From assembly GCA_965249725.1 (NCBI GenBank), contig CBDFMQ010000002.1, positions 1,536,001-1,600,000 of the forward strand: a stretch of 64,000 bases of DNA, written 5' to 3'. Every line of letters begins with the position of its first letter. Within the stretch, counting starts at the first letter, position 1. Made by a program: the position numbers and the translations under genes. Origin of the DNA: Longimicrobiales bacterium. GTDB taxonomy: Bacteria > Gemmatimonadota > Gemmatimonadetes > Longimicrobiales > Gaopeijiaceae. Below the pieces are notes generated by a model, which did no database searches, was not told the DNA's origin, and was given only the letters and a program-made list of their open reading frames with translations. This document shows positions 1 to 64,000 of this stretch, in pieces.

Positions 1-127
1 ACGTCTGCCCCGTGACAGAGAGCGCCCACTCGTACGGAACGTCTTCCTGGAGGTCGAGTTCCTCGTACGAGAGTTCGAGACCCGTCAGCCAATCTTGAAC
101 GGTCTCTTTATCGATCTTGCCCGCCAT
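1..127 (-). CDS. Hypothetical protein, N-terminal part only; runs off the left edge of the window
   Basis: ATG at 127 preceded by AAGGGG. Open frame MAGKIDKETVQDWLTGLELSYEELDLQEDVPYEWALSVTGQT to the window edge. Not in the supplied ORF track. Confidence 0.5.
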   Translation of the reverse strand, partial: MAGKIDKETVQDWLTGLELSYEELDLQEDVPYEWALSVTGQT

Positions 128-757
128 GTACCCCTTGGGTTGTCATTCTTGGCTGTTGGAACAAGGTATCGACTGGGGGGAGCCAAAGGATAAGGCCCGC
201 CATCCCAATGCCGCAACCATCCCAAAATGGTCCCATCCTGACATTCTCCCGCCGGTCCGTCCTACCCAGATTATCGGTCATGGGTATGTACGACATGATG
301 ATGGACGGCGCGGTGGGCTGGAGGCCACGGTACGACAGCCTCACGCCCACCCAAGAGCCCATCACCGGACCGCGGCTCACTGTCCAGTGCACCTATCCCG
401 GTACGAGCCTAGCCCCAACCGTGATCACATTCGGACTCTCGCCGCGCTACGGCTATTCGACTGCTCGGGAGGCACATGAGCTATTTCCTCAGATTAGTAC
501 GCGAGCAGAAGGAATTCGAGGTCGATACAGATCGGGCAGGCAGGCTTCCGATCCCGTTCGTTAGCGGGACCGTCAAGAGCGTGCATTCTTCGATTTCCCC
601 CTGAGGGCCCTTCGACCCCATCTCGGTTTCGCCATCTTTTGGACATGCGCCGTGCTTTCTGGTTGTTCGTCCTGCTCGTTTGCTACTATCTCTTCGTCGG
701 GTGATGGCCGCGTGTGATCGCCATGTGCGGCACCGCCTCTCAACATCGTTCTCAAAC

Positions 758-1111
758 TCAAGCACCCCGCCGTCTCTGAAGAAAATCCCGTACATCGTTC
801 TCCGGTAAGCTCGGGCCCCATCCGTTCGTCCGCTTAACAGGCAGATCACCCCGACGGATACGGGGTCGCCCTCTCTCACCAGCGTTCGGGATCGTGCCCG
901 CGGCCACCATCTTGCGCAGATGGTCTATCGAGTAGTTGGACTCGAGTGCGGCCTCCACGAGTGTCAGTGTCTCGTCTTGGTCGTCCCTCAACGCCTCGTC
1001 CACCTCAACGGCCAATCGGCGAATCAGCTTGCCAGTGACCTCATGCCCACACCGTTCCACTGTCTCGGCTTCGTTACGCCACCGGGTGAGTAGTTCCTGC
1101 ATCGCGTTCAT
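758..1111 (-). CDS. Excisionase-like (HTH_17/MerR-fold) DNA-binding protein
   Basis: ETLTLVEAALESNYSIDHLRKMVAAGTIPNAGERGRPRIRRGDL fits the Xis/HTH_17 pattern, with an N-terminal helical extension. Confidence 0.7.
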   Translation of the reverse strand: MNAMQELLTRWRNEAETVERCGHEVTGKLIRRLAVEVDEALRDDQDETLTLVEAALESNYSIDHLRKMVAAGTIPNAGERGRPRIRRGDLPVKRTNGWGPSLPENDVRDFLQRRRGA

Positions 1112-1222
1112 TTCGAGATGCCTCGACCAGGCTTTTCGGTGCCCCGAATAGCCCTGTCACATGCTGTGACGGCAGGAGGTTGGGGCTGTAAGTCGTTGTC
1201 CCATATGGCCGACACTACCCAA

Positions 1223-1241
1223 TGCATCCCGCGTGCATCCG
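1223..1241. repeat. Tandem TGCATCC(C/G) pair, candidate integrase arm-type binding sites
   Basis: TGCATCCC-gcg-TGCATCCG with 11-bp period; inverted counterpart at 8863-8883. Confidence 0.5.
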
Positions 1242-1271
1242 AAACCGCCCTCGAATCGCCATTTCGCCGCA

Positions 1272-2915
1272 TTAGAAGGGGTACCTTCGCTGGAGGCGTT
1301 GTTGGCGTGCATGGCGCTCAAATAGGCGCTCCAAGCCGTAGTCCGTATTCCGCTCCCGCTTCTTCAATTTCTCGGGTCTCTTGAAAGCGGGGCGAGAGCG
1401 AACCCAGTTCCAGAAAACCGCGGCGTCGCCCTTGTCTGGGCTGCGCCCCAAACGCTCACGGATCTTTTCCTTCGGCTCGACAAGGATCTTGCCGTTGCGG
1501 GTAAGCCAGGTGGGGGTCGTGAGGTCGTCGAAGAGCTCTCGATCGTCGGGAAGGGCGATGTGACCACGCTGAAGATCCGTGCGTAGCTTCCAGTACATCT
1601 GAGCACGCAGGTTCGCGAACTGCTCGTCAGAGTACACAGCTCTTCCCGTCCTCGCCCGTGCCTCACTGTCCAGACCGCCGGTGGGTTTCGTCCCCGCGTT
1701 GAGGCTTCGCACGTAAGAGCCCATCTGCTTCAGGGCTCCGACTGCCCCAGCTCCTACGCCGACACTATCCACCCCCACCCGCCTTGGGTCGATGCCGTCG
1801 GCCTGGATCAGCGCTCCTACATCGATACCGAGTTGAACTGGATCGGGACACGCGAAGGAGCGGACCTCCAACAAGCAGGCTCCCTTCCCTTGGGCGATCG
1901 CCGCCTTGTCGCCCGCCTCGCTGGCCGCCACATCCACACCAAGAGCCATCACCCCCTGACGGAATGTTGGATCTGCATAGCGTGTGGCAGCCTCTTCACA
2001 CCACTCGAGATTGATGAGTGCGTCCTCGGCTTCTGCCGGAGAGATACCACGTATCCGAGAGCGGTAAAGGCGGCTGTCCTCGCCATATTTCCGCGCCCTC
2101 TTGTGAACCGATTCAAGTGAGACCGCACCAGGTACGATGTCCGCGTCGTCACAAACAACGTTCGGGTGGTCGAGGCCGGATATGCGCACATGCTCAACGT
2201 CTGGAGACGTGCAGAAGCGGTGTAGCTCGTCGTGCTGGCTGTCCGGGTTCCCTACGCAGATGCGGAGGTTGTGAGGGCCTGTGGACGTGTTCTCTAACGC
2301 CGTCATGACCGCCGGCGCGAGACCCGGCATCTCCTCAACGATGAGGAGCATGTGCTCAGCGTGGGCGCCCTGAGCTCGTGTAGCCGACTGCTCTCCAGAC
2401 CCAACACCGACAGCGTATCCCCACGCGCCCCACTGGTCTGATTTCGGAATCATGCGTAACCGGAGATCGGTCAGTTCAGCCTGTGGGAAGTGCGGCTTGA
2501 ACGCCGGCCACAGCTTCCGCATCTCGGCCCACATGAAGAGCCGAAGCTGATCCTCCTTTGGGGCATACGAGAACACGCGAGCATCGGGCCAGCAGGCGAC
2601 GAACCAGAAGGTCAGACACGCGAGCATAAAGCTCTTGCCGGCACCTGTCGCGGACTCGACACCTACGTCTCCGCCCAGGGCGAGTGCGTCGGCCATCCGC
2701 ATCAGCGGCTCGACAGTGCCGTCCCACTTGTGGTCGCGGTATCCCGTGTTGATCGACCACCGCAACGTGCGTTCATCGACGCCTAGGACATCGACGATCC
2801 AGCCGATTGGCTTCTGCTGGTAATCGCTGTGAACTGTGGTGGCATTGCCTTCCTTCTTGAGGCGTATCGCCCGCAGCACCGTCCTGGCCTGACCAGCATC
2901 GCGGATCATTGCCAC
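1272..2915 (-). CDS. terL: Phage terminase large subunit
   Basis: Walker A SATGAGKS, Walker B-like LLIVEE, coupling motif VGNP, RNase H-like nuclease ALGVDVA...SPDKGDA. Directly follows terS. Confidence 0.92.
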   Translation of the reverse strand: MAMIRDAGQARTVLRAIRLKKEGNATTVHSDYQQKPIGWIVDVLGVDERTLRWSINTGYRDHKWDGTVEPLMRMADALALGGDVGVESATGAGKSFMLACLTFWFVACWPDARVFSYAPKEDQLRLFMWAEMRKLWPAFKPHFPQAELTDLRLRMIPKSDQWGAWGYAVGVGSGEQSATRAQGAHAEHMLLIVEEMPGLAPAVMTALENTSTGPHNLRICVGNPDSQHDELHRFCTSPDVEHVRISGLDHPNVVCDDADIVPGAVSLESVHKRARKYGEDSRLYRSRIRGISPAEAEDALINLEWCEEAATRYADPTFRQGVMALGVDVAASEAGDKAAIAQGKGACLLEVRSFACPDPVQLGIDVGALIQADGIDPRRVGVDSVGVGAGAVGALKQMGSYVRSLNAGTKPTGGLDSEARARTGRAVYSDEQFANLRAQMYWKLRTDLQRGHIALPDDRELFDDLTTPTWLTRNGKILVEPKEKIRERLGRSPDKGDAAVFWNWVRSRPAFKRPEKLKKRERNTDYGLERLFERHARQQRLQRRYPF

Positions 2916-3400
2916 ACCTGCTGCTTCAGAGCGTCCATCAACTCGTCATCACCAAGCGCCTCGAGTTCCTTCATCTTCGAGACAGGCAGAGACGCCAACC
3001 GTTCCAAGACATCGACCTTCAACTCAAGGCGATCCTTGAACATCCCGAGATGTTGGCCGAGGTGACGCAGTGCCTGGTTCGCCACAGCACCGTCGTATCG
3101 ATACTCGCCTGTGGGAGTGCCCTGACGGTCCGTCACGGGCTTCGCCTGCATCGCCCGCCCAACGTTCTCCACGAGCTTGGTAATCACCCAGTCAGCCGTG
3201 ATTTCTGTTCGCTCGACGCGCTCCTGTAACGCCTTATCAATTTGGGCGGCTACCTTAGCGTTCCTTAACAGCCTGTGACCCGCGACCTCGGCCCCGTTCG
3301 GGCTGTACCCGGCGCGACGTGCTGCACCCGTAGCGTTCAAGTCCACCAGGTACTCGTGGACGAACGCCTGCTGCTTCGGGGTGAGTCTGGGGGTGTTCAC
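2906..3400 (-). CDS. terS: Phage terminase small subunit (Terminase_2 type)
   Basis: N-terminus LTPKQQAFVHEYLVDLNATGAARRAGYS and C-terminal ALRHLGQHLGMF are typical of this family. Confidence 0.93.
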   Translation of the reverse strand: MNTPRLTPKQQAFVHEYLVDLNATGAARRAGYSPNGAEVAGHRLLRNAKVAAQIDKALQERVERTEITADWVITKLVENVGRAMQAKPVTDRQGTPTGEYRYDGAVANQALRHLGQHLGMFKDRLELKVDVLERLASLPVSKMKELEALGDDELMDALKQQVWQ

Positions 3401-3730
3401 CGGTGAGCCCCTCCCTGCACTTCCTTCGGGTCATCAAGGTCACCCCAATAGGGAGCGGGGAACTTCCTCGCATCTGACTCCTTGCAGCGCCGGAAGTTCT
3501 CCAGCGACTGCTGCAGCCACTCGATGACTCTCGAATAGGTCTTCCGGGTAGAGCCACACCGCCCCCCCCGGCTCCAAGTTGTCCAGGTCTCGGGTACTGT
3601 CGAACTCTTCCAGCAACAGCTTTGGCGGCTCATCTAGGTTGCCGGGGTCAACCTGAAACAGCATCAGAAGCCGGTCGTGACTGAGTTCGAGGTTGTCCAA
3701 CCAATCAGGGGCCGTGGGTTCGGGTCTCAT
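3397..3730 (-). pseudogene. Phage hypothetical protein (~110 aa) apparently split by a 1-nt frameshift
   Basis: ORF 3440-3730 overlaps the upstream stop (ATGA). ORF 3397-3633 overlaps the terS start (GTGA). The span is 3n+1. Confidence 0.5.
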
Positions 3731-4134
3731 TTGTGGGCTTCCTCAGGTTTGAGCGACTCCAGATTGTCCCTAAGGATCGCCTCGAGGACTGTTCTCAGGT
3801 CTTCGTAACCCGGCTGTGCCGTGATTCTGAGAAGCATCATCTGGGTGTCACTGTTCGTGATGCATAGATGATTCCAACAGAGCTTCTCCAGGTCCACTAG
3901 AGCCGCTAAGTGCAGTGGCCGTTGAAGGACCTCGTGCACATGCGGATGGTCCCGGACGAGCTGGTCGAGGATCTTGCCGTGCTTGGCCACCTGCTCGATG
4001 GCCGTGTACGCCACATCGTGATCCCAGGAAAGGCGGTCACAGATGTCCAGCACGGTCCGAGCGTGGGCGCGTTTGGAGACGGCCACCGCAAGTATCTCCA
4101 ACTCCAGCTTGTTCTTGTCCACGAATACCGTCAT
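3727..4134 (-). CDS. Hypothetical protein, possibly a stand-alone DnaB N-terminal-like helical domain
   Basis: ATGA-coupled to the helicase. LELEILAVAV...VLDI...DHDVAYTAIEQVAKHGKILD resembles the DnaB_N pattern by eye. Confidence 0.6.
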   Translation of the reverse strand: MTVFVDKNKLELEILAVAVSKRAHARTVLDICDRLSWDHDVAYTAIEQVAKHGKILDQLVRDHPHVHEVLQRPLHLAALVDLEKLCWNHLCITNSDTQMMLLRITAQPGYEDLRTVLEAILRDNLESLKPEEAHK

Positions 4135-5045
4135 GGCCAGAGTGCTTCTTCGTCGGGTAAAGCCTGACGGATACGGTGGGTGCGGTAGTCGATCTCGATT
4201 GGGATGTCTCCCTCCCTACCGTGTCGGTTCTTAGCCACCAGCAGCCACGTTCGCGTGATGTGCTCATCGTCCTCACGCCTAGTGTGGTCGAGCAGCCAGC
4301 CGAAGTGGGCTTGCTTGGAGAGCAGCGGGCAGCTGTCGAGGCTCTCGATGGTTGGGCGCACCTTGGGTGCGGAGCTCTGCCGATTGAACTGGCTCGCCAC
4401 CACCACGAGGGAGCCGGTGGATTCCATGAAGCTCACGATGCCCCGCACAGCGTCTTTCAGGGCACTGAAGTGGCGGGTATCGCTCTCGAGACTCAGGAGC
4501 TGGAAATAGTCGATCAGGAAGACACGAACCCCGGAGCTCGAATTCATCGTCGCCATCCACCCGAGTGCGTCATCGACAGCCGTAAGAGACGCGGCCATCT
4601 GGTTGGTCAGCAGACGACCCCACGATCCTTCTCGGGTCTTCTGCTCGATCGTCTCACGGACGTGCTCGGCTTCCATTGAGTCGAAGTGACGGCCCGGAGA
4701 GAGATGCTTTGCGGGCACGTTGGTCAGGATCGACCAGATCGCGGGCGTCGCCTCCGCCGCGTCGATCTCGAGGCTCACGAGCCCAACGTTGACGGCCTGT
4801 TGGATGAAGTCGGCGGCGAGGTTCCAGAGCAATCGGGTCTTGTTGTTTCCGGTCTTCCCGCCCACAACGGCGAGCTTCCCGAGTGGAATCGCGCCCGGCG
4901 TCACGTGATATACCCACTCGCCCAACGACGGCACGCCCGTGCTGAGCACGTAGTCCTCGCCATGGCTCTTCCCCATTTCGGCCAACGCCTGCTGCTCTGC
5001 GGCCCAGACGCGGCTGACGACATCTACCGTGACCAGGTCGTTCAC
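4131..5045 (-). CDS. DnaB-like (SF4) helicase, RecA-fold C-terminal domain only
   Basis: STG lead-in, Walker A variant GKTGNNKT, VSLE, FLIDYFQLL, VVASQFNR, LLVAKNRHG. Confidence 0.85.
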   Translation of the reverse strand: MNDLVTVDVVSRVWAAEQQALAEMGKSHGEDYVLSTGVPSLGEWVYHVTPGAIPLGKLAVVGGKTGNNKTRLLWNLAADFIQQAVNVGLVSLEIDAAEATPAIWSILTNVPAKHLSPGRHFDSMEAEHVRETIEQKTREGSWGRLLTNQMAASLTAVDDALGWMATMNSSSGVRVFLIDYFQLLSLESDTRHFSALKDAVRGIVSFMESTGSLVVVASQFNRQSSAPKVRPTIESLDSCPLLSKQAHFGWLLDHTRREDDEHITRTWLLVAKNRHGREGDIPIEIDYRTHRIRQALPDEEALWP

Positions 5046-5827
5046 TGGACAAGCTCCTGGGACTGCGATCGCCTGGCTGCCAGGTACTTGGCCTTGCCGG
5101 CGTCTAGCTTGGGGAATTCGATCTTCTTCGGCGGTAGCGAGCGAGCGCCTTCTGCCTCGTTGCAGTTTCGGATGATCCCGCGGGCGTAGTTCTCGTCCTT
5201 ACCCTCAGCGGCATACCCCTTCTCGACGTAGATGCGAAGACCGGCGACGACCTTCGGGATCTCATGGTTTGCCCACCACTCGAACTCTTGGAGGATGACG
5301 CTGTCGGCGATCCGGTTCGTCTGACGAGTTGAGCGAAACGCGGCGACCGCGGAGTCGACAACTGCGAGCTGTTCGGGGGAGTAGCGAGTACGGTTTTCGA
5401 GAATCTCTTCTTCGGGGGTCTTTTCCGTACTACCCGTACTCTCCTCTATAGGGGGTGTGGGGGAAAGTTCATGAGAATGAACCTCTTCATGTGCCTCTTT
5501 GGCTTGATGTTCACCCTCGTGAACCTCTTCCGGGGATAGCACCGCTCGAAGCTCCGGCGCTTTGGGTCCACGACGGATCACCTTGAGCCATCCCTTCCTT
5601 GCTAGGGACGCCCTCACCTGCTTCACATGACTCTCGGACCGCCGGAGCAGCGTCATCAGGTACTCCGTGTCGGCATAGCAGCCGCGGTCCGCACCCTCTA
5701 GACTCCGCACCATCATCCAGAACCTGAATTCAGCATCGGTGAGTTCTCCTGCTGCCGTTGCCCGGGTCGCATCGAAGAGCTCTCGAAGCGTCGTCCGTCC
5801 ATCCTGCTTTCCTTTCTTTGCCATCAT
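5042..5827 (-). CDS. Phage replication initiator / replisome organiser (N-terminal wHTH, DnaD-like C-terminus)
   Basis: LTDAEFRFW...GCYADTEYL...SESHVKQVRASLARKGWL wHTH, low-complexity linker, C-terminal ENYARGIIRN. Lies upstream of the helicase. Confidence 0.75.
   Translation of the reverse strand: MMAKKGKQDGRTTLRELFDATRATAAGELTDAEFRFWMMVRSLEGADRGCYADTEYLMTLLRRSESHVKQVRASLARKGWLKVIRRGPKAPELRAVLSPEEVHEGEHQAKEAHEEVHSHELSPTPPIEESTGSTEKTPEEEILENRTRYSPEQLAVVDSAVAAFRSTRQTNRIADSVILQEFEWWANHEIPKVVAGLRIYVEKGYAAEGKDENYARGIIRNCNEAEGARSLPPKKIEFPKLDAGKAKYLAARRSQSQELVQ
5467..5530. repeat. Two 22-bp iteron-like repeats inside the initiator gene (candidate ori)
   Basis: GTTCA-N6-TGAACCTCTTC at 5467-5488 and 5509-5530, 42-bp period. 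Confidence 0.55.
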
Positions 5828-5897
5828 GCTCCCTCACGAGCGGTATATGTGTGCCCGGCCCGGTGGTGAGGCACCGAGGAGGTCGAGACCTCACCCG

Positions 5898-6095
5898 CTA
5901 GTGCGAGCCCGAGCTTGGTTTCTTGTTCTTCATGACTTCCATGAGCGGGCGACCTTCGTCGAGCCGTCTCTGTCGCTCGCACATCTGGAGCAGGTGTTTG
6001 TCGCACGCCGCCTTGTGCCGCACCCAGCGTTCCTTTTCCTGATCTCGCCCAGTCACGCAGTCGAGGTGCTCGTCACCCGGTCTTGGTGCCATCAC
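5898..6095 (-). CDS. Small phage hypothetical protein
   Basis: Starts immediately after the stop of the Xis/AlpA-like gene; no recognisable motif. Confidence 0.45.
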   Translation of the reverse strand: MMAPRPGDEHLDCVTGRDQEKERWVRHKAACDKHLLQMCERQRRLDEGRPLMEVMKNKKPSSGSH

Positions 6096-6350
6096 CTACA
6101 CACCCACCGTCCCGCCATGTCGTGCCGGGTGGTTCCGGTCACGCCGGGCGCGGAATTGCCGCAGATCGCCCAGACGGTAAAGATTGCTGCGCCCATTCCA
6201 TCCGCACGGCTGAGGCCGATCCCTTCGTGCGTCACTGGCCCACTGCCTGAGCGTCTGTTGGCCCACTCGAAGAAACCGAGCCGCTTCGTTGGTCGTCACG
6301 ATGCGGCGCCCATCTGCGGATTCCAGTTCAATCGTCGTGTCTGCGCACAC
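6096..6350 (-). CDS. AlpA/Xis-like HTH DNA-binding protein
   Basis: IVTTNEAARFLRVGQQTLRQWAS...NLYRLGDL. First gene of the leftward operon, preceded by GGAGG, divergent from the repressor. Confidence 0.8.
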   Translation of the reverse strand: MCADTTIELESADGRRIVTTNEAARFLRVGQQTLRQWASDARRDRPQPCGWNGRSNLYRLGDLRQFRARRDRNHPARHGGTVGV

Positions 6351-6513
6351 GCTTTGTCCCTCCGCTTCTTGTGCAGGCCACCGTCCTCATGTATATTTGA
6401 GAGCGTTAGCCGGAGTAGCCATTCATATTGGATACACCAATCTAAGTCGAAGACGGATGAGGGTGTTAGCGGCATCCGCACTTGGCCCACACAACGACCC
6501 GGAGGCAGCCAGC
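6351..6513. promoter_or_regulatory. Divergent switch region between the AlpA/Xis-like gene and the repressor
   Basis: Lower-GC intergenic stretch with inverted repeat ATTGG-N5-CCAAT (6427-6441) and two GTTAGC copies. Confidence 0.5.
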
Positions 6514-7629
6514 GTGGCTAACATCGAACGGATTCCCGCCAACAAGGACCAAGTGGTCAAGAAACGGCTGCGAGAGGTGAGGGAGAAGGAGGGGTGGGGT
6601 TTCCGAAAGACTAGGACGAAGGTGCTTGCTGTGCTCAAGCAGGTGGACCCCGAGGCCAAGCTTCACCCCCCGGATGTGAAGCGCTTCGAGGGGAGTGACG
6701 AGCGCAAGACGCGACCGCCAGTATGGTACGTGGAGGCGTTTGCCGAGGCCGCCGGAGTGCCCGTCAGTTACCTAATGGCCGACGACATCTCGCCTTGGTC
6801 CATCAAAGAGTTCGAGACCGTCTTTAGGGAGATCCAAAGGGACTACCGGAGTCGCCTCGCGCATCCCACCAGCACCAACGAAGAGCGAACAAGGGAGGAG
6901 CTCAGGGACAAGGTCGCGAAGACGCTTCTTCTCGCTTCGGGCATCCCGCTACCCCGCCAGAAGAACCCACTGGGACGCCATCGGGATGACGTTCTGGCTG
7001 AGATCTATGCGGATATGCAGGTGCTCTACTGGGAGGCATTTTGGGGCAGGGAGTTCACGGAGCACGAACAGTTCCTGGACGCTGCGATGCAACTCGGGCG
7101 GCTAATTCCCTCACCTGCAAAACTTCCAGAACAGGGCTTTCTGCCGCTCGAAGAGGTAAGCGAGGACCGACTCCGGCGATGGTGGGTGCTACAGGCCGAA
7201 GCCCTCCGTGTTCTGTTGCGGCCCGGCGAGTTTGAGAAGGAAAAGATGAACCTCGGTCGAGGTGGTGAGCTTGGCCCGCTCTCCTGGGCGGAGCTCATGA
7301 AGAACCGTAGCAAGCTGGCAATCCCATGGGACGACGAGAACGCGATTCGGGCCGCCGCGTCGCCAGCCAAGTCGGAAGAAGAACAGGAAGAAGAGGCCGC
7401 ACGTGCAAAGCGGGTCACCCAGAAGACGCGTAAAAGGGAAGAGGTCGCGCGAATCAAGTCGCCGGAGGATCGCAAGCGCGCGATGGATGAGGCCTACCAC
7501 GAAGGGGCGTTAGAGAAGAGGGAACGGTGGGCGAGGGAGCAGGACCAGATTCCGGGGGACTCGGCCATGAGTACAGCCGAGCCAATTGAAGAAACCGACG
7601 AGTCAGGAGAAGGAGGCGAAGATGCCTAA
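6514..7629 (+). CDS. XRE-type HTH repressor with a large C-terminal region (Stl/CI-like), 371 aa
   Basis: GGAGG at 6501 then GTG at 6514. KKRLREVREKEGW...VKRFEGS...RPPVWYVEAFAEAAGVPVSYL is an XRE-like HTH. Stop overlaps the int start. Confidence 0.7.
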   Translation: MANIERIPANKDQVVKKRLREVREKEGWGFRKTRTKVLAVLKQVDPEAKLHPPDVKRFEGSDERKTRPPVWYVEAFAEAAGVPVSYLMADDISPWSIKEFETVFREIQRDYRSRLAHPTSTNEERTREELRDKVAKTLLLASGIPLPRQKNPLGRHRDDVLAEIYADMQVLYWEAFWGREFTEHEQFLDAAMQLGRLIPSPAKLPEQGFLPLEEVSEDRLRRWWVLQAEALRVLLRPGEFEKEKMNLGRGGELGPLSWAELMKNRSKLAIPWDDENAIRAAASPAKSEEEQEEEAARAKRVTQKTRKREEVARIKSPEDRKRAMDEAYHEGALEKRERWAREQDQIPGDSAMSTAEPIEETDESGEGGEDA

Positions 7630-8833
7630 GAAGAAAGCCCACTGGTCGAAAATCATCGACGCAGACGGAATCAGCATTCGACTCTACGAGCGGCTGGGAG
7701 GCACAGCCGTCTACATGTCATTTAAGTGGGATGAAAAGAAGGTGCAGAGGAGCACGAAGCGCAGTGATAGACGGGAGGCGGGAGAGTACGCTCGCCGATT
7801 CGTCCACGGCCTAGTAGAAGATCGATTCCTGGGACGCGCTGGGCCGGTGACGTTGGCGCAGGTGTTCCGCGTCTATAGGACCCATCGCCTTCCCCTGCCG
7901 ACTGACTCGTGGCAGAAAGCCGCCGAGATGCGGCTCAGGCTCTTCGAGGTGGCGTGGGGCTCCAACCTCAGCGTCGATGACATCGGTCAGACACAAATCG
8001 ACTCTTTCGACCACCTCCGGCGCTCTGGCCAGTTGACGCCCGACCACAACCGTGCCCGTAAAGCAGTCCGAGCCGGAACAATAGACAGCGACCTTCAGTT
8101 CTTGAGCGCCGTGTTCAATTGGGCTCACAAGCACAAGGTCGATGGTCGGAGACTCTTGTCGGAAAACCCGCTCCGAGATGTCGAGTGGCCGAGGGAGGAG
8201 AACGTTCGCCGACCCATCGCCTCGCACGAGCGATTCATGAAGACGATGGGGCACGTGGATGCCATCGACTCCGGGGGCCGCCTACGTTGCATCCTGACGT
8301 TGGCCCGGCACACCGGGCGCCGAGAGAACGCCATCTGCCAACTACTCGCCAGTGACTTGCTCCGCACCGAAGCGGAAGTCGGAGCCGTGTTGAGTGCGCT
8401 CGGGCTCGATGAGCGCCAAGCTAAGCACTTCCCCCACGGAGGCATTCGGTGGAGGGCCGAGACGGATAAGACCGGACGCTATACAGTGACGCCGATCCGA
8501 CAGGACGTTCGTGAGGCGATGGACGCGTACCTGCGGCAAAACCCACGGGTAGGAGACGTGCCGCTCTTCCCCGCCCCGAAGGATGACAGCAAGGCCATCC
8601 GCCGGGACCTCGCCGCACGATGGCTCCTGAAGGCTGAGAAGCTCGCAGGGCTACCCAAGCTGGCCGGCGGCCAGTTCCATCCCTACCGGAGGCTGTGGGC
8701 TACGGAACGGAAGGATCTACCAGTCCAGGACGTGGCGGCTGCCGGTGGATGGAAGAGCATGGAGACCGTTCAACGCCTCTACCAGCAGGCGGACGGGGCA
8801 ACCACACTGGCGGCGGTGGAGGCCGGAGAGTGA
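7622..8833 (+). CDS. int: Tyrosine recombinase / phage integrase
   Basis: HTGRR (catalytic R), DKT, HPYRR (HxxR), GGW...QRLY (W, catalytic Y). ATG at 7622 with SD AGGAGG. Confidence 0.93.
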   Translation: MPKKKAHWSKIIDADGISIRLYERLGGTAVYMSFKWDEKKVQRSTKRSDRREAGEYARRFVHGLVEDRFLGRAGPVTLAQVFRVYRTHRLPLPTDSWQKAAEMRLRLFEVAWGSNLSVDDIGQTQIDSFDHLRRSGQLTPDHNRARKAVRAGTIDSDLQFLSAVFNWAHKHKVDGRRLLSENPLRDVEWPREENVRRPIASHERFMKTMGHVDAIDSGGRLRCILTLARHTGRRENAICQLLASDLLRTEAEVGAVLSALGLDERQAKHFPHGGIRWRAETDKTGRYTVTPIRQDVREAMDAYLRQNPRVGDVPLFPAPKDDSKAIRRDLAARWLLKAEKLAGLPKLAGGQFHPYRRLWATERKDLPVQDVAAAGGWKSMETVQRLYQQADGATTLAAVEAGE

Positions 8834-8862
8834 CGCAGGGTCTCCTTTTCTTGTGTCCCGGT

Positions 8863-8883
8863 GGGATGCAAACGGGATGCAAA
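8863..8883. repeat. Tandem GGGATGCAAA pair, candidate integrase arm-type sites next to the att site
   Basis: GGGATGCAAA-C-GGGATGCAAA between the int stop and the tRNA 3' end. Confidence 0.6.
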
Positions 8884-8954
8884 GCGAAAAAGAGGCGGAA
8901 CGTGAGATGGGACTACAAGCCCCAGAAGCCAGTTGCCTATTAGGCTTTCGCAAG

Positions 8955-9029
8955 TGGGCGGTGGCAGATTCGAACTGCCGACCTCCTGGGTGTAAACCAG
9001 GCGCTCTGAACCAACTGAGCTAACCGCCC
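8955..9029 (-). tRNA. tRNA-Val(TAC), no encoded CCA
   Basis: GGGCGGTTAGCTCAGTTGGTTCAGAGCG-CCTGG-TTTACAC-CCAGG-AGGTCGGCAGTTCGAATCTGCCACCGCCCA folds as a cloverleaf. Confidence 0.97.
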
Positions 9030-9108
9030 GTGGGGTATTCCTCCAGCAACCAAGCCAAGAACACCGACTTCCCGACACAACTGCCGATGGCGTGGTTCTC
9101 CCCGGGGC

Positions 9109-9175
9109 CTCCCCCAGCTGCCCGGTATCCAACAAGACGTGCAACATAGTCTCGTCGTCGGCCTGAGTGTAGATG
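9109..9175 (-). pseudogene. Relic of a tyrosine integrase C-terminus, copy 1
   Basis: Translates IYTQADDETMLHVLLDTGQLGE, compared with the integrase end LYQQADGATTLAAVEAGE. 56/67 nt identical to 12360-12426. Confidence 0.65.
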
Positions 9176-9348
9176 CCTGTACCACGGCACGGCACTCCCG
9201 CCCGCTCGCCCCGGCATGGATTAGAGGTGAGCCAGTCAGCTACTACGCCTGGAATAGGTTCAAGAAGTATTGGCTCCTACATCCCGCAGCGACAGTCCAG
9301 AACTGCTTGCAATAGAGAGAGCGTCGGGATTCCTCTCCCACTTCGGGC

Positions 9349-12179
9349 TCAACAGGGGTCGGAGAACACAAACACTCCTTTGGCTTGCAGAGCGGCCACG
9401 TCCGTGCAACTCACGCTCGTGCCACGAAGGTCAACGGTGTTCCCCGCTCCGAGCCCCGTGTTGTCGAGCAGTGGCTGAATGTCGGTGAGGCCGGCGTTGA
9501 ATTGGAGGCGGAGAAAAGTCAGGCTTGTGAGCCCGCTCAGCACGCTGACGTCGCTGATCAAGTTGCTGGGGAGGAAGAGGAGCGTCAGGCTCGTGAGCTC
9601 GCTCAGCGCGCCGAGGTCGCTGATCGTGTTGGCGGAGAGGAAGAGGAGCGTCAGGCTCGTGAGCTCGCTCACCGCGCCGAGGTCGCTGATCGTGTTGAAG
9701 CTGAGCCGCAGGTCCGTCAGGCTCGTGAGCTCGCTCAGCGCGCCGATGTCGGTGATCGTGTTGTTGGAGAGGCCGAGGTGTGTCAGGCCCGTGAGCTCGC
9801 TCAGCGCGCCGATGTCGGTGATCGTGTTGAAGCGGAGGCCAAGGAAGGTCAGGCTCGTGAGATTCTGGATCCCCACCAAGCTCACGATCCCAAGGGAGTA
9901 GGCATCCATAGCCGTCAGCCACGATATCCGGCTGCAGGTGAGATCGTCCAGCGGGCCGAGCGCGAGCGCCACCCTGATCGCCGCGTCCAGGTTGGTATCC
10001 TCGAACGTCGCGATGGCAGAGGCGGGGTGATCGCTGCAGAGGTCGCCGGGCAAAAGTTCCGTCGTCCCGATTACCTCGGGGAGCCTCACGAATACGATTG
10101 TCGTGACCGGATCCTCATCCACAACAACCACGGTCAGCGTGTTGCCGGAGATAGTGTACTGGAGATCCTCGTCGTCGCACCCCGGGTCACAGATGAAGAA
10201 GCGAGTGCCCATGACATACCACGTGCCGTCGTCGGTGCAGCTGGTCTCCTCGTCGCAAAACAATTCCTGCGTGTCGCCGGCAACGGACTCCAAGAACGTT
10301 CCGTCGCCCATCAAATTGATAATGAACTGGGTGCTCGTTCCAACGAGCAATTCCACGCCGTTCTGCAAGACACTTGTGGCCCTCCATAACCCGACTAGGC
10401 TAGGTCCAATAGCCACGACAGTGGCACTGCCCGAGTTGTTGCTCGGATCGTCCTCCTGGTGCTCCAGCACCGCAGCGGTTGCCGTGTTCGTGAGCGTCTC
10501 GCCGGCAAAGCCTTCAGCCACCACGGCCGTTATCGTGAGGCGGACCAGGGCCCCCGGGGCCAGGCTCGGGATCGTCCACTCGCCGGTGCTGGGATTGAAC
10601 GCTCCATCGGACGAACGAACTGGAGTCCCGGGGGCAGATGGTCGGTGACCACGATGTGGTCGGCCCGGTCGGGCCCGTGGTTCGTGACGGCGATCGTGAA
10701 CACGACCTCCTCCGCCTCATGGACTTCGACCTGGTCGGCCTCCTTGGTGACCGCGATGTCGGCGACCCGTCGGCCCACGTCCACGAGCGCGGACGCCACG
10801 TTGTTGGACGGATCGTCGGTCTGATCGGTCAGCTGGGCAGCCGATGCGACGTTCTCCAGGGTCTCGCCTCCGGTCCCGTCGGCCAACGTGGCGACGATGG
10901 TGAGCGTGGCGGACGCCCCCGGCGCGAGGCTTCCCACGTCCCAGGCGCCAACAGGGTCGACGCTCCCGCTGGACGGCGTCATGGTCTCGAAGAACATGCC
11001 GTAGGGCTCGGGGTCGTCCACCTTGACCCCGGTAGCCGTCGCCGGGCCGTTGTTGACCACCGTGACCGTGAAGGTCACCAGGTCCCCCTCCAGCGCCGTC
11101 GGCTTGTCCACAACCTTGGTCACCGCGATGTCGGCCGTCAGGAGCGAGACTTCGAAGTCCTGGCTGGTGGCCGGATTGAGGCCCTGGGCGGTAGCAAAGA
11201 GCCGGAACAACCCGGCATCGGGACTGACCAGACCCTCGAACGTGGCGAGGCCCGCCACGGCGTCGACCGTGGTGGTGCCGTTCAGCTCGGCGGCCTGCGG
11301 TGCACCGACTTCGCCTGGTGCGGCTGCGGCGGCCGCAGCCACCACCGCTGCGGCCCGATTCTGTAGCTCGAGCGTGATCGAGCCCGTGTAGCTTGCGACG
11401 CGATCGCCCCGGGCGTCCACCGCCTCGACGCTGGGAGCGGGCTCGAGAGGCTGGTCGACTTCCACGGCGCCGGGCTGGGTCACAAAAGCCAGAGCGATGA
11501 CTCGCGGCAACACCAACAGGCTGAGGCTGGCCGATTCGGTTCCAGCGAGCACGGTGATGTCGACCGGGCCGGGAAGGTGCGCCTGAAGGAAGCCCCCCTG
11601 GGTCACCGTAGCGATCGACGAATTCGAGCTGTCCCAAATCAGTGTCGGAGTGCCGGGCTCGCTCATCTTGACCTGGGCTTGCAGCTGGAGCCCGTCGCCT
11701 TCGGTTACGGGGCCGGCTTCGAGCAACGTGAGCGACGTCACGAAGTTGTTGCTCAAGGGCCCGTGCACGAGCTGAGCCTCCTGGACTTGAGTTTGCGCGG
11801 TGAGGACGAACTCGGCGGTGACGCCCGAAAACTCCACCGCCCCGACCGCATTGACGGCCTCGAATGTGAGGTAGATCGCCTCCTGAGTGGCTTCGAACTC
11901 GCAGGTGACGACCCACTCGGTCAGGGTTGGATCGACCGACTCGACACATACCGCGAGGACGGCATCGTCGGACGCCCGCTTGACCGTCACCCGGATCTCC
12001 TCGACGGCGGCAGCCTGGTCGGTTGTGGTTCCCTGGGGGAAGACGGTCCGCAGACCTACCCCCACTGTCCCAGGGGAGGCTTGCCCGACTGGAGACGACC
12101 CGTCTACGCAGGAGGAGACCAGCAAGAGAGAAACAAGACCACAAAGGCCCAGAAGCCGTCGAGACACCATGGAGACCAT
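9349..12179 (-). pseudogene. Surface lipoprotein (Ig-like, 2x DUF11, lipocalin-like, internalin-type LRR), ~943 aa, with one frameshift near 10612-10618
   Basis: Lipobox LVSSC. The second DUF11 (ADIAVTK...) breaks at PPGLQFV and resumes in the 9349-10524 frame as SSDGAFNPSTGEWTIPSLAPG. C-terminal 22-aa LRRs. Confidence 0.8.
9518..9860. repeat. 66-bp coding tandem repeats (LRR units)
   Basis: About five near-identical units encoding LSELTSLTxLxLxxNTISDLGA. Confidence 0.85.
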
Positions 12180-12359
12180 CGCTGACGAGGAAGCGGAGGC
12201 TCGCTCCCTTAAAAAACAAATGTCGTGCTTACTTCAATCATGCGTCCATGAGGGTCATCCGGCAAACGCTTCGCGCGACTCGGTGTCGGCCGTCGCGGTA
12301 AGCACACCGCTCGAGGCCTCCAACCCCTTGGGTTTGGTTTAGGGTTGGTAGTCATCGGG

Positions 12360-12426
12360 CTCCCGCAGCTGCCCGGCGTTCAACACGACCTTCAAGGTAG
12401 TCTCGTCATCGGCCTGCGTGTAGATG
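12360..12426 (-). pseudogene. Relic of a tyrosine integrase C-terminus, copy 2
   Basis: Translates IYTQADDETTLKVVLNAGQLRE. Direct repeat of 9109-9175, followed by CTACCAACCCTAAACCAAACCCAA short repeats. Confidence 0.65.
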
Positions 12427-12427
12427 T

Positions 12428-13021
12428 CTACCATACGCCGGGGAAGAGCCGGTAACGAACCCGCGCAGCGTAGTCGGCGTAGCCGGGGAGCTTCGCCTGC
12501 AGTGTGCGGTCCTCGAGTGACGTACGGACGACAAGGGCGGCGATTGCGCCTAAGGCGGGGATGAACGCGCGGGCCGAGGACAGGAGAGGGGGAAGCGAGA
12601 GGATGAAGGCGAGCATGCCGACATATCCGGGGTGGCGCACGAACCGGTACGGGCCGGTGTCGACCGTGTGGTGCCCCCGTTCACTCTGAATGCGGACTGT
12701 CTTTTCAAAGAACGGGTTCTCACCCATGGCACGAAGGAAGAGGCCGCCGCCTAGTAGAAACAACGCAAGGCCAATCGGCTCCGCCCATGGAGGCAGCGGG
12801 GCCGAGCCGGAGTTGGCGTCGAATCCTGCAACCGCCGGGATCGCAAAGAACAACGGCGCGAACACTGCAAACCACACCCAGTCCCAGGTCTCAGTGCCTT
12901 TCTTAAGCCACATGCGGTGGCCAAGGACCTGAGGGTTCACGGCCCCTACATAGAGCAGTTGGCCGAAGCCGAAGATGAGCATGAGGCCCACAAAGCGACC
13001 CCAAGGGGAATCGGGTATCAT
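12428..13021 (-). CDS. Isoprenylcysteine carboxyl methyltransferase (ICMT/Ste14)-family membrane protein
   Basis: NPFFEKTVRIQ...HTVDTGPYRFVRHPGY...EDRTL...YADY. Start taken at MIPDSP. Confidence 0.88.
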   Translation of the reverse strand: MIPDSPWGRFVGLMLIFGFGQLLYVGAVNPQVLGHRMWLKKGTETWDWVWFAVFAPLFFAIPAVAGFDANSGSAPLPPWAEPIGLALFLLGGGLFLRAMGENPFFEKTVRIQSERGHHTVDTGPYRFVRHPGYVGMLAFILSLPPLLSSARAFIPALGAIAALVVRTSLEDRTLQAKLPGYADYAARVRYRLFPGVW

Positions 13022-13101
13022 TCGAGCCAGTGGTCCGGCGGTGCCGAAGCAACTATCCCGGCAAGGTCGGCCACTCCCAGAGGTGACGATTCCATCGCGT
13101 G

Positions 13102-13488
13102 CTACTCGGCGCTCTGTTTGGGCAGGGACGCGTGCACCAGGAAGCCACCAAGCAGCACACCGCCCAAGCCGCCCCCGACGCGATATGCAGCGAGCTGTTC
13201 GACGAACCACCATCGAATCAGCCCTGCCCAGAGGTCGAGGGGCACGAATGGAAGGATGAGGCCCACGAGGAGCACCAGGGCTCCGAAGATCCGAAGGCCC
13301 CTAGGGTATCTGGTTGCCGAGGCGCTGAAGATCAGAAGGAGGCCGGTGATGATCCGAATCGAAGCCGCAATGTAGAGGCCGGTTCGCGACTCCCAGTCTG
13401 CAACCGACACGAGTTGCTCCGGCAAGACGGCGATCCAAACGCCCGAGAGAATCACGGCGCCGCCGAGGGCCGCCACTGGTTTGGACAT
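13102..13488 (-). CDS. Hypothetical membrane protein (~4 TM)
   Basis: 128 aa with four hydrophobic segments. Confidence 0.7.
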   Translation of the reverse strand: MSKPVAALGGAVILSGVWIAVLPEQLVSVADWESRTGLYIAASIRIITGLLLIFSASATRYPRGLRIFGALVLLVGLILPFVPLDLWAGLIRWWFVEQLAAYRVGGGLGGVLLGGFLVHASLPKQSAE

Positions 13489-13660
13489 GTCTACCTTTGA
13501 TCTGTTTGTTCGTCGGAAGCCTGTAGTACAAAGCGAAGCTGCAACCTAGCACCCCCGCCGGTGGGGCGGCACGTCGTAACAACATGCGTGGCGTCGGGCC
13601 ACCGGCTTGACCATCTTTCCCGTTGAAAAAGCACACCGCGAACACGAGTCGAGATCTGAT

Positions 13661-15028
13661 ATGACAACGCTGAAATCCTACAACCCGGCCGACGGCGAAC
13701 TGGTCGGTGACGTCCCGGTCACGTCTCCCGACGACATCCCGGCAATGGTGGATCGCGCACGAGCGGCCCAGCCGGCGTGGGAAGCTCTGGGGCACGAAGA
13801 ACGCGCGCGCCTACTGGCGAAGGCCTCCGAGACGTTCGCGGAGCGAGCCGAGGACCTGGGAAGACTGATCACCGAAGAGATGGGCAAGCCTCTGCCCGAG
13901 GGGATTGGCGAGGCAAAATCCCTGGCCTACGTAGGCGAGGAGCTCGAGGAGATCGGTGAGGCTCTGGCACCCGAGACGTTCGAGGACGGTCGGAACCACT
14001 CCACCGTGTATCACGACGCCCTCGGGGTTTGCGCGGCGATTACTCCGTGGAACTTCCCGATGTCCATGCCCCACTGGATGGTGCTTCCCGCGCTGGCAGC
14101 CGGGAACACGGTGATTCTCAAGCCATCGGAGGAGACGCCGCTCTGCGGTCAGGCATACGCTGACGTGCTGAACGCGGCGCTCCCACCCGACGTCCTACAG
14201 GTGGTCCACGGGGCGGACGACCAGGGCAAGCGGCTCGTGGAGAGTGACGTCGACCTCATCGCCTTCACGGGCTCCAGAGAGACCGGCAAGCACATTCTGA
14301 GAGCGGCCAGTGGCGAGTTGAAGCGCGTTATCCTGGAACTAGGGGGCAAGGACCCCATGGTCGTCCTCGAGAACGCCGATCTCGAGAGGGCAGCCAAGTT
14401 CGCGGCCATGAACAGCTTCAGGAACGCGGGGCAGGTCTGTGTGAGCACAGAACGCATCTTCGTGCCGGAGTCCATCGCCGATCGCTTCGAGGCCCTCCTC
14501 GTAGAGGCGGGTGAAGCCATGAAGCAGGGCGACGGCATGGAGGAGGGCGTCAAGGTGGGACCCATGGTCAATGCCCAGCAGCGAGACCATGTCCTGGGGC
14601 AGATCGACACGGCGGTAGCCGAAGGCGCGAAGGTCCTGTCAGGTGGTGCCGGCCACCACGACAACTTCGTCACCCCCACCATCCTCACTGACGTGAGCGA
14701 AGAGATGGGCATCGCCAAGGACGAGACCTTCGGGCCGGTAGCTTGCGTGACGCGCGTGGCCTCTGAGGAGGACGCCATCGAACGGGCCAATGCCACGCAC
14801 TTCGGGTTGGGCGCCGTCGTCTTCGGTGAGGACGACGAGCGGACGGCCCAGGTCGCCCGGCGACTGACCGCCGGAATGATCGGAATCAACAAGGCTGCTG
14901 GCGGTGCGGCGGGAACGCCGTGGGTCGGGGCCCGGCAGAGCGGCTACGGCTTCCACAAATCCAAGGACGGGCACCGCCAGTTCACGCAGACGCGCGTGGT
15001 CACGAAGCCGGTTCCCAGGACCTCCTAG
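13661..15028 (+). CDS. NAD(P)-dependent aldehyde dehydrogenase (SSADH-like)
   Basis: ITPWNFP, KPSEETP, FTGS, LELGGKD, AGQVC, ETFGP. Confidence 0.93.
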
Positions 15029-15094
15029 AGTCCGGCGATCACGAAGAGCGGTGACGACCGACGCCAATAACGGATGGATCAGGAGATCCGACCT

Positions 15095-15301
15095 CTACAG
15101 GATGATGGCCAGAGGTACGAGAAACACGTAGCCGACGACCAACAGGATCGGGGCCATCGTGATGGACCCTTGGGCGAGAAGCCAGTACCCCAACGTGATC
15201 GTGAGCAGTGCTCCGACTCCGAACGCCAGATTGACGGTGGAGAACTGCAGCGATGCCTTCTCTGCAGCTCCACCTGACTTCGCATCGTTCTTCTTGGCCA
15301 T
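15095..15301 (-). CDS. Small 2-TM membrane protein (DUF3098-like)
   Basis: LQFSTVNL...GYWLLAQGSITMAPILLVVGYV. Confidence 0.65.
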   Translation of the reverse strand: MAKKNDAKSGGAAEKASLQFSTVNLAFGVGALLTITLGYWLLAQGSITMAPILLVVGYVFLVPLAIIL

Positions 15302-15349
15302 GGTCACGATCCTATTTGGCTCAGATTCCCCGGTCAACCGACCCGCGGG

Positions 15350-16705
15350 CTAGAGTCCGAAGCGTTCAACGTAGCGCGCGAGACGCGAGCGTGAGATCCC
15401 GAGCCGCCCCGCCGCCTCGGTCTTGTTGCCTCCAGTGCTCTCGAGCACCGAACGAAGCTGCCGCTCGATCGCACCGTCCAGAGTCATGTCACCCTCGTTG
15501 GCGGGGAGCGCCTGATCGGCCGGCCGGCGGTTGTCCCCCGCGAGGCCGAGCGCGAGATGTTCAGGCCCCACAACAGGCCCGCGTGCGACGACAGCACCTC
15601 TCGTGAGTGCGTTCTCGAGCTCACGCACGTTACCGGGCCAGTCGTGCGCGAGGAGTTCTCCCATCGCCGCCTCGGAGATCTGCCGAACGTCGCTACCTGT
15701 CTCGGTGCGGATTCTACTCAGGAGATGGTTCGCCAGAAGAGGAATGTCGTCTTTCCGCTCTCTCAGGTTGGGCACGACCATCTCGACGACGCGCAGGCGA
15801 AAGTAGAGATCCTCCCGGAATCCCCCCTCCTTGACGAGTTCCTCCATCGGTTGGTGCGTGGCTGCGACCACCCGGGCTTCCGTCCGCTTCGCTTGCTCGC
15901 CTCCCACAGGATAGAACTGCCTCTCCTGGAGCACGCGGAGCAACTTCGATTGAAAGTCGGGCGAAGTGTCGCCGATCTCGTCCAGAAAGATGGTCCCCCG
16001 CCCCGCCAGCTCGAAGTACCCCTTCTTGTTGGCGACGGCACCGGTAAACGCACCGCGGGCGTGCCCGAACAGCTCCGATTCCAGCAGCGTGTCGGTGAGC
16101 GCCGTGCAGTTCACCGCAATGAAGGGATCGGCTGCGTGGAGCGAGTGGTCGTGTATGGCGCGGGCCACCATCTCCTTACCCGTACCGGTCTCGCCGCGCA
16201 CGAGCACCGTGGTTCGGTTGCGGGACAGAACACCGATCATCTTGTAGATGTCGATCATCCGCGGGTCACGGCCCACCACGGTACCGGATGCTTCCGGGTC
16301 GGCGATGTCAGGCTCGGGATCCTCGGCGGCGGCACGGACCAGTTCCTGCTCGCCGAGGCAGCGCTCGACGACGGACTCCAGTTCCTTCAGGCCCACGGGC
16401 TTGACCAAGTAGTCGAACGCCCCGGACTTCATGGCCTCCACGGCCGACGTCATCGAGTCATGTCCGGTCATTACGATGACATCCACCCCCGCCATCGATT
16501 CGCGGAGCCGGTTCAGGAGCTCCAGCCCCGTCATCCCCTCCATCCGGACGTCGGTGATGACGACCGCGGGATCGAACGACATCACCTTGCCCAGGGCCTC
16601 CTCCGCGCTCTCCGCCTCATCCAGTTCATAGCCCGAATGCTCGAGCTTGGTCCGGAAGACCGAGCGGGTGTCGGCGTCGTCGTCGACGAGCAAGATGCGA
16701 GACAA
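15350..16705 (-). CDS. Sigma-54-dependent response regulator (NtrC/AtoC family)
   Basis: REC domain, GETGTGKE, GAFTGA, WPGNVREL, Fis-type HTH. Confidence 0.95.
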   Translation of the reverse strand: MSRILLVDDDADTRSVFRTKLEHSGYELDEAESAEEALGKVMSFDPAVVITDVRMEGMTGLELLNRLRESMAGVDVIVMTGHDSMTSAVEAMKSGAFDYLVKPVGLKELESVVERCLGEQELVRAAAEDPEPDIADPEASGTVVGRDPRMIDIYKMIGVLSRNRTTVLVRGETGTGKEMVARAIHDHSLHAADPFIAVNCTALTDTLLESELFGHARGAFTGAVANKKGYFELAGRGTIFLDEIGDTSPDFQSKLLRVLQERQFYPVGGEQAKRTEARVVAATHQPMEELVKEGGFREDLYFRLRVVEMVVPNLRERKDDIPLLANHLLSRIRTETGSDVRQISEAAMGELLAHDWPGNVRELENALTRGAVVARGPVVGPEHLALGLAGDNRRPADQALPANEGDMTLDGAIERQLRSVLESTGGNKTEAAGRLGISRSRLARYVERFGL

Positions 16706-16774
16706 AGTGTCCTCTACAGGCCTGTTGAATGGGTACAGCGGGTCGCGTTAGCAGCGCCGAGGCGTCCGTCACTC

Positions 16775-17734
16775 TTACTCCGACCCGTCGGAGTCGGGTC
16801 CCGGCTGCTCGGGGGGCGAGGCGTCCTCCATCCAGAAACTGGGCTGATCGGGAGCGTCCAAGGCCCTCAGGCGGGCGAGACGTTCGCGCCGGGCCCTTCG
16901 CCGGACTCCCACCATGGCGACCATCGCCAGGCTCAGGAACATCCAGAATACGGCCGAGTGCGACAGAACGAAGATCCAGCCATACCGGTCCTTAACGTAG
17001 CGACGCCAATCCTCCTCGAACTGGGCCGTGGTAACGCCGTAGGTGGATCGGAATGCCCGCTCGAAATTGCTCGTCTCCTTCCACCGGGCGAGCAACACTT
17101 CGAGAGCCCTTGGACTGCTCTGCACGACCAGATACTCGATGGTGGTGGCGGAGAGCAGGTACGCGGTCTGGGCGCGGGCCTGGTCCCGAGGCCACGAGAG
17201 GGCGAGAGAGTCCAGCGGGTTTCGATCCCTCGCCAGGGCCACCCTGAGCTTCCAACCCTCCGACCAATCCCATCCGCCGCTGGCCCACTGCGCGTATCCC
17301 TCGGAAAACCACCTCGGGACCCGGAGTCCGTCCAGGTACTGGTGCAGCCCGATGTGTGCCCATTCGTGACGGAGTACCTGGCTGTCGCTCCACCCACGTC
17401 CGCGGGCCGATACGTATGCGGGCATGACGATGGTCGCCTCGGCCGGCAAGGCGACCCCAGCGCCCCAATCTGGAGCTCGTCCTCCGGTCAGTCGCTGAAA
17501 CCCGGCCTCGTCAGCCGCAAGGAAGACCCGAACGTCTTGAGGCATCCCCGACGGTAGTCCTGGTAGCGGGGGGGCCGTCTCCAGGGCGGACAGAACGAGC
17601 GCGGCCTTGCCGGAGTCGGGCGGCATGAAGAAGACGGTCGCTCGGTTTCCAACGAGCTGGTCGCCACCGTCGAACGCCTGCGTGGGAGTGTCCTGCCCGA
17701 TCCCGAAGAGGAGGACCAGGAGTGCGGAGATCAC
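16775..17734 (-). CDS. Peptidase MA-like metallohydrolase with a C-terminal TM helix
   Basis: HEWAH...PRWFSEGYA gluzincin motifs; N-terminal signal-like segment. Confidence 0.8.
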   Translation of the reverse strand: MISALLVLLFGIGQDTPTQAFDGGDQLVGNRATVFFMPPDSGKAALVLSALETAPPLPGLPSGMPQDVRVFLAADEAGFQRLTGGRAPDWGAGVALPAEATIVMPAYVSARGRGWSDSQVLRHEWAHIGLHQYLDGLRVPRWFSEGYAQWASGGWDWSEGWKLRVALARDRNPLDSLALSWPRDQARAQTAYLLSATTIEYLVVQSSPRALEVLLARWKETSNFERAFRSTYGVTTAQFEEDWRRYVKDRYGWIFVLSHSAVFWMFLSLAMVAMVGVRRRARRERLARLRALDAPDQPSFWMEDASPPEQPGPDSDGSE

Positions 17735-19347
17735 GCTCCCTCAGGCGCCCCGATCTGATCGAGCTTGGCCTGAAGCGTGTGGTTTTCCGGATTGAGCTCC
17801 AGGGCACGCCGCCAGAGCACTCCCGCCTCAGCTGTCTGGGAATTCTCCAGAGCGATGGCCCCGAGTTTGATGTAGACGTCGTCTCCGAGGCGGGGATCGG
17901 CTTCGACCGCGAGCTCGTACTGGAACTGTGCCCGCTCCTTGTCACCTCGGCGCAGGGCCTGGTCCCCCAGGGCCTTGTGGGCCTGGGGCACCACCGGCTC
18001 ACGCTCCAGAGCACGTTCGTAGTAGCTCTCGGCGGCCTCGTTCTCTCCTCGGTGCTCCAGCACCGCCCCGGTGTTGACCAGAATCGCCCCGTCCTGTGGG
18101 TACAGCTTCAGGCCCTCCCGGCCGATCTCGACGGCTCGGTCCATGTCGCCGGCGATTCCGGACGCGAGCACTGAGAACGCGAAGAACATCGGTGACAGCG
18201 TTCCATCGCCGACCTTGTCCTGATAGCCCTTGAACGAGCCCATGGCGGCCGCTCCGTCCCCGGCCTTGAACTGTACGATGCCGCGAGCGAGGAGAAGACA
18301 GGGGTCGTCGGCATCAAGCTTCTCGGCCTCCGCGAGCGCGACGAGCGCATCGTCGTAACGCCCGATCCTCTCGAGGGCCAGCGCATGGTTACGGTGCAGC
18401 GGGTAGGTCATCTCGGCGGCATCTCCCATCTCGTCGAAATGCACGCTCGCCTCCTGTGCCCGCCCGGACTTGAGGCTGATGAGACCGAGATACGCCCGCG
18501 CCTGCGGATGCTTGGCATCCAGCTCTAGCGTCTTTCGGAACTCCCTCATGGAGTCCTCCATCATCCCCGACCGGTAGAACGCCAAGCCGAGGTTGAGGTG
18601 CTCATCGACCGAGCCCTTCGCCTGCGACTCCGCGGATCGCTTGCCGACCTGTACCGCGAATCCCGCCTGAATAAGCCCGTAGAGCGCCTTGCCCGTGTCG
18701 AACTCCACCAAGCCCGAATCGTCCACCAAATTGGCCACGGTGCGTTCGCCGTCGATGAGCGGAATGATCCGCTGCTGTCCGTCCGTGAGCTCGATGCCTT
18801 CCTCCTGAAGAGGATCCCGCTCGAGGGAGAAGATCAGGTCCATCGACGAGATCTTCCTCTCGATCAAGCTCCACTCATCGACCCGACGGGCCCCCTCCAT
18901 CAGGAGCGCATCGATGCTGATGGATACCCGCATCACATGATCTTCGGGTACGATGTCTGGCTGGAACTGGAACGTGCCCTGATCCCAGGTAAAGACGTGG
19001 TAGACGGCCTCTTCGATCTGTAGCGAGATGTACCGCTCGAGCTCCTCCTGAGTGAGGGCTCCTCCCTCGACCAGCAGCTGCCCGAGCTTCTTGCCCTTTT
19101 CGTGGGCCTGCTTCTCCATCGCCTCCGAAAGCTGATCCCGGTCAATCACTTCGTTCTTGACCAGGAGCTCACCGAGCCGATCCGGGCGGTTTACCACCGA
19201 CGCGTATATGACCCGACCGTCCTCGAAGTAGATGTAGCCGAAGTTGGACTGGTCTGTCAGTGACAGGCAGCCCGTCTTCCCTCCCATGGCCAGCAGCTGG
19301 GAGATATCGGCTAAGCTGACATCCGCGAGAGCGCCTTCGATCGCCAT
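17731..19347 (-). CDS. DUF4388 (PatA_N-like) domain plus TPR protein
   Basis: MAIEGALADVSLADISQLL...KTGCL...W..GTFQF...LLMEGARRVDEW, followed by multiple TPRs. Confidence 0.85.
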   Translation of the reverse strand: MAIEGALADVSLADISQLLAMGGKTGCLSLTDQSNFGYIYFEDGRVIYASVVNRPDRLGELLVKNEVIDRDQLSEAMEKQAHEKGKKLGQLLVEGGALTQEELERYISLQIEEAVYHVFTWDQGTFQFQPDIVPEDHVMRVSISIDALLMEGARRVDEWSLIERKISSMDLIFSLERDPLQEEGIELTDGQQRIIPLIDGERTVANLVDDSGLVEFDTGKALYGLIQAGFAVQVGKRSAESQAKGSVDEHLNLGLAFYRSGMMEDSMREFRKTLELDAKHPQARAYLGLISLKSGRAQEASVHFDEMGDAAEMTYPLHRNHALALERIGRYDDALVALAEAEKLDADDPCLLLARGIVQFKAGDGAAAMGSFKGYQDKVGDGTLSPMFFAFSVLASGIAGDMDRAVEIGREGLKLYPQDGAILVNTGAVLEHRGENEAAESYYERALEREPVVPQAHKALGDQALRRGDKERAQFQYELAVEADPRLGDDVYIKLGAIALENSQTAEAGVLWRRALELNPENHTLQAKLDQIGAPEGA

Positions 19348-19353
19348 ATCGCC

Positions 19354-21294
19354 TTACTCTTCCTCTTCGACTGCAACAATGCGGTCTTCGATGACCGGCC
19401 AGTCCCAAACCACGTTCTCCCTGGAGGGACGCCACGGAGACCCCGGATCGGCGACAACCTCTGGTTCCGCTACCAGCTCCGCAGGCGCTGCCGCGACCTC
19501 CTCGGGCTCCATGATGATCATCCCACCCCGGTCCCCGACCTCGATCTCCTCGAGCGGCGGCACGACCCCGGCCCCGGACTTGGGCCTGATGAACCCTGAC
19601 CACAGATCCTCGTCCTGGATGTACTCGGGGGGAGCTTCCTCGAGGTTCAGCGTCGCCGCGCCGGGAGGCAACGATTCGGGCGTCGCCTCAACGACGAGAC
19701 CCATCTCGAAGCGCGAGCGGAGGCGATCATCGATGCCTGTGATTCCGGCGGGCTCCCGATCGCCCGTAATCAGGATCTTGGCTCCCTTCCGCTTGGACGC
19801 CTCGAAGAGGTGGAAGAACTCGTCCTGGGCCCGCTCCGTGTCGGAGAGTGCCTGAGCGTCGTAGACCAGGAGGAGATCGACACCCCACCAACGCTCTCTC
19901 CAGGCACCCGCCACGCCATCGGACAGGGCGCGTATGAAGTCCTCCGAGAATTCCTCCGCGGACACGATCGCGTAGCTTCCGAGCTTGTCGTGGTCCCGGT
20001 ACATGCGGGCGGTCGCAGCCAAGAGGGCCATCGGTCCGTCAGGCGTCGGACTCCACACATAGAGCGGATTGTACTCAGGGCGCTCTTCAGTCACCAGCTG
20101 TTGGGCGGCCTTTATTGCCACCGCGGGAAAGTGGTCCGCGAGATCGTCGAGCTGCGGCCCCTCGCCGATGAGCGGGAACGGGCGCACGCGCTCCATCGCA
20201 GACGCCAACAGAGACTCGGCCTCGTCCAGTCGCTCCGGATCCTTGAGAAGGCCAACCGCAGCCTCAGGCCAGGGATTCCCCACCTTGTCGAGTGACTTGG
20301 CGATCTGGCGCAGCCTCGTGATGTCGCGCCGAAACTCGTCCGCAACGGCCTGGGGATCGGCAGGAGCTTCGTCGCCTTCGAAGAGCATTCGGAGCCGAGT
20401 GCCCGAGTAGCCGTCCTTCTCGAAGCTCTCTGCGGTCTCCCTGAGCACCCTTCGCCATGGAGCCTCTTCCCGCTCCACCTTGGTGGCCACCGTTTGGCTC
20501 AGTTCCTCCATGAACGAGCCGAACTCGTCCAGGAGCTGCTGACCCGCGATCGGGCCTCCCGCCGCAGACTCCGCCTGAAGGCCCGGCATGGCTTTGACCT
20601 CGTCGGCCGTTACCTGCCTGCCTTCGAGCTCCTGGATCGCCAGCACCTTGTTGAGGGCGCCAGCGAGCTCCCGCACGCTCTTGAACGCGAACTTGGCCAA
20701 CACCTCGGCCACCCCAGCCTCGAACGACTGACCACGTTCCTCAGCCTTCTTCCGGAGGATGGCCACCTTGGTCTCGTACTCGGGAGCGGCGATATCGACG
20801 ATTAGACCGCCGGAGAACCTGGTGACCAGCCGCTCGTCGAGCCCGTCTATCTCCGAAGGTGGGCGATCACTGGCCAGAACGATCTGACCACCGGAGGCAC
20901 TGAGCTGGTCCAAGAGCCGCAGCAGCATTTCCTGGGCTTCCTTCTGCCCGGTCAGGAACTGCACGTCATCGAGGAGCAGGATGTGTAGTTCTTCGTACTG
21001 CTCCCGAAGCTCGTCCTGGGTGCCGGCCTGGAGCGCCCGTGTCAGCTCGTCGAGGAAGACCTCGACCGCCAGGTAGACGACTCCGAACTCCGGGTGGACC
21101 TTGGTCGCGTAGTGCGCGATACCACTGAGAATGTGGCTCTTGCCGAGGCCGGAACCCGAGTAGATGAAAAGCGGGTTGTACGAGGTGCCGGGAGCGTCTG
21201 CCGCACGACGAGCGGCCGCAGAGGCCAGCCGATTGGCGGGCCCCACGACAAAGCTGTCGAAGGTGAACCTCGGATCCAGATCCGTCGCTACCAC
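19354..21294 (-). CDS. DnaA/Hda-family protein with two DnaA-like AAA+ modules and no DNA-binding domain IV (start uncertain, 21294 or 21348)
   Basis: FTFDSFVVGPAN, YNPLFIYSGSGLGKSH, LLDDVQ, RLVTRFSGGL. A second, degenerate copy reads YNPLYVW...LVYDAQ...RLRSRFEMGL. Confidence 0.85.
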   Translation of the reverse strand: MVATDLDPRFTFDSFVVGPANRLASAAARRAADAPGTSYNPLFIYSGSGLGKSHILSGIAHYATKVHPEFGVVYLAVEVFLDELTRALQAGTQDELREQYEELHILLLDDVQFLTGQKEAQEMLLRLLDQLSASGGQIVLASDRPPSEIDGLDERLVTRFSGGLIVDIAAPEYETKVAILRKKAEERGQSFEAGVAEVLAKFAFKSVRELAGALNKVLAIQELEGRQVTADEVKAMPGLQAESAAGGPIAGQQLLDEFGSFMEELSQTVATKVEREEAPWRRVLRETAESFEKDGYSGTRLRMLFEGDEAPADPQAVADEFRRDITRLRQIAKSLDKVGNPWPEAAVGLLKDPERLDEAESLLASAMERVRPFPLIGEGPQLDDLADHFPAVAIKAAQQLVTEERPEYNPLYVWSPTPDGPMALLAATARMYRDHDKLGSYAIVSAEEFSEDFIRALSDGVAGAWRERWWGVDLLLVYDAQALSDTERAQDEFFHLFEASKRKGAKILITGDREPAGITGIDDRLRSRFEMGLVVEATPESLPPGAATLNLEEAPPEYIQDEDLWSGFIRPKSGAGVVPPLEEIEVGDRGGMIIMEPEEVAAAPAELVAEPEVVADPGSPWRPSRENVVWDWPVIEDRIVAVEEEE

Positions 21295-21313
21295 CGGTTT
21301 CTGCCTGCCTCGC

Positions 21314-22279
21314 TCATGGTACGTCTTCCGATCGTGCCCACTCGGCACACGAACTCAGGTCCTCTGGGAGCGGTGCCTCGAAGCGGAGCCTCTCATCGCT
21401 GACCGGATGTTGAAAGGAAAGCCGCCACGCGTGTAGGAACTGCCTTGCTACGCGCTTGTTGAGCAATTGCGCCCAACGATGTGCTTTCCCGCCCATCCCT
21501 CGCTCCCAACCCACTCCGTAAACAGGATCTCCCACCACCGGATGCCCGATGTGGGCGAGGTGAACCCTGATTTGGTGCGTCCTTCCGGTCTCGAGTGCAA
21601 CGTCCAACAACTCCGCGCCGAGCCAATGCTCGGCCACTCGAAAGCGGGTGACTGCTCGGCGCCCTCCCTCCACAACAGCCATGCGCTGTCGGTTGGCCGG
21701 ATCCCGTCCCACCGGCGCATCCACCTCAAGCGGAGTCTCGGAGAGATGCCCCCAGGACGCCGCCTTGTATAAGCGCTTAATCTCACGTCGTTGGAGCGCT
21801 TCGGAAAGGGCATGATGCGCGGCGTCGTTCTTGGCCACAACCAGCAGTCCCGACGTGTCCTTGTCCAGGCGGTGTACGATGCCGGGCCGAAGCTTTCCAC
21901 CGATGCCCGAGAGGTCTTTCGCATGGGCCAGCAGGGCGTTGACCAACGTGCCGGTCGAGTGCCCCGGACCCGGGTGGACGACCATCCCGGCGGCCTTGTT
22001 CACCACCACAACCGAGGCATCCTCGAAGAGGACATCGAGCGGAATGTCCTCGGGCTCAATGGTCAGGGCCTCAGGCGCCGGAACGCGCACCTCGATCCGT
22101 TGCCCCTCGTCGAGCCGCTCGGACTTGCGGGGCGGCTGTCCGTCGAGCAGGACCATTCCATCTTCCACCAGGCCCTGCACCCGGGTCCGCGAAAGCCCCA
22201 AATGATCCGCCACATAGGTGTCGAGGCGGTCGCCTTCCCGCTCAACCGTCAAGATCTCGACGCGCTCTTCCGACGTCAT
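21314..22279 (-). CDS. rluD: RluA-family 23S rRNA pseudouridine synthase
   Basis: S4 domain, HRLDKDTSG, TGRTHQIRVH. Confidence 0.9.
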   Translation of the reverse strand: MTSEERVEILTVEREGDRLDTYVADHLGLSRTRVQGLVEDGMVLLDGQPPRKSERLDEGQRIEVRVPAPEALTIEPEDIPLDVLFEDASVVVVNKAAGMVVHPGPGHSTGTLVNALLAHAKDLSGIGGKLRPGIVHRLDKDTSGLLVVAKNDAAHHALSEALQRREIKRLYKAASWGHLSETPLEVDAPVGRDPANRQRMAVVEGGRRAVTRFRVAEHWLGAELLDVALETGRTHQIRVHLAHIGHPVVGDPVYGVGWERGMGGKAHRWAQLLNKRVARQFLHAWRLSFQHPVSDERLRFEAPLPEDLSSCAEWARSEDVP

Positions 22280-25200
22280 TCAGCCAGCGGCCCCGGGCGC
22301 ACCAGTCTCACCCTTGGAATCGACCTCCACTTCCCGGTTCAGAGCGATCACCGCGGCCAAGTCGTCGATCTGGATGCTCGACATCGCGTCGTACCCCTCC
22401 ACTTCACCGCCGTCACTCTCGATCACCAACCGGACCGCAAGCGTCTCTCCACAGATGAAGTCGCGGTAGTCGTCCGCAGCCGCCTGAATCTCCTCCGGCC
22501 CGAAGATGGCCAGTCGAATCCGATCCGTGATCTCGAGGCCACCTTCCTTGCGGAGACGCTGAATGCGGTTGACCAGCTCTCTGGCTCGTCCTTCGGCCCG
22601 GAGGTCGTCGCTCAGCACGGGGTCCAACGCAGCGGTGTAGCCGCCCTCTGAGCGCACCACCAGTTCACCTTTCGACTCCTCGACTACCTCGAAATCCTCG
22701 ACTTCGAGATGTACCGTGCGCCCCCCGACCTCGATCGAGACCGGCTCGCCGTTCCGGTGTGCCCCCAGGGCCTCCGGCGACAGGCTGCGAATCGCGGCCG
22801 CAGCAAGTTCGGAGTCCTTCTGAAACCGAGGGCCGAGAGCCTTGAAGTTCGGCTTCGCGACCAATGTGACCAATCCCTCGGCCGACGTCAGAAAGTCGAC
22901 CTCCTTCACATTGAGTTCTTCTCGGAGCAGGCTCAGAACGTCGAGACGGATCTCCACGTCGCCCGGTACCACGGCGAACAACCGCTGGAGCGGCTGCCGC
23001 ACGCGGATCTTGACCTCCTCCCGCGCCGCCCGGCCGAGGGAGACCAGGGCGCGGACGGCCGCCATTTCGTCTTCGAGAGCCTTGTCGACACCGTCGGTGT
23101 CGGCCTCGGGAAAGGACTGCAAGTGCACGCTCTCACCCGTGAGACCCTGGTGGATCCAATCCGTCACGAACGGCGTCACAGGGGCTGCCACCAGACACAC
23201 GGTGCGGAGCGCCTCCTGGAGCGTCCGGAACGCGGCCCGGGCGTCCGCAGCGTCCGTGTTTCCCCAGAACCGCGGGCGGGACCGTCTCACGTACCAGTTC
23301 GACAGCTCCTCGCTGACGAACTCTCCGAGGGTCCGATAGGCCCGAGTGAGCTGATAGGAATCGAGTTCCTCGCGAACCTCGGCCACCACCGATGTCAGAC
23401 GGGACAGAAGCCACCGGTCGAGCAGGCTACGATCGGCCGGAGCCGGATCCGCATCGGACGGGGCCCATTCCTCGGCGTTGGCATAAAGCGTGAAGAACCG
23501 GTAGGTGTTGAACAGCGTATCCAGGAACTTGCGTGAGCTCTCCTTCACTGCCGTCGGATCGTATCTCTTGGGCACCCAGGGATTGCTGGCCGTAATGAAA
23601 TACCAGCGGATCCCGTCCGCCCCGTGGTCGCCTATCGCGTCCCAGGGATCGACGGTATTGCCCTTGGACTTCGACATCTTCTGGCCATCGGCATCGAGAA
23701 TCAGATCGTTGACGACCACGTTCCTGAATGGAGGCCCCACGTCGAGCATGGTCGCGATGGCCAGGAGGGAATAGAACCAGCCACGAGTCTGGTCGAGCCC
23801 TTCACAGATGAAGTCCGCCGGGAAGTGGCGTTCGAAGTCTTCATGGTTCTCGAACGGGTAGTGCCACTGGGCGTAGGGCATCGACCCCGAGTCGAACCAC
23901 GCGTCGACCACTTCGGGTGCCCGGCGCATCGTGCCGTCGCACTGCGTACAACCCCACGTGTGTTCGTCGATGTACGGACGGTGCGGATCGAAATCATCGC
24001 CCAAGGGACCGGCACGCCCTTCCAGCTCCTCGAAGCTGCTGATCCACTCCAGGTGGTCTTCTTCGGCATCGCATACCCAGACGGGCAGCGGAGTCCCCCA
24101 GTACCGATCCCGCGAGAGAGCCCAGTCCACGTTGCCCTTCAACCACTCGCCCATCCGCCCCTCGCCCACATCCGGTGGGAACCAGTTGGCGGCATCGTTG
24201 TTCGCCAACATTTCGTCCTTGAGCGTAGACGTGGCGGCGAACCATGAGTCTCTGGCGAGGTAGAGCAGCGGTGACTCGCACCTCCAACAATGCGGGTAGG
24301 AGTGCACCTCGGTGCCGAACCGGAACAGGTTGCCTCTCTCATCGAGGGCCTCGACAAGCCGCGGATCGGCATCTTTGACGAACATCCCCCCGACCAGCTC
24401 CACGTCGGGAAGGAAGCATCCGGCGTCGTCGATGGGTCGAAGCATCGGCAGGCCGTGCCGCTGTCCCGCGGCGTAGTCATCGGAACCGAAGGCAGGCGCC
24501 ATGTGCACGATGCCGGTGCCGTCTTCGGAGCTGACGAAGTCCTCGTTGACGACCGTCCAACCGTTCTCTGGGTCGGCCGGCATCGCCACCACCTCCAGTG
24601 GACGCGCGTACCGGACTCCGGCCAGTTCGGTCCCCTTGTAGCGTCGAACCACCTCGACCCCTTCGCCCATCACCGCCTCGAGGCGATCCTCCGCAAGCAC
24701 CAGCACCCGCCCGTCTTGCTCGACCTGCACGTAGGTCAGGTCCGGGTGAATAGCGAGGCCGGTGTTGGACGGGACGGTCCACGGGGTGGTGGTCCACACC
24801 ACGAATGCTCGTCCCTCGGGGTCAGGATCCCCGTCCGGCGTGAGCCAGCGACAGAGGAAGTGGAGCGACGAATCCTCGATGTCCTTGTAACCCTGAGCCA
24901 CCTCGTGGGAGCTGAGCGCAGTGCCGCAGCGGGGGCAGTAAGGAACGCTCTTGTACCCCTTGTAGAGCAGTCCGCGATCGGCCAGCTGCTTGAAGATCCA
25001 CCAAACGCTCTCCACATAACTCGAGTGGAAGGTGACGTACGGACGCGAGTAGTCGAGCCAATATCCGATGCGCTCGGACAGGTTCTCCCAGTCCTCCTTG
25101 TACGTGAACACCGAGTTCCGGCAGGCCTCGTTGAACTCGGCTATACCCAGGGCCTCGATCTCCGGCTTGCCGCTGATCCCCAGGCGCTTTTCGGCCTCGA

Positions 25201-25477
25201 TCTCCACCGGGAGCCCGTGTGTGTCCCAGCCGGCGATGCGCGTAACGCTCCTTCCCTCCATGGTCCGCAGCCGACAAACGAGATCCTTGATCGTGCGACT
25301 GATGATGTGATGGAGTCCGGGCTTTCCGTTCGCCGTGGGCGGACCCTCGAAGAACACGAAGGGCTCTCCGCCCTCCGTCGCCTCCAGCGTCTGGTGGAAG
25401 AGGTCCTCGGCCCTCCAACGGCCGAGCGTCTCCTCTTCCAGCGTGATCAGGGTGTCGGGTATCTCTGGGTATCGCAT
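22280..25477 (-). CDS. ileS: Isoleucine--tRNA ligase (type 2)
   Basis: GPPTANG-PGLHH, GWDTHGLP, WTTTPWT, EGLDQTRGWF, KMSKS; type-2 C-terminus. Confidence 0.97.
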   Translation of the reverse strand: MRYPEIPDTLITLEEETLGRWRAEDLFHQTLEATEGGEPFVFFEGPPTANGKPGLHHIISRTIKDLVCRLRTMEGRSVTRIAGWDTHGLPVEIEAEKRLGISGKPEIEALGIAEFNEACRNSVFTYKEDWENLSERIGYWLDYSRPYVTFHSSYVESVWWIFKQLADRGLLYKGYKSVPYCPRCGTALSSHEVAQGYKDIEDSSLHFLCRWLTPDGDPDPEGRAFVVWTTTPWTVPSNTGLAIHPDLTYVQVEQDGRVLVLAEDRLEAVMGEGVEVVRRYKGTELAGVRYARPLEVVAMPADPENGWTVVNEDFVSSEDGTGIVHMAPAFGSDDYAAGQRHGLPMLRPIDDAGCFLPDVELVGGMFVKDADPRLVEALDERGNLFRFGTEVHSYPHCWRCESPLLYLARDSWFAATSTLKDEMLANNDAANWFPPDVGEGRMGEWLKGNVDWALSRDRYWGTPLPVWVCDAEEDHLEWISSFEELEGRAGPLGDDFDPHRPYIDEHTWGCTQCDGTMRRAPEVVDAWFDSGSMPYAQWHYPFENHEDFERHFPADFICEGLDQTRGWFYSLLAIATMLDVGPPFRNVVVNDLILDADGQKMSKSKGNTVDPWDAIGDHGADGIRWYFITASNPWVPKRYDPTAVKESSRKFLDTLFNTYRFFTLYANAEEWAPSDADPAPADRSLLDRWLLSRLTSVVAEVREELDSYQLTRAYRTLGEFVSEELSNWYVRRSRPRFWGNTDAADARAAFRTLQEALRTVCLVAAPVTPFVTDWIHQGLTGESVHLQSFPEADTDGVDKALEDEMAAVRALVSLGRAAREEVKIRVRQPLQRLFAVVPGDVEIRLDVLSLLREELNVKEVDFLTSAEGLVTLVAKPNFKALGPRFQKDSELAAAAIRSLSPEALGAHRNGEPVSIEVGGRTVHLEVEDFEVVEESKGELVVRSEGGYTAALDPVLSDDLRAEGRARELVNRIQRLRKEGGLEITDRIRLAIFGPEEIQAAADDYRDFICGETLAVRLVIESDGGEVEGYDAMSSIQIDDLAAVIALNREVEVDSKGETGAPGAAG

Positions 25478-25516
25478 CAATTCGTGCCTGTCTTCTCGTG
25501 CCTGTCTTCGTTGTGT

Positions 25517-26332
25517 TCAGATCCGCGCGATTACGGCCCGGATGAGCGTGGTCAGTTTGGGCTCCGCCTCCATCGCCGTGGCGATGATGCTCTGGACGTC
25601 CGCCTCTTCGAGGGCGTCCGGGAGACACTGGTCCGTAATAATGCAGAGGCCCAAGACCTTCATATCCATGTGCCTGGCGACGATCACCTCGGGCACGGTG
25701 GACATTCCCACCACGTCGGCCCCCATCCCCCGGAGCATTCGGTACTCGGCCCGGGTCTCCAGGTTGGGTCCGACCACCGCCGCGTACACGCCCCTCCGAA
25801 GAGGGATGGACAACTCCAGAGCCGCTTCCATCGTGACGTCTTGCAGCGCCCGGTCATACGGTTCCGACATATCCGGGAATCGCGGTCCGAGTTCGTCGAT
25901 GTTGTGGCCGACCAGCGGATTGTCACCTAAGAGATTGATGTGGTCATCCAGAACGACCAGTTCACCGGGAGCCCAAAGCGGATGCATACCCCCGACCGCT
26001 CCCGATACGACGAGGGTCTCCGCCCCCAGAGTTCGCATCACCCGTATGGGCAGGGTGACGTCGCGGACGTCATGTCCCTCGTAAAGGTGAAAGCGCCCCT
26101 GCATCGCGATGACCGATCGCCCCTCCAAGGTGCCGAACAACAGCCGGCCGGAGTGGCTCTCGACGGTGGGCACCGGGAAGTTCGGAACATCCTCGTAGGA
26201 GATCGCGTGCTCGATCTCGATCTCGTCGGCCAGTCCGCCGAGGCCGGTTCCCAGGACGATCCCGATGCGAGGTTCGGCCGACACCTGTTCTCGAATCGCC
26301 TGGGTGCTCTCCTGGATGCGATCCCACTCCAT
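25517..26332 (-). CDS. punA: Purine nucleoside phosphorylase (trimeric type)
   Basis: IVLGTGLG, MQGRFHLYEG, GPNLETRAE, VGMSTVPE. Confidence 0.93.
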   Translation of the reverse strand: MEWDRIQESTQAIREQVSAEPRIGIVLGTGLGGLADEIEIEHAISYEDVPNFPVPTVESHSGRLLFGTLEGRSVIAMQGRFHLYEGHDVRDVTLPIRVMRTLGAETLVVSGAVGGMHPLWAPGELVVLDDHINLLGDNPLVGHNIDELGPRFPDMSEPYDRALQDVTMEAALELSIPLRRGVYAAVVGPNLETRAEYRMLRGMGADVVGMSTVPEVIVARHMDMKVLGLCIITDQCLPDALEEADVQSIIATAMEAEPKLTTLIRAVIARI

Positions 26333-26334
26333 CC

Positions 26335-27150
26335 TCAATCGGACTCCTGCTGATCTCGCTTCAGGATGGTGGAAAGCCACAGCGCGTTGTCGGGGCTCAT
26401 GCCCTCCGGTATATCCTCGTCGGCGCTATCGGGCTCCTCGGCGCCAATGCCATCCTCTACACTGGCCTCCGGCTCAGGCAGGTCAACGGACTCCGGGTCG
26501 GGTGGATCGTCGACCTCGTCGGAAGCTGAGGCCTCTTCAGGCTCGGAAGCAGAGACCTCATCCGCCGTAACGGCCTCCATGCTCCCACTGTCATTGCCGT
26601 CATTGCCGGCGTCCTCGGCCTCTTCATCGGCGTCGTCCGTCGTCCAGCTGCCACGCCCCAGCTCCAGATCGAGCGTGACGTCTTCGAGGGGCATCCGGTT
26701 CGCCTCAACCTCGACCGCATCCAGTTCCCTCTCGAGGAGGGTTCGGAACGCCTTGAGGAACCGGGTCCGGTGCCGCTCGAGCTCCTCGAGTGCCGACTTG
26801 CGGTCGGCGAGGAGCTTTTCGGCTTCCTGTAGCATCTTCTCGATGCGTCCGCGAGCCTCCCTTTCCAGGAGTTGTGCCTCGCGATTGGCCTGCTCCTTCA
26901 CTTGCTGCCGTAGCTCCTGGGCAGTGACCAGGGCCTCCTGCACGGCCTGCTCGCGACCCTCCTGCCCTTTGACCTGGTCGCCGAGTCTGTCGGAGCGTTC
27001 CTTCAACTGGAGGTTCTCCTTCACGAGCACCTCCATCCGCTCCGCCACGAGCTCGAGGAAGACGTCCACCTCCTGGGCTTCGTATCCACGGAGAGCCTTG
27101 GCGAAATCGCCTCGCTTCTTTCGTACGTCCAGTGGTGTGAGGTCGATCAT
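26335..27150 (-). CDS. divIVA: DivIVA-domain protein with a long acidic tail
   Basis: LTPLDV...F.KALRGY...EVDVFL, coiled coil; lies next to yggS. Confidence 0.85.
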   Translation of the reverse strand: MIDLTPLDVRKKRGDFAKALRGYEAQEVDVFLELVAERMEVLVKENLQLKERSDRLGDQVKGQEGREQAVQEALVTAQELRQQVKEQANREAQLLEREARGRIEKMLQEAEKLLADRKSALEELERHRTRFLKAFRTLLERELDAVEVEANRMPLEDVTLDLELGRGSWTTDDADEEAEDAGNDGNDSGSMEAVTADEVSASEPEEASASDEVDDPPDPESVDLPEPEASVEDGIGAEEPDSADEDIPEGMSPDNALWLSTILKRDQQESD

Positions 27151-27854
27151 GCCGTGCGTCCTCCGAAAAGAGCGGTACCTAGGCGTATCATCGTGCTGCC
27201 TTCCTCAATTGCAATCTCGTAATCATTCGTCATCCCCATCGAGAGCTCCTGCCCGACATATCCATCCAAGCCCTTGAGTCGGTCGTTCAACTCCCGCAGG
27301 CCCCGAAACGTACCCCGTAACACGGCCTCATCATCGGTAAAGGGAGCCATCGTCATGAGGCCCCTGACCTCTAATCCCGACATCGCGAGGATGTCTCTAA
27401 GATCGTCTCCGATCCCCCCGCCAGGGAGACCACCCTTGGTCTCCTCACCTGAGGTGTTCACCTGAATCAGCACGGGCTGTTTGCGCCCGAGTTCCTCGGC
27501 CGCGTGCGAGAGGCGCCGCGCCAAGCGGAGCGAGTCGACCGAGTGCACCAGCCCGGCCACTCCCACCACGCGCGGGGCCTTGCGGCTCTGAAGATGACCG
27601 ATCATATGCCACCGCACCCGCTCATCGGAGACCTCGACCGCCTTCTCTGCAAGATCCTCGACGCGATTCTCGCCCAGATCGAAGAGGCCGTGCATGAGTG
27701 CGGCTCGAACGGCCTCCAACGAATGCGCCTTGGTCACCGCAACCAGCGTGACCGCGTCCGGATCCCGCGCGCATCCTTCGGTCGCGCGGGCGATCCTCTC
27801 CCGGACCTCTCCGAGGGAACGTTCGAGCCGTGCCTCATACACAGGCGTGATCAT
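27147..27854 (-). CDS. yggS: PLP homeostasis protein (YggS family)
   Basis: LVAVTK, GENRV, WHMIGHLQS, LSMGMTNDY, RLGTALFG. Confidence 0.95.
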   Translation of the reverse strand: MITPVYEARLERSLGEVRERIARATEGCARDPDAVTLVAVTKAHSLEAVRAALMHGLFDLGENRVEDLAEKAVEVSDERVRWHMIGHLQSRKAPRVVGVAGLVHSVDSLRLARRLSHAAEELGRKQPVLIQVNTSGEETKGGLPGGGIGDDLRDILAMSGLEVRGLMTMAPFTDDEAVLRGTFRGLRELNDRLKGLDGYVGQELSMGMTNDYEIAIEEGSTMIRLGTALFGGRTA

Positions 27855-27886
27855 TCTATCGTGTCAATTCGGGACATGGTATGGGT

Positions 27887-27921
27887 AAAAAAAGGACCCC
27901 GCCGGCCACGCCGGCGGGGTC
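27887..27921 (-). terminator. Rho-independent terminator after tonB
   Basis: 12-bp stem GACCCCGCCGGC/GCCGGCGGGGTC with a 3-nt loop, then C and a T7 tract on the minus strand. Confidence 0.85.
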
Positions 27922-27949
27922 GCCATTTCGGAACCCTCGAACCGGTCTG

Positions 27950-28636
27950 TTAGCGGACCTCGAAGGTAATCGGGATCTGCACCCAGACCTTGACCACCTT
28001 GTCACGGTTCAGGGCCGGGGTGAACTCGTAGACAGCCGCTACCTCGAGCGCCGCCTCGTCGAGCTGCTCGTGACCCGACGTCCGGGAAATCCTCTTGTCG
28101 AGGACTCGACCCTGTTCAGAGATGAAGAACCAGACCAGGGCCTGTCCGCCGATTCCGGCATCCCGAAGGATCGGTGGGTAGGCCCTCATCATGGCCTGAA
28201 TCACCTCACCTCGGTTCTTGATTTCCGGTCGCACGGTCATCGGTGTAAAGACCGGTGCCGCGGAGATATCCGTGGTCGCCTCGGTCGGCGGCGGCGGCAG
28301 ATCTTCGACCGGGTTCTCCTCGAACGTCGTCGGGGCGATCGTGATGTCTTCGTCCACGGCTGCGGTCGCGATCACCGGCGTCGCGGGACGAGCGATCTGC
28401 TCGGGCGGCGGCGGAATCTCGATCTCGGGCGGGAGCTCGATAGTCTCGAGCTCTTCACTCGTGAACGAAACGTCCTCGGCCGTGAGCGTGGGCCAGAACT
28501 GGAAGATCATGAAGTGGACCACCGTCGCGGCGATCATCGACCCCCAAAACCATGAACTGAACGACTGCTTGAACCGGTCGTTCTCGGTCTCGAGACCGCT
28601 TACACTTCCCTCGGACGGCACAGCTTGAGCGTTCAT
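27950..28636 (-). CDS. tonB: Energy transducer TonB
   Basis: TM helix with His, Pro-rich linker, YP...AGIGG...LDEAAL...FTPA C-terminal domain. Confidence 0.9.
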   Translation of the reverse strand: MNAQAVPSEGSVSGLETENDRFKQSFSSWFWGSMIAATVVHFMIFQFWPTLTAEDVSFTSEELETIELPPEIEIPPPPEQIARPATPVIATAAVDEDITIAPTTFEENPVEDLPPPPTEATTDISAAPVFTPMTVRPEIKNRGEVIQAMMRAYPPILRDAGIGGQALVWFFISEQGRVLDKRISRTSGHEQLDEAALEVAAVYEFTPALNRDKVVKVWVQIPITFEVR

Positions 28637-29079
28637 CGTCTTTCTCTCGTCATACGTTGCTCGAGTTCCGTGGCGAACACCACACGTACCACTCCCGCGG
28701 CCACCAGTTGCTTCTGGATAAGGTCGATCGTGTTGTAGGTGACTTCACGGTCTCCACGGATAGAGATCACCAGGGCGCGGTCCGATGCAGCGTATAGCGG
28801 GCCGACGGTCCCAGCGATGTCACCCATGGCGAACGGTCGGTCGTTGATGAAAACGCCACCGTCCCGCTCCACCCAGATGTTCAGAATGTTCTTCACCTTC
28901 TCGTCGATCTTCTCGGTGGCTTCGGCTTCCGCCCAGACGATGGGCCGGTTCTTGTCATTCTGGAAGACCGTCGTGACCATGAAGAAGATGAGAAGTAAGA
29001 ACGCGATGTCGGCCAGTGACGAGGAGGGAACCTCCGACGACACCTTCGACTTGCGCGAGAATCCGCCTTTCATCGCCAT
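28633..29079 (-). CDS. exbD: Biopolymer transport protein ExbD
   Basis: SLADIAFLLLIFFMVTT. Confidence 0.9.
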   Translation of the reverse strand: MAMKGGFSRKSKVSSEVPSSSLADIAFLLLIFFMVTTVFQNDKNRPIVWAEAEATEKIDEKVKNILNIWVERDGGVFINDRPFAMGDIAGTVGPLYAASDRALVISIRGDREVTYNTIDLIQKQLVAAGVVRVVFATELEQRMTRERR

Positions 29080-29084
29080 TGTCG

Positions 29085-29510
29085 CTAGCCCTCCAGTAGC
29101 TGAAGAGAGATACGTTCGGCACCGGCTGTATGGAGAGCGTCCAAGACGTCGATCATGAACTTGTACGGTGCGTCGGGGTGCGTCTTCACGGCTGCGATGA
29201 GGTTGTCGTTGTCCGCGACATCCTGTCGCCAGATGCCCTCCAACTGATTGGGGCTGACCTGCTGCACCTGCGGGCTCTCACCACGCTTCAGGTCGACGAT
29301 GCCATTCGCCTGGATGATGATGTGCAGGATGTTCTTCTGGTTGATCGCGACCGTTTCCGACTCCTCCGGAAGGACGATGGCCAGGCCTTTGTCCTTCGGG
29401 AAGGTGGTGGTCACGAGAAAGAAGATCAGAAGCAGAAACGCGATGTCTGCCATCGACGAGGTCGGGACCTCGTCACTGACCTTCGATTTCTTGTTGTTGA
29501 GAACGGCCAT
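29085..29510 (-). CDS. exbD: Biopolymer transport protein ExbD (second copy)
   Basis: SMADIAFLLLIFFLVTT. Confidence 0.9.
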   Translation of the reverse strand: MAVLNNKKSKVSDEVPTSSMADIAFLLLIFFLVTTTFPKDKGLAIVLPEESETVAINQKNILHIIIQANGIVDLKRGESPQVQQVSPNQLEGIWRQDVADNDNLIAAVKTHPDAPYKFMIDVLDALHTAGAERISLQLLEG

Positions 29511-29578
29511 CTGAAGCCCCCGTGTATGTGCCAGCTACCGGCAATCCGCCGGAAAGGTTCCTCTAGTTCTTATGCGGA

Positions 29579-30307
29579 TCAGGCTTCGCCGGATCCCGGC
29601 GCCTCACTTGCGGGTGGTGCCGAATACGCCGGAGGATCGCCGGGCGCGGCTCCCGCCGAAGCAGCCGTCATGCCACCGAGATCGTAGGCGAGATCGAGAA
29701 CCTTCTGCGCACCCTGCTCCATATCGATGATCAACGTATCGATGCGGGAGACGAAGAAGTTGTATGCGATGTTCACCGGAATCGCGATCAACAGGCCTGT
29801 CGCTGTGGTAAGCAGGGCCACCTTGATGCCCCCCGCTACCAGCGTCGGGTCCACGTCACCGGCGGCTTCGATCGCCGCGAAGGCGAGGATCATGCCGACC
29901 ACGGTGCCCAAGAAGCCCATGAGCGGAGCGACGTTGGCCACGGTCGCCAGAATCACCAGGCCGCGCTCCAAGAAGCCCAACTCGATGGTCCCGGTGGTCT
30001 TGATGGCCTGAGTCATTTCCTCCATCTCGACTTCATCGGCCTTGATCTTGCGCAGTCCCGCCACGAGGATGGCGGCGGCCGGTCCCGGCCTTGCCGAAGC
30101 AAGTGCCAAGGCCTCGTCGAGGCGGCCCGCGTGGGCGGCCTCGTCGACCTCGGCGAGGACGGCTTGGGTGCTGCTATGGGCGACCCAGAGGGTCCACGCC
30201 TTCGCGATCATCACGCCGAGCGCGATGAGCGAACAGAGCACCAACGGATACATCATCAAGCCACCATCGGCGAACAGCGACAGAATATCGTATTGACTCG
30301 CGTCCAA
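29579..30307 (-). CDS. exbB: MotA/TolQ/ExbB proton channel protein
   Basis: APLMGFLGTVVGMI...GIKVALLTTATGL. Confidence 0.92.
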   Translation of the reverse strand: MDASQYDILSLFADGGLMMYPLVLCSLIALGVMIAKAWTLWVAHSSTQAVLAEVDEAAHAGRLDEALALASARPGPAAAILVAGLRKIKADEVEMEEMTQAIKTTGTIELGFLERGLVILATVANVAPLMGFLGTVVGMILAFAAIEAAGDVDPTLVAGGIKVALLTTATGLLIAIPVNIAYNFFVSRIDTLIIDMEQGAQKVLDLAYDLGGMTAASAGAAPGDPPAYSAPPASEAPGSGEA

Positions 30308-30460
30308 GCGACGCTCCTTTGTGCAACGGTCCTGTTACCGTCTACCTGCAGACGGTCCCATCCGAGTAAGACGGGCCAATCTAGTGCCCGGTCCCGGAAA
30401 TTCCTAGACCACCTGTCAGGTCATACGAGAACACAGTATTTGGGCTTTCATGCGGGCCCG

Positions 30461-30725
30461 CAAGCGCACCTACAAACGCACCTACAAGCGCACCTACAAG
30501 CGCACCTTACAAGCGCACCTACAAGCGCACCTACAAGCGCACCTACAAGCGCACCTACAAGCGCACCTACAAGCGCACCTACAAGCGCACCTACAAGCGC
30601 ACCTACAAGCGCACCTACAAGCGCACCTACAAGCGCACCTACAAGCGCACCTACAAGCGCACCTACAAGCGCACCTACAAGCGCACCTACAAGCGCACCT
30701 ACAAACGTACCTACAAGCGCACCTA
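30461..30725. repeat. Tandem repeat of 22 x 12 bp (CAAGCGCACCTA)
   Basis: Counted directly: 19 perfect units, two substitution variants (30473, 30702) and one 13-bp unit (30497). No spacers. Confidence 0.97.
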
Positions 30726-31520
30726 CGCGAGACTGGGTGCGAGGGCTGCTTGCCGCTCCGGCAAAGTCCCCCCGAGGATCTCCCTCAGGCGGGCCGAATC
30801 CACGTCTCTCTCCAGTCGCCCCCGCTGAGCAACCGAGACCCGAGCGGTCTCTTCGCTCACCACGACGACCAGGGCATCGGTCTCTTCGCTCAGGCCGATG
30901 GCCGCACGGTGGCGCGTACCCAAGGTCTTGTCGGCCACCGCATACTGCGTCAGCGGAAGGATGGCACCCGCCGCGCGTATCTCGTCTCCCACCACGATCA
31001 CGGCCCCATCGTGCAGGGGGCTTCCTGGAGTGAAGATCGTCTGGAGCATCTCAGAGGAGACCGTCACCCTCTCCCGGCTGCCGGTCTGCGCGTATTCGTC
31101 GAGGCCGACCTCCTGCTCGATGGCAATGATCGCCCCCAACTTCTTGCGAGATAGTTCTTCGACGGCCTGGACGATCTCGTCGATCAGCACGCCCCCCTGC
31201 ATGGGACTGACCATGCGGATCAATCGACTCCGACCGAGACGGCTCAGCGCGGTTCTCAGCTCGGGCTGAAAGACGACCAGCGCCGCGATGACCCCGTACC
31301 GGAAGACCGACTCGAGGATGTACTCGATCAGGGTCAACCGGAGCACCTGCGAGACCAGGTAGGTCGCAGCCAAGACGAGCAGCCCTGACAGAATCTGCAT
31401 CGCCCGGGTCCGCTGGATGATCAGCAGCACCCGGTAGAACAAGAACGCGACGATGAGGATCTCGACCAGGTCGAGCCACCCCGGAAGGAAGAACTGCAGC
31501 TGATTCCAGAGTCGGGACAC
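30723..31520 (-). CDS. cdaA: Diadenylate cyclase CdaA
   Basis: Three TM helices, FQPELR, PLHDGA, LGTRHRAA, VSEET. Confidence 0.95.
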   Translation of the reverse strand: MSRLWNQLQFFLPGWLDLVEILIVAFLFYRVLLIIQRTRAMQILSGLLVLAATYLVSQVLRLTLIEYILESVFRYGVIAALVVFQPELRTALSRLGRSRLIRMVSPMQGGVLIDEIVQAVEELSRKKLGAIIAIEQEVGLDEYAQTGSRERVTVSSEMLQTIFTPGSPLHDGAVIVVGDEIRAAGAILPLTQYAVADKTLGTRHRAAIGLSEETDALVVVVSEETARVSVAQRGRLERDVDSARLREILGGTLPERQAALAPSLA

Positions 31521-31529
31521 GTCTACTCG

Positions 31530-33647
<2,118 letters not shown>

Positions 33648-33689
33648 TTGTTTCTGCTACACCAGGAAAGGCGTCAGAGTCCCCGACGC

Positions 33690-34229
33690 TCACAAACTCG
33701 CAATATAGGGCAAGTGGCGGAAGTTCTCGCTGAAATCGAGCCCGTACCCCACCAGAAACTCCTCGGGCGCATCGAACCCGATCCATCGAGGCTCCTGGAC
33801 GAGCCGGCCGATGCGCTTATGTAGAAGAGCGCAGATCTCCAGGCTCTTCGGGCCCCGCTCAGCGAGGAGCGGAATAAGGCGGTTGACGGTATTCCCGCTG
33901 TCGATGATGTCCTCCACGATAATCACCGCCCGGTCCGCCAGCGACGCCTCTGAATCGTACACCAACTGCACATCTCCACTACTCGTGGTGGCATCGCCGT
34001 AGCTCGACGCCACCAGGAAGTCGATCTGGAGAGGCAGGTCGACCGACCGAACCAGATCGGCCAAGAAAATGAAGGAGCCCTTCAACAGGCCCAACACCAA
34101 TAGATCGTCGTCCTCTGTGTAGGACTCGGTGATCTCCCTACCCATCTCCGCGACGCGTCGGGCGATCGTCTCCTCCGAGTAGACGATCCGGCCCAGCTCC
34201 TTTCCCCCCAACTTCGCTTGGATCGTCAC
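33690..34229 (-). CDS. hpt: Hypoxanthine phosphoribosyltransferase
   Basis: LLKGSFIF, VEDIIDSG, FLVGYGLD; tilS-hpt-ftsH synteny. Confidence 0.95.
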   Translation of the reverse strand: MTIQAKLGGKELGRIVYSEETIARRVAEMGREITESYTEDDDLLVLGLLKGSFIFLADLVRSVDLPLQIDFLVASSYGDATTSSGDVQLVYDSEASLADRAVIIVEDIIDSGNTVNRLIPLLAERGPKSLEICALLHKRIGRLVQEPRWIGFDAPEEFLVGYGLDFSENFRHLPYIASL

Positions 34230-35608
34230 CAGACCTCCGAGGTGGACATCGAGATAGCCAGGACCGTTTCCTCACCGGACGGGGCCACAAGGCATGACCG
34301 GGCTACACCGGGCACCCAGAGCACTCGACCACGGCCGTCCACCACGATCGGCAACCGAGAACGCCTATCCAGAGGTACGCGGGCCTCGCCGAAGACCTTC
34401 TTCAGCTTCTTGGAGCCGTACGAATAACGCACCCGGTCTCCGGCCGCCCATGCACGCATGCGGATGGGAAACTCCAGCCCTCCCAGGGCAAACCGCTCTA
34501 CCCACTGCCCTTCGGGGCACTTCCCTTCCGGCCGATCGGTGAGCGACCAGCGCGCCGACCAGTCCGTCCCCCCGACGACGAAGTCTCCCTCGCCCTGTGC
34601 AGGTCCGTCAATCTCCAGCGAGCCGTCGACCCCTCTCTCGGGAACGAGCTCGAGAACCAGATGATCGAAGGATCGATGTAGCCGCAGGAGGCCCGCAATC
34701 CAGTGCTCCTTGCCGCTGGCGCCCGCGCTAGTAAACAGAACGGCAGCGCGAGTTCCTGCCTCATCGAGGCGCACGCCCATCCGAGCTGAAAGGGTTCTCA
34801 GCGCGCGAGCTTGAACCTCTGGATCATGCGTCAGCCACGCAGCTCGATCGAGGGTCACCCGCGCTTCGCTCGCCTCGACGATCAGGTCGTCCAGCAGCTT
34901 CTCCAGGATCGACCTCCACGCTCGCTCCTCTCTCTCGGCGATCCCCGCCAGGCGCACCAGAGAGCTGCGAGCGCCCGGAGCGACTGCCTCTTCGAGCAGT
35001 GGCAGCACGGCGTGCCTGAGGACGTTGCGCGCATAGGCCGGATTCTCGTTCGACGGATCGACCCGCGGTCGAATCCCCACGGCTTGCGCGTACTCCTCCA
35101 GGCGCGCACGCGTGAACGGCAACAGGGGCCGCAGAATCCCGGGCTCTCGCTGCTCCGGAATCGCCGCGAGGCCACCCGTTCCGGTTCCTCGGACGATTCG
35201 GAACAGCACCGTCTCGGCCTGATCGTCGGCATGGTGAGCCGTGACGATCCACCGGGTCTCCAAGTCGCTGTGTTCCCCTTCCAGGAACTCGTAGCGGGCG
35301 TCCCGCGCCTCCTCTTCACTGGAGAGATCGGTCGCTGCCACACCCTCTCGGAGTGGAATTCCCCACGCCCGCGCGACGCCCCGGACCCATGAGGCGTCAC
35401 CCGCACTGCCCTGACGCATACGATGATCGAAGTGCCCTACCATGAGGCGAAGCTCGGGCAGCCCGGGGGAGAATCTCAGGAGGTGTAGGAGGACGAGGGA
35501 GTCCAATCCGCCCGACAGGGCCACCAGGACGCCGTCACCGTCCGAGAAGAAGCCCCGATCCGCCACGTGCTGCCCGAATTCACCGGTCAGGGCATGCCGA
35601 CGGCTCAT
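34226..35608 (-). CDS. tilS: tRNA(Ile)-lysidine synthetase
   Basis: SGGLDS PP-loop, AHHADDQAET, RPLL, DPSN. Confidence 0.95.
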   Translation of the reverse strand: MSRRHALTGEFGQHVADRGFFSDGDGVLVALSGGLDSLVLLHLLRFSPGLPELRLMVGHFDHRMRQGSAGDASWVRGVARAWGIPLREGVAATDLSSEEEARDARYEFLEGEHSDLETRWIVTAHHADDQAETVLFRIVRGTGTGGLAAIPEQREPGILRPLLPFTRARLEEYAQAVGIRPRVDPSNENPAYARNVLRHAVLPLLEEAVAPGARSSLVRLAGIAEREERAWRSILEKLLDDLIVEASEARVTLDRAAWLTHDPEVQARALRTLSARMGVRLDEAGTRAAVLFTSAGASGKEHWIAGLLRLHRSFDHLVLELVPERGVDGSLEIDGPAQGEGDFVVGGTDWSARWSLTDRPEGKCPEGQWVERFALGGLEFPIRMRAWAAGDRVRYSYGSKKLKKVFGEARVPLDRRSRLPIVVDGRGRVLWVPGVARSCLVAPSGEETVLAISMSTSEVW

Positions 35609-36438
35609 CCCGCCAACTCCGGCAAAGGCCTGCCGGCGACATCGGCCAACACCGGCCCGAGAATGTCGAGTCGGTCGGTCTGAATGCCGTCGACCCCCCA
35701 TGCGAGGAGCCTTCGCATGTCGTCCTCGTCGTCCACTACCCAGACATGGACGGGAATGTTGAGGCGATGAGCCTGCGCCACGAACCGTCGAGTCACCACG
35801 GGCAGGCCATGCCAGGCCTCAGGCACCTGAAGGACGTCGAAGACCGGTGCCATGAGGCCGACCATCCGAGCATGATCGGCGCACCAAAACCGAGCGATAT
35901 CCCTTCTGGAAGCACCCCAAGCTCCCTGATAGCCACGGGCGTCTCGGCGCCACCTCTCCACCTCGGCGGCCACGAGGACGCGATGCGTGGCGCTGTGCCG
36001 GCGAATCACCTCCACCAGGGGGCGGGCAACTTCCGGGGCCTTGGTCTCCACGTTCACCCGTGTCTCCGGGAACGCCTCGAGCACCTCGTCCAGGGTGGGC
36101 ACGTGTACGCCCGTGCCACGATACGAGGTGGCTCCGTTCAGATCCCGGAAGTGGAAGCCGGCGTCCAGCGCCTGGAGCTCCTGCAACGACATTGAGGCGA
36201 CCGACCCGGTACCGTCGCAGGTACGATCGACGGTCCAGTCGTGAATCAGGACGACCTCTCCGTCCGCCGTCAGGTGCGCATCGGTCTCGAGCATGTCGAC
36301 GCCCCACCCTTCCACGGCCAACCGGAAAGCCGCCATGGTGTTCTCGGGGGCCATGGCCGCCCCGCCACGATGGGCGATGAAGAGCGGGCTCCCTGCCAGG
36401 TAGGAGCGGCCGGGCCGCGGCCTAGGGGTTGAGGCCAT
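35605..36438 (-). CDS. Glycerophosphodiester phosphodiesterase
   Basis: IAHRGG, PENT, LETD, GVDGIQTD. Confidence 0.92.
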   Translation of the reverse strand: MASTPRPRPGRSYLAGSPLFIAHRGGAAMAPENTMAAFRLAVEGWGVDMLETDAHLTADGEVVLIHDWTVDRTCDGTGSVASMSLQELQALDAGFHFRDLNGATSYRGTGVHVPTLDEVLEAFPETRVNVETKAPEVARPLVEVIRRHSATHRVLVAAEVERWRRDARGYQGAWGASRRDIARFWCADHARMVGLMAPVFDVLQVPEAWHGLPVVTRRFVAQAHRLNIPVHVWVVDDEDDMRRLLAWGVDGIQTDRLDILGPVLADVAGRPLPELAG

Positions 36439-36450
36439 CGGTCCGGCGCG

Positions 36451-36966
36451 TCAGGACGCGGCAGCGCCGTCCCTGAAGCCCTCGACGTCGGCCGGATCGA
36501 CCCCGTGGAGCTGAAAGAGCACCAGGTCGAGAAGACGATCCGTCAGCGCCAGATCCCGCTCGGTCCGCGAGGCCTCTTCATCTTCCGGATCCCCATCCCG
36601 ATCCTGGAGCGCCACGACGCTGTCGGCCAGGAATGCGGCCACCTCTTCCACCACCTCTGGGCGGGGATTTGCGGGCGCCAGGGAATCGGGCATGACCTGA
36701 TTGAGAAGCAGTCCGCGGATATAGGCGAGGAATCCGGGGAACGTCAGTTCAGAAAGAGGCTCTCCCTCGACCTGCTCCTCGTCGGTGATGTCTTCCCACG
36801 CGAGTTCGTTTTGATACAGATCGGTGGCATCACTCAAGAGGTGTTCTCGCTCGGATTCCGACAAATCGGGGCCATCGGACGGAGTCGGGACGGTCAGCGT
36901 ACGACCCAGAGCACGCTCCAAGGCCTCTCTCCTCGCATCGAGCAATGCCTTGGCTCGAAAATCCAT
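36451..36966 (-). CDS. Hypothetical protein
   Basis: 171-aa ORF filling the gap in a minus-strand gene run. Confidence 0.7.
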   Translation of the reverse strand: MDFRAKALLDARREALERALGRTLTVPTPSDGPDLSESEREHLLSDATDLYQNELAWEDITDEEQVEGEPLSELTFPGFLAYIRGLLLNQVMPDSLAPANPRPEVVEEVAAFLADSVVALQDRDGDPEDEEASRTERDLALTDRLLDLVLFQLHGVDPADVEGFRDGAAAS

Positions 36967-37065
36967 ACTGTAGACTCCTCAGGGTCGTTTCGGGTAACCA
37001 CTCAGCCGGGGGCAACTTACCGACAGTCGTCGCCCGGCCGCTACTCCTTACGGATAAAGCGGAGC

Positions 37066-37833
37066 CTACTCCAGGCGATCTCGGCGGATTCGCCTTGCCA
37101 AACGGTCGTAGAGGCTGCGGGGCAGCATCTGGCCCACCCACACCAGGACCGAGAGGGACCAGGGGAACAGCAGCGAAGGACGCCGCGCGGCGATGGCTCC
37201 GTAGATCCGGTCCACCGCGTCGTCGAGTTCGACGAGGAAGGGCCGCTTCCGCACGTACTTGGAGGTGCCAGACGCCCTTACATGTCCCGGCGAAACGACG
37301 GTGACCGCGACCCCATCGTCCTCGAGATCGAGTCGGAGGCCCTCGAAGAAGACGCGTAGCGCGGCCTTGGATGCCCCGTAGCCTGAAGTCTTCGGAAGGC
37401 CTCCGAATCCGGCCAGACTGGACAGACAGACGAGATGCCCATGCCGGCGCTCCAACATGCCTGGGAGCACGGCCTCGACTGCATGGACGGCACCTAGGAA
37501 GTTGAGCCGCATCAGTCTTTCCACGTCGGCCGCCGCCAAACCATGGGTCTTCGTTCCCTCGCTGAGCCCGGCATTGGCTACGAGGAGATCGACGGGGCCC
37601 AGAGTCTGCTCACACGATCGGACCGCTCGGTGTACGGCCTTCGAATCGGTGACATCGCACACCAAGACCTCGGCTCGCCCACCAGCGGCTTCGATCTCTT
37701 CCTTCGCGGCCCGAAGGGCCTCCTCCCGGCGTGCAGCGAGACCCACCCAGTACCCCTCCCGGGCTAGGCGTACTGCGAGGGCACGGCCGATCCCAGATGA
37801 AGCACCCGTGACCAGAGCGACTCGAGGGCTCAT
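37066..37833 (-). CDS. SDR-family oxidoreductase
   Basis: TGASSGIG, NAG, YGASK. Confidence 0.92.
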   Translation of the reverse strand: MSPRVALVTGASSGIGRALAVRLAREGYWVGLAARREEALRAAKEEIEAAGGRAEVLVCDVTDSKAVHRAVRSCEQTLGPVDLLVANAGLSEGTKTHGLAAADVERLMRLNFLGAVHAVEAVLPGMLERRHGHLVCLSSLAGFGGLPKTSGYGASKAALRVFFEGLRLDLEDDGVAVTVVSPGHVRASGTSKYVRKRPFLVELDDAVDRIYGAIAARRPSLLFPWSLSVLVWVGQMLPRSLYDRLARRIRRDRLE

Positions 37834-38798
37834 CCGCCGCTCCGCAGGTCCCTCTCCCACGCGCCGAACGCCACCTCGTAGTACCGGGGATTGAACATGG
37901 CCCACTCGCCCAGTGACTCCGGCACCGAATAGGAACGAGCCGCATCGACAACGGGGATCCCGGCCTCCACAGCCCTCGTCGCCGCCGATCCGACGTCCTC
38001 CAGGAGATCCAAGTAGGGGGCGAGTCCGGCCAAGTCCGACGTGTCACCGTGACCGGGCACATAGATGGCCTCCGGGTCGACCAGGATCTCGCGAACATGA
38101 CGGATCAAGCTCGTTGGGCGGGCATCGCGGTAGTTAGGGAAGAGGCCGTTCCAAACGAGATCGCCGCACCAGACGATCCTCGGGTCATCCACCTCGACGG
38201 TGACGTCACTCGAGGTATGTCCCTCCCGGGCCGTAACCCTAACCACCCGACCACCCAAATCGATCTCCGTGGAGCCTTCCCCGGCGATGACCAGGTTGGG
38301 CAGAAGTCGATCTCGCGACTCCTCCGTCAGGAGCCGATGTGTTTCGCCCGTGGCCAGCACCCGTAACTCGCCGGGTCGGGCTCGGTATCCTCCCTGCCCG
38401 AACGAGTGGTCACCGTGATAGTGGGTCAGCACCACGTGGGTGGGCCGGCGGCCCGTGATGCGCTCGGCAGCGTCGCCGACCCAACGCGCTCCCTCGATCG
38501 TCGCCAGCCCCTCCACGGCCAGGACAGCATCGCGCCCGACGATGAAGCCGCCGTTGGAAAGGGTCGTGAAGTCGCCGCTCTTCAGGGGCGTGGAAACGAG
38601 CACCCAGACTCCCTCGGCGATCTCCTCGAGGCGCCCCCATGGCTCCACCGCCTGCGCGGTACCTCTCGGTGACGCCCCGAACGCCTCTCGAACGAACGAG
38701 GGAGCGAAGGTCGACGCGAGCACCAGGTGAGCCCCACATGAGGCGGACTGGTGGAGGAACCGGCGCCTGCTGAGGCCCCGTGGGGACGTAGCGGACAT
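37830..38798 (-). CDS. Tat-exported MBL-fold metallo-hydrolase
   Basis: SRRRFL twin-arginine signal, THYHGDH, GHT, GD, PGHG. Confidence 0.88.
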   Translation of the reverse strand: MSATSPRGLSRRRFLHQSASCGAHLVLASTFAPSFVREAFGASPRGTAQAVEPWGRLEEIAEGVWVLVSTPLKSGDFTTLSNGGFIVGRDAVLAVEGLATIEGARWVGDAAERITGRRPTHVVLTHYHGDHSFGQGGYRARPGELRVLATGETHRLLTEESRDRLLPNLVIAGEGSTEIDLGGRVVRVTAREGHTSSDVTVEVDDPRIVWCGDLVWNGLFPNYRDARPTSLIRHVREILVDPEAIYVPGHGDTSDLAGLAPYLDLLEDVGSAATRAVEAGIPVVDAARSYSVPESLGEWAMFNPRYYEVAFGAWERDLRSGG

Positions 38799-38837
38799 GA
38801 GAGCCTTTGAGATCGCGGGTGAGTGCCCATCCGACCG

Positions 38838-38874
38838 ACAAGAACCGGCCCCTCGGTAGATTCCGAGAGGCCGG
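38838..38874 (-). terminator. Terminator-like hairpin downstream of tRNA-Met
   Basis: Minus strand reads CCGGCCTCTCGG-AATCTA-CCGAGGGGCCGG-TTCTTG. Confidence 0.6.
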
Positions 38875-38895
38875 CGCCGGTTTTGATGCCTCCAA

Positions 38896-38969
38896 TAGCG
38901 GAGGAGGGACTCGAACCCCCGACACGCGGATTATGATTCCGCTGCTCTAACCACCTGAGCTACTCCGCC
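38896..38969 (-). tRNA. tRNA-Met(CAT), probably elongator; no encoded CCA
   Basis: GGCGGAGTAGCTCAGGTGGTTAGAGCA-GCGGA-ATCATAA-TCCGC-GTGTCGGGGGTTCGAGTCCCTCCTCCGCTA. Lacks the initiator GGG/CCC anticodon stem. Confidence 0.93.
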
Positions 38970-38989
38970 CCCATGCTGTCCTGCTCCAA

Positions 38990-39018
38990 AAACTCCCAAG
39001 AGTCCAGAGGGGTGTCAA
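38990..39018 (-). promoter_or_regulatory. Candidate sigma70 promoter of tRNA-Met
   Basis: Perfect TTGACA, 17-nt spacer, weak -10 GAGTTT. Confidence 0.45.
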
Positions 39019-39120
39019 GGCAGAGGTGCGGGCTATTTCGCCTGTGAAGGGGTACTCTTTCTGGTACGTAGTCTTGGTACGTCACGACAACGGACATTCC
39101 TGGTATCAAGGGGTCGTTTC

Positions 39121-40086
39121 ATGGACTTCGGAGCCATTTGGATTCCGGCCGCCATCGTAGCCGGGGTGGGGTTGCTCTCCAGCTTGCGGATCCTCTACGA
39201 ATACGAGAGAGGGGTCATCTTTCGGCTTGGCAAGCTGACCCGGGCGAAGGGCCCCGGGCTCATCTTCCTGGTTCCGTTCGCGATCGAACGGATGAAGAAG
39301 ATGGACCTGCGCATCGTGGCGCTCGACATCGCACCACAGGACACCATCACGAAGGACAACGTCAGCGTGAAAGTAAACGCCGTCGTCTACTTCCGGGTGG
39401 CGGATCCGGCCAAGGCGGTCGTCGAGATCGAGGACTACTACTTCGCCACGAGCCAGCTGGCCCAGACTACGCTCCGCAGCGTCATCGGTCAGTCTGAGCT
39501 GGACGAGCTTCTTGCAGAACGGGAGCAGATCAACGAGGTGGTCTGCAAGATCATCGATCAAGGCACGGATCCCTGGGGCATCGAAGTCACCTCAGTCGAG
39601 ATCAAGGACATCGACCTCCCCCACGAGATGAAGCGCGCCATGGCCAAACAGGCCGAGGCCGAGCGGGAGCGGCGCGGCAAGGTCATCGCGGCCGCAGGGG
39701 AGGCACAGGCAGCCGCGAAGCTGGCCGAAGCGGCGGAGATCATCCAGCACTACCCCGTGGCGATTCAGCTCCGGTTCATGCAGACCGTCGTCGAGATCGC
39801 GGCCGAAAACAACTCCACGACCGTGTTCCCCATCCCCATGGACCTGTTCCAGCCGATCGCCGAGGCGGGGGAACGCTGGAAGTCGGGAGCACGTCCGTCG
39901 CAGGAGGCGTTCAAGGCGGCCGCCGAGGGGATGGTGGTGCCGGAGGGTGCCGATCAGGCGATGCTCGCAGAGGCGGCGAAGGCGTTTCTCGGGAGCGGGA
40001 GTGGCGGCCAGACCTCGGAGCCGGCTCAGGTCGCCCCAGAGGAGACGGGTTCCGAAGAGGACGCCGGAGAGGCCGACGACTCGTAA
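39121..40086 (+). CDS. SPFH/stomatin-like (slipin) protein
   Basis: [32 protein letters not shown]. Confidence 0.93.
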
Positions 40087-40126
40087 GGACCCAGAAGGCC
40101 CCAAGGGCCCTGGCCCTCTCGCAGTG

Positions 40127-42495
<2,369 letters not shown>

Positions 42496-42502
<7 letters not shown>

Positions 42503-43515
42503 GCGCTTCCCTGCGGCGGAAAGTGATCGAATCCCCCAGAATGCTCTCTCCCACTCGGGCCGTCCCAACCCTCGATGTGCACTCCTTCGCCCTCTAACAC
42601 ACGGCCTACCTTAGTGAGAGAAGTCTCGAACGTCTTACGGAAGGTATCCACGAGGGGTCCGATCGACCCGGGAGGCGACGCGAAGCACAACTCGTAATCT
42701 TCGCCGCCCGAGAGCACGAGGTCGGACTCCCCGGCGGCCAAATCAGGGTGCGAGGGTACCAAGGCGGACTCGATCTCGATGCGCACGCCGGACGCCGCGG
42801 CCAAGTGGCCCGCGTCCCCCGCCAGTCCGTCCGATAGATCGATCATCGCATGAAGCTGACCGTGTTCGGCGAGCCAACCCGCCTCCCTTATGCGGGCCAC
42901 GGGTCGGGTGAAGGCCTCACGCAGCCCTGTACTCGGTTCCTCACCCCTGCTCCACGCCCGCACCGCCCCCGAGCTGCCGCCCAGGACGCCGCTGACCCAG
43001 ATCTCGTCGCCGGGAACGGCTCCTCTTCGCGTGACCGGATCCGTCGCCTCACCGAGCACAGTGACGTCGAGGACCAGCGGTCCGGGAGACCCCGTGAGGT
43101 CACCCCCCACAAGGGCGGCTCCGAGGTCCGCCAGGGCGTCTCGGACGCCCGCAGCGAGCTCGGTCAACACGGCTTTCGCCTCGTCCCCCGACACGGCCAC
43201 CGAGAGGAGCACACCCACAGGCGTCGCCGCCATGGCCGCGAGGTCGCTGGCGGCCGAGATGACGGCACGGTAGCCGGCTTCTTCCAGGGAGACCCAAGCC
43301 CGGCGAAAGTGCACATCCTCAACGGCGAGATCCGTACTCGCGACGACGTTCCCGCACCGCAGCACGGCCGCATCGTCTCCAGGCCCCACAAGAACGGCGG
43401 AACCCAAGGCACCCGACTCGCCGATCAGGGTCCGGATGAGATCGAACTCCCCTCCCGGACCCATGGGTACGGTGCGGTCCTCCCCCGGACCACGGGACGG
43501 GCCATCCAACATCAC
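42496..43515 (-). CDS. thiL: Thiamine-monophosphate kinase
   Basis: EFDLI, GDDAA, SDLAAM, GGD, DLSDGL, GEDYEL. Confidence 0.95.
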
Positions 43516-45113
43516 CGTGCGGCGTCTTGGTCGAAGATGACGAACGGCAGGTCGAGGTCGCTCTCACCCGGACCCTCTTCGTCCCACGCGGCAGGCAGCG
43601 TCTCGACGACATCGGACGGTGTGAGGCCCGATCCCTTGGCGACACGGCTGGCTGCCCGGCCGGTCGTGTGGAGGGCCAAGGCGCCCGCCACGTCCGCGGC
43701 ACACCCCTGGGCCAGAAATCCACCGGCCACGCCGGTGAGCACGTCGCCCATGCCGCCCGTTGCCAGATCGGAGCTTCCCGCCGTGTCCACCAGACAGGTC
43801 CCGGTCGGGGGGACGACGATCGATGGGAGACCCTTGAGCAAGACCGTCGCGCCCGATCGGGACGCGAGAATCCTCGCCGCCGATACACGGTCCTCCGCGA
43901 TCGCCTCTCCACTCAAGCCGGACAGAGAACGCATCTCGCCGAGATGGGGGGTGACCAGCACGACCCTTCCGTCATGGGTCCAGTGGTTCAGTGCGGGCCC
44001 CTCCCCCGATGCGGCCAGGTTCAGCGCGTCCGCATCCAAGACCGTCGGGCGGCCCGACGTGGCCTCCCTGACCACCTCCAGCAGTGCGCCACTCTCCAGG
44101 ACGTCCCCCAAGCCGGGCCCTGCGGCGACGGCATGGGAGGCCACGGCCGCATCTCTCACCGCCTTCGAGTCGTCTCCGCACACGAACACGGCTTCCGGAA
44201 CGGACCCCTGGATGATCTCACGGTTCTCCGGGGCCGACGCCACACGCAGGAGACCTACGCCGGAGCGCAACGCCGCCTTCGCCGCCATCACAGCGGCCCC
44301 GGCCATGCCTGTACGACCCGCCACGAGCAGCAGAGCACCCACGCGATTCTTGTGCGTGTCGGGCTCCCTGCGTGGTCTCCGCTCCGCTGCCCACGCCGGC
44401 GTCACGACCAAAGCACCGAACGCCCCGTCTGACACGGGCGGGAAACCGATCTCCACTGCGACCAACCGTCCGACGTTGGCACGTGCAGGTTGCAGCAGCG
44501 TGCCGATCTTCGGCCAACCCAACGCTACCGTCACCTGGGCGACGACCGCCTCCCCCTCGATGTGCCCCGTGTCCGCATCGACACCGGACGGCACATCCAA
44601 CGCAAGCACCGGGCGGCCTGCACCATTGATCGCCTGGATTGCTCTAGCCTGCCGGGCCCGGGCCTCTCCCCTTATGCCGGTGCCGAGAATGCCGTCCACC
44701 AACACCCCGGCGGAGGCAAGCGAGGACGCGAGTGTGCCATCATCGGCGGCCCCCACGGCGTCGCCGGTCCCCCCGTCACCCACACAAGACAGGTCCCATC
44801 CGTGGAGCAGGGCATCGTCCACCGGCCGATCCGCGACGAGCACCGCCTTCACGGGTCGGCCCCACGAGCGGAGGGTCCTGAGAAGCACGAGGGCATCACC
44901 CCCGTTGTTCCCGGCCCCTACGAGGGCAACCACTTCTCCACGAGGATACAATCGGTCGAGAACGTGGGCGGCGGATCGGCCGGCGCACTCCATCAGGGCC
45001 AGCTGTGGCACGTCCTGCTCCGAGATGGCCCAGTGGTCGAAGGCAGCCGCTTCGGACCCCGTGGGGGCCCACACCCGGGGGCCTCCGTAAGGCCGGATAG
45101 GGATCCCAGTCAT
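43512..45113 (-). CDS. nnr: Bifunctional NAD(P)HX epimerase/dehydratase
   Basis: LMECAG, GNNGGD, DVPSG, DADAL, TPHLGE, GGMGDVL. Confidence 0.93.
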   Translation of the reverse strand: MTGIPIRPYGGPRVWAPTGSEAAAFDHWAISEQDVPQLALMECAGRSAAHVLDRLYPRGEVVALVGAGNNGGDALVLLRTLRSWGRPVKAVLVADRPVDDALLHGWDLSCVGDGGTGDAVGAADDGTLASSLASAGVLVDGILGTGIRGEARARQARAIQAINGAGRPVLALDVPSGVDADTGHIEGEAVVAQVTVALGWPKIGTLLQPARANVGRLVAVEIGFPPVSDGAFGALVVTPAWAAERRPRREPDTHKNRVGALLLVAGRTGMAGAAVMAAKAALRSGVGLLRVASAPENREIIQGSVPEAVFVCGDDSKAVRDAAVASHAVAAGPGLGDVLESGALLEVVREATSGRPTVLDADALNLAASGEGPALNHWTHDGRVVLVTPHLGEMRSLSGLSGEAIAEDRVSAARILASRSGATVLLKGLPSIVVPPTGTCLVDTAGSSDLATGGMGDVLTGVAGGFLAQGCAADVAGALALHTTGRAASRVAKGSGLTPSDVVETLPAAWDEEGPGESDLDLPFVIFDQDAAR

Positions 45114-45239
45114 GAAGCCTCGATGCTCGGTGCCCATTCGAGGGCACGCTGGATCCAAACCGAGTTCAGTGGTGGCAGGTACGAGGTGACGCGACGGCGG
45201 GTTCCACCCGGACGCCTGGAGCGCACGGGAGGAAGGAAA

Positions 45240-45437
45240 CTACTTGTAGCTTTGGCCGATACTCCGGCCGAGCGAAATCTCCCCATTGTCGATCCGGATG
45301 TTGAAGCCGCACTCCGGGTCGGAGCACACCCAGGCTTTGTAACGGATCGCCGCACCGTCTCGCCCATAATCCGAAAGCGGCAACAGGATCCCCGCATCGC
45401 ACTTCTGACAGCGAGGAAACCCAGTTTCTTCCGGCAT
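45240..45437 (-). CDS. Small zinc-ribbon hypothetical protein
   Basis: CQKC...WVCSDPEC; GGAGGGG Shine-Dalgarno upstream. Confidence 0.7.
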   Translation of the reverse strand: MPEETGFPRCQKCDAGILLPLSDYGRDGAAIRYKAWVCSDPECGFNIRIDNGEISLGRSIGQSYK

Positions 45438-45553
45438 GTTCGACCCCTCCCTACAACGTTTTCAGTTTGGCGAGCCCCCCGTCGACCAATCGACGGCAAG
45501 GCAGGCGCTTCTCGGTATGGTACTCAATCGAATGCGGCCCGCAGGCCGATCCC

Positions 45554-45934
45554 TCAAATCCCCGGACTCCAAGGATAGTTCTGCTCGAACGCTTCCTCGA
45601 AATCGAACACATCGCGGAAGTCTTCCGGGCTGTCTCCATCTTGCCTGATGAGAACCCCACAATCGACCAACGCGAAAACGATGTCTCCGAGGTCTTCGGT
45701 GGTGTGGATACCCCAATGCTGCAAAACGGTCCGTGCCATGGGACCGAAACGACTCAACGCGAGTCCTCGGACCCCCTCGGCCAGTTCCCGGCCCGAGATA
45801 TGGCGTGGCTCATCCAGACTTTCCATGACCCGATGCAGCGACGAGAGCAAGAAGAGGTACGCCTTCCCGTGAAAACGGGGGTGTTTTTCCTGGAGCTGAT
45901 CCAGGACCTCTTCGGCAAACTGAAGCTCGGTCAT
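45554..45934 (-). CDS. Minf_1886-family protein
   Basis: AYLFL...RHISGREL...FGPMARTVL.HWGI..TEDLG.IVF.LV. Confidence 0.75.
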   Translation of the reverse strand: MTELQFAEEVLDQLQEKHPRFHGKAYLFLLSSLHRVMESLDEPRHISGRELAEGVRGLALSRFGPMARTVLQHWGIHTTEDLGDIVFALVDCGVLIRQDGDSPEDFRDVFDFEEAFEQNYPWSPGI

Positions 45935-45984
45935 AAGGGAAATCTTACGCGCTCACGGTCCTGGCGCCAGGCTACTACAGGGGT

Positions 45985-47244
45985 CTACGCCCGTGCCGCC
46001 AATTCTTGATAGAGTGGGAACGATTGGCACATCTCGTCGATCTGGCCGCGGACGCTCTCGATCACTCCTTCGTCGGTCGGGTCGGCGAGCACGGTGGCAA
46101 TCCAATCGCCGATCTGCCGCATGTCGGATTCGCGAAGTCCCCGGGTCGTCACGGCAGACGTCCCGATGCGGAGTCCACAGGTGACGAACGGGGATCGGGT
46201 CTCGCCCGGCACGGTGTTCTTGTTCACCGTGATCCCCGCCGCCTCGAGAGCGTGCTCCGCCTCCTTGCCCGTGAGTTCTTCGTGGCTCTTGCGAAGATCC
46301 ACGAGTAGGAGGTGGTTGTCCGTGCCCCCACTGACCAGGAAGAAGCCGTGCTCCGAGAGGCTCTCGGCCAGAGCCCGTGCGTTCGCGACGATCTGGCGCT
46401 GGTAGCTCTTGAAGTCGGGCTGAAGCGCCTCCCTCAAGGCCACGGCCTTCGCTGCGATGATGTGCATCAGCGGCCCGCCCTGAGTGCCGGGGAAGACGGA
46501 CTTGTCGATGGTGCTGGCGTGCTCCTCCTTGCAGAGGATCAGGCCGCCCCTCGGTCCCCGCAGCGTCTTATGCGTGGTCGTGGTCACGACGTCGGAATGG
46601 GGAACCGGACTCGGGTGTACGTCCGCGGCGACCAGCCCCGCGATGTGGGCCATGTCCACCAACATCAGAGCATCCACCTCACGAGCGATCTCCCCGAACG
46701 TCTCGAAGTCGATGATGCGAGGATACGCACTCGCGCCGGCCACGATCATCTTCGGTCTGATCTCCAAGGCCTGCTCCCGAAGGGCATCATAGTCGATGCG
46801 CCCATCAGACTCCCGCACTCCGTATGCGGCGACCTCGAAGAGTCGGCCGCTGAAGTTCACCGGGGATCCGTGAGTCAGGTGACCACCGTGACTCAGGTTC
46901 ATGCCGAGGATGGTGTCTCCGGGATCGAGAAACGCGAAATAGGCGGCCATGTTCGCCTGGGCTCCGGAGTGCGCCTGGACGTTGGCGTGTTCGGCCCCGA
47001 AGAGTTCCTTGGCACGATCGCGGGCCAGCTCTTCGGCCACATCTACGTGTTCGCAGCCGCCGTAGTAGCGCTTGCCCGGAAGCCCTTCGGCATACTTGTT
47101 GGCCATCACCGTTCCCATCGCCTGGAGCACGGCTCGCGATACGAAGTTCTCGCTGGCGATGAGTTCGAGTTGCGAGGACTGACGCTCCGCCTCGGCTCGG
47201 ATGGCCTCGAAGATCTGGGGGTCTGTGCTTTTTAAGTGGTCCAT
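45985..47244 (-). CDS. glyA: Serine hydroxymethyltransferase
   Basis: [31 protein letters not shown]. Confidence 0.97.
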
Positions 47245-47291
47245 GGCGGCCGAAAGTACGGACGGAGTCGAGTTTGGGCCATACGGCCGTT

Positions 47292-48350
47292 CTAGATGTG
47301 GCTGCGCCGGAATTCTCGGGCTTCGCTGATGCGCTGCCGGGCGACCCGATCCGCCGCCTCGCTCGTCGGGATCTCCTCACCCTTGGCCCTGTTGAAGATC
47401 CGCAGGAGCGTGTCATAGATGGCGCCCGCCTTCTTCTTGCTCTGCTCGGGCGTCCAGCCCTGCAACTCGCCGTAGACGTTGCACAGGCCCCCAGCGTTGA
47501 TCACGTAGTCGGGCGCATACAGGATTCCCTGGTCGTGCAGCGCCTGCCCGTGACGCGCCTCAGCGAGCTGGTTGTTCGCGGCTCCGGCGACGATATCGAC
47601 CTTCAGCTCCTTAAGTGTGTCGTCGTTGATCACCGCGCCCAAGGCACAGGGGGCATACACATCGGCGTCCACCCCACACACGGCCTCAGCGCCGACCGCC
47701 GAGGCTCCGAACTCGTCCACAACCCGCTGAACGCGACCTTCGTCGATGTCGGTCACGGTGAGCTTGGCCCCGTCGGCGGCCAGATCTTCGCAGAGGTAGT
47801 ACCCTACGTGCCCCACGCCCTGGACGACGACGTGCTTGCCTTCGAGAGAATCGTCACCGTAGCGGAACTGGGCACACGCCTTGATGCCCCGGTAGACTCC
47901 GTACGCGGTGATCGGAGAGGGATCACCCGAGCCCTCCTTGAGTCCCGTCACCGAGCCGGTCTCCATTCGGACGTATTCCATATCGTCCACCGAGGTGCCG
48001 ACATCTTCGGCCGTGATATACCGGCCCTTGAGAGACTCCACCGCGCGTCCGTGAGCTCGGAAGATCATCTCCCGCTCCATGGTGCGGTTGTCACCGATGA
48101 TCACGGACTTGCCTCCACCGAGGTTCAAGCCGGTGATGGCGGCTTTGTACGTCATCCCTCGCGCGAGCCGCAACACGTCGGTCACGGCCTCCTCGTCAGA
48201 CGCGTAGTTCCAGAACCGTGTACCGCCCAGCGCCGGCCCCAGCGTGGTATCGTGGATGGCGATAAGCCCTCGGTACCCGATGGAAGGCTCACTCCAGAAC
48301 ACGAGCTGCTCATGGCCCCGCTTGGCCATCGCGTCAAATATTTCTATCAC
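47292..48350 (-). CDS. ldh: Leucine dehydrogenase (Glu/Leu/Phe/Val DH family)
   Basis: [36 protein letters not shown]. Confidence 0.9.
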
Positions 48351-48435
48351 TCCGTCGACCTCGTCATCGAGAGTTTCGGTTTCGCGGAGTCCGGGCATGC
48401 CGGACACCTATCGACCACAGGTATCAAGCCACGGG

Positions 48436-49689
48436 TCATGATCCGTTCCGTGCTTCCTTCAAGATCTCACGGGCCACCACGAGGCGCATGATCTCACTAG
48501 TACCCTCGTAGATCTCCGCGCCCTTCGCGTCCCGCATCAACTGCTCGACCGGGTAGTCTCGCATGTAACCATAGCCACCGAAGATCTGCACCGCCTCGTC
48601 GGCTACCCACATGGCGCTCTCACTGGCCGTCAGCTTCGCCATCGCCGCCATCACGGAAACGGACTCGGTACCTCGTCCGGCCCCGGTTCCGGCTCCGGTG
48701 CCTGCTCTGTGACCATCCGCCTCCATCTGCCCGGCGGCGGTATGGAGAAGCGACCGAGAAGCTGCAATGCGGCTCGCCATATCGGCAAGCTTGAACTGGA
48801 TCGCGCCGAACTCGGCTATGGCCTGTCCGAACTGGTGCCGCTCGGTCGCATACGTCGTCGCGTGCTCGAACGCCGCCTGTGCGATACCGACCGACTGGGC
48901 GCCGATCCCGAGGCGTCCCACATCGAGGGCTTCGAGCGCGTAGCCCAATCCCCGGGCCGGGTCGCCGAGCACCCGATCGCTCGCCACCGCCACGTCCGTC
49001 AACTCCACCGATACGGTCTGCGAGGCGCGCAACCCCATGGTGGTCTCTCGCCCTGCAACGGCATAACCCGCACTGCCAGGCTCCAGGAGAAACGCACCCA
49101 GGCGGCGCTCCGACCCAGCCCCAACCTCGTCCCCCGCCTCGTCCGCTCCCCCCTTCCCCCCCTCCGCGCCCCGGGTCGAGGCGAAGGCGACGACGAGGCC
49201 CGCACGGTCTCCGTTCGTGACCCAGCGCTTCGTTCCGTTGAGGGACCAACCGCCCCCGTCCGTGGGTGTGGCGTGCGTCTGGATGGAGGCCGCATCACTA
49301 CCCGAATCGGGCTCCGAGAGTGCGAAGGCGCCTAAGAGGGAGCCCGAGGCGAGGGCCGGCAAGAACGTCTGCTTCTGTTCCTCGGAACCGTGCTGGAGCA
49401 GCAGCGTCGTGACCGGCCCACTGTGGATCGCCACCGTCAACGCGAGGCTGGCGTCCCCCCACGCCAACTCTTCCAGCGCGAGGAGATACGTACCGAGGTC
49501 CAGCTCCAAACCGCCGTATCGCTCCGGCACGCGCATCCCCAGAAACCCGAGCTCTCCGAGCTTCCCGAAGATCTCTTCGTCGAGGTCCCCTGATTGGTCC
49601 CAACGGGCGGCAAAAGGACGGACCTCTCCCTCCGCGAAGTCCCGGGCCAAAGCCCGGATCTCGAGGGCCTCAGATGTGAACGGGCTCAA
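48436..49689 (-). CDS. Acyl-CoA dehydrogenase
   Basis: FALSEPDSGSD, KRWVTNG, QIFGGYGY, IYEGTSEI. Confidence 0.93.
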   Translation of the reverse strand: MSPFTSEALEIRALARDFAEGEVRPFAARWDQSGDLDEEIFGKLGELGFLGMRVPERYGGLELDLGTYLLALEELAWGDASLALTVAIHSGPVTTLLLQHGSEEQKQTFLPALASGSLLGAFALSEPDSGSDAASIQTHATPTDGGGWSLNGTKRWVTNGDRAGLVVAFASTRGAEGGKGGADEAGDEVGAGSERRLGAFLLEPGSAGYAVAGRETTMGLRASQTVSVELTDVAVASDRVLGDPARGLGYALEALDVGRLGIGAQSVGIAQAAFEHATTYATERHQFGQAIAEFGAIQFKLADMASRIAASRSLLHTAAGQMEADGHRAGTGAGTGAGRGTESVSVMAAMAKLTASESAMWVADEAVQIFGGYGYMRDYPVEQLMRDAKGAEIYEGTSEIMRLVVAREILKEARNGS

Positions 49690-49691
49690 GG

Positions 49692-50549
49692 TCAGGCGTC
49701 GTACTCGTAGAAGCCCCGACCCGTCTTCCTACCCAGCCACCCCGCCGCGACGTACTTGCGAAGAAGGGGGCACGGACGGTACCGGTCGTCCCCAAGCTCC
49801 CGGTGCAGGACCTCCATGATGCTGAGACACGTGTCCAGGCCGATGAGATCGGCAAGCGCCAAGGGGCCCATAGGGTGGTTCATTCCGAGCTTCATCACGT
49901 CGTCGATCGCCGCCACTCCCGCGACGCCCTCCATGAGGGCGAAGACGGCTTCGTTGATCATGGGCCCGAGAATCCGGTTCGAGACGAACCCGGGAAAGTC
50001 GTTCACCTCCACGGGTGTCTTGCCCAGCTCCTCGGACAATCCGACGACCGCCGCCGTCGTGTCATCACTCGTGGCGAGACCCCGGATGATCTCGACGAGC
50101 TTCATGACCGGCACAGGGTTCATGAAGTGCATCCCGATGACTTTGTCCGCCCGCCCTGTCACCGCCGCGATGGCCGTAATGGAAATGGACGACGTGTTGC
50201 TGGCCAGGATGGTATCGGGTGCCGTCCTCTCATCCAGGCGTCGGAACAGGTCGTACTTGAGTTCGGCCTTCTCCGGCACCGCCTCGACCACCAGCTGCGC
50301 ACCCTCTACCGCTTTCTCCAGCGACGTGGTGGTCCCGATCCGTCCGAGCGTCTCGTTCCGGGCCGCCTCGTCGATGATCTCCTTCTTGACCTGCCGATCC
50401 AGGTTCTTCGAGATCGTAGCGAGGGCACCGTCCAGCACTTCTTGGGACACATCGGTGAGCTGCACGTCGCGGCCCTGCTGGGCACACACGTGGGCGATCC
50501 CGTTGCCCATGGTACCGCCACCGATCACCGTGATCTTATCTATGGTCAT
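49692..50549 (-). CDS. hbd: 3-hydroxybutyryl-CoA dehydrogenase
   Basis: [31 protein letters not shown]. Confidence 0.93.
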
Positions 50550-50584
50550 GCCGTCCTCGGCTTTCAGAGTCGTTGGTACCAGCC

Positions 50585-51796
50585 CTATGACTTCTCGACG
50601 GAAAGGGCCACCGCGTTCCCGCCTCCGAGGCAGAGCGAGGCCATGCCCGACTCGACGCCCCGATCGTCCATCGCGTTCAGCAGGGTCACCAGAATCCGCG
50701 CACCGGAGGCACCGATGGGGTGTCCCAGCGCGACCGCTCCGCCGTTCACGTTCACCCGGTCCGGATCGACCTCCAGCGCCCTCATGTCGGCCAACGCCTG
50801 CACCGCAAAGGCCTCGTTGAGCTCGTAGAGCCCGTAGTCGTCCACCGTTTTCCCCTCCTTGCCCATGAGGTTCTGCACGGCAGTAATCGGGGCGAAGAAG
50901 AGATCTTGTGGCTCGGTCCCACTTGATGCGTAGCCGGAGATGGTCGCTTGGACGGACAGTCCGTGAGCCTCTGCGAACTCCAGCGAGGTCACAACGAGCG
51001 CCGCGGCGCCGTCGTTGAGTCCCGGAGCATTACCGGCCGTCACAACCAGCTCGTCGAGTCCCTCTGGGGCGTCCTTGGGGAACGCCGGACGGAGCTTGCC
51101 CAACGCCTCCAGCGTCGACTCCCGTCGCGGCGACTCGTCGGTGTCCACCACCGTGGTGCCGCGACGGGTCTCGATCGAGACCGGAACGATCTCGGTGTCG
51201 AACTTGCCGGCGTCCATCGCCGCTACGGCCAGCGTGTGCGAGCGGAGGGAGAACTCGTCGGCATCTTGCCGGGAGATTCCTGCCTTCGCGGCCGTGTATT
51301 CCGCGTGGCCCCCCATGTGACAGTGGCCGAAGGCACACCACAGACCATCCAAAATGAGCCCGTCCTCGACCTTCTGATCTCCGAACTTCACCCCGGATCG
51401 GAGCCCCCTGACGTAGAACGGGACGTTCGACATGGACTCCATGCCCCCCGCGACCACGGCTTGCGCATCGCCGGCGCGAACGGCCTGTGCCGCGAGCATC
51501 ACGGCTTTCAGCCCCGAGCCGCAGACCTTGTTGATCGTCATGGCCGGCACGGTAGCGGGAATGCCCGCTCCGATGGCCGCCTGACGGGCGGGAGCCTGGC
51601 CTTCGCCGGCCACCACCACATTGCCCATGATGACTTCGTCGATGGCGTTGACATCTATTGCAGAGCGCTTCACCGCGGCGCTGATGGCCACCGCACCCAA
51701 CTCGGGAGCGGACAGGGGGCCGAGCCCACCGAGAAAGCGGCCGATGGGGGTCCGGGCTCCGTCGACGATTACCGGAATTCTCGCTCTATCGCTCAT
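50585..51796 (-). CDS. Acetyl-CoA C-acetyltransferase (thiolase)
   Basis: [24 protein letters not shown]. Confidence 0.95.
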
Positions 51797-51996
51797 GAAC
51801 GCATCGCTTCTTCAGGAGTCTCATGTATCCGGCCGTCGGCCGGACACCGGCCGGCTGTCAGCCGGACACCGGCCGACCGGCAGCCGGGGCAGCACAGTAA
51901 TTTATCGAGATTTCGTGGCAGGCACAGGCGTCCAGGCGTGCTCTCTCAGCGATCGGACGAGCGACCGCGCAGACCCGGAGTCCCCGGATCTCGGAT

Positions 51997-52845
51997 TCAC
52001 CAAACCCCGTCGGGACTCGGGTCCAAGAGGGAGAGTTGCTGCCCCTGCCGAGGCCGCGATGTCGGGCGCCGCTTACGCAGGAAGGACTTCAGGGACTCTA
52101 GGTCCGTCACGCCCTGAATGCCGGCCTCATCAATCAGTCTCAACAGAACACGGGCGGTCGCCAGAGCGTCCCCGTGTGCCCGGTGGCGGTGCGTGATCTC
52201 GATGTCGAAATGTCGGGCCACCGCATCCAGATTCCGACGTCTCAGGCGAGGCACGATGCGGCGAACCATACGAACGGTGCAGAGTCGCTCCACTCGTGGC
52301 ACCTCGCCGATGGATTCGGCCAGTTGTTGGCTCACGAACCCCCAGTCGAAGCGTACATTGTGCGCGACGAAGATCCGACCCTCCAGGCGCTCGAGGATGT
52401 CCGGCGCGATCTGATCAAAGTATGGCGCGGGAGACACCATGTCGTTGGAGATTCCGGTGAGCACTTCAATCCGGGGAGGGATCATCCGGCCCGGATTGAC
52501 CAACGTGTGGTACTCGTCGGCCACGACTCCATCTCGCACTACGTAGATGGCGATTTCCGTGATCCGATGACCGCGACGATAGGGCCCGCCGGTCGTCTCC
52601 ACATCCACGACCGCATACTCCAATTGGGCGAGCGGTGCGCCGGGACGGGGCCCTCGGAAGGACCAGAGTCCCTCTTTGTCCACGTGGAAACGGGCATCCG
52701 TACCAAGGAGGGTGAAGACGGCGGCCGAGGCGGCACCCGGATGCCCGCAGAGACCCAGGACCTCCTTCGCCAAGTCCAGCGTGTGCGTGGAACCGCCCTC
52801 CAGGACCGAGGCGGCTCGGTTGATCAGGGCTCGGTCTCCCCTCAC
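51997..52845 (-). CDS. DEDDh 3'-5' exonuclease (DnaQ/PolC-exo-like)
   Basis: VDVETTG, AHNVRFD, HRAHGDA. Confidence 0.9.
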   Translation of the reverse strand: MRGDRALINRAASVLEGGSTHTLDLAKEVLGLCGHPGAASAAVFTLLGTDARFHVDKEGLWSFRGPRPGAPLAQLEYAVVDVETTGGPYRRGHRITEIAIYVVRDGVVADEYHTLVNPGRMIPPRIEVLTGISNDMVSPAPYFDQIAPDILERLEGRIFVAHNVRFDWGFVSQQLAESIGEVPRVERLCTVRMVRRIVPRLRRRNLDAVARHFDIEITHRHRAHGDALATARVLLRLIDEAGIQGVTDLESLKSFLRKRRPTSRPRQGQQLSLLDPSPDGVW

Positions 52846-53483
52846 TCCTCCCCTTCTTCCCGACTCAACGCGAAGGAGAGCGCTTCGAGCTCCATGACCA
52901 TGTTCACGTCTTTCACCGTTACACCCACGGGGACTCTCAGCGTGGTGGGGGCGAAGTTCAGAATACCGCGTACCCCCGCATCGGTGACCCGATCCATGAC
53001 CACCGGAACAGCCTCCACCGGCACCGCGAGGATGACGATCTCGATATCCCGCTCTCGCACGATGGTCTCGAAATCGGCGATGTCACGCACCGTCAGGTCC
53101 GCCCATCGCTCACCGACCTTCGAGGGATCCACGTCGAGGATAGCGACGATATCGTAGCCGCGTTCCTGGAATCCACCGTATTCGACGAGCGCCGAGCCGA
53201 TACGCCCGACACCGACCAGAGCTACCCGCCACCGCCGATCGAGTCCGAGGATGGTGCGGATGCGCCCCCCCAACTCAGCCACGCCATACCCGAGCCCTCG
53301 CTTGCCGAAAGACCCGAACAGTGAAAGGTCCTTCCGCACCTGCGCGGCCGTGGTATCACTGTGCTTGGCCAACTGCTCGCTGGATACAGTTGCCTCACCG
53401 TCCAGCTCGAGATTCTCCAGTATTCGGAGATAGAGCGACAATCGACGGACGGCTGATTCGGAAATCTTCTTCGATACGGACAC
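52842..53483 (-). CDS. rex: Redox-sensing transcriptional repressor Rex
   Basis: RRLSLYLR, QVRKDLS.FG.FG.RG.GY, Rossmann motif GVGRIG, ILNFAP. Confidence 0.95.
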   Translation of the reverse strand: MSVSKKISESAVRRLSLYLRILENLELDGEATVSSEQLAKHSDTTAAQVRKDLSLFGSFGKRGLGYGVAELGGRIRTILGLDRRWRVALVGVGRIGSALVEYGGFQERGYDIVAILDVDPSKVGERWADLTVRDIADFETIVRERDIEIVILAVPVEAVPVVMDRVTDAGVRGILNFAPTTLRVPVGVTVKDVNMVMELEALSFALSREEGEE

Positions 53484-53517
53484 GTGGGAATCCGGTTAAA
53501 CCCTGCCACACCCCGGC

Positions 53518-53535
53518 TTGTGAAAAGCTTCACAA
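53518..53535. promoter_or_regulatory. Rex operator
   Basis: Perfect TTGTGAA-N4-TTCACAA about 35 bp upstream of rex. Confidence 0.9.
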
Positions 53536-53560
53536 TATTAGGCCGAGGGGGCGGGAAGCG

Positions 53561-54361
53561 TCAAACTCGCCCGGTAAGAAGCTTGGACAGACGTACGAAG
53601 TCTTCCGGCTCGAGCGTCTCGGGCCTGCGCGTAAGATCCCAGCCCGTCTCGCGAGCGATCCGATCCACCGAGTCTCTGGAGAGGCCGAGGTCGCCGTGCT
53701 CGCGGAGCGTCTTCTGCAGCTGCTTTCGACGCCACTGGAAGGCCGCCCGGGTCAGGTCGCGGAGAGCGGTCTCCTCCTCGAGGGACAGCGGTGCAGGGAC
53801 AGTGGGCGTGATTCGGACGACGCTGGAGTCCACGCGGGGCTGGGGTCGAAAGGCCGTCCGCGGCACCCGAAGCACGCTCTCCACTGCGGCGACGCTCCTG
53901 ACGCCCACCGACAGCGCTCCGTATTCCGTGGTTCCCGCCGGTGCCACGAGGCGGTCGGCCACCTCGCGCTGCACCATCAACAGGATGTCTCGCGGTCGGG
54001 GACGTTCCAGGAGCTTGAAAATGATGGGAGCGGTGATGTTGTAGGGGATGTTGCCGACCACGAGCAGATCCGATGGATCCTCGGAGACCGTCTCGAGGTC
54101 CGTCTTCAGAAAGTCCTCGTGTCGGACCTCCACATCGGGCCGAATACCCCACTCGGCCTCCAGCGTCGCGGCGAGCGCGTCGTCCAACTCGACCATGATG
54201 AGTCGGCCCACCCGACCCACGAGGTGACGCGTCAACGCTCCGCGACCGGGCCCGATCTCCAGGAGCGTATCGCCCGGCGTGGGATCCACGGCCTCTACGA
54301 TCTTGCGCTGCAGATTCGGATCGACGAGAAAGTTCTGTCCGAGAGATTTCTTCGCACGCAT
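53561..54361 (-). CDS. rsmA: 16S rRNA adenine dimethyltransferase
   Basis: KKSLGQNFL, EIGPG.G, NIPYNIT, F.P.PRVDS. Confidence 0.95.
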   Translation of the reverse strand: MRAKKSLGQNFLVDPNLQRKIVEAVDPTPGDTLLEIGPGRGALTRHLVGRVGRLIMVELDDALAATLEAEWGIRPDVEVRHEDFLKTDLETVSEDPSDLLVVGNIPYNITAPIIFKLLERPRPRDILLMVQREVADRLVAPAGTTEYGALSVGVRSVAAVESVLRVPRTAFRPQPRVDSSVVRITPTVPAPLSLEEETALRDLTRAAFQWRRKQLQKTLREHGDLGLSRDSVDRIARETGWDLTRRPETLEPEDFVRLSKLLTGRV

Positions 54362-54403
54362 CGGAATGGAGCGGCTAGGCCAGCAGACTTCTGGGACGGA
54401 ACA

Positions 54404-56020
54404 CTAGGTCCTCAGAACGAGCGCGGTCCGGTCGTCTGCCGGTGTGTACGGGGTCGCGGCCTCGGCCAAGTCGAACAAGGTGTCGACGATCTGGGCCGGC
54501 GACGCGCCCCCTGCCGCGGTGACGGCATCGAGAACCGCGGCCTCACCGCTCCCCGGTTCCTCGGTGGCCAACGTGTCGGACAGTCCGTCCGTGAAGAGCA
54601 GTAGCAGATCTCCGGCGGTCCAATCGGCTCGGCCCCTGACGTAGGACTCGGGTCCGGCAAAGCCCACCGGTGGATCGGTGGCGACCAGGCGCTCGGGATC
54701 CTGGCCATCCCGAAATACGAAGGCATGAGGGTGGCCCGCGTTGGAGTAGCGCAGCTTACCGGCCTTCGGATCGATGACCACGTAGCAGAGGCTCAAGAAC
54801 ATCTCCGTGGTCTCGAGCTCGTCGCTGAGCGCGTCGTCCATCTTCCCGAGCACCACAGACGGGTCGGGCGACTCGAGAGCGTAGATGCTCGCCGCGCTCA
54901 TCGACAACGCCATGATCAGCGCCGCCGGAAACCCGTGCGTCGAAACGTCACCGATCATCACGCCGATCTTACCCTTCTTAAGCTTGAAGAGATGGAAAAA
55001 ATCTCCACCCACCTGCTCGGCCGAAGCCACTCGAGCGGCGACATCCGCTCCGTCGAACGTATCCGGAGACTTGAGGAGCTTCATCTGGAGATGATGCGCG
55101 AGTTCCATCTCGTGGCTCATGCGCTCCTGGGCCAAGCTCTCCTGGATCAGTCGGTTGTTCTCCAGCGCAGCACCGATCTGGCTGGCTATGGCGGACAGGA
55201 GCTTTTCGTCACGCAGCGCGAAGGGGTCGCCTCTCCCACGTCCAAACAGATTGATGACGCCAACCGTACGAGCCTCACCGGACGGTGGGCTGTAGCTGAT
55301 GGGCACCGAGATATCGGTCGTGTCCGCTCCGTTCCCCCGTCCATCCGGATCGCGGCTGCCGATCCGGGACCGTCCTTGCTCGAACACCTGAGAAGTGACG
55401 CTATCCGGATGACGGACGGGAGGCGCGTCGTCGGGAGACCGGTCGTCCGAGGACGGGTCGCCGAGAGACGGGTCGTCGGACGCCTTGCTCCCTACAGCAG
55501 CGATCAGATTGAGAACGCTGGTCTTCTGGTCGTGCACCCAGAGCGTCCCGCGCGCGGCCCCCAACACATCACACACTTCCATCAAGATCGCCTTGGCGGC
55601 TTTGTCGAGTTCGAGGACCGACCCGAGAGTCTCGCTGATGGAATAGAGTAGGTTGATCTCCTCGTACCGTTCCTTCAGTTCATCCGTGAAGAAGTCGATC
55701 TCTCGGGCGATGTCCAATCCGCGCTCGACGTTGGTCTGGAGGATCGAGGCCAGCGGTTCGAGCGGCTCGTCGCCGGAGGGTCGCAACTCGAGGTCCAACT
55801 CGGGTCCGTTCCTGGGGGAGATTCGCTTCACGACCGCGCCGTCCGATGGCGTGAGGTCTTCAGGGGTTTGCGAATCCGAGGGGTAGAGATGACCGGCCCT
55901 GGTGCCGTCCTCCTCGACCGCCCAGAGGTGCACGTCGAGGCCGAGTTGCACACGGAATTCGTCCAGGGTTTGTTCGACCGGGACAGGAAGGACTGGGCCA
56001 GGCCCGCCTTCCGGGGTCAT
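54404..56020 (-). CDS. GAF plus PP2C/SpoIIE phosphatase (RsbU-like)
   Basis: GAF domain, VGGDFF, GDVSTHG, NAGHP, TDG, DDRT. Confidence 0.9.
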   Translation of the reverse strand: MTPEGGPGPVLPVPVEQTLDEFRVQLGLDVHLWAVEEDGTRAGHLYPSDSQTPEDLTPSDGAVVKRISPRNGPELDLELRPSGDEPLEPLASILQTNVERGLDIAREIDFFTDELKERYEEINLLYSISETLGSVLELDKAAKAILMEVCDVLGAARGTLWVHDQKTSVLNLIAAVGSKASDDPSLGDPSSDDRSPDDAPPVRHPDSVTSQVFEQGRSRIGSRDPDGRGNGADTTDISVPISYSPPSGEARTVGVINLFGRGRGDPFALRDEKLLSAIASQIGAALENNRLIQESLAQERMSHEMELAHHLQMKLLKSPDTFDGADVAARVASAEQVGGDFFHLFKLKKGKIGVMIGDVSTHGFPAALIMALSMSAASIYALESPDPSVVLGKMDDALSDELETTEMFLSLCYVVIDPKAGKLRYSNAGHPHAFVFRDGQDPERLVATDPPVGFAGPESYVRGRADWTAGDLLLLFTDGLSDTLATEEPGSGEAAVLDAVTAAGGASPAQIVDTLFDLAEAATPYTPADDRTALVLRT

Positions 56021-56460
56021 GCCGAGGCCCCTCCCGCGAGGTCGGGGCTCCGCTCCTCCAGACGTAGGATAAGCGTGACCGAGTTCCCCTCTTCGTTGAA
56101 CTGGACGTCGTCCATCAACGATCTCATGAGGAAGATGCCGCGGCCACCGGGCTTGGTGAGGTTGGCCGGAAGCGTGGGGTCTGGCACGGTGGTGTGATCG
56201 AACCCGTGGCCCTGATCGGTCACCCGAGCCGTCACCTCTTCCTCACAAACCGTCACCTCGACCCGGACGCGCTTTCCCGGATCACGGTCGTTGCCGTACA
56301 ACATGGCGTTGGACAAGGCCTCACTCAGGCCGACTCGGAAGTTCAGATTCAGCTTGCGCGCGTAGGAGCAGCAACCCGAGCAATGCTCCATCACGTACTC
56401 AACCGCGTGCTCGATGGACCGAATGTCGTTCGGTAGCTCGAGAATGAGTTCTTGATCCAC
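56017..56460 (-). CDS. Anti-sigma factor / Ser kinase (RsbW-like)
   Basis: EALSNAM.YGN, DQG.GFD, GRGIFLM. Confidence 0.9.
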   Translation of the reverse strand: MDQELILELPNDIRSIEHAVEYVMEHCSGCCSYARKLNLNFRVGLSEALSNAMLYGNDRDPGKRVRVEVTVCEEEVTARVTDQGHGFDHTTVPDPTLPANLTKPGGRGIFLMRSLMDDVQFNEEGNSVTLILRLEERSPDLAGGASA

Positions 56461-56502
56461 TCTTTACCCTCGTCGAGGGGTCGGCTTACCTGCGGGAGCT
56501 AC

Positions 56503-56835
56503 CTACAGACCTGTCAGGGCCTCATCGCGGCTGTCAGCGATCTTGAAGAGCGTGTCGAGCTTGGTGAGCTCGAAGAGCGTGCGAAGATCCTCATTGAGGC
56601 TGGCAAGACGGAGTTCACCGCCTTGCTCGCGGATCTTCGTGGAGAGGGAGACCAGAACGCCCAATCCGGAGGAATCGATGTAGCCCGTGCTGGAGAAGTC
56701 TACGACGAACTTCCGTTCGCCCCCCTCGAGCTCATCGAGGACTTTCTGCTTCAGTTCCTGGCGATTTCCGACGATGAGCTGGCCTTCAACATCGATGACC
56801 GTCACGTCGCCCGACTTGCTCACCTGAAATGCCAT
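56503..56835 (-). CDS. STAS anti-anti-sigma factor (RsbV-like)
   Basis: YIDSSGLG, FELTKL. Confidence 0.92.
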   Translation of the reverse strand: MAFQVSKSGDVTVIDVEGQLIVGNRQELKQKVLDELEGGERKFVVDFSSTGYIDSSGLGVLVSLSTKIREQGGELRLASLNEDLRTLFELTKLDTLFKIADSRDEALTGL

Positions 56836-56987
56836 TGTGCCTCCGTTTACGGTTTCCGTACTCTAGCTACGCTCAGGGCTTCACGGGCGCACGGAGCTAA
56901 AGGGAACGGGAAAACGATATAGGAAAACGCCCCGGTGGGGCAATACTCCCGATAACCGGCGCCTGAGGGCAGCCAATCGGGGCCGCC

Positions 56988-57902
56988 TCATACTCCACCC
57001 TTCGCCATCACCGCGGTAACGCACGCCACGTCGAAGATATCGTCGGCCGACGCGCCCCGGGACAGGTCGTTGTAGGGATGTCGAAGCCCTTGCAGGATAG
57101 GCCCTAGAGCGCGTCCTCCGGTGATTCGCTGGACGAGCTTGTACGCGATGTTCGCGGAGTTCAGGTCTGGAAAGACCAACACGTTGGCCTTGCCGGCCAC
57201 CGGCGACCCCGGAGCCTTGTGGCGGGCTACAGACTCGATCAGTGCGGCGTCACCCTGTAGTTCGCCGTCTACGGGCACCCCGGGAAGCCGCTCCCTGAAG
57301 AGCTCGACGGCGCCCACGACTTTGTCGACGGCAGCACCCGAAGCACTCCCCAGGGTCGAGTAGGACAAGAACGCGACGTGGGGCTCATCACCTACCACCA
57401 GGGCCCGTTCCGTTGCCGCGGCGATGCCGATATCGGCGAGTTGGTCCGAGGTCGGCTCAGGGATCACTCCCGCGTCCGCAAAGGTGAGCACCTCGTCGTC
57501 CACCCCGCGAAACGAGGGAACGAGCATGTAGAAGGCCGACGACACGCTGTCCACGCCTTCGGCCCGCCCCACCGTCCGGATCGCGGCACGGATGACATCG
57601 CCTGTACGATGGACGGCCCCGGCCACCACTCCGTCCACCTTACCCTGCTTCACCAACAGACCGGCCGCCATCAAGGGATCACTACCCGTGGGATCGACGA
57701 TGCCGACGGCGTCGACGTCGACGTCAGCGGCCGTCAGGGCCTCGTGTACGAGATGGGGAGATCCAACGGCTACGACCGAGCAGACCCCCTCGTCGAGGAG
57801 CCGGGCGATGGCAGCCGCCGTGCGGGCATCGGTCGCCTCGGGGAACGCCAGCGTGGCCTGGAGCGTTCGCGCCCGAGCCGCCAGGGACGCGAGAAAGGTC
57901 AC
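56988..57902 (-). CDS. pta: Phosphate acetyltransferase
   Basis: [35 protein letters not shown] start at 57902. Confidence 0.9.
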
Positions 57903-58399
57903 TCCTGAATCGCCGCCTCCATGGCCCTGCGGACCGGCTCCGGCACGAAGGGCGAGACATCTCCCCCGAGGCTGGCCACCTCCCGCACGAGCGACGCGGA
58001 CAGGAAGGAGTACTTCTGATCCGGAGTCAGGAAGACGGTCTCGACTCCGCTCCACAGCTCCCGGTTCATCTGAGCCATCTGGAATTCGTACTCGAAGTCG
58101 GAGACGGCCCTCAGGCCCCGGATCACGAATTGGGCCTCCAGCTCCCGGGCCAGATCCACCAGGAGGCCCTGGAAGCTGAGACACTCGATCCTCTCCTCGT
58201 CCGCGAAGACCTCCCGGATCAAGTCGAGGCGCTGCTCGACCGCGAACAGGCTTCCCTTTACGTGGGTGGCGGTGTGGGCAACCGCGATGATCACCCGATC
58301 CGCCAGGCGCAAGGAGCGGCGAGCCACGTCCTCGTGCCCATTTGTGACGGGATCGAACGAACCCGGGTAGAGAGCCACTACAGGCCGATCGCGGGTCAT
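57899..58399 (-). CDS. coaD: Pantetheine-phosphate adenylyltransferase
   Basis: [24 protein letters not shown]. Confidence 0.96.
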
Positions 58400-58923
58400 G
58401 GTTTCGCCTCGAGGATCGAGATGACTGTGTCTCCGTAGCGTCGTTGTCGGAGGCCGGCGAGCTCCGGGATGGGATCGCTAACACGATGCTCTACCCAGAG
58501 CTGTGATGCAAACGGATTCGTCGCGAAGGACTCCAACAGGCGCGCCGCGAACCCCGAGTCGTACGGCGGATCAGCGAAGGCCACGTCGAACTCGACGCCG
58601 TCCAGTCGCTGGACATACGCCATGGCGTCCGACGCGACCACGGTCGACTCCGGCTCGGCCGCCAACAACTCGATGTTGGCGCGCAGGGTCGCGAGTGAAC
58701 CCCTGTTACGTTCGACGAACACGGCGCTCGCCGCGCCTCGGCTGAGAGCCTCGAGGCCCAGCGCCCCCGATCCGGCGAACAGATCGAGGACCCTCGCCCC
58801 CTCTACCGACGCCCCCAGGGCCGCCATCCAGGACTCTCTCACTCGGTCGGTGGTCGGACGAACCCCCTTCCCACGGAGCGCCTTGAGCCGTCGCCCTTTC
58901 CATCGCCCCGCGATGATCCTCAT
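58396..58923 (-). CDS. rsmD: 16S rRNA m2G966 methyltransferase
   Basis: [26 protein letters not shown]. Confidence 0.95.
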
Positions 58924-60701
58924 GCCTCGGTACCCGCAACCACGCCGTCCGCCACCCCATGGGCTCGCACGTCGAGGAGGTGCGCCTCGACCTGACGGCG
59001 ACCACGGAACTCACCGATCTTGAGCTTGAAGGTCAGGTCCAAGGGACCAGTGCCGAGTGAATCGGGAGGAATCCGGTGTACGAGGCCAAAACCGATAGCC
59101 TCGAGCGAGTGCCCGGCCTGTGTGAGCTTGAGCTTGAGGTGACCTGTGCCGACCTCTCGCGCGGGACCCTCCAACTCGACTCCACGCGCGACGAAGACCG
59201 GTGTCGGGTTGCCGATGCCGAAGGGGCCGAAGTACGACAGGAAGTGGGTGAGCTGCTCGGTGGCTTCGGATAGCGGCAGCTCGAGGTCTGGCTTGATCGT
59301 CGGCCGGGGAAGCTGGCCGTCCAGGCGATCGCGAGCCTCCGAGTTGAAGGCGTGTCGAAAGTCGTCGAGACACTCCGAAGCGACATCCATCCCCGCCGCC
59401 GCACGGTGCCCGCCGAAACGGCCCAGGTACTGCCGGCACGCGTCAACGGCACCATACAGGTCGAAGCCCGAGATGGACCGAGCGCTGCCGCGACCCTGCC
59501 CGTCGCGCAGGGCAACCAGAACCGTCGGCCGGTGGATTCGCTCGACGATGCGCGAGGCCACGATGCCGATCACGCCGGGGTGCCACCCCTCCCCCGCCAG
59601 GACCACCCCGAAGTCGGTCTCGGGCCGATAGCTACTCTGGAGCTGATCCAACGCCTGCTTGAGAGTCCTGGCTTCCTCCTCCCGCCGGTCGGTGTTGTTC
59701 TTCTCTAGACGGCCGGCGAGATCCTCAGCGACATCGGCGTCCTCCGTCATGAGGAGTTCCAGAGCCGTCATGGCCTCGGCCATCCGGCCGGCCGCGTTTA
59801 TCCGCGGCGCCAGCCGGAAAGCCACCTGGCCGGCCTCGATAGGTCCTTGGTCTAGCCCGGCTTGTTTCATCAGGGCGCGCAGGCCCGGGATCTCCGTGCG
59901 CGCCAGTGCCTTGAGGCCATAGCGAACCAGGGTCCTATTCTCTTGATCGAGGGGGACCACGTCGGCGATGGTGGCCAGCGCCACAAGGTCCAGGAATCCG
60001 TGCAATTCCTCGTGAGCGATACCGCGTTCGTCCGCCATCAACTCGCACAAGCGGTAGGCGACGCCGGTCCCGCAAAGCCCCTTGTTGGGGTATTCACAGT
60101 CCGTCCGGTTCGGATCGACCACCGCGAAAGCGGGGGGAAGCGTGTCGGCCGGGGTGTGGTGGTCGGTGACGATCACGTCGATGCCCGACGCGTTGGCCTC
60201 GGCCACCGCATCGTGGGCCCGGATCCCCGAGTCGACCGTGACGATCAGCGTCGCTCCGGCGGTGCGTGCCGCCTCGAGGCCGGCGGGACCCAAATCGTAG
60301 CCGTCTGTCACGCGGTTGGGGACGAACGGCACTGCGTCTCCGCCCATCCTCCGGATCCACCGAGTCAACAAAGCGGCACCGGACACCCCGTCGACGTCGT
60401 AGTCCCCATGGACCAGGATCGTCTCGCCCTCGTCGATCGCGCCGAAAATCCTCGCCACGGCTTCCTTGCTTCCTGCCAGAAGCGAGGCCGGGTGGAGGTC
60501 GGTCAGGAGGGGGCGGAGATAGCTCTTGGCCTGATCGGGTTCGGTCAGGCCGCGCTGCACGAGAAGGGCACAAAGAGGCTCTGGTATCGAGAGGGCGTCA
60601 GCCAGGAGCCGCACCGCGTCCTCGGGAACCGACGCCGGCTCTTTCCACAGAGGGATGAGCGCCGGCAACGCCGGTTGGGAAGCCTCGCCTACGCCGGCCA
60701 C
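58920..60701 (-). CDS. recJ: ssDNA-specific exonuclease RecJ
   Basis: GDYDVDG, TDHH, TIADVVPL, PRINAAGR, GSARS, GGH. Confidence 0.96.
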   Translation of the reverse strand: MAGVGEASQPALPALIPLWKEPASVPEDAVRLLADALSIPEPLCALLVQRGLTEPDQAKSYLRPLLTDLHPASLLAGSKEAVARIFGAIDEGETILVHGDYDVDGVSGAALLTRWIRRMGGDAVPFVPNRVTDGYDLGPAGLEAARTAGATLIVTVDSGIRAHDAVAEANASGIDVIVTDHHTPADTLPPAFAVVDPNRTDCEYPNKGLCGTGVAYRLCELMADERGIAHEELHGFLDLVALATIADVVPLDQENRTLVRYGLKALARTEIPGLRALMKQAGLDQGPIEAGQVAFRLAPRINAAGRMAEAMTALELLMTEDADVAEDLAGRLEKNNTDRREEEARTLKQALDQLQSSYRPETDFGVVLAGEGWHPGVIGIVASRIVERIHRPTVLVALRDGQGRGSARSISGFDLYGAVDACRQYLGRFGGHRAAAGMDVASECLDDFRHAFNSEARDRLDGQLPRPTIKPDLELPLSEATEQLTHFLSYFGPFGIGNPTPVFVARGVELEGPAREVGTGHLKLKLTQAGHSLEAIGFGLVHRIPPDSLGTGPLDLTFKLKIGEFRGRRQVEAHLLDVRAHGVADGVVAGTEA

Positions 60702-60727
60702 GTCAGGAACGTCGGGAAAGCCGACGC

Positions 60728-61954
60728 CTAAGCGTCGGCGGCTCCCTCCTTGGGCTCTTCTTCATCGTCGACCTCGGCAGCGGATTCGGGCTCTTCTTCC
60801 GAGGCACTCGCCTCCGGAGCCGGCTCCATCTCGTCTTCGGCAACTTCGGGTGCCGCCTCCTCCGCAGCTTCCGCCTCGGGCTCCGCGTCCTCCTCGAGGT
60901 CCGCTAGGGGCTCGTCGACCGCTTCAGAGACCGGCTCCGCGTCCTCCTCGACCTCCGGGAGGGGCTCATCGACCGCCTCATCAATCGGATCGGTTGCGGA
61001 CTCGGCTTTGGCAGCCTCTGCGGCCACCTCCTCCGCGACCCCGGCCAACAACTCCGCTACCTCGTCTGCGACCTCCGCCTCGGTCGCCGCTTCAGCGGCC
61101 TCGGTCTCGAGCCCCACCTCCGCCGCCGCTTCCGCCTCGTCCTGCGCCGCCGTTGCGGCTCGCTCGACGTCCCTGGCCTCTTCGGAGACGCGAAGCGACT
61201 CCTCGATCCGGGCCGCCTCTTCCTCGGCCTTCACGAGACCCTCGTCGGACTCCGGCGTCAAGATGACCCCGCAGCCCTCACAGCGGATCATTCCTGAGGA
61301 GTGTCGGATTTCGTTCTGAACCTGTAGGGGAATCACGCTGAAGCAGTTGCCACACGCTCCGTCGCCGGTCAGCTCGGCCACCGCGACGTCCGTCGACCCC
61401 GCCATGATGCTCTCGTACACCCGACGCTCCGTAGCATCGATACCCTCGGCGAATGACTCTCTCGTCCCCAGCAGTTCCTTCAAGCGCGCCTCGGCGGTCT
61501 CTCTTTCCTCGTTCAACTCCACCCGCCTGGGTTCGACTTCCGCCAGAGCCTCCTGCAGCGCCTCCTCATGCTCGGCCCGCCGCTCCTCCATGCGCCGGAT
61601 CTGGTCCAGGAGACTCATGGCTTCCTGCTCATCGTTCTCGAGAGCCCGCTTCACCATTTCCAGCTCGGCATGCACCGCGGCTTCTTCCCTCACGTTCCGA
61701 ACGGTGTTCATGCGCTCTTGGAGTTTGGCCGACCGTACCCGCCGCTCTTCGATGGACAGCTCGATCCTGTTCTCCTCGAGCGTCACCTCCTGTAAGCGAG
61801 CCTGTAGGGCCTTCACCTCTTTTTCGAGATGCTCGATGGGCTCACCGACCTCTTCGAGCTTGGCGTCGAAGGTGCCCACGATGGACTCGATGGAGGCAAT
61901 CTCCTGGTCCATCTGCTGGAGCTCTTTCAGTGACGAATGCGTCTGGGGTGTCAT
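60728..61954 (-). CDS. Coiled-coil C4-type zinc-ribbon protein (DUF164-like) with a ~170-aa acidic tail
   Basis: LQQMD coiled coil, CGNC...CEGC, E/A/D/P-rich tail with a 54-bp duplication at 60879-60979. Confidence 0.85.
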   Translation of the reverse strand: MTPQTHSSLKELQQMDQEIASIESIVGTFDAKLEEVGEPIEHLEKEVKALQARLQEVTLEENRIELSIEERRVRSAKLQERMNTVRNVREEAAVHAELEMVKRALENDEQEAMSLLDQIRRMEERRAEHEEALQEALAEVEPRRVELNEERETAEARLKELLGTRESFAEGIDATERRVYESIMAGSTDVAVAELTGDGACGNCFSVIPLQVQNEIRHSSGMIRCEGCGVILTPESDEGLVKAEEEAARIEESLRVSEEARDVERAATAAQDEAEAAAEVGLETEAAEAATEAEVADEVAELLAGVAEEVAAEAAKAESATDPIDEAVDEPLPEVEEDAEPVSEAVDEPLADLEEDAEPEAEAAEEAAPEVAEDEMEPAPEASASEEEPESAAEVDDEEEPKEGAADA

Positions 61955-61993
61955 GTATGCTCTTGTATTGGATGTCTAGCCATTTGTCGCGAT

Positions 61994-63793
61994 CTAGCGG
62001 TTGTTCTTCAAGGTCCTTCGAGCAGCGGACGACCAGTCGCGTCCGAGCTCTCGACGCTCCTCACCGAGGCGCGCCTTCTCGGCCAGGAGCTCATCACGTC
62101 GCTCCGGGTCCGTCGTATTCTGTATAAGGCGATCCACTTCGTCGAGGCTTCCCTGCAACGCGGTGCTTTGGATCTTGCTCAGCGACTCTTCGAAAACCCG
62201 GTGCGCCGGGCCGAGTTCCTTCGGATCGCCGAGTAGTTCCTCAAGCGTCTGAGCAATTCCGGGTGGAAGCCCGGCAGGGGGATGCGTAAGCCCCGGATCG
62301 GCAAGCAGGGCCTCAAAGGCACCTCGATACCCGAGGTCCAAGAAGTCGTCGGGACCTAGATGTTCACCCACGCGCTCGATCCAATCCCGATCCTTGGTCA
62401 TGAGCAGAAGGAGCTCGCGCTCCGCACCCATCGGCGGAATCGTCGGTGCAACGACCCTCCGCGGCGCTGGCCTTCGTGGCGTCGATGCGGACGGTGCGGG
62501 CGAGTGGGTTCGCTCCAGCTCCTCCTGCAGCGTCTCTCGACGGACGCCCGTGCGATCCGAGACCTTGGAAACGTAGATGTCGCGAAGAGCCGGATCCTGC
62601 ACCGCCCGTAAAGTCGGAAGGAGTCGGTCGACCGCGTTGCGAGTCTGCTCGATCCCGGAAAAGTGATCTCGCTCCTCCAGTATCTGGAGCTTCCGGTCGA
62701 GAACGTCGACGGCTTGATCAATGTGAAGCTGAAGGCCCTCCGCTCCCTCCTTGTGCACTATGGTGTCCGGATCCTCCCCCGGAGGGAACGTCACTACGGA
62801 GGGGTGCACCCCCGCCGCCAACATCACGTCTCCTGCGCGGAAGGTGGCCTTCAGCCCAGCCACGTCGCTATCGAAGAGGATGTGGACCCGCGTCGTGTAA
62901 CGCCGAAGCAAAGCGGCCTGTTGGGAAGTCAGGGCCGTGCCGAGAGGTGCCACGACGTTTTCGAACCCGGCCCCCGCCAACGACACGGCGTCCATGTAGC
63001 CCTCCACAACCAAGGCCGTGTCCTCACGGCGGATGTTGTTCTTCGCCCAGTTCAGCCCGTAGAGCACGTCTCCCTTGTGATAGATGGGCGATTCGGGCGA
63101 GTTGACGTACTTGGGCGCTCCCTCCCTACCGGAGTCGAGAACGCGGCCCCCGAAGCCCAGGACCTTACCACCGAGGCTCTCGATCGAGAACGTCACCCGG
63201 CCCCTGAATCGATCGTACGGCTCCTGGCTCTTTTGGCTCTGAGTCAGGAGACCCACCTCGAGGAGTGTCTCGTCGCCGATCCCGTGGTGGGCCGCAGCGT
63301 CTCGCAGCGCGCGCCACTCGTCGGGCGCGTACCCGAGCGAGAACCGCTCGGCGGTCTCGCGGTCGATTCCCCGCTTCTCCAGGTAATCCCGGGCTTCTTT
63401 GCCCAGCTTCTCGTCCCACAACGAGTCCTGGAAGAACACCCTGGCGAACGCGTTGGCTTCATAGAGGTGGCGGAACGGATCCTCCTCTTGGTGGCCCTTG
63501 ATCACCTCACGAATCTCTACACCGGCCCTCTGGGCCGCGTGCTTGACGGCATCGACGAAGTCCAGGCCGAGGCGCTTGATCAGGAACGAGAAGACATCCC
63601 CGGACTCACCGCATCCGAAGCACTTGTAGAACCCCTTGGCCGGGACGACATAGAAACTCGGAGTCTTCTCTTCGTGGAAGGGGCAACAGGCCTTGTAGTC
63701 CTTCCCGGACTTCTTCAGGGGAACGATGTCGCCTATGATCTCGACGATGTCCGCCCGAGCCCGGACCTCCTCGACCTGGTCGTCGGGTATCAC
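61994..63793 (-). CDS. dnaG: DNA primase
   Basis: CPFH.EKTPSF...CFGC, KYVNSPE, VEGYMD, FDSD.AG, DPD. Confidence 0.97.
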   Translation of the reverse strand: MIPDDQVEEVRARADIVEIIGDIVPLKKSGKDYKACCPFHEEKTPSFYVVPAKGFYKCFGCGESGDVFSFLIKRLGLDFVDAVKHAAQRAGVEIREVIKGHQEEDPFRHLYEANAFARVFFQDSLWDEKLGKEARDYLEKRGIDRETAERFSLGYAPDEWRALRDAAAHHGIGDETLLEVGLLTQSQKSQEPYDRFRGRVTFSIESLGGKVLGFGGRVLDSGREGAPKYVNSPESPIYHKGDVLYGLNWAKNNIRREDTALVVEGYMDAVSLAGAGFENVVAPLGTALTSQQAALLRRYTTRVHILFDSDVAGLKATFRAGDVMLAAGVHPSVVTFPPGEDPDTIVHKEGAEGLQLHIDQAVDVLDRKLQILEERDHFSGIEQTRNAVDRLLPTLRAVQDPALRDIYVSKVSDRTGVRRETLQEELERTHSPAPSASTPRRPAPRRVVAPTIPPMGAERELLLLMTKDRDWIERVGEHLGPDDFLDLGYRGAFEALLADPGLTHPPAGLPPGIAQTLEELLGDPKELGPAHRVFEESLSKIQSTALQGSLDEVDRLIQNTTDPERRDELLAEKARLGEERRELGRDWSSAARRTLKNNR

Positions 63794-64000
63794 TTGAAGC
63801 TCGCCACGGTGACTCCGGCTCCGCCTTCCGTGCGTCCACCGAGGCGAAACGCGGCGACTCTGCCGTCACCCTCCAAAATCTCCGTCACTCGGGAGCGGAC
63901 GGCGCCCGTACCCTTGCCGTGGATGATCCTGAGTTCAGGGAGATCGTTCAGGATCGCCTCGTCCATGGCCTGGAAGAGCTCCAGGTCCACTTCGTCCACG
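63790..64000 (-). CDS. mutS2: Smr domain; C-terminus of MutS2 (partial)
   Basis: IIHGKGTG...EGGAGVT; upstream of dnaG; truncated by the window edge. Confidence 0.8.
   Translation of the reverse strand, partial: VDEVDLELFQAMDEAILNDLPELRIIHGKGTGAVRSRVTEILEGDGRVAAFRLGGRTEGGAGVTVASFK

Follow-up and report, generated by a model that had tools for sequence, protein, structure and literature searches.

To our knowledge, phage satellites either make heads of their own or use TerS, Rpp or cos sites to redirect the terminase of a helper phage. In the SatelliteFinder core set (PMC10085698), against which PICI membership is judged here, PICIs contain an integrase, an AlpA-, MerR- or Stl-type regulator, a primase-replicase and a small terminase, and are defined as having no other structural, packaging or lysis genes. 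Their median size in that source is 9.5 kb, and 17 of 1435 are 20-28 kb. The cf-PICIs, as described in 10.1101/2022.09.08.507074, PMC10085698 and PMC10690885, encode TerS and TerL together with capsid, protease, portal, head-tail adaptor and connector. The Streptomyces satellites MulchRoom and MiniFlayer also encode their own small and large terminase; the account in PMC10690885 gives them a portal, major capsid, scaffold and adaptor, and no key replication genes. PICMIs, VEIMEs and PICI-like tycheposons are small elements, integrated at tRNA genes or specific sites, that carry an integrase and a replication module. Helper capsids package them, in some cases as concatemers. The descriptions in PMC10803314, 10.1101/2022.07.26.501625 and 10.1101/2020.12.28.424599 report TerS or a capsid gene at most, and do not list a large terminase.

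The window, the whole stretch of 64,000 nucleotides of Longimicrobiales DNA that was analysed, contains the right part of an integrative element of 22.5 kb, inserted into a tRNA-Val gene at its 3' end. As in the PICIs of PMC10085698, the integrase of this island is at one end, the replication module and TerS are its own, accessory genes lie beyond terS, integration is at a fixed site, and no structural or lysis genes were found; a regulator of AlpA type is probably present, with a match just under the family cut-off. Where the PICIs as defined there have a primase-replicase, the replication module of the island consists of a DnaD-like initiator and a DnaB_C helicase, without a primase domain. 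It has the integrase and small terminase of the core set plus a further packaging gene, an intact TerL, which the same source uses as a marker of cfPICIs and not of PICIs. Its size falls in the upper tail of the PICI sizes given there. TerS, TerL and the helper dependence proposed here are shared with the cf-PICIs, but the search of the island yielded no capsid-morphogenesis gene, and none of its ORFs matches a protease, head-tail adaptor or connector. In having replication genes and no head genes, the island is the reverse of MulchRoom and MiniFlayer as they are described. It shares tRNA integration, integrase and replication module with the PICMIs, VEIMEs and PICI-like tycheposons, and differs from the cited descriptions of them in its large terminase.

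The preliminary description placed an element of about 8 kb at the tRNA gene. Integration in tRNA-Val holds, and the size does not. The 3' half of the gene is repeated at window positions -13566 to -13523 (L002 6434-6477), 13.5 kb beyond the window's left edge, where 43 of 44 bases are identical. In the congener G356 the site is empty, with the left flank running straight into the tRNA gene. An identical tandem pair of the 10-mer GGGATGCAAA lies just inside each end, adjoining both att cores (8863-8883; L002 6609-6629). Together, the repeat, the empty site and the 10-mer pairs show that the att-bounded unit is 22,519 bp long; it is mosaic, and the left edge of the window crosses it. Because the pair at the far left is the same as the pair beside int, the candidate sites of this integrase bracket the whole unit. 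Arm-like sites, earlier placed just past terL, were looked for there without success; the GGGATGCAAA pair, the only repeated arm-type motif found, lies beside the att cores and is absent at 100-760. The features of the window part are as follows.

1..127, minus strand: 5' end of a 444-aa ORF (L001 293-1627) with DUF2299 in its first ~105 residues, the remainder Arg-rich and junk-like; probably a decayed gene
128..757, strand not given: 630-bp stretch with no credible gene and no att-like or arm-type repeat, separating the phage-like module from the decayed and cargo part
758..1111, minus strand: Xis-like HTH protein, 117 aa; weak HTH_17 match
1272..2915, minus strand: large terminase subunit TerL, 547 aa; phrog_2, E 2e-24
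2906..3400, minus strand: small terminase subunit TerS; PF03592 Terminase_2, 101 bits, E 1e-28; phrog_51, E 9e-34
3440..3730, minus strand: 96-aa ORF without family match
3727..4134, minus strand: 135-aa ORF without family match; 43%-identical paralogue at C3:834325-834717
4131..5045, minus strand: replicative helicase of DnaB_C type, 304 aa; DnaB_C family match
5042..5827, minus strand: replication initiator/helicase-loader-like protein; HTH_36; phrog_186, DnaD-like
5898..6095, minus strand: 65-aa ORF without family match
6096..6350, minus strand: AlpA/excisionase-type HTH_17 protein, first gene of the leftward operon; HTH_17, 26.2 bits (cut-off 27); phrog_66, E 2e-5
6289..7629, plus strand: 446-aa ORF upstream of int, without family match; true start probably later
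7586..8833, plus strand: tyrosine integrase, 415 aa; PF00589, 35.3 bits (cut-off 27.1); phrog_1, E 8e-25
8863..8883, plus strand: tandem GGGATGCAAA x2, candidate arm-type integrase site; same pair at L002 6609-6629
8953..8996, strand not given: attR core, the 44-bp 3' half of tRNA-Val; its 43/44 copy is attL
8954..9029, minus strand: tRNA-Val(tac), the integration target, from a tRNA call

The gene order given earlier agrees with the ORF list and the family matches: int and the 446-aa ORF, then divergently the AlpA-like HTH, DnaD-like initiator, DnaB-like helicase, two small ORFs, TerS, TerL and the Xis-like HTH. Between 6350 and 758 all ORFs of this leftward set share a strand, their ends overlap or lie close together, none is broken by a stop or frameshift, and every ORF of the 8.6-kb module is open. 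The PHROG match of the AlpA-like protein is to phrog_66, an excisionase/regulator family. The 446-aa ORF, previously called a repressor, has no match in Pfam, PHROG or PADLOC. The one pointer to a regulator role is a feature-space lead, with a score of 0.92, to clusters of HTH cro/C1 proteins, and the protein is possibly an XRE-type regulator. The paralogue of the 135-aa ORF adjoins the genome's second DnaB-like gene. At two other loci of the genome, and in the metagenome phage locus L066, a paralogue of the Xis-like HTH (38-41% identity) immediately precedes an integrase gene. Rfam finds only the tRNA, and a promoter and terminator scan gives signal at or below chance.

The terminase genes are intact, as terL had looked in the preliminary description. 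The end of terS overlaps the start of terL by 10 nt. TerL retains every column that is invariant across eight relatives, including G93 and K94 of Walker A, E195 of Walker B and the acidic nuclease residues D328, D383 and D497. Its family profile matches the solved TerL nuclease domains 8dkr_B and 5c10_A, and phmmer searches of PDB sequences with TerL and the 446-aa ORF returned nothing useful. Relative to locus L063 (87% amino-acid identity), the dN/dS values of TerS and TerL are 0.08 and 0.07. Of 314 family genomes, 4 have the gene, which is rare among related species.

The reported absence of portal, capsid and tail genes extends to the left end of the element. Pfam and PHROG give no match to these families in the window part of the island, and there is none in the 20 kb to the left of the window, hence none up to the duplicated tRNA fragment. 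Lysis genes are likewise not found within the att-bounded unit. When the whole genome was searched by family in six frames, PF05065 and PF04860 match contig C1 only, and phrog_156, PF05133 and PF16510 match nothing. The C1 matches belong to a separate, siphovirus-type prophage, which has the only portal and capsid found in the genome. Scanned identically, this prophage gives clear matches to particle genes, so the method can find such genes in this genome. No portal of the sister-phage type was found in the genome. A position of the head and tail genes just beyond the left edge of the window is rejected, as none was found in the 20 kb of DNA to the left.

The nearest TerL sequences with genomic context are from G248 (63% identity), G350 (62%) and the locus L067 (59%). 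None of the three has a portal after terL, and in each the phage-like part likewise ends at terL; these closest relatives are not full prophages. More distant relatives (below 60%; 37-59%) have a portal 0-3 kb after terL in 27 of the 32 loci tested. Among them, L066 has its portal 1.7 kb beyond terL, together with homologues of the integrase (32% identity) and the Xis-like protein (40%); L015, L017 and L059 are further portal-bearing phages.

In a quick tree, the four portal-less TerLs (this island, G248, G350 and L067) form a clade with SH-aLRT support of 97. In the careful tree, the same four fall into two pairs with good support (97/92 and 100/97), and their grouping under a single origin has support of 64/36. 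Independent losses are possible at this level of support, and common ancestry of the portal-less TerLs has weak support in that tree. Three further portal-less loci, G156, L070 and L073, are not counted as islands; they are placed elsewhere in the tree and are beside giant ORFs, and the DNA downstream of them extends for only 2-5 kb. The giant ORF next to the G156 terminase is a polyvalent protein.

A second tRNA island with terS-terL and no portal is seen in G350. There, a compact 7-kb int-helicase-terS-terL island begins at tRNA-Ser and has the order int, 282-aa ORF, AAA_25 helicase-like gene, TerS preceded by an 85-aa ORF, TerL, 137-aa ORF and HTH, followed by a TonB receptor gene. Its integrase and replication module differ from those of the tRNA-Val island, and its endpoint is identical. 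No att repeat was found for the G350 island, and its right end is placed by the TonB receptor gene only. In all relatives within its genus the flank gene and tRNA-Ser are on separate contigs, and the empty-site search is uninformative. G248 retains terS-terL with no integrase, helicase or tRNA, which indicates that intact terminase genes can sit in an apparent remnant.

The best reading, which we hold at about even confidence, is a satellite-like element with its own terminase. The element is phage-derived and without particle genes, and it most likely spreads as a satellite. The integrase gene, att cores, arm repeats and empty site in a congener suggest that the integrase inserts the element and, with the Xis-like HTH, also excises it. 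By family matches, the AlpA-like gene heads a compact leftward operon of initiator, helicase, TerS, TerL and Xis-like protein. A helper phage would derepress the element and so start its replication. The element's TerS would recognise its DNA, and its P22-type TerL would dock on the portal of helper-built procapsids and fill them by the headful. Tails and lysis would also come from the helper. The left 13.5 kb would travel as cargo; it contains two Ser/Thr kinases, a Doc toxin with a small ORF upstream that is presumed to be its antitoxin, small ORFs separated by attC-like repeats as in integron cassettes, membrane proteins and an IS fragment. Near-identical copies of window 358-8982 in contigs of sequencing runs from three studies also favour this reading; no RNA run is listed among the runs that contain the DNA. 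Rather more tentatively, and a little short of an even chance, these loci may represent a satellite lineage with a complete pac-type terminase (TerS and TerL) and no capsid, portal or tail, in which the element's own motor docks on a foreign portal; at least two differently built islands would belong to it, at tRNA-Val here and at tRNA-Ser in G350. A literature search for such a class found none.

The proposal of a new satellite class was set against the DNA to the left and the close relatives; particle genes were not found in the former, nor full prophages among the latter, and neither comparison refutes the proposal. On the other side are the mosaic 22.5-kb structure, the decay beside terL, the 27 portal-bearing distant relatives, the weak support for a single origin, the lack of an integrase and helicase in G248, the cargo of G325 without phage-like genes, the host-like kinases and the genome's lack of a portal of the sister-phage type. 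The new class is a live hypothesis and not a result.

The leading alternative, which we consider less likely, is a defective prophage. An L066-related temperate phage at tRNA-Val would have lost its portal-to-lysis genes by IS-mediated deletion and replacement, and the int-to-terL half would now be inert. The island shares with such remnants its phage-derived integrase, replication and terminase genes without morphogenesis genes, beside an IS fragment. The order rep, terS, terL, portal is usual in phages and is seen in relatives such as L066, and an IS256-family transposase fragment and the junk-like DUF2299 ORF, both decayed DNA, lie beside terL exactly where the head genes would be expected to start. 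Decay of such loci is shown by G248 and G325. The cargo kinases look like host DNA because this genome has more than 40 members of their family, and as ordinary host-gene paralogues they also favour a remnant. However, both att arms are intact, the module ORFs are all open, and TerS and TerL are under strong constraint. The phage-like part ends at an intact terL in 4 of the 4 nearest loci, not at random points, and G350 shares this endpoint despite its different integrase and replication module.

Considerably less probable is a composite, in which the active satellite is the 8.6-kb module only (window ~360-8996), beside an older island of kinases and attC-like repeats that owns the outer att repeat. 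At the same tRNA, the congener G325 combines the arm motif with related cargo and lacks the module and all of its phage-like genes. The attC-like repeats of the cargo are those of a chromosomal integron. The attC identity of the ~60-bp repeats comes from their arrangement and a nearby IntI gene only, and their folds are no stabler than those of shuffled sequences. Listed contigs of three runs cover window 358-8982 as a block. Among the contigs listed, none bridges module and cargo, from which no inference is drawn; contigs from four runs have depth ~0 at window -1031..+296, a hole that by itself is no evidence. No circular or empty-site joint is present among the listed contigs, in a 20-kb view that is shorter than the 22.5-kb element and cannot span both ends. 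Against the composite, no third att copy or arm motif is present between cargo and module, and the far-left pair of arm motifs matches the pair beside int.

It is very improbable that the terminase is kept for another use, blocking the packaging of invading phages as defence or packaging host DNA for transduction with no satellite transfer: terS-terL persists in G248 without mobility genes, and the kinases (PD-T4-6 and mad6) and the Doc toxin (PDC-S23) match PADLOC candidate models, but the kinase matches are generic with more than 40 paralogues in the genome, and the occurrence in 4 of 314 family genomes argues against a fixed function that benefits the host. No defence system is claimed from the PADLOC matches.

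If the island is debris, it is still a caution, as 13.5 kb of the element were hidden by the window edge. If it is a satellite with its own terminase, it would represent a fourth packaging strategy beside TerS-only PICIs, Rpp/cos piracy and capsid-forming PICIs. The docking of TerL on the portal would then be loose enough for exploitation across phages. It would also provide a new route for moving 20-kb blocks of cargo, here kinases, a toxin-antitoxin-like pair and an array of attC-like repeats resembling integron cassettes. Loci with a terminase only, which are usually dismissed as prophage debris, would deserve re-examination.

Left of the tRNA-Val in the window (G000:C3:1536001-1600000, G000 being the source genome), ORF calling with family matches recovers the gene order given in the preliminary description. 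The phage-like module and the tRNA are as follows:

758-1111, minus strand: 117-aa weak HTH_17 protein
1272-2915, minus strand: TerL (phrog_2, E 2e-24)
2906-3400, minus strand: TerS (PF03592, 101 bits)
between TerS and the DnaB_C helicase, minus strand: two ORFs of 135 and 96 aa without family match
4131-5045, minus strand: DnaB_C helicase (family match)
5042-5827, minus strand: HTH_36/DnaD-like initiator (family match)
between the initiator and the HTH_17/AlpA-type protein, minus strand: 65-aa ORF
6096-6350, minus strand: HTH_17/AlpA-type protein (26.2 bits against a cut-off of 27)
6289-7629, plus strand: 446-aa ORF with no match in Pfam or PHROG
7586-8833, plus strand: tyrosine integrase (PF00589, phrog_1)
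8954-9029, minus strand: tRNA-Val(tac)

The module genes abut or overlap, and terS and terL share 10 nt. The 117-aa Xis-like ORF past terL has paralogues directly upstream of integrases at C3:1703798, at C3:2736149 and in the metagenome locus L066. It could credibly serve as an excision factor and would then be expressed along with the replication and packaging genes. The two chromosomal pairs (C3:1703798-1705308 and C3:2736149-2737665), in which the Xis-like gene is 38-41% identical to the 117-aa ORF and the tyrosine integrase is 31% identical, are possibly other integrated elements. At G000:C3:833309-834717 (L159 11309-12717), a second DnaB_C helicase gene (85% identical in amino acids and, over 1.1 kb, 80% identical in DNA) is accompanied by a paralogue of the 135-aa ORF. 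Its surroundings lack integrase, terminase and tRNA genes, and the locus represents a fragment of a related element. At least half of the sampled words of the 8.2-kb module are present in contigs of 15 public runs from several studies, and contigs from three studies span window 358-8982 with a few differences per kb; this evidence consists of contigs, and one run may be the source sample.

The TerS and TerL observation is real, and the element that carries them is 22.5 kb rather than the 8 kb first proposed. When the tRNA region is compared by blastn-short with the 56 kb on its left, the sole significant match pairs window 8953-8996 with window -13566..-13523 (L002 6434-6477, in the 20 kb left of the window) at 43/44 bases (E 1e-17). 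In the congener G356, the sequence left of the outer repeat runs straight into an intact tRNA-Val, and the three-way alignment of this site with the island ends has the classical attL/attR/empty-site pattern. A tandem pair GGGATGCAAA-N-GGGATGCAAA is located at 8863-8883, 70-90 bp inside the right end, and an identical pair at L002 6609-6629, about 130 bp inside the left end. The repeat, the empty site and the arm pair at both ends together define a unit of 22,519 bp between the integrase's likely core and arm sites. The window therefore starts inside the element. The arm-like sites placed just past terL were not recovered: there is no copy of the pair near 100-760, and the pairs are found only at the outer ends.

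To the right of the tRNA, window 9030-13533 (4.5 kb) is missing from G356: there, the homologue of the sequence from window 13533 on directly adjoins the tRNA. This stretch is a second indel at the tRNA-Val and contains:

9349-10524: leucine-rich-repeat ORF
10530-12179: 549-aa ORF
12428-13213: 261-aa ORF

The left 13.5 kb of the island begins, going leftwards from the module, with a 630-bp gap. It then contains, in leftward order:

444-aa ORF with a DUF2299 domain in the first ~105 residues only, the remainder Arg-rich and junk-like
IS256/Mutator-family transposase, C-terminal part only
three paralogous membrane-anchored ORFs of 241, 234 and 218 aa
SnoaL protein
Doc toxin with a 99-aa ORF upstream
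DUF4440 protein
PD40 propeller ORF
two Ser/Thr kinases of 655 and 883 aa

With the kinases as queries, tblastn gives 43-44 matches in the source genome, the best of which are 43-62% identical. The genome as a whole encodes over 40 paralogous Ser/Thr kinases with fused PD40 beta-propeller repeats. A ~60-bp repeat separates small same-strand ORFs in clusters; four of its 24 genomic copies are in the island cargo. The clusters are at L002 14707-17015 (window -5293..-2985), C3:824-829 kb, C3:1022-1027 kb and C2:304 kb, and one adjoins an integron integrase gene (C3:1028977-1029906; TIGR02249, 335 bits, cut-off 265). Single-strand folds of the repeats are no better than those of shuffles. The repeats look like a chromosomal integron plus attC clusters without integrase, one of which is inside the tRNA island. 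Given the kinase paralogues and repeat-separated small genes, the left 13.5 kb looks like accreted cargo that includes integron cassettes.

In the congener G325, ~12 kb at the same tRNA-Val (L156 4094-16237, G325:C8) contains two copies of the arm motif with one mismatch each, a transposase, a kinase fragment and three ORFs paralogous to the 234/241-aa membrane proteins. Integrase, replication and terminase genes are absent from these ~12 kb. The locus is related to the island but decayed or reduced to cargo.

The island TerL keeps every invariant column of an alignment with seven relatives; among these are the Walker A (G93 K94) and Walker B (E195) positions, the GNPD motif and three acidic residues of the nuclease (D328, D383 and D497). 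Its family profile matches solved TerL nuclease domains (8dkr_B, E 2e-9; P22 gp2 5c10_A, E 2e-7), which together with the PF03592 TerS suggests packaging by headful. The metagenome contig L063 (2.2 kb) encodes TerS and the N-terminal 301 residues of TerL, 87% identical to those of the island at the amino-acid level. In this comparison, the dN/dS values are 0.08 (TerS) and 0.07 (TerL).

No called ORF of the island matches portal, capsid, protease, adaptor, tail or lysis families in PHROG and Pfam scans. These scans extend through the DNA left of the window up to the outer att repeat, so the proposed lack of portal, capsid and tail holds for the whole element. In six-frame family searches of the whole genome, HK97-type capsid (PF05065) and portal (PF04860) are found on contig C1 only, and phrog_156, PF05133 and PF16510 have no match. 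The C1 locus is a siphovirus-type prophage (L007 6855-19624 and L008; G000:C1 about 496.8-514 kb) with HNH, TerS, TerL (phrog_9), 690-aa portal, major head, adaptor, major tail and tape-measure genes. Its recovery by the same scan indicates that the method detects particle genes in this genome. As the sole source of portal and capsid, it is the only resident candidate helper. The island TerL has no paralogue elsewhere in the genome, and the portals and head proteins of sister phages have no tblastn match there.

Cultured-phage TerLs (419 records) are all less than 60% identical to that of the island, and the 12 matches listed are 25.6-28.6% identical. IMG/VR contains 21 related loci (best, 46% identity). 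Among those whose gene context was read, a portal is present near terL in L015 and L017 and absent in L018, and L016 has a 501-aa ORF with a MuF-like gene after it. In the order, 22 of 401 genomes have a TerL match (E 1e-10 or better), the closest being in G248 (63%), G350 (62%), G156 (56%) and G400 (54%). Wider sampling of the family (4/314 genomes at E 1e-100) and phylum (3/401 at E 1e-60), with G000 counted in both, contains no TerL closer than these.

In G350, the order is tRNA-Ser, integrase, 282-aa ORF, AAA_25 helicase-like gene (phrog_906/239), 85-aa ORF, TerS, TerL and 137-aa ORF, followed by an HTH gene on the opposite strand and a TonB-dependent receptor gene. This island is ~7 kb and has no portal in it. 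In several genomes of its genus, tRNA-Ser(tga) copies are at or within 300 bp of contig ends, which suggests that the adjacent DNA is variable or repeated. G248 has TerS-TerL together with a 205-aa weak HTH_36 ORF, small ORFs and a kinase; the 35 kb read there contain neither an integrase nor a helicase nor a tRNA. In G400, terL is separated from a phrog_156 portal by two small genes. Giant ORFs are found directly upstream of TerS-TerL in G156 (2190 aa, L058 2490-9062; a polyvalent protein with ddrB-ParB, Zeta toxin and LPD38 domains) and L070 (1619 aa, 3438-8297), and the 2.5-5 kb that follow the terminase genes contain no recognisable portal.

From 147 metagenomic TerL relatives, 80 loci were kept. 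The portal census covers 32 of these, each with an ORF of at least 330 aa within 7 kb downstream of terL, and leaves out near-duplicates (L081, L082, L112, L115, L116) and L137, whose portal is visible by tblastn only. A PHROG portal match, from seven portal families, is present in 27; the others are L067, L100, L114, L128 and L130. L114 shares a 760-410-440-aa gene series with the portal-bearing L066 and is therefore probably a phage. L067 (59% identity) has a convergent mercuric-reductase gene 170 bp past terL. This gene (3022-4695) has HMA, Pyr_redox_2 and dimerisation domains, and L067 is the metagenome relative closest to G350.

In a quick LG+G4 tree of 69 TerL rows of at least 480 aa, the island, G248, G350 and L067 form a clade (SH-aLRT 97) whose sister group includes the portal-bearing L066, L059 and L072. 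Excluded from it are L065 and L054, which duplicate G350 and G248, as well as the distant L010, L011 and L019-L022 and any locus lacking a complete TerL ORF. In the careful tree, which has 37 rows, the island pairs with G248 (97/92) and G350 with L067 (100/97), with L068 attached to the latter (99/96). All of them are within an 11-row clade (96/98), and the union of these five rows is present in the best tree with low support (64/36). These groupings indicate one or two origins of the portal-less state in this TerL neighbourhood. That state has persisted over 0.6-1.1 substitutions per site, and the island, G248 and G350 still have intact terS and terL genes that overlap.

According to PMC10085698, TerL plus head-tail genes are a marker of cfPICIs, and according to PMC10690885 portal and capsid are also carried by cf-PICIs and Streptomyces satellites. 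VEIMEs and PICI-like tycheposons are reported with TerS or a capsid gene, and EPIPs with TerS, adaptor and tape-measure genes. The island differs from PICIs in having TerL and from cf-PICIs in lacking all head genes. In a limited full-text search of the open literature, no satellite was found described that has TerS and TerL alone.

The most likely reading, with about an even chance of being correct, is that the island is a helper-dependent, capsid-less integrative element with its own complete terminase. Two refuting observations were named beforehand: particle genes left of the window in the same att unit, and close relatives that are all full prophages with a portal after terL. Both were looked for and neither was found; in all four nearest loci the phage-like part stops at an intact terL. 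Two of these four are compact tRNA islands with unrelated integrase and replication modules. The gene-dense, constrained module and the Xis-like gene past terL also support this reading. Against it, a portal of the sister-phage type is absent from the genome and the cargo kinases are ordinary host paralogues; excision and encapsidation of the island are predictions.

The main rival, a non-functional prophage remnant, is less likely but carries real weight, and several further observations count against the helper-dependent reading. By far the greater part of the wider TerL family is carried by phages that have portals, and decayed DNA and an IS fragment are found exactly where head genes would start. 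L066 also has int and Xis homologues, so it is easy to see how deletion in such a phage could have given rise to the island. G325 has lost the whole module but keeps the arm motif and related cargo, and G248 looks like a remnant, yet it has kept both terminase genes. A composite reading, with a small satellite next to an older island, is improbable; the arm pairs enclose module and cargo together. Another use for the terminase is the least probable reading. If the island is indeed a helper-dependent element with a complete terminase, it would be a new variant among phage satellites.

Follow-up and report, generated by a model that had tools for sequence, protein, structure and literature searches.

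The closest described arrangement is that of the tDNA islands collected by Islander. The portion of that account considered here (PMC4383910) describes features that are shared with the present locus: a tyrosine integrase beside a tRNA gene, crossover in the anticodon loop, restoration of the tRNA gene, tandem stacking and variation of cargo. In the same portion 159 of 3919 islands have a 5' fragment, 2083 anticodon (A) sites and 125 tandems are counted, and the integrase gene of Mx8 is described as extending across attP. A second group comprises the split, or suicidal, integrases of SSV1, pTN3 and pT26-2, in which att lies inside the int gene and integration yields int(N) and int(C) pieces. 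The excerpted text of PMC8371274, from which this description is taken, also states that the attB of pTN3-like integrases is a tRNA gene's 5' half and, citing Williams 2002, that the anticodon site has dyad symmetry.

The window, that is the whole 64-kb stretch of DNA analysed, contains a 73-nt direct repeat on the 5' side of tRNA-Val(TAC), the sole Val(TAC) gene among the 54 tRNAs called in the genome. The two copies (9106-9178 and 12357-12429) are 82% identical and co-directional with the tRNA. They are very probably the decayed integrase ends of tandem 5'-side tRNA islands. The gene content suggests that the organism is probably one of the Gemmatimonadota. The features of the locus are given below, where G001 and G002 are two genomes of the same genus.

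7586..8833, plus strand: intact integrase of a separate prophage (~22.5 kb) on the 3' side of the tRNA; same family as the stubs, different clade
8863..8883, plus strand: tandem 10-mers after the prophage integrase stop, resembling arm-type sites by sequence, a putative function
8954..9029, minus strand: tRNA-Val(TAC), intact by the tRNA call, targeted by islands on both sides
8990..8996, minus strand: anticodon loop, the putative 7-bp crossover region; the 3'-side prophage fragment starts there, and in related islands the 5' fragments stop 2-5 nt beyond the loop
9030..9092, minus strand: diverged element-derived att arm and leader, from stub 1 to tRNA +1 (DNA profile)
9093..9205, minus strand: integrase stub 1, roughly 35 C-terminal codons that carry small deletions and have lost the stop; newer element (G002 alignment, -39 to +78 nt of the Tyr codon)
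9349..10524, minus strand: cargo, LRR part of a secreted protein or lipoprotein gene (Pfam LRR_4/LRR_8)
10530..12179, minus strand: cargo, Big_2/DUF11 part (Pfam), probably of the same gene as the LRR part, with a frameshift near 10640
12316..12429, minus strand: integrase stub 2, about the last 25 codons plus the start of the att arm; older element (116 nt align with the integrase end and arm of G002 at 89%)
12328..12349, minus strand: two 11-bp tandem repeats resembling arm-type sites by sequence, a putative function
12428..13213, minus strand: cargo, ICMT-family methyltransferase-like gene with a complete C-terminus (Pfam ICMT/PEMT), whose stop abuts stub 2
13102..13488, minus strand: cargo, small membrane protein, with an 89% identical copy at a different G001 locus (sequence comparison)
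13533..13600, minus strand: host leader and promoter region of tRNA-Val, displaced by 4.5 kb; G001 joins it straight to the tRNA
13607..15028, plus strand: aldehyde dehydrogenase (ALDH), conserved host flank (domain match, neighbouring genomes)

The original prediction described 67-bp direct repeats at 9109-9175 and 12360-12426 that encode the C-terminus of a tyrosine integrase, and this part of it holds. The identity of 56/67 was recomputed and corresponds to 55/66 in the 66-nt codon core shared by both copies, the minus-strand translations agree with the predicted peptides, and the two cargo blocks (membrane protein plus ICMT; LRR lipoprotein) are as it had them. The assignment to a tyrosine integrase is backed by the relatives of the resident prophage integrase, which number 2121 matches at E<=0.001. 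Many of the best 150, in which the tails were inspected, carry YQQADxxTMLxVVxxxxELRE-like C-terminal tails. It is further backed by G002, where a 188-aa integrase fragment ends in a near-identical terminal peptide. Y399 is an invariant column in a 50-sequence alignment. A profile built from both copies finds no third copy in the 64-kb window and matches the tail of the resident prophage integrase with E=0.69 only. An origin of the stubs from that integrase was rejected on this score and on its position in a separate starred, 3'-rich clade of the 49-row tree discussed below. NCBIfam gives no match for the resident integrase at E<=0.01, and no relatives were found in phage collections, plasmid collections or the PDB. 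The tRNA is the sole Rfam match, with no other structured RNA. The two repeats have no common fold (fold z of +0.5 and -2.0 for the minus strands).

Integron cassette arrays are built with an IntI integrase and attC sites that have conserved R''/R' boxes. The likeness of the locus to such arrays is superficial and consists in repeated elements that alternate with cargo genes. The window repeats differ in that they are coding remnants, present in two copies, with no conserved hairpin, and attC hairpins with R''/R' boxes were not found in them.

The original prediction also held that both copies are cut at the catalytic tyrosine with identical breakpoints. A pairwise comparison of just two copies necessarily gives them a common end of similarity, and this coincidence is therefore no test. 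Compared with the G002 integrase, the copies begin at different places. The alignment of copy 1, which has small deletions, starts at 9205, or 39 nt before the Tyr codon; that of copy 2 starts at 12429, 7 nt before this codon and next to the ICMT stop. The upstream part of copy 1 alone is modestly above chance, with 131 of 3000 shuffles matching its score, and the evidence for it is strengthened by the fact that its two alignments abut. The start at 9205 has a 4-nt microhomology with the DNA downstream of the LRR gene. The DNA upstream of copy 2 is unrelated to the G002 integrase (2475 of 3000 shuffles are as good). Downstream, homology to the G002 integrase extends beyond the 67 bp, to 9093 in copy 1 and to 12316 in copy 2, where it runs through the two 11-bp tandem repeats. 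The relatives shown have equivalent tandem 10-11-mers after the integrase stop. A DNA profile trained on 31 other 5'-side loci, to which the window did not contribute, matches copy 1 and its leader over -146..-3 relative to the tRNA (E=1.1e-13).

Other stubs begin elsewhere in the gene. Twenty were hand-picked for a late profile start from the matches listed, a choice that is biased because the profile was one of 5'-side integrases, and these start 14-52 codons upstream of the Tyr. Fourteen of them lie 7-103 bp upstream of an intact co-directional tRNA and six have no tRNA within 300 bp. In genome G011 the start of one stub lies beyond the Tyr. The integrase stubs have no fixed cut point; their starts are scattered, which is the pattern that the original prediction itself tied to ordinary decayed islands. 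Copy 1 and the stub at tRNA-Val of G002 both begin near -39 nt, and this common start may be due to shared ancestry or to a deletion hot spot.

These starts bear on the mechanism that had been proposed, in which a recombination site within int at the catalytic-Tyr codon builds cassettes of cargo plus integrase tail, in the manner of SSV1 or of integrons. It was encouraged by copy 2, which begins merely 7 nt before the Tyr codon, and by the 10-mer TACACNCAGG, which occurs three times in the window, in the tRNA anticodon arm and at the two Tyr codons (expected 0.2), a count that was found after the fact and in which the two stubs are not independent. The starts at -39 nt, at -7 nt, at -14 to -52 codons and, in one stub, downstream of the Tyr speak against such a site. 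The same 10-mer also lies inside the unbroken 188-aa frame of G002, with att ~100 bp further on. Upstream of both stubs there is no tRNA half and no arm, and window 1-20000 contains no N-terminal int piece besides the intact prophage gene. The use of TACACNCAGG at the Tyr codon as a second, anticodon-like att was dropped as a probable coincidence, since the 10-mer lies within the intact G002 frame. In relatives the full and long integrase frames are uninterrupted across the Tyr region and att is ~60-130 bp past the stop. With scattered starts, frames that read through the Tyr and a crossover that maps to the anticodon loop, a site at the Tyr codon is barely credible.

The comparison with split integrases has the same outcome. 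The use of a tRNA 5' half by pTN3-like integrases, as given in the excerpted text of PMC8371274, is a point of likeness. The difference from what is described there is that here att lies ~60-130 bp beyond the stop and the integrated copies are intact in relatives. Neither an att inside int nor a fixed split point was found, as the starts are scattered and the integrated genes intact, and an HMM search of window 1-20000 and the whole genome gave no int(N) partner for the window locus.

Strong DNA matches to the locus occur only in G002 among the 61 genomes searched. In G001 the homologue of window position 13533 is joined directly to tRNA +1. This is an empty site, and 9030-13532 is therefore an insertion. 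The leader at 9030..9092 is unlike the host leader of the empty site. The interval between the ALDH start and tRNA-Val, compared in four genomes, is 133 bp in G001, ~1.9 kb in G002, 4.6 kb in the window and 6.4 kb in G127; seven other Val loci have no ALDH in the stretch covered. The empty site and the four interval sizes in four genomes support the earlier proposal of successive site-specific insertions with variable cargo on the 5' side of the tRNA. Counterparts of the cargo are found at other loci, the DUF11/LRR block at the tRNA-Asn locus of G002 (77% DNA identity for the LRR cargo) and the membrane gene elsewhere in G001. The frameshift between the DUF11 and LRR parts falls in window 10600-10680 and may represent decay or an assembly error; the G002 homologue is likewise split over two frames. 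LRR genes are recurrent cargo in or near islands (L077 in G138, L115, L031 and L033). Farther along the window, at 30450-30720, a run of tandem 12-bp repeats lies upstream of a DAC-domain-like gene, with TSAP/LQAH repeats in the translations.

The family to which the stubs belong was examined in other genomes. The best 30 family loci of a 151-genome search supplied 32 integrase ends, of which 16 face the 3' end of a tRNA, 7 lie upstream of a tRNA 5' end and 9 have no tRNA within 350 bp. In the set closest to the parent fragment (16 rows, from 14 of 401 genomes), 8 rows are on the 5' side, 2 on the 3' side and 6 have no tRNA within 350 bp, and a tRNA 3' fragment follows two of these six. 5'-side islands look common in this lineage. 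The 5' layout also looks commoner in this integrase family (7 of 23 tRNA-adjacent rows) than in the portion of the Islander account considered here, from which the sampling differs. The parental full-length integrase that had been sought was not found in the 401 genomes, where the nearest full-length integrase is only ~57% identical to the parent fragment. The titles and abstract openings that the literature searches listed contain no account of the stub integrase family in this lineage.

A 49-row tree was built without duplicates, rows of <75 aligned residues or rows of <80 bits, and the window stubs are therefore absent from it. The 5'-side label (17 of 49 rows) changes 7 times in this tree, compared with a shuffled mean of 14.2, and 0 of 500 shuffles were as low. 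The label is clustered and the 5'-side integrases were not recovered as one clade.

Of the 33 5'-side loci examined, 5 have a displaced tRNA 5' half. All five are 40-48 nt long and end at the anticodon arm, just past the loop. They are nt 1-40 of tRNA-Thr in the same genome as the window, at 4568 bp (one of three loci examined there), nt 1-43 of a Val gene in G173 at 17.7 kb (one of nine loci) and of a Pro gene in G389 at 5.95 kb (one of seven new loci), both with an intact integrase, and the halves of Ala (nt 1-41) in G011 and of Val in G018 (two of 14 loci). The other 28 loci have no clear tRNA fragment, and many of these are limited by contig ends or by the 5-60 kb searched. The tRNA 3' fragments of 3'-side members start at or just before the anticodon loop. 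The prophage on the 3' side of tRNA-Val, which has a terminase, DnaB and an intact integrase, carries tRNA nt 34-76, from the anticodon loop on, at its far end 22.5 kb off. The positions of these ends, just past the loop for 5' halves and at the loop or slightly before it for 3' fragments, make the loop the crossover in both layouts. This placement in the tRNA anticodon loop comes from the fragment ends of relatives and of the 3'-side prophage rather than from biochemistry. At the window locus itself, where the tRNA halves are missing, the crossover is not mapped, and the window's own elements would have used the anticodon loop by analogy. In G002 near-identical integrase ends are found beside two tRNA genes, Val and Asn, that have the same anticodon stem but different loops, which is what core sites in the stems would predict. 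A segment that combines arm-like repeats with a decayed stretch resembling tRNA-Asn is present in near-identical form at two places (L002:2190-2290 and L025:1905-2000), upstream of the integrase fragment at the Asn locus of G002 and, in inverted orientation, on the 3' side of the tRNA-Val of G002.

These fragment ends also bear on the distal boundary of the insertion, which lies exactly at tRNA +1 and shows weak microhomology with the DNA upstream of the membrane gene as in G001. In 9030-13540 the search for a displaced tRNA 5' half was negative (its best score was equalled in 223 of 300 shuffles), and the Val loci of G002 and G127 likewise have no 5' fragment. This boundary prompted the idea of insertion without target duplication exactly at tRNA +1, with the cut outside the gene and the acceptor stem bound, a mode that island finders relying on fragments would overlook. 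However, a 5' half of 40-48 nt is present in each of the five mapped 5'-side elements, and 3'-side members start at the loop. An acceptor-stem symmetry was rejected on the anticodon-arm fragment ends of the relatives, and insertion at +1 is very improbable.

Several other layouts were seen around tRNA genes. Outside the window, tRNA-Thr(TGT) at G000:C3:1957757-1962397 (L115) has integrase remnants on both sides; its 4.57-kb 5'-side island keeps the displaced tRNA half and a 557-aa LRR gene and is the best-preserved example in the genome. At G000:C3:83396-83829 an 89-codon integrase stub lies on the 5' side of tRNA-Ala(TGC), the DNA upstream looks by eye like an IS transposase, and a pair of tandem 3' fragments follows at +2.7 and +20 kb. 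Head-to-head integrases or remnants that flank one tRNA recur at L040 (G067), L061 (G127), L124 (G523) and in the window. In a third layout the integrase is co-directional with the tRNA and lies at the far end, followed by a 3' fragment (L100/L113 in G301, L102 in G423). About 19 tRNA genes are clustered on one strand at G000:C3:1903222-1906030.

Tandem stacking is seen directly in G011, where a first stub with its arm, leader and tRNA 5' half is followed, after 10.8 kb of cargo, by a second stub whose arm and leader run up to the intact tRNA. Such a layout is the outcome expected of a second integration into a restored tRNA, and the window locus would be this layout with more of it deleted. 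A DNA profile run over 5-20 kb upstream of 32 5'-side tRNAs found a clear second stub at two loci, the window and G011, and one weak candidate more.

It is possible, though unlikely, that the window holds a single or composite element instead, with the DUF11/LRR block and its stub acquired by homologous recombination of near-identical int tails or arms between tRNA loci. The tRNA-Asn locus of G002 has the same cargo ahead of a near-identical integrase fragment, and in the codon core stub 2 is nearer to the G002 Asn-locus integrase (62/66) than to stub 1 (55/66). Against this, a diverged arm and leader of its own connect stub 1 without a break to the tRNA, and G011 directly shows tandem stacking with the tRNA half kept.

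With tandem 5'-side islands as the preferred reading, a history of the locus can be proposed. Each repeat would be the surviving 3' end of a tyrosine-integrase gene plus part of the adjoining att arm. The parent elements would recombine at the anticodon loop, the integrase-side arm bringing a tRNA 5' half and a leader, and the integrated element would sit upstream of the restored tRNA with int pointing toward it. A second element entering the restored tRNA would push the first outward. The resulting order would be host leader, element 1 (membrane gene, ICMT, stub 2), element 2 (DUF11/LRR, stub 1) and tRNA. Later deletions, some at short microhomologies, would have taken away the far arms, the two displaced tRNA halves and the greater part of each int gene. 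We infer the order of events, the number of elements (two or more) and the role of microhomology in the deletions; for the distal boundary exactly at tRNA +1, deletion would account only via the weak microhomology.

The locus has the insertion relative to an empty tRNA site and the tyrosine integrase by att that characterize tDNA islands, the integrase being present only as stubs in the window and intact in relatives. It differs from the islands in the portion of the Islander account considered here in that its integrases are stubs and its displaced fragments are lost. Rules that call for an intact integrase and a fragment, as given there, would therefore not call the window islands. The window locus is best classed as a decayed remnant of the 5'-fragment kind of tDNA island and not as an intact island. 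Stacked 5'-side tRNA islands are a known, uncommon arrangement, and no new cassette system is involved.

The insertion affects the surroundings of the tRNA gene. The host leader of tRNA-Val is now 4.5 kb away, and every cargo gene is co-directional with the tRNA. A TAnnnT -10 box is present in 5 of 34 element leaders (shuffled 6.7) versus 13 of 33 native leaders (shuffled 7.7), and a promoter search of 8700-13800 gave no match. The element leader as a sigma-70 promoter is unsupported, with no -10 box enrichment in the 34 element leaders, and the idea that stubs persist as carriers of a tRNA promoter is therefore unsupported as well. An IHF-like motif occurs in 7 of 34 element leaders (shuffled 0.9) and in 0 of 33 native leaders. 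Many 5'-side leaders, at different tRNAs, have a TGGCTT-like motif ~25 nt and a GAAGAAGTA-like motif ~10 nt before tRNA +1. RNase P trims tRNA 5' leaders, and read-through followed by such trimming would be the simplest explanation for the expression of tRNA-Val.

The window is a clear case of the decay of tandem tRNA islands, and it illustrates how the "identical breakpoints" of a two-copy comparison mislead. 5'-side islands are missed by finders that require an intact integrase and a tRNA fragment. The pair of near-identical integrases, one at tRNA-Val and one at tRNA-Asn, is a natural experiment on retargeting via the overlap region. How is tRNA-Val(TAC) transcribed when its own promoter is 4.5 kb off? 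A wider and rather doubtful reading is that the integrase family uses the symmetric loop site in every available way (on the 3' side facing the tRNA, on the 5' side rebuilding its front half, and with int at the far end next to a 3' fragment), moves between tRNAs of the same stem via the 7-bp loop alone, and often brackets one tRNA head-to-head. The element-derived 5'-side leader of a single-copy essential tRNA, a leader with no sigma-70 -10 box, would then perhaps act as a promoter or a processing signal that has been domesticated and is of a type not described before. If true, such a signal would explain the persistence of stubs in so many genomes.
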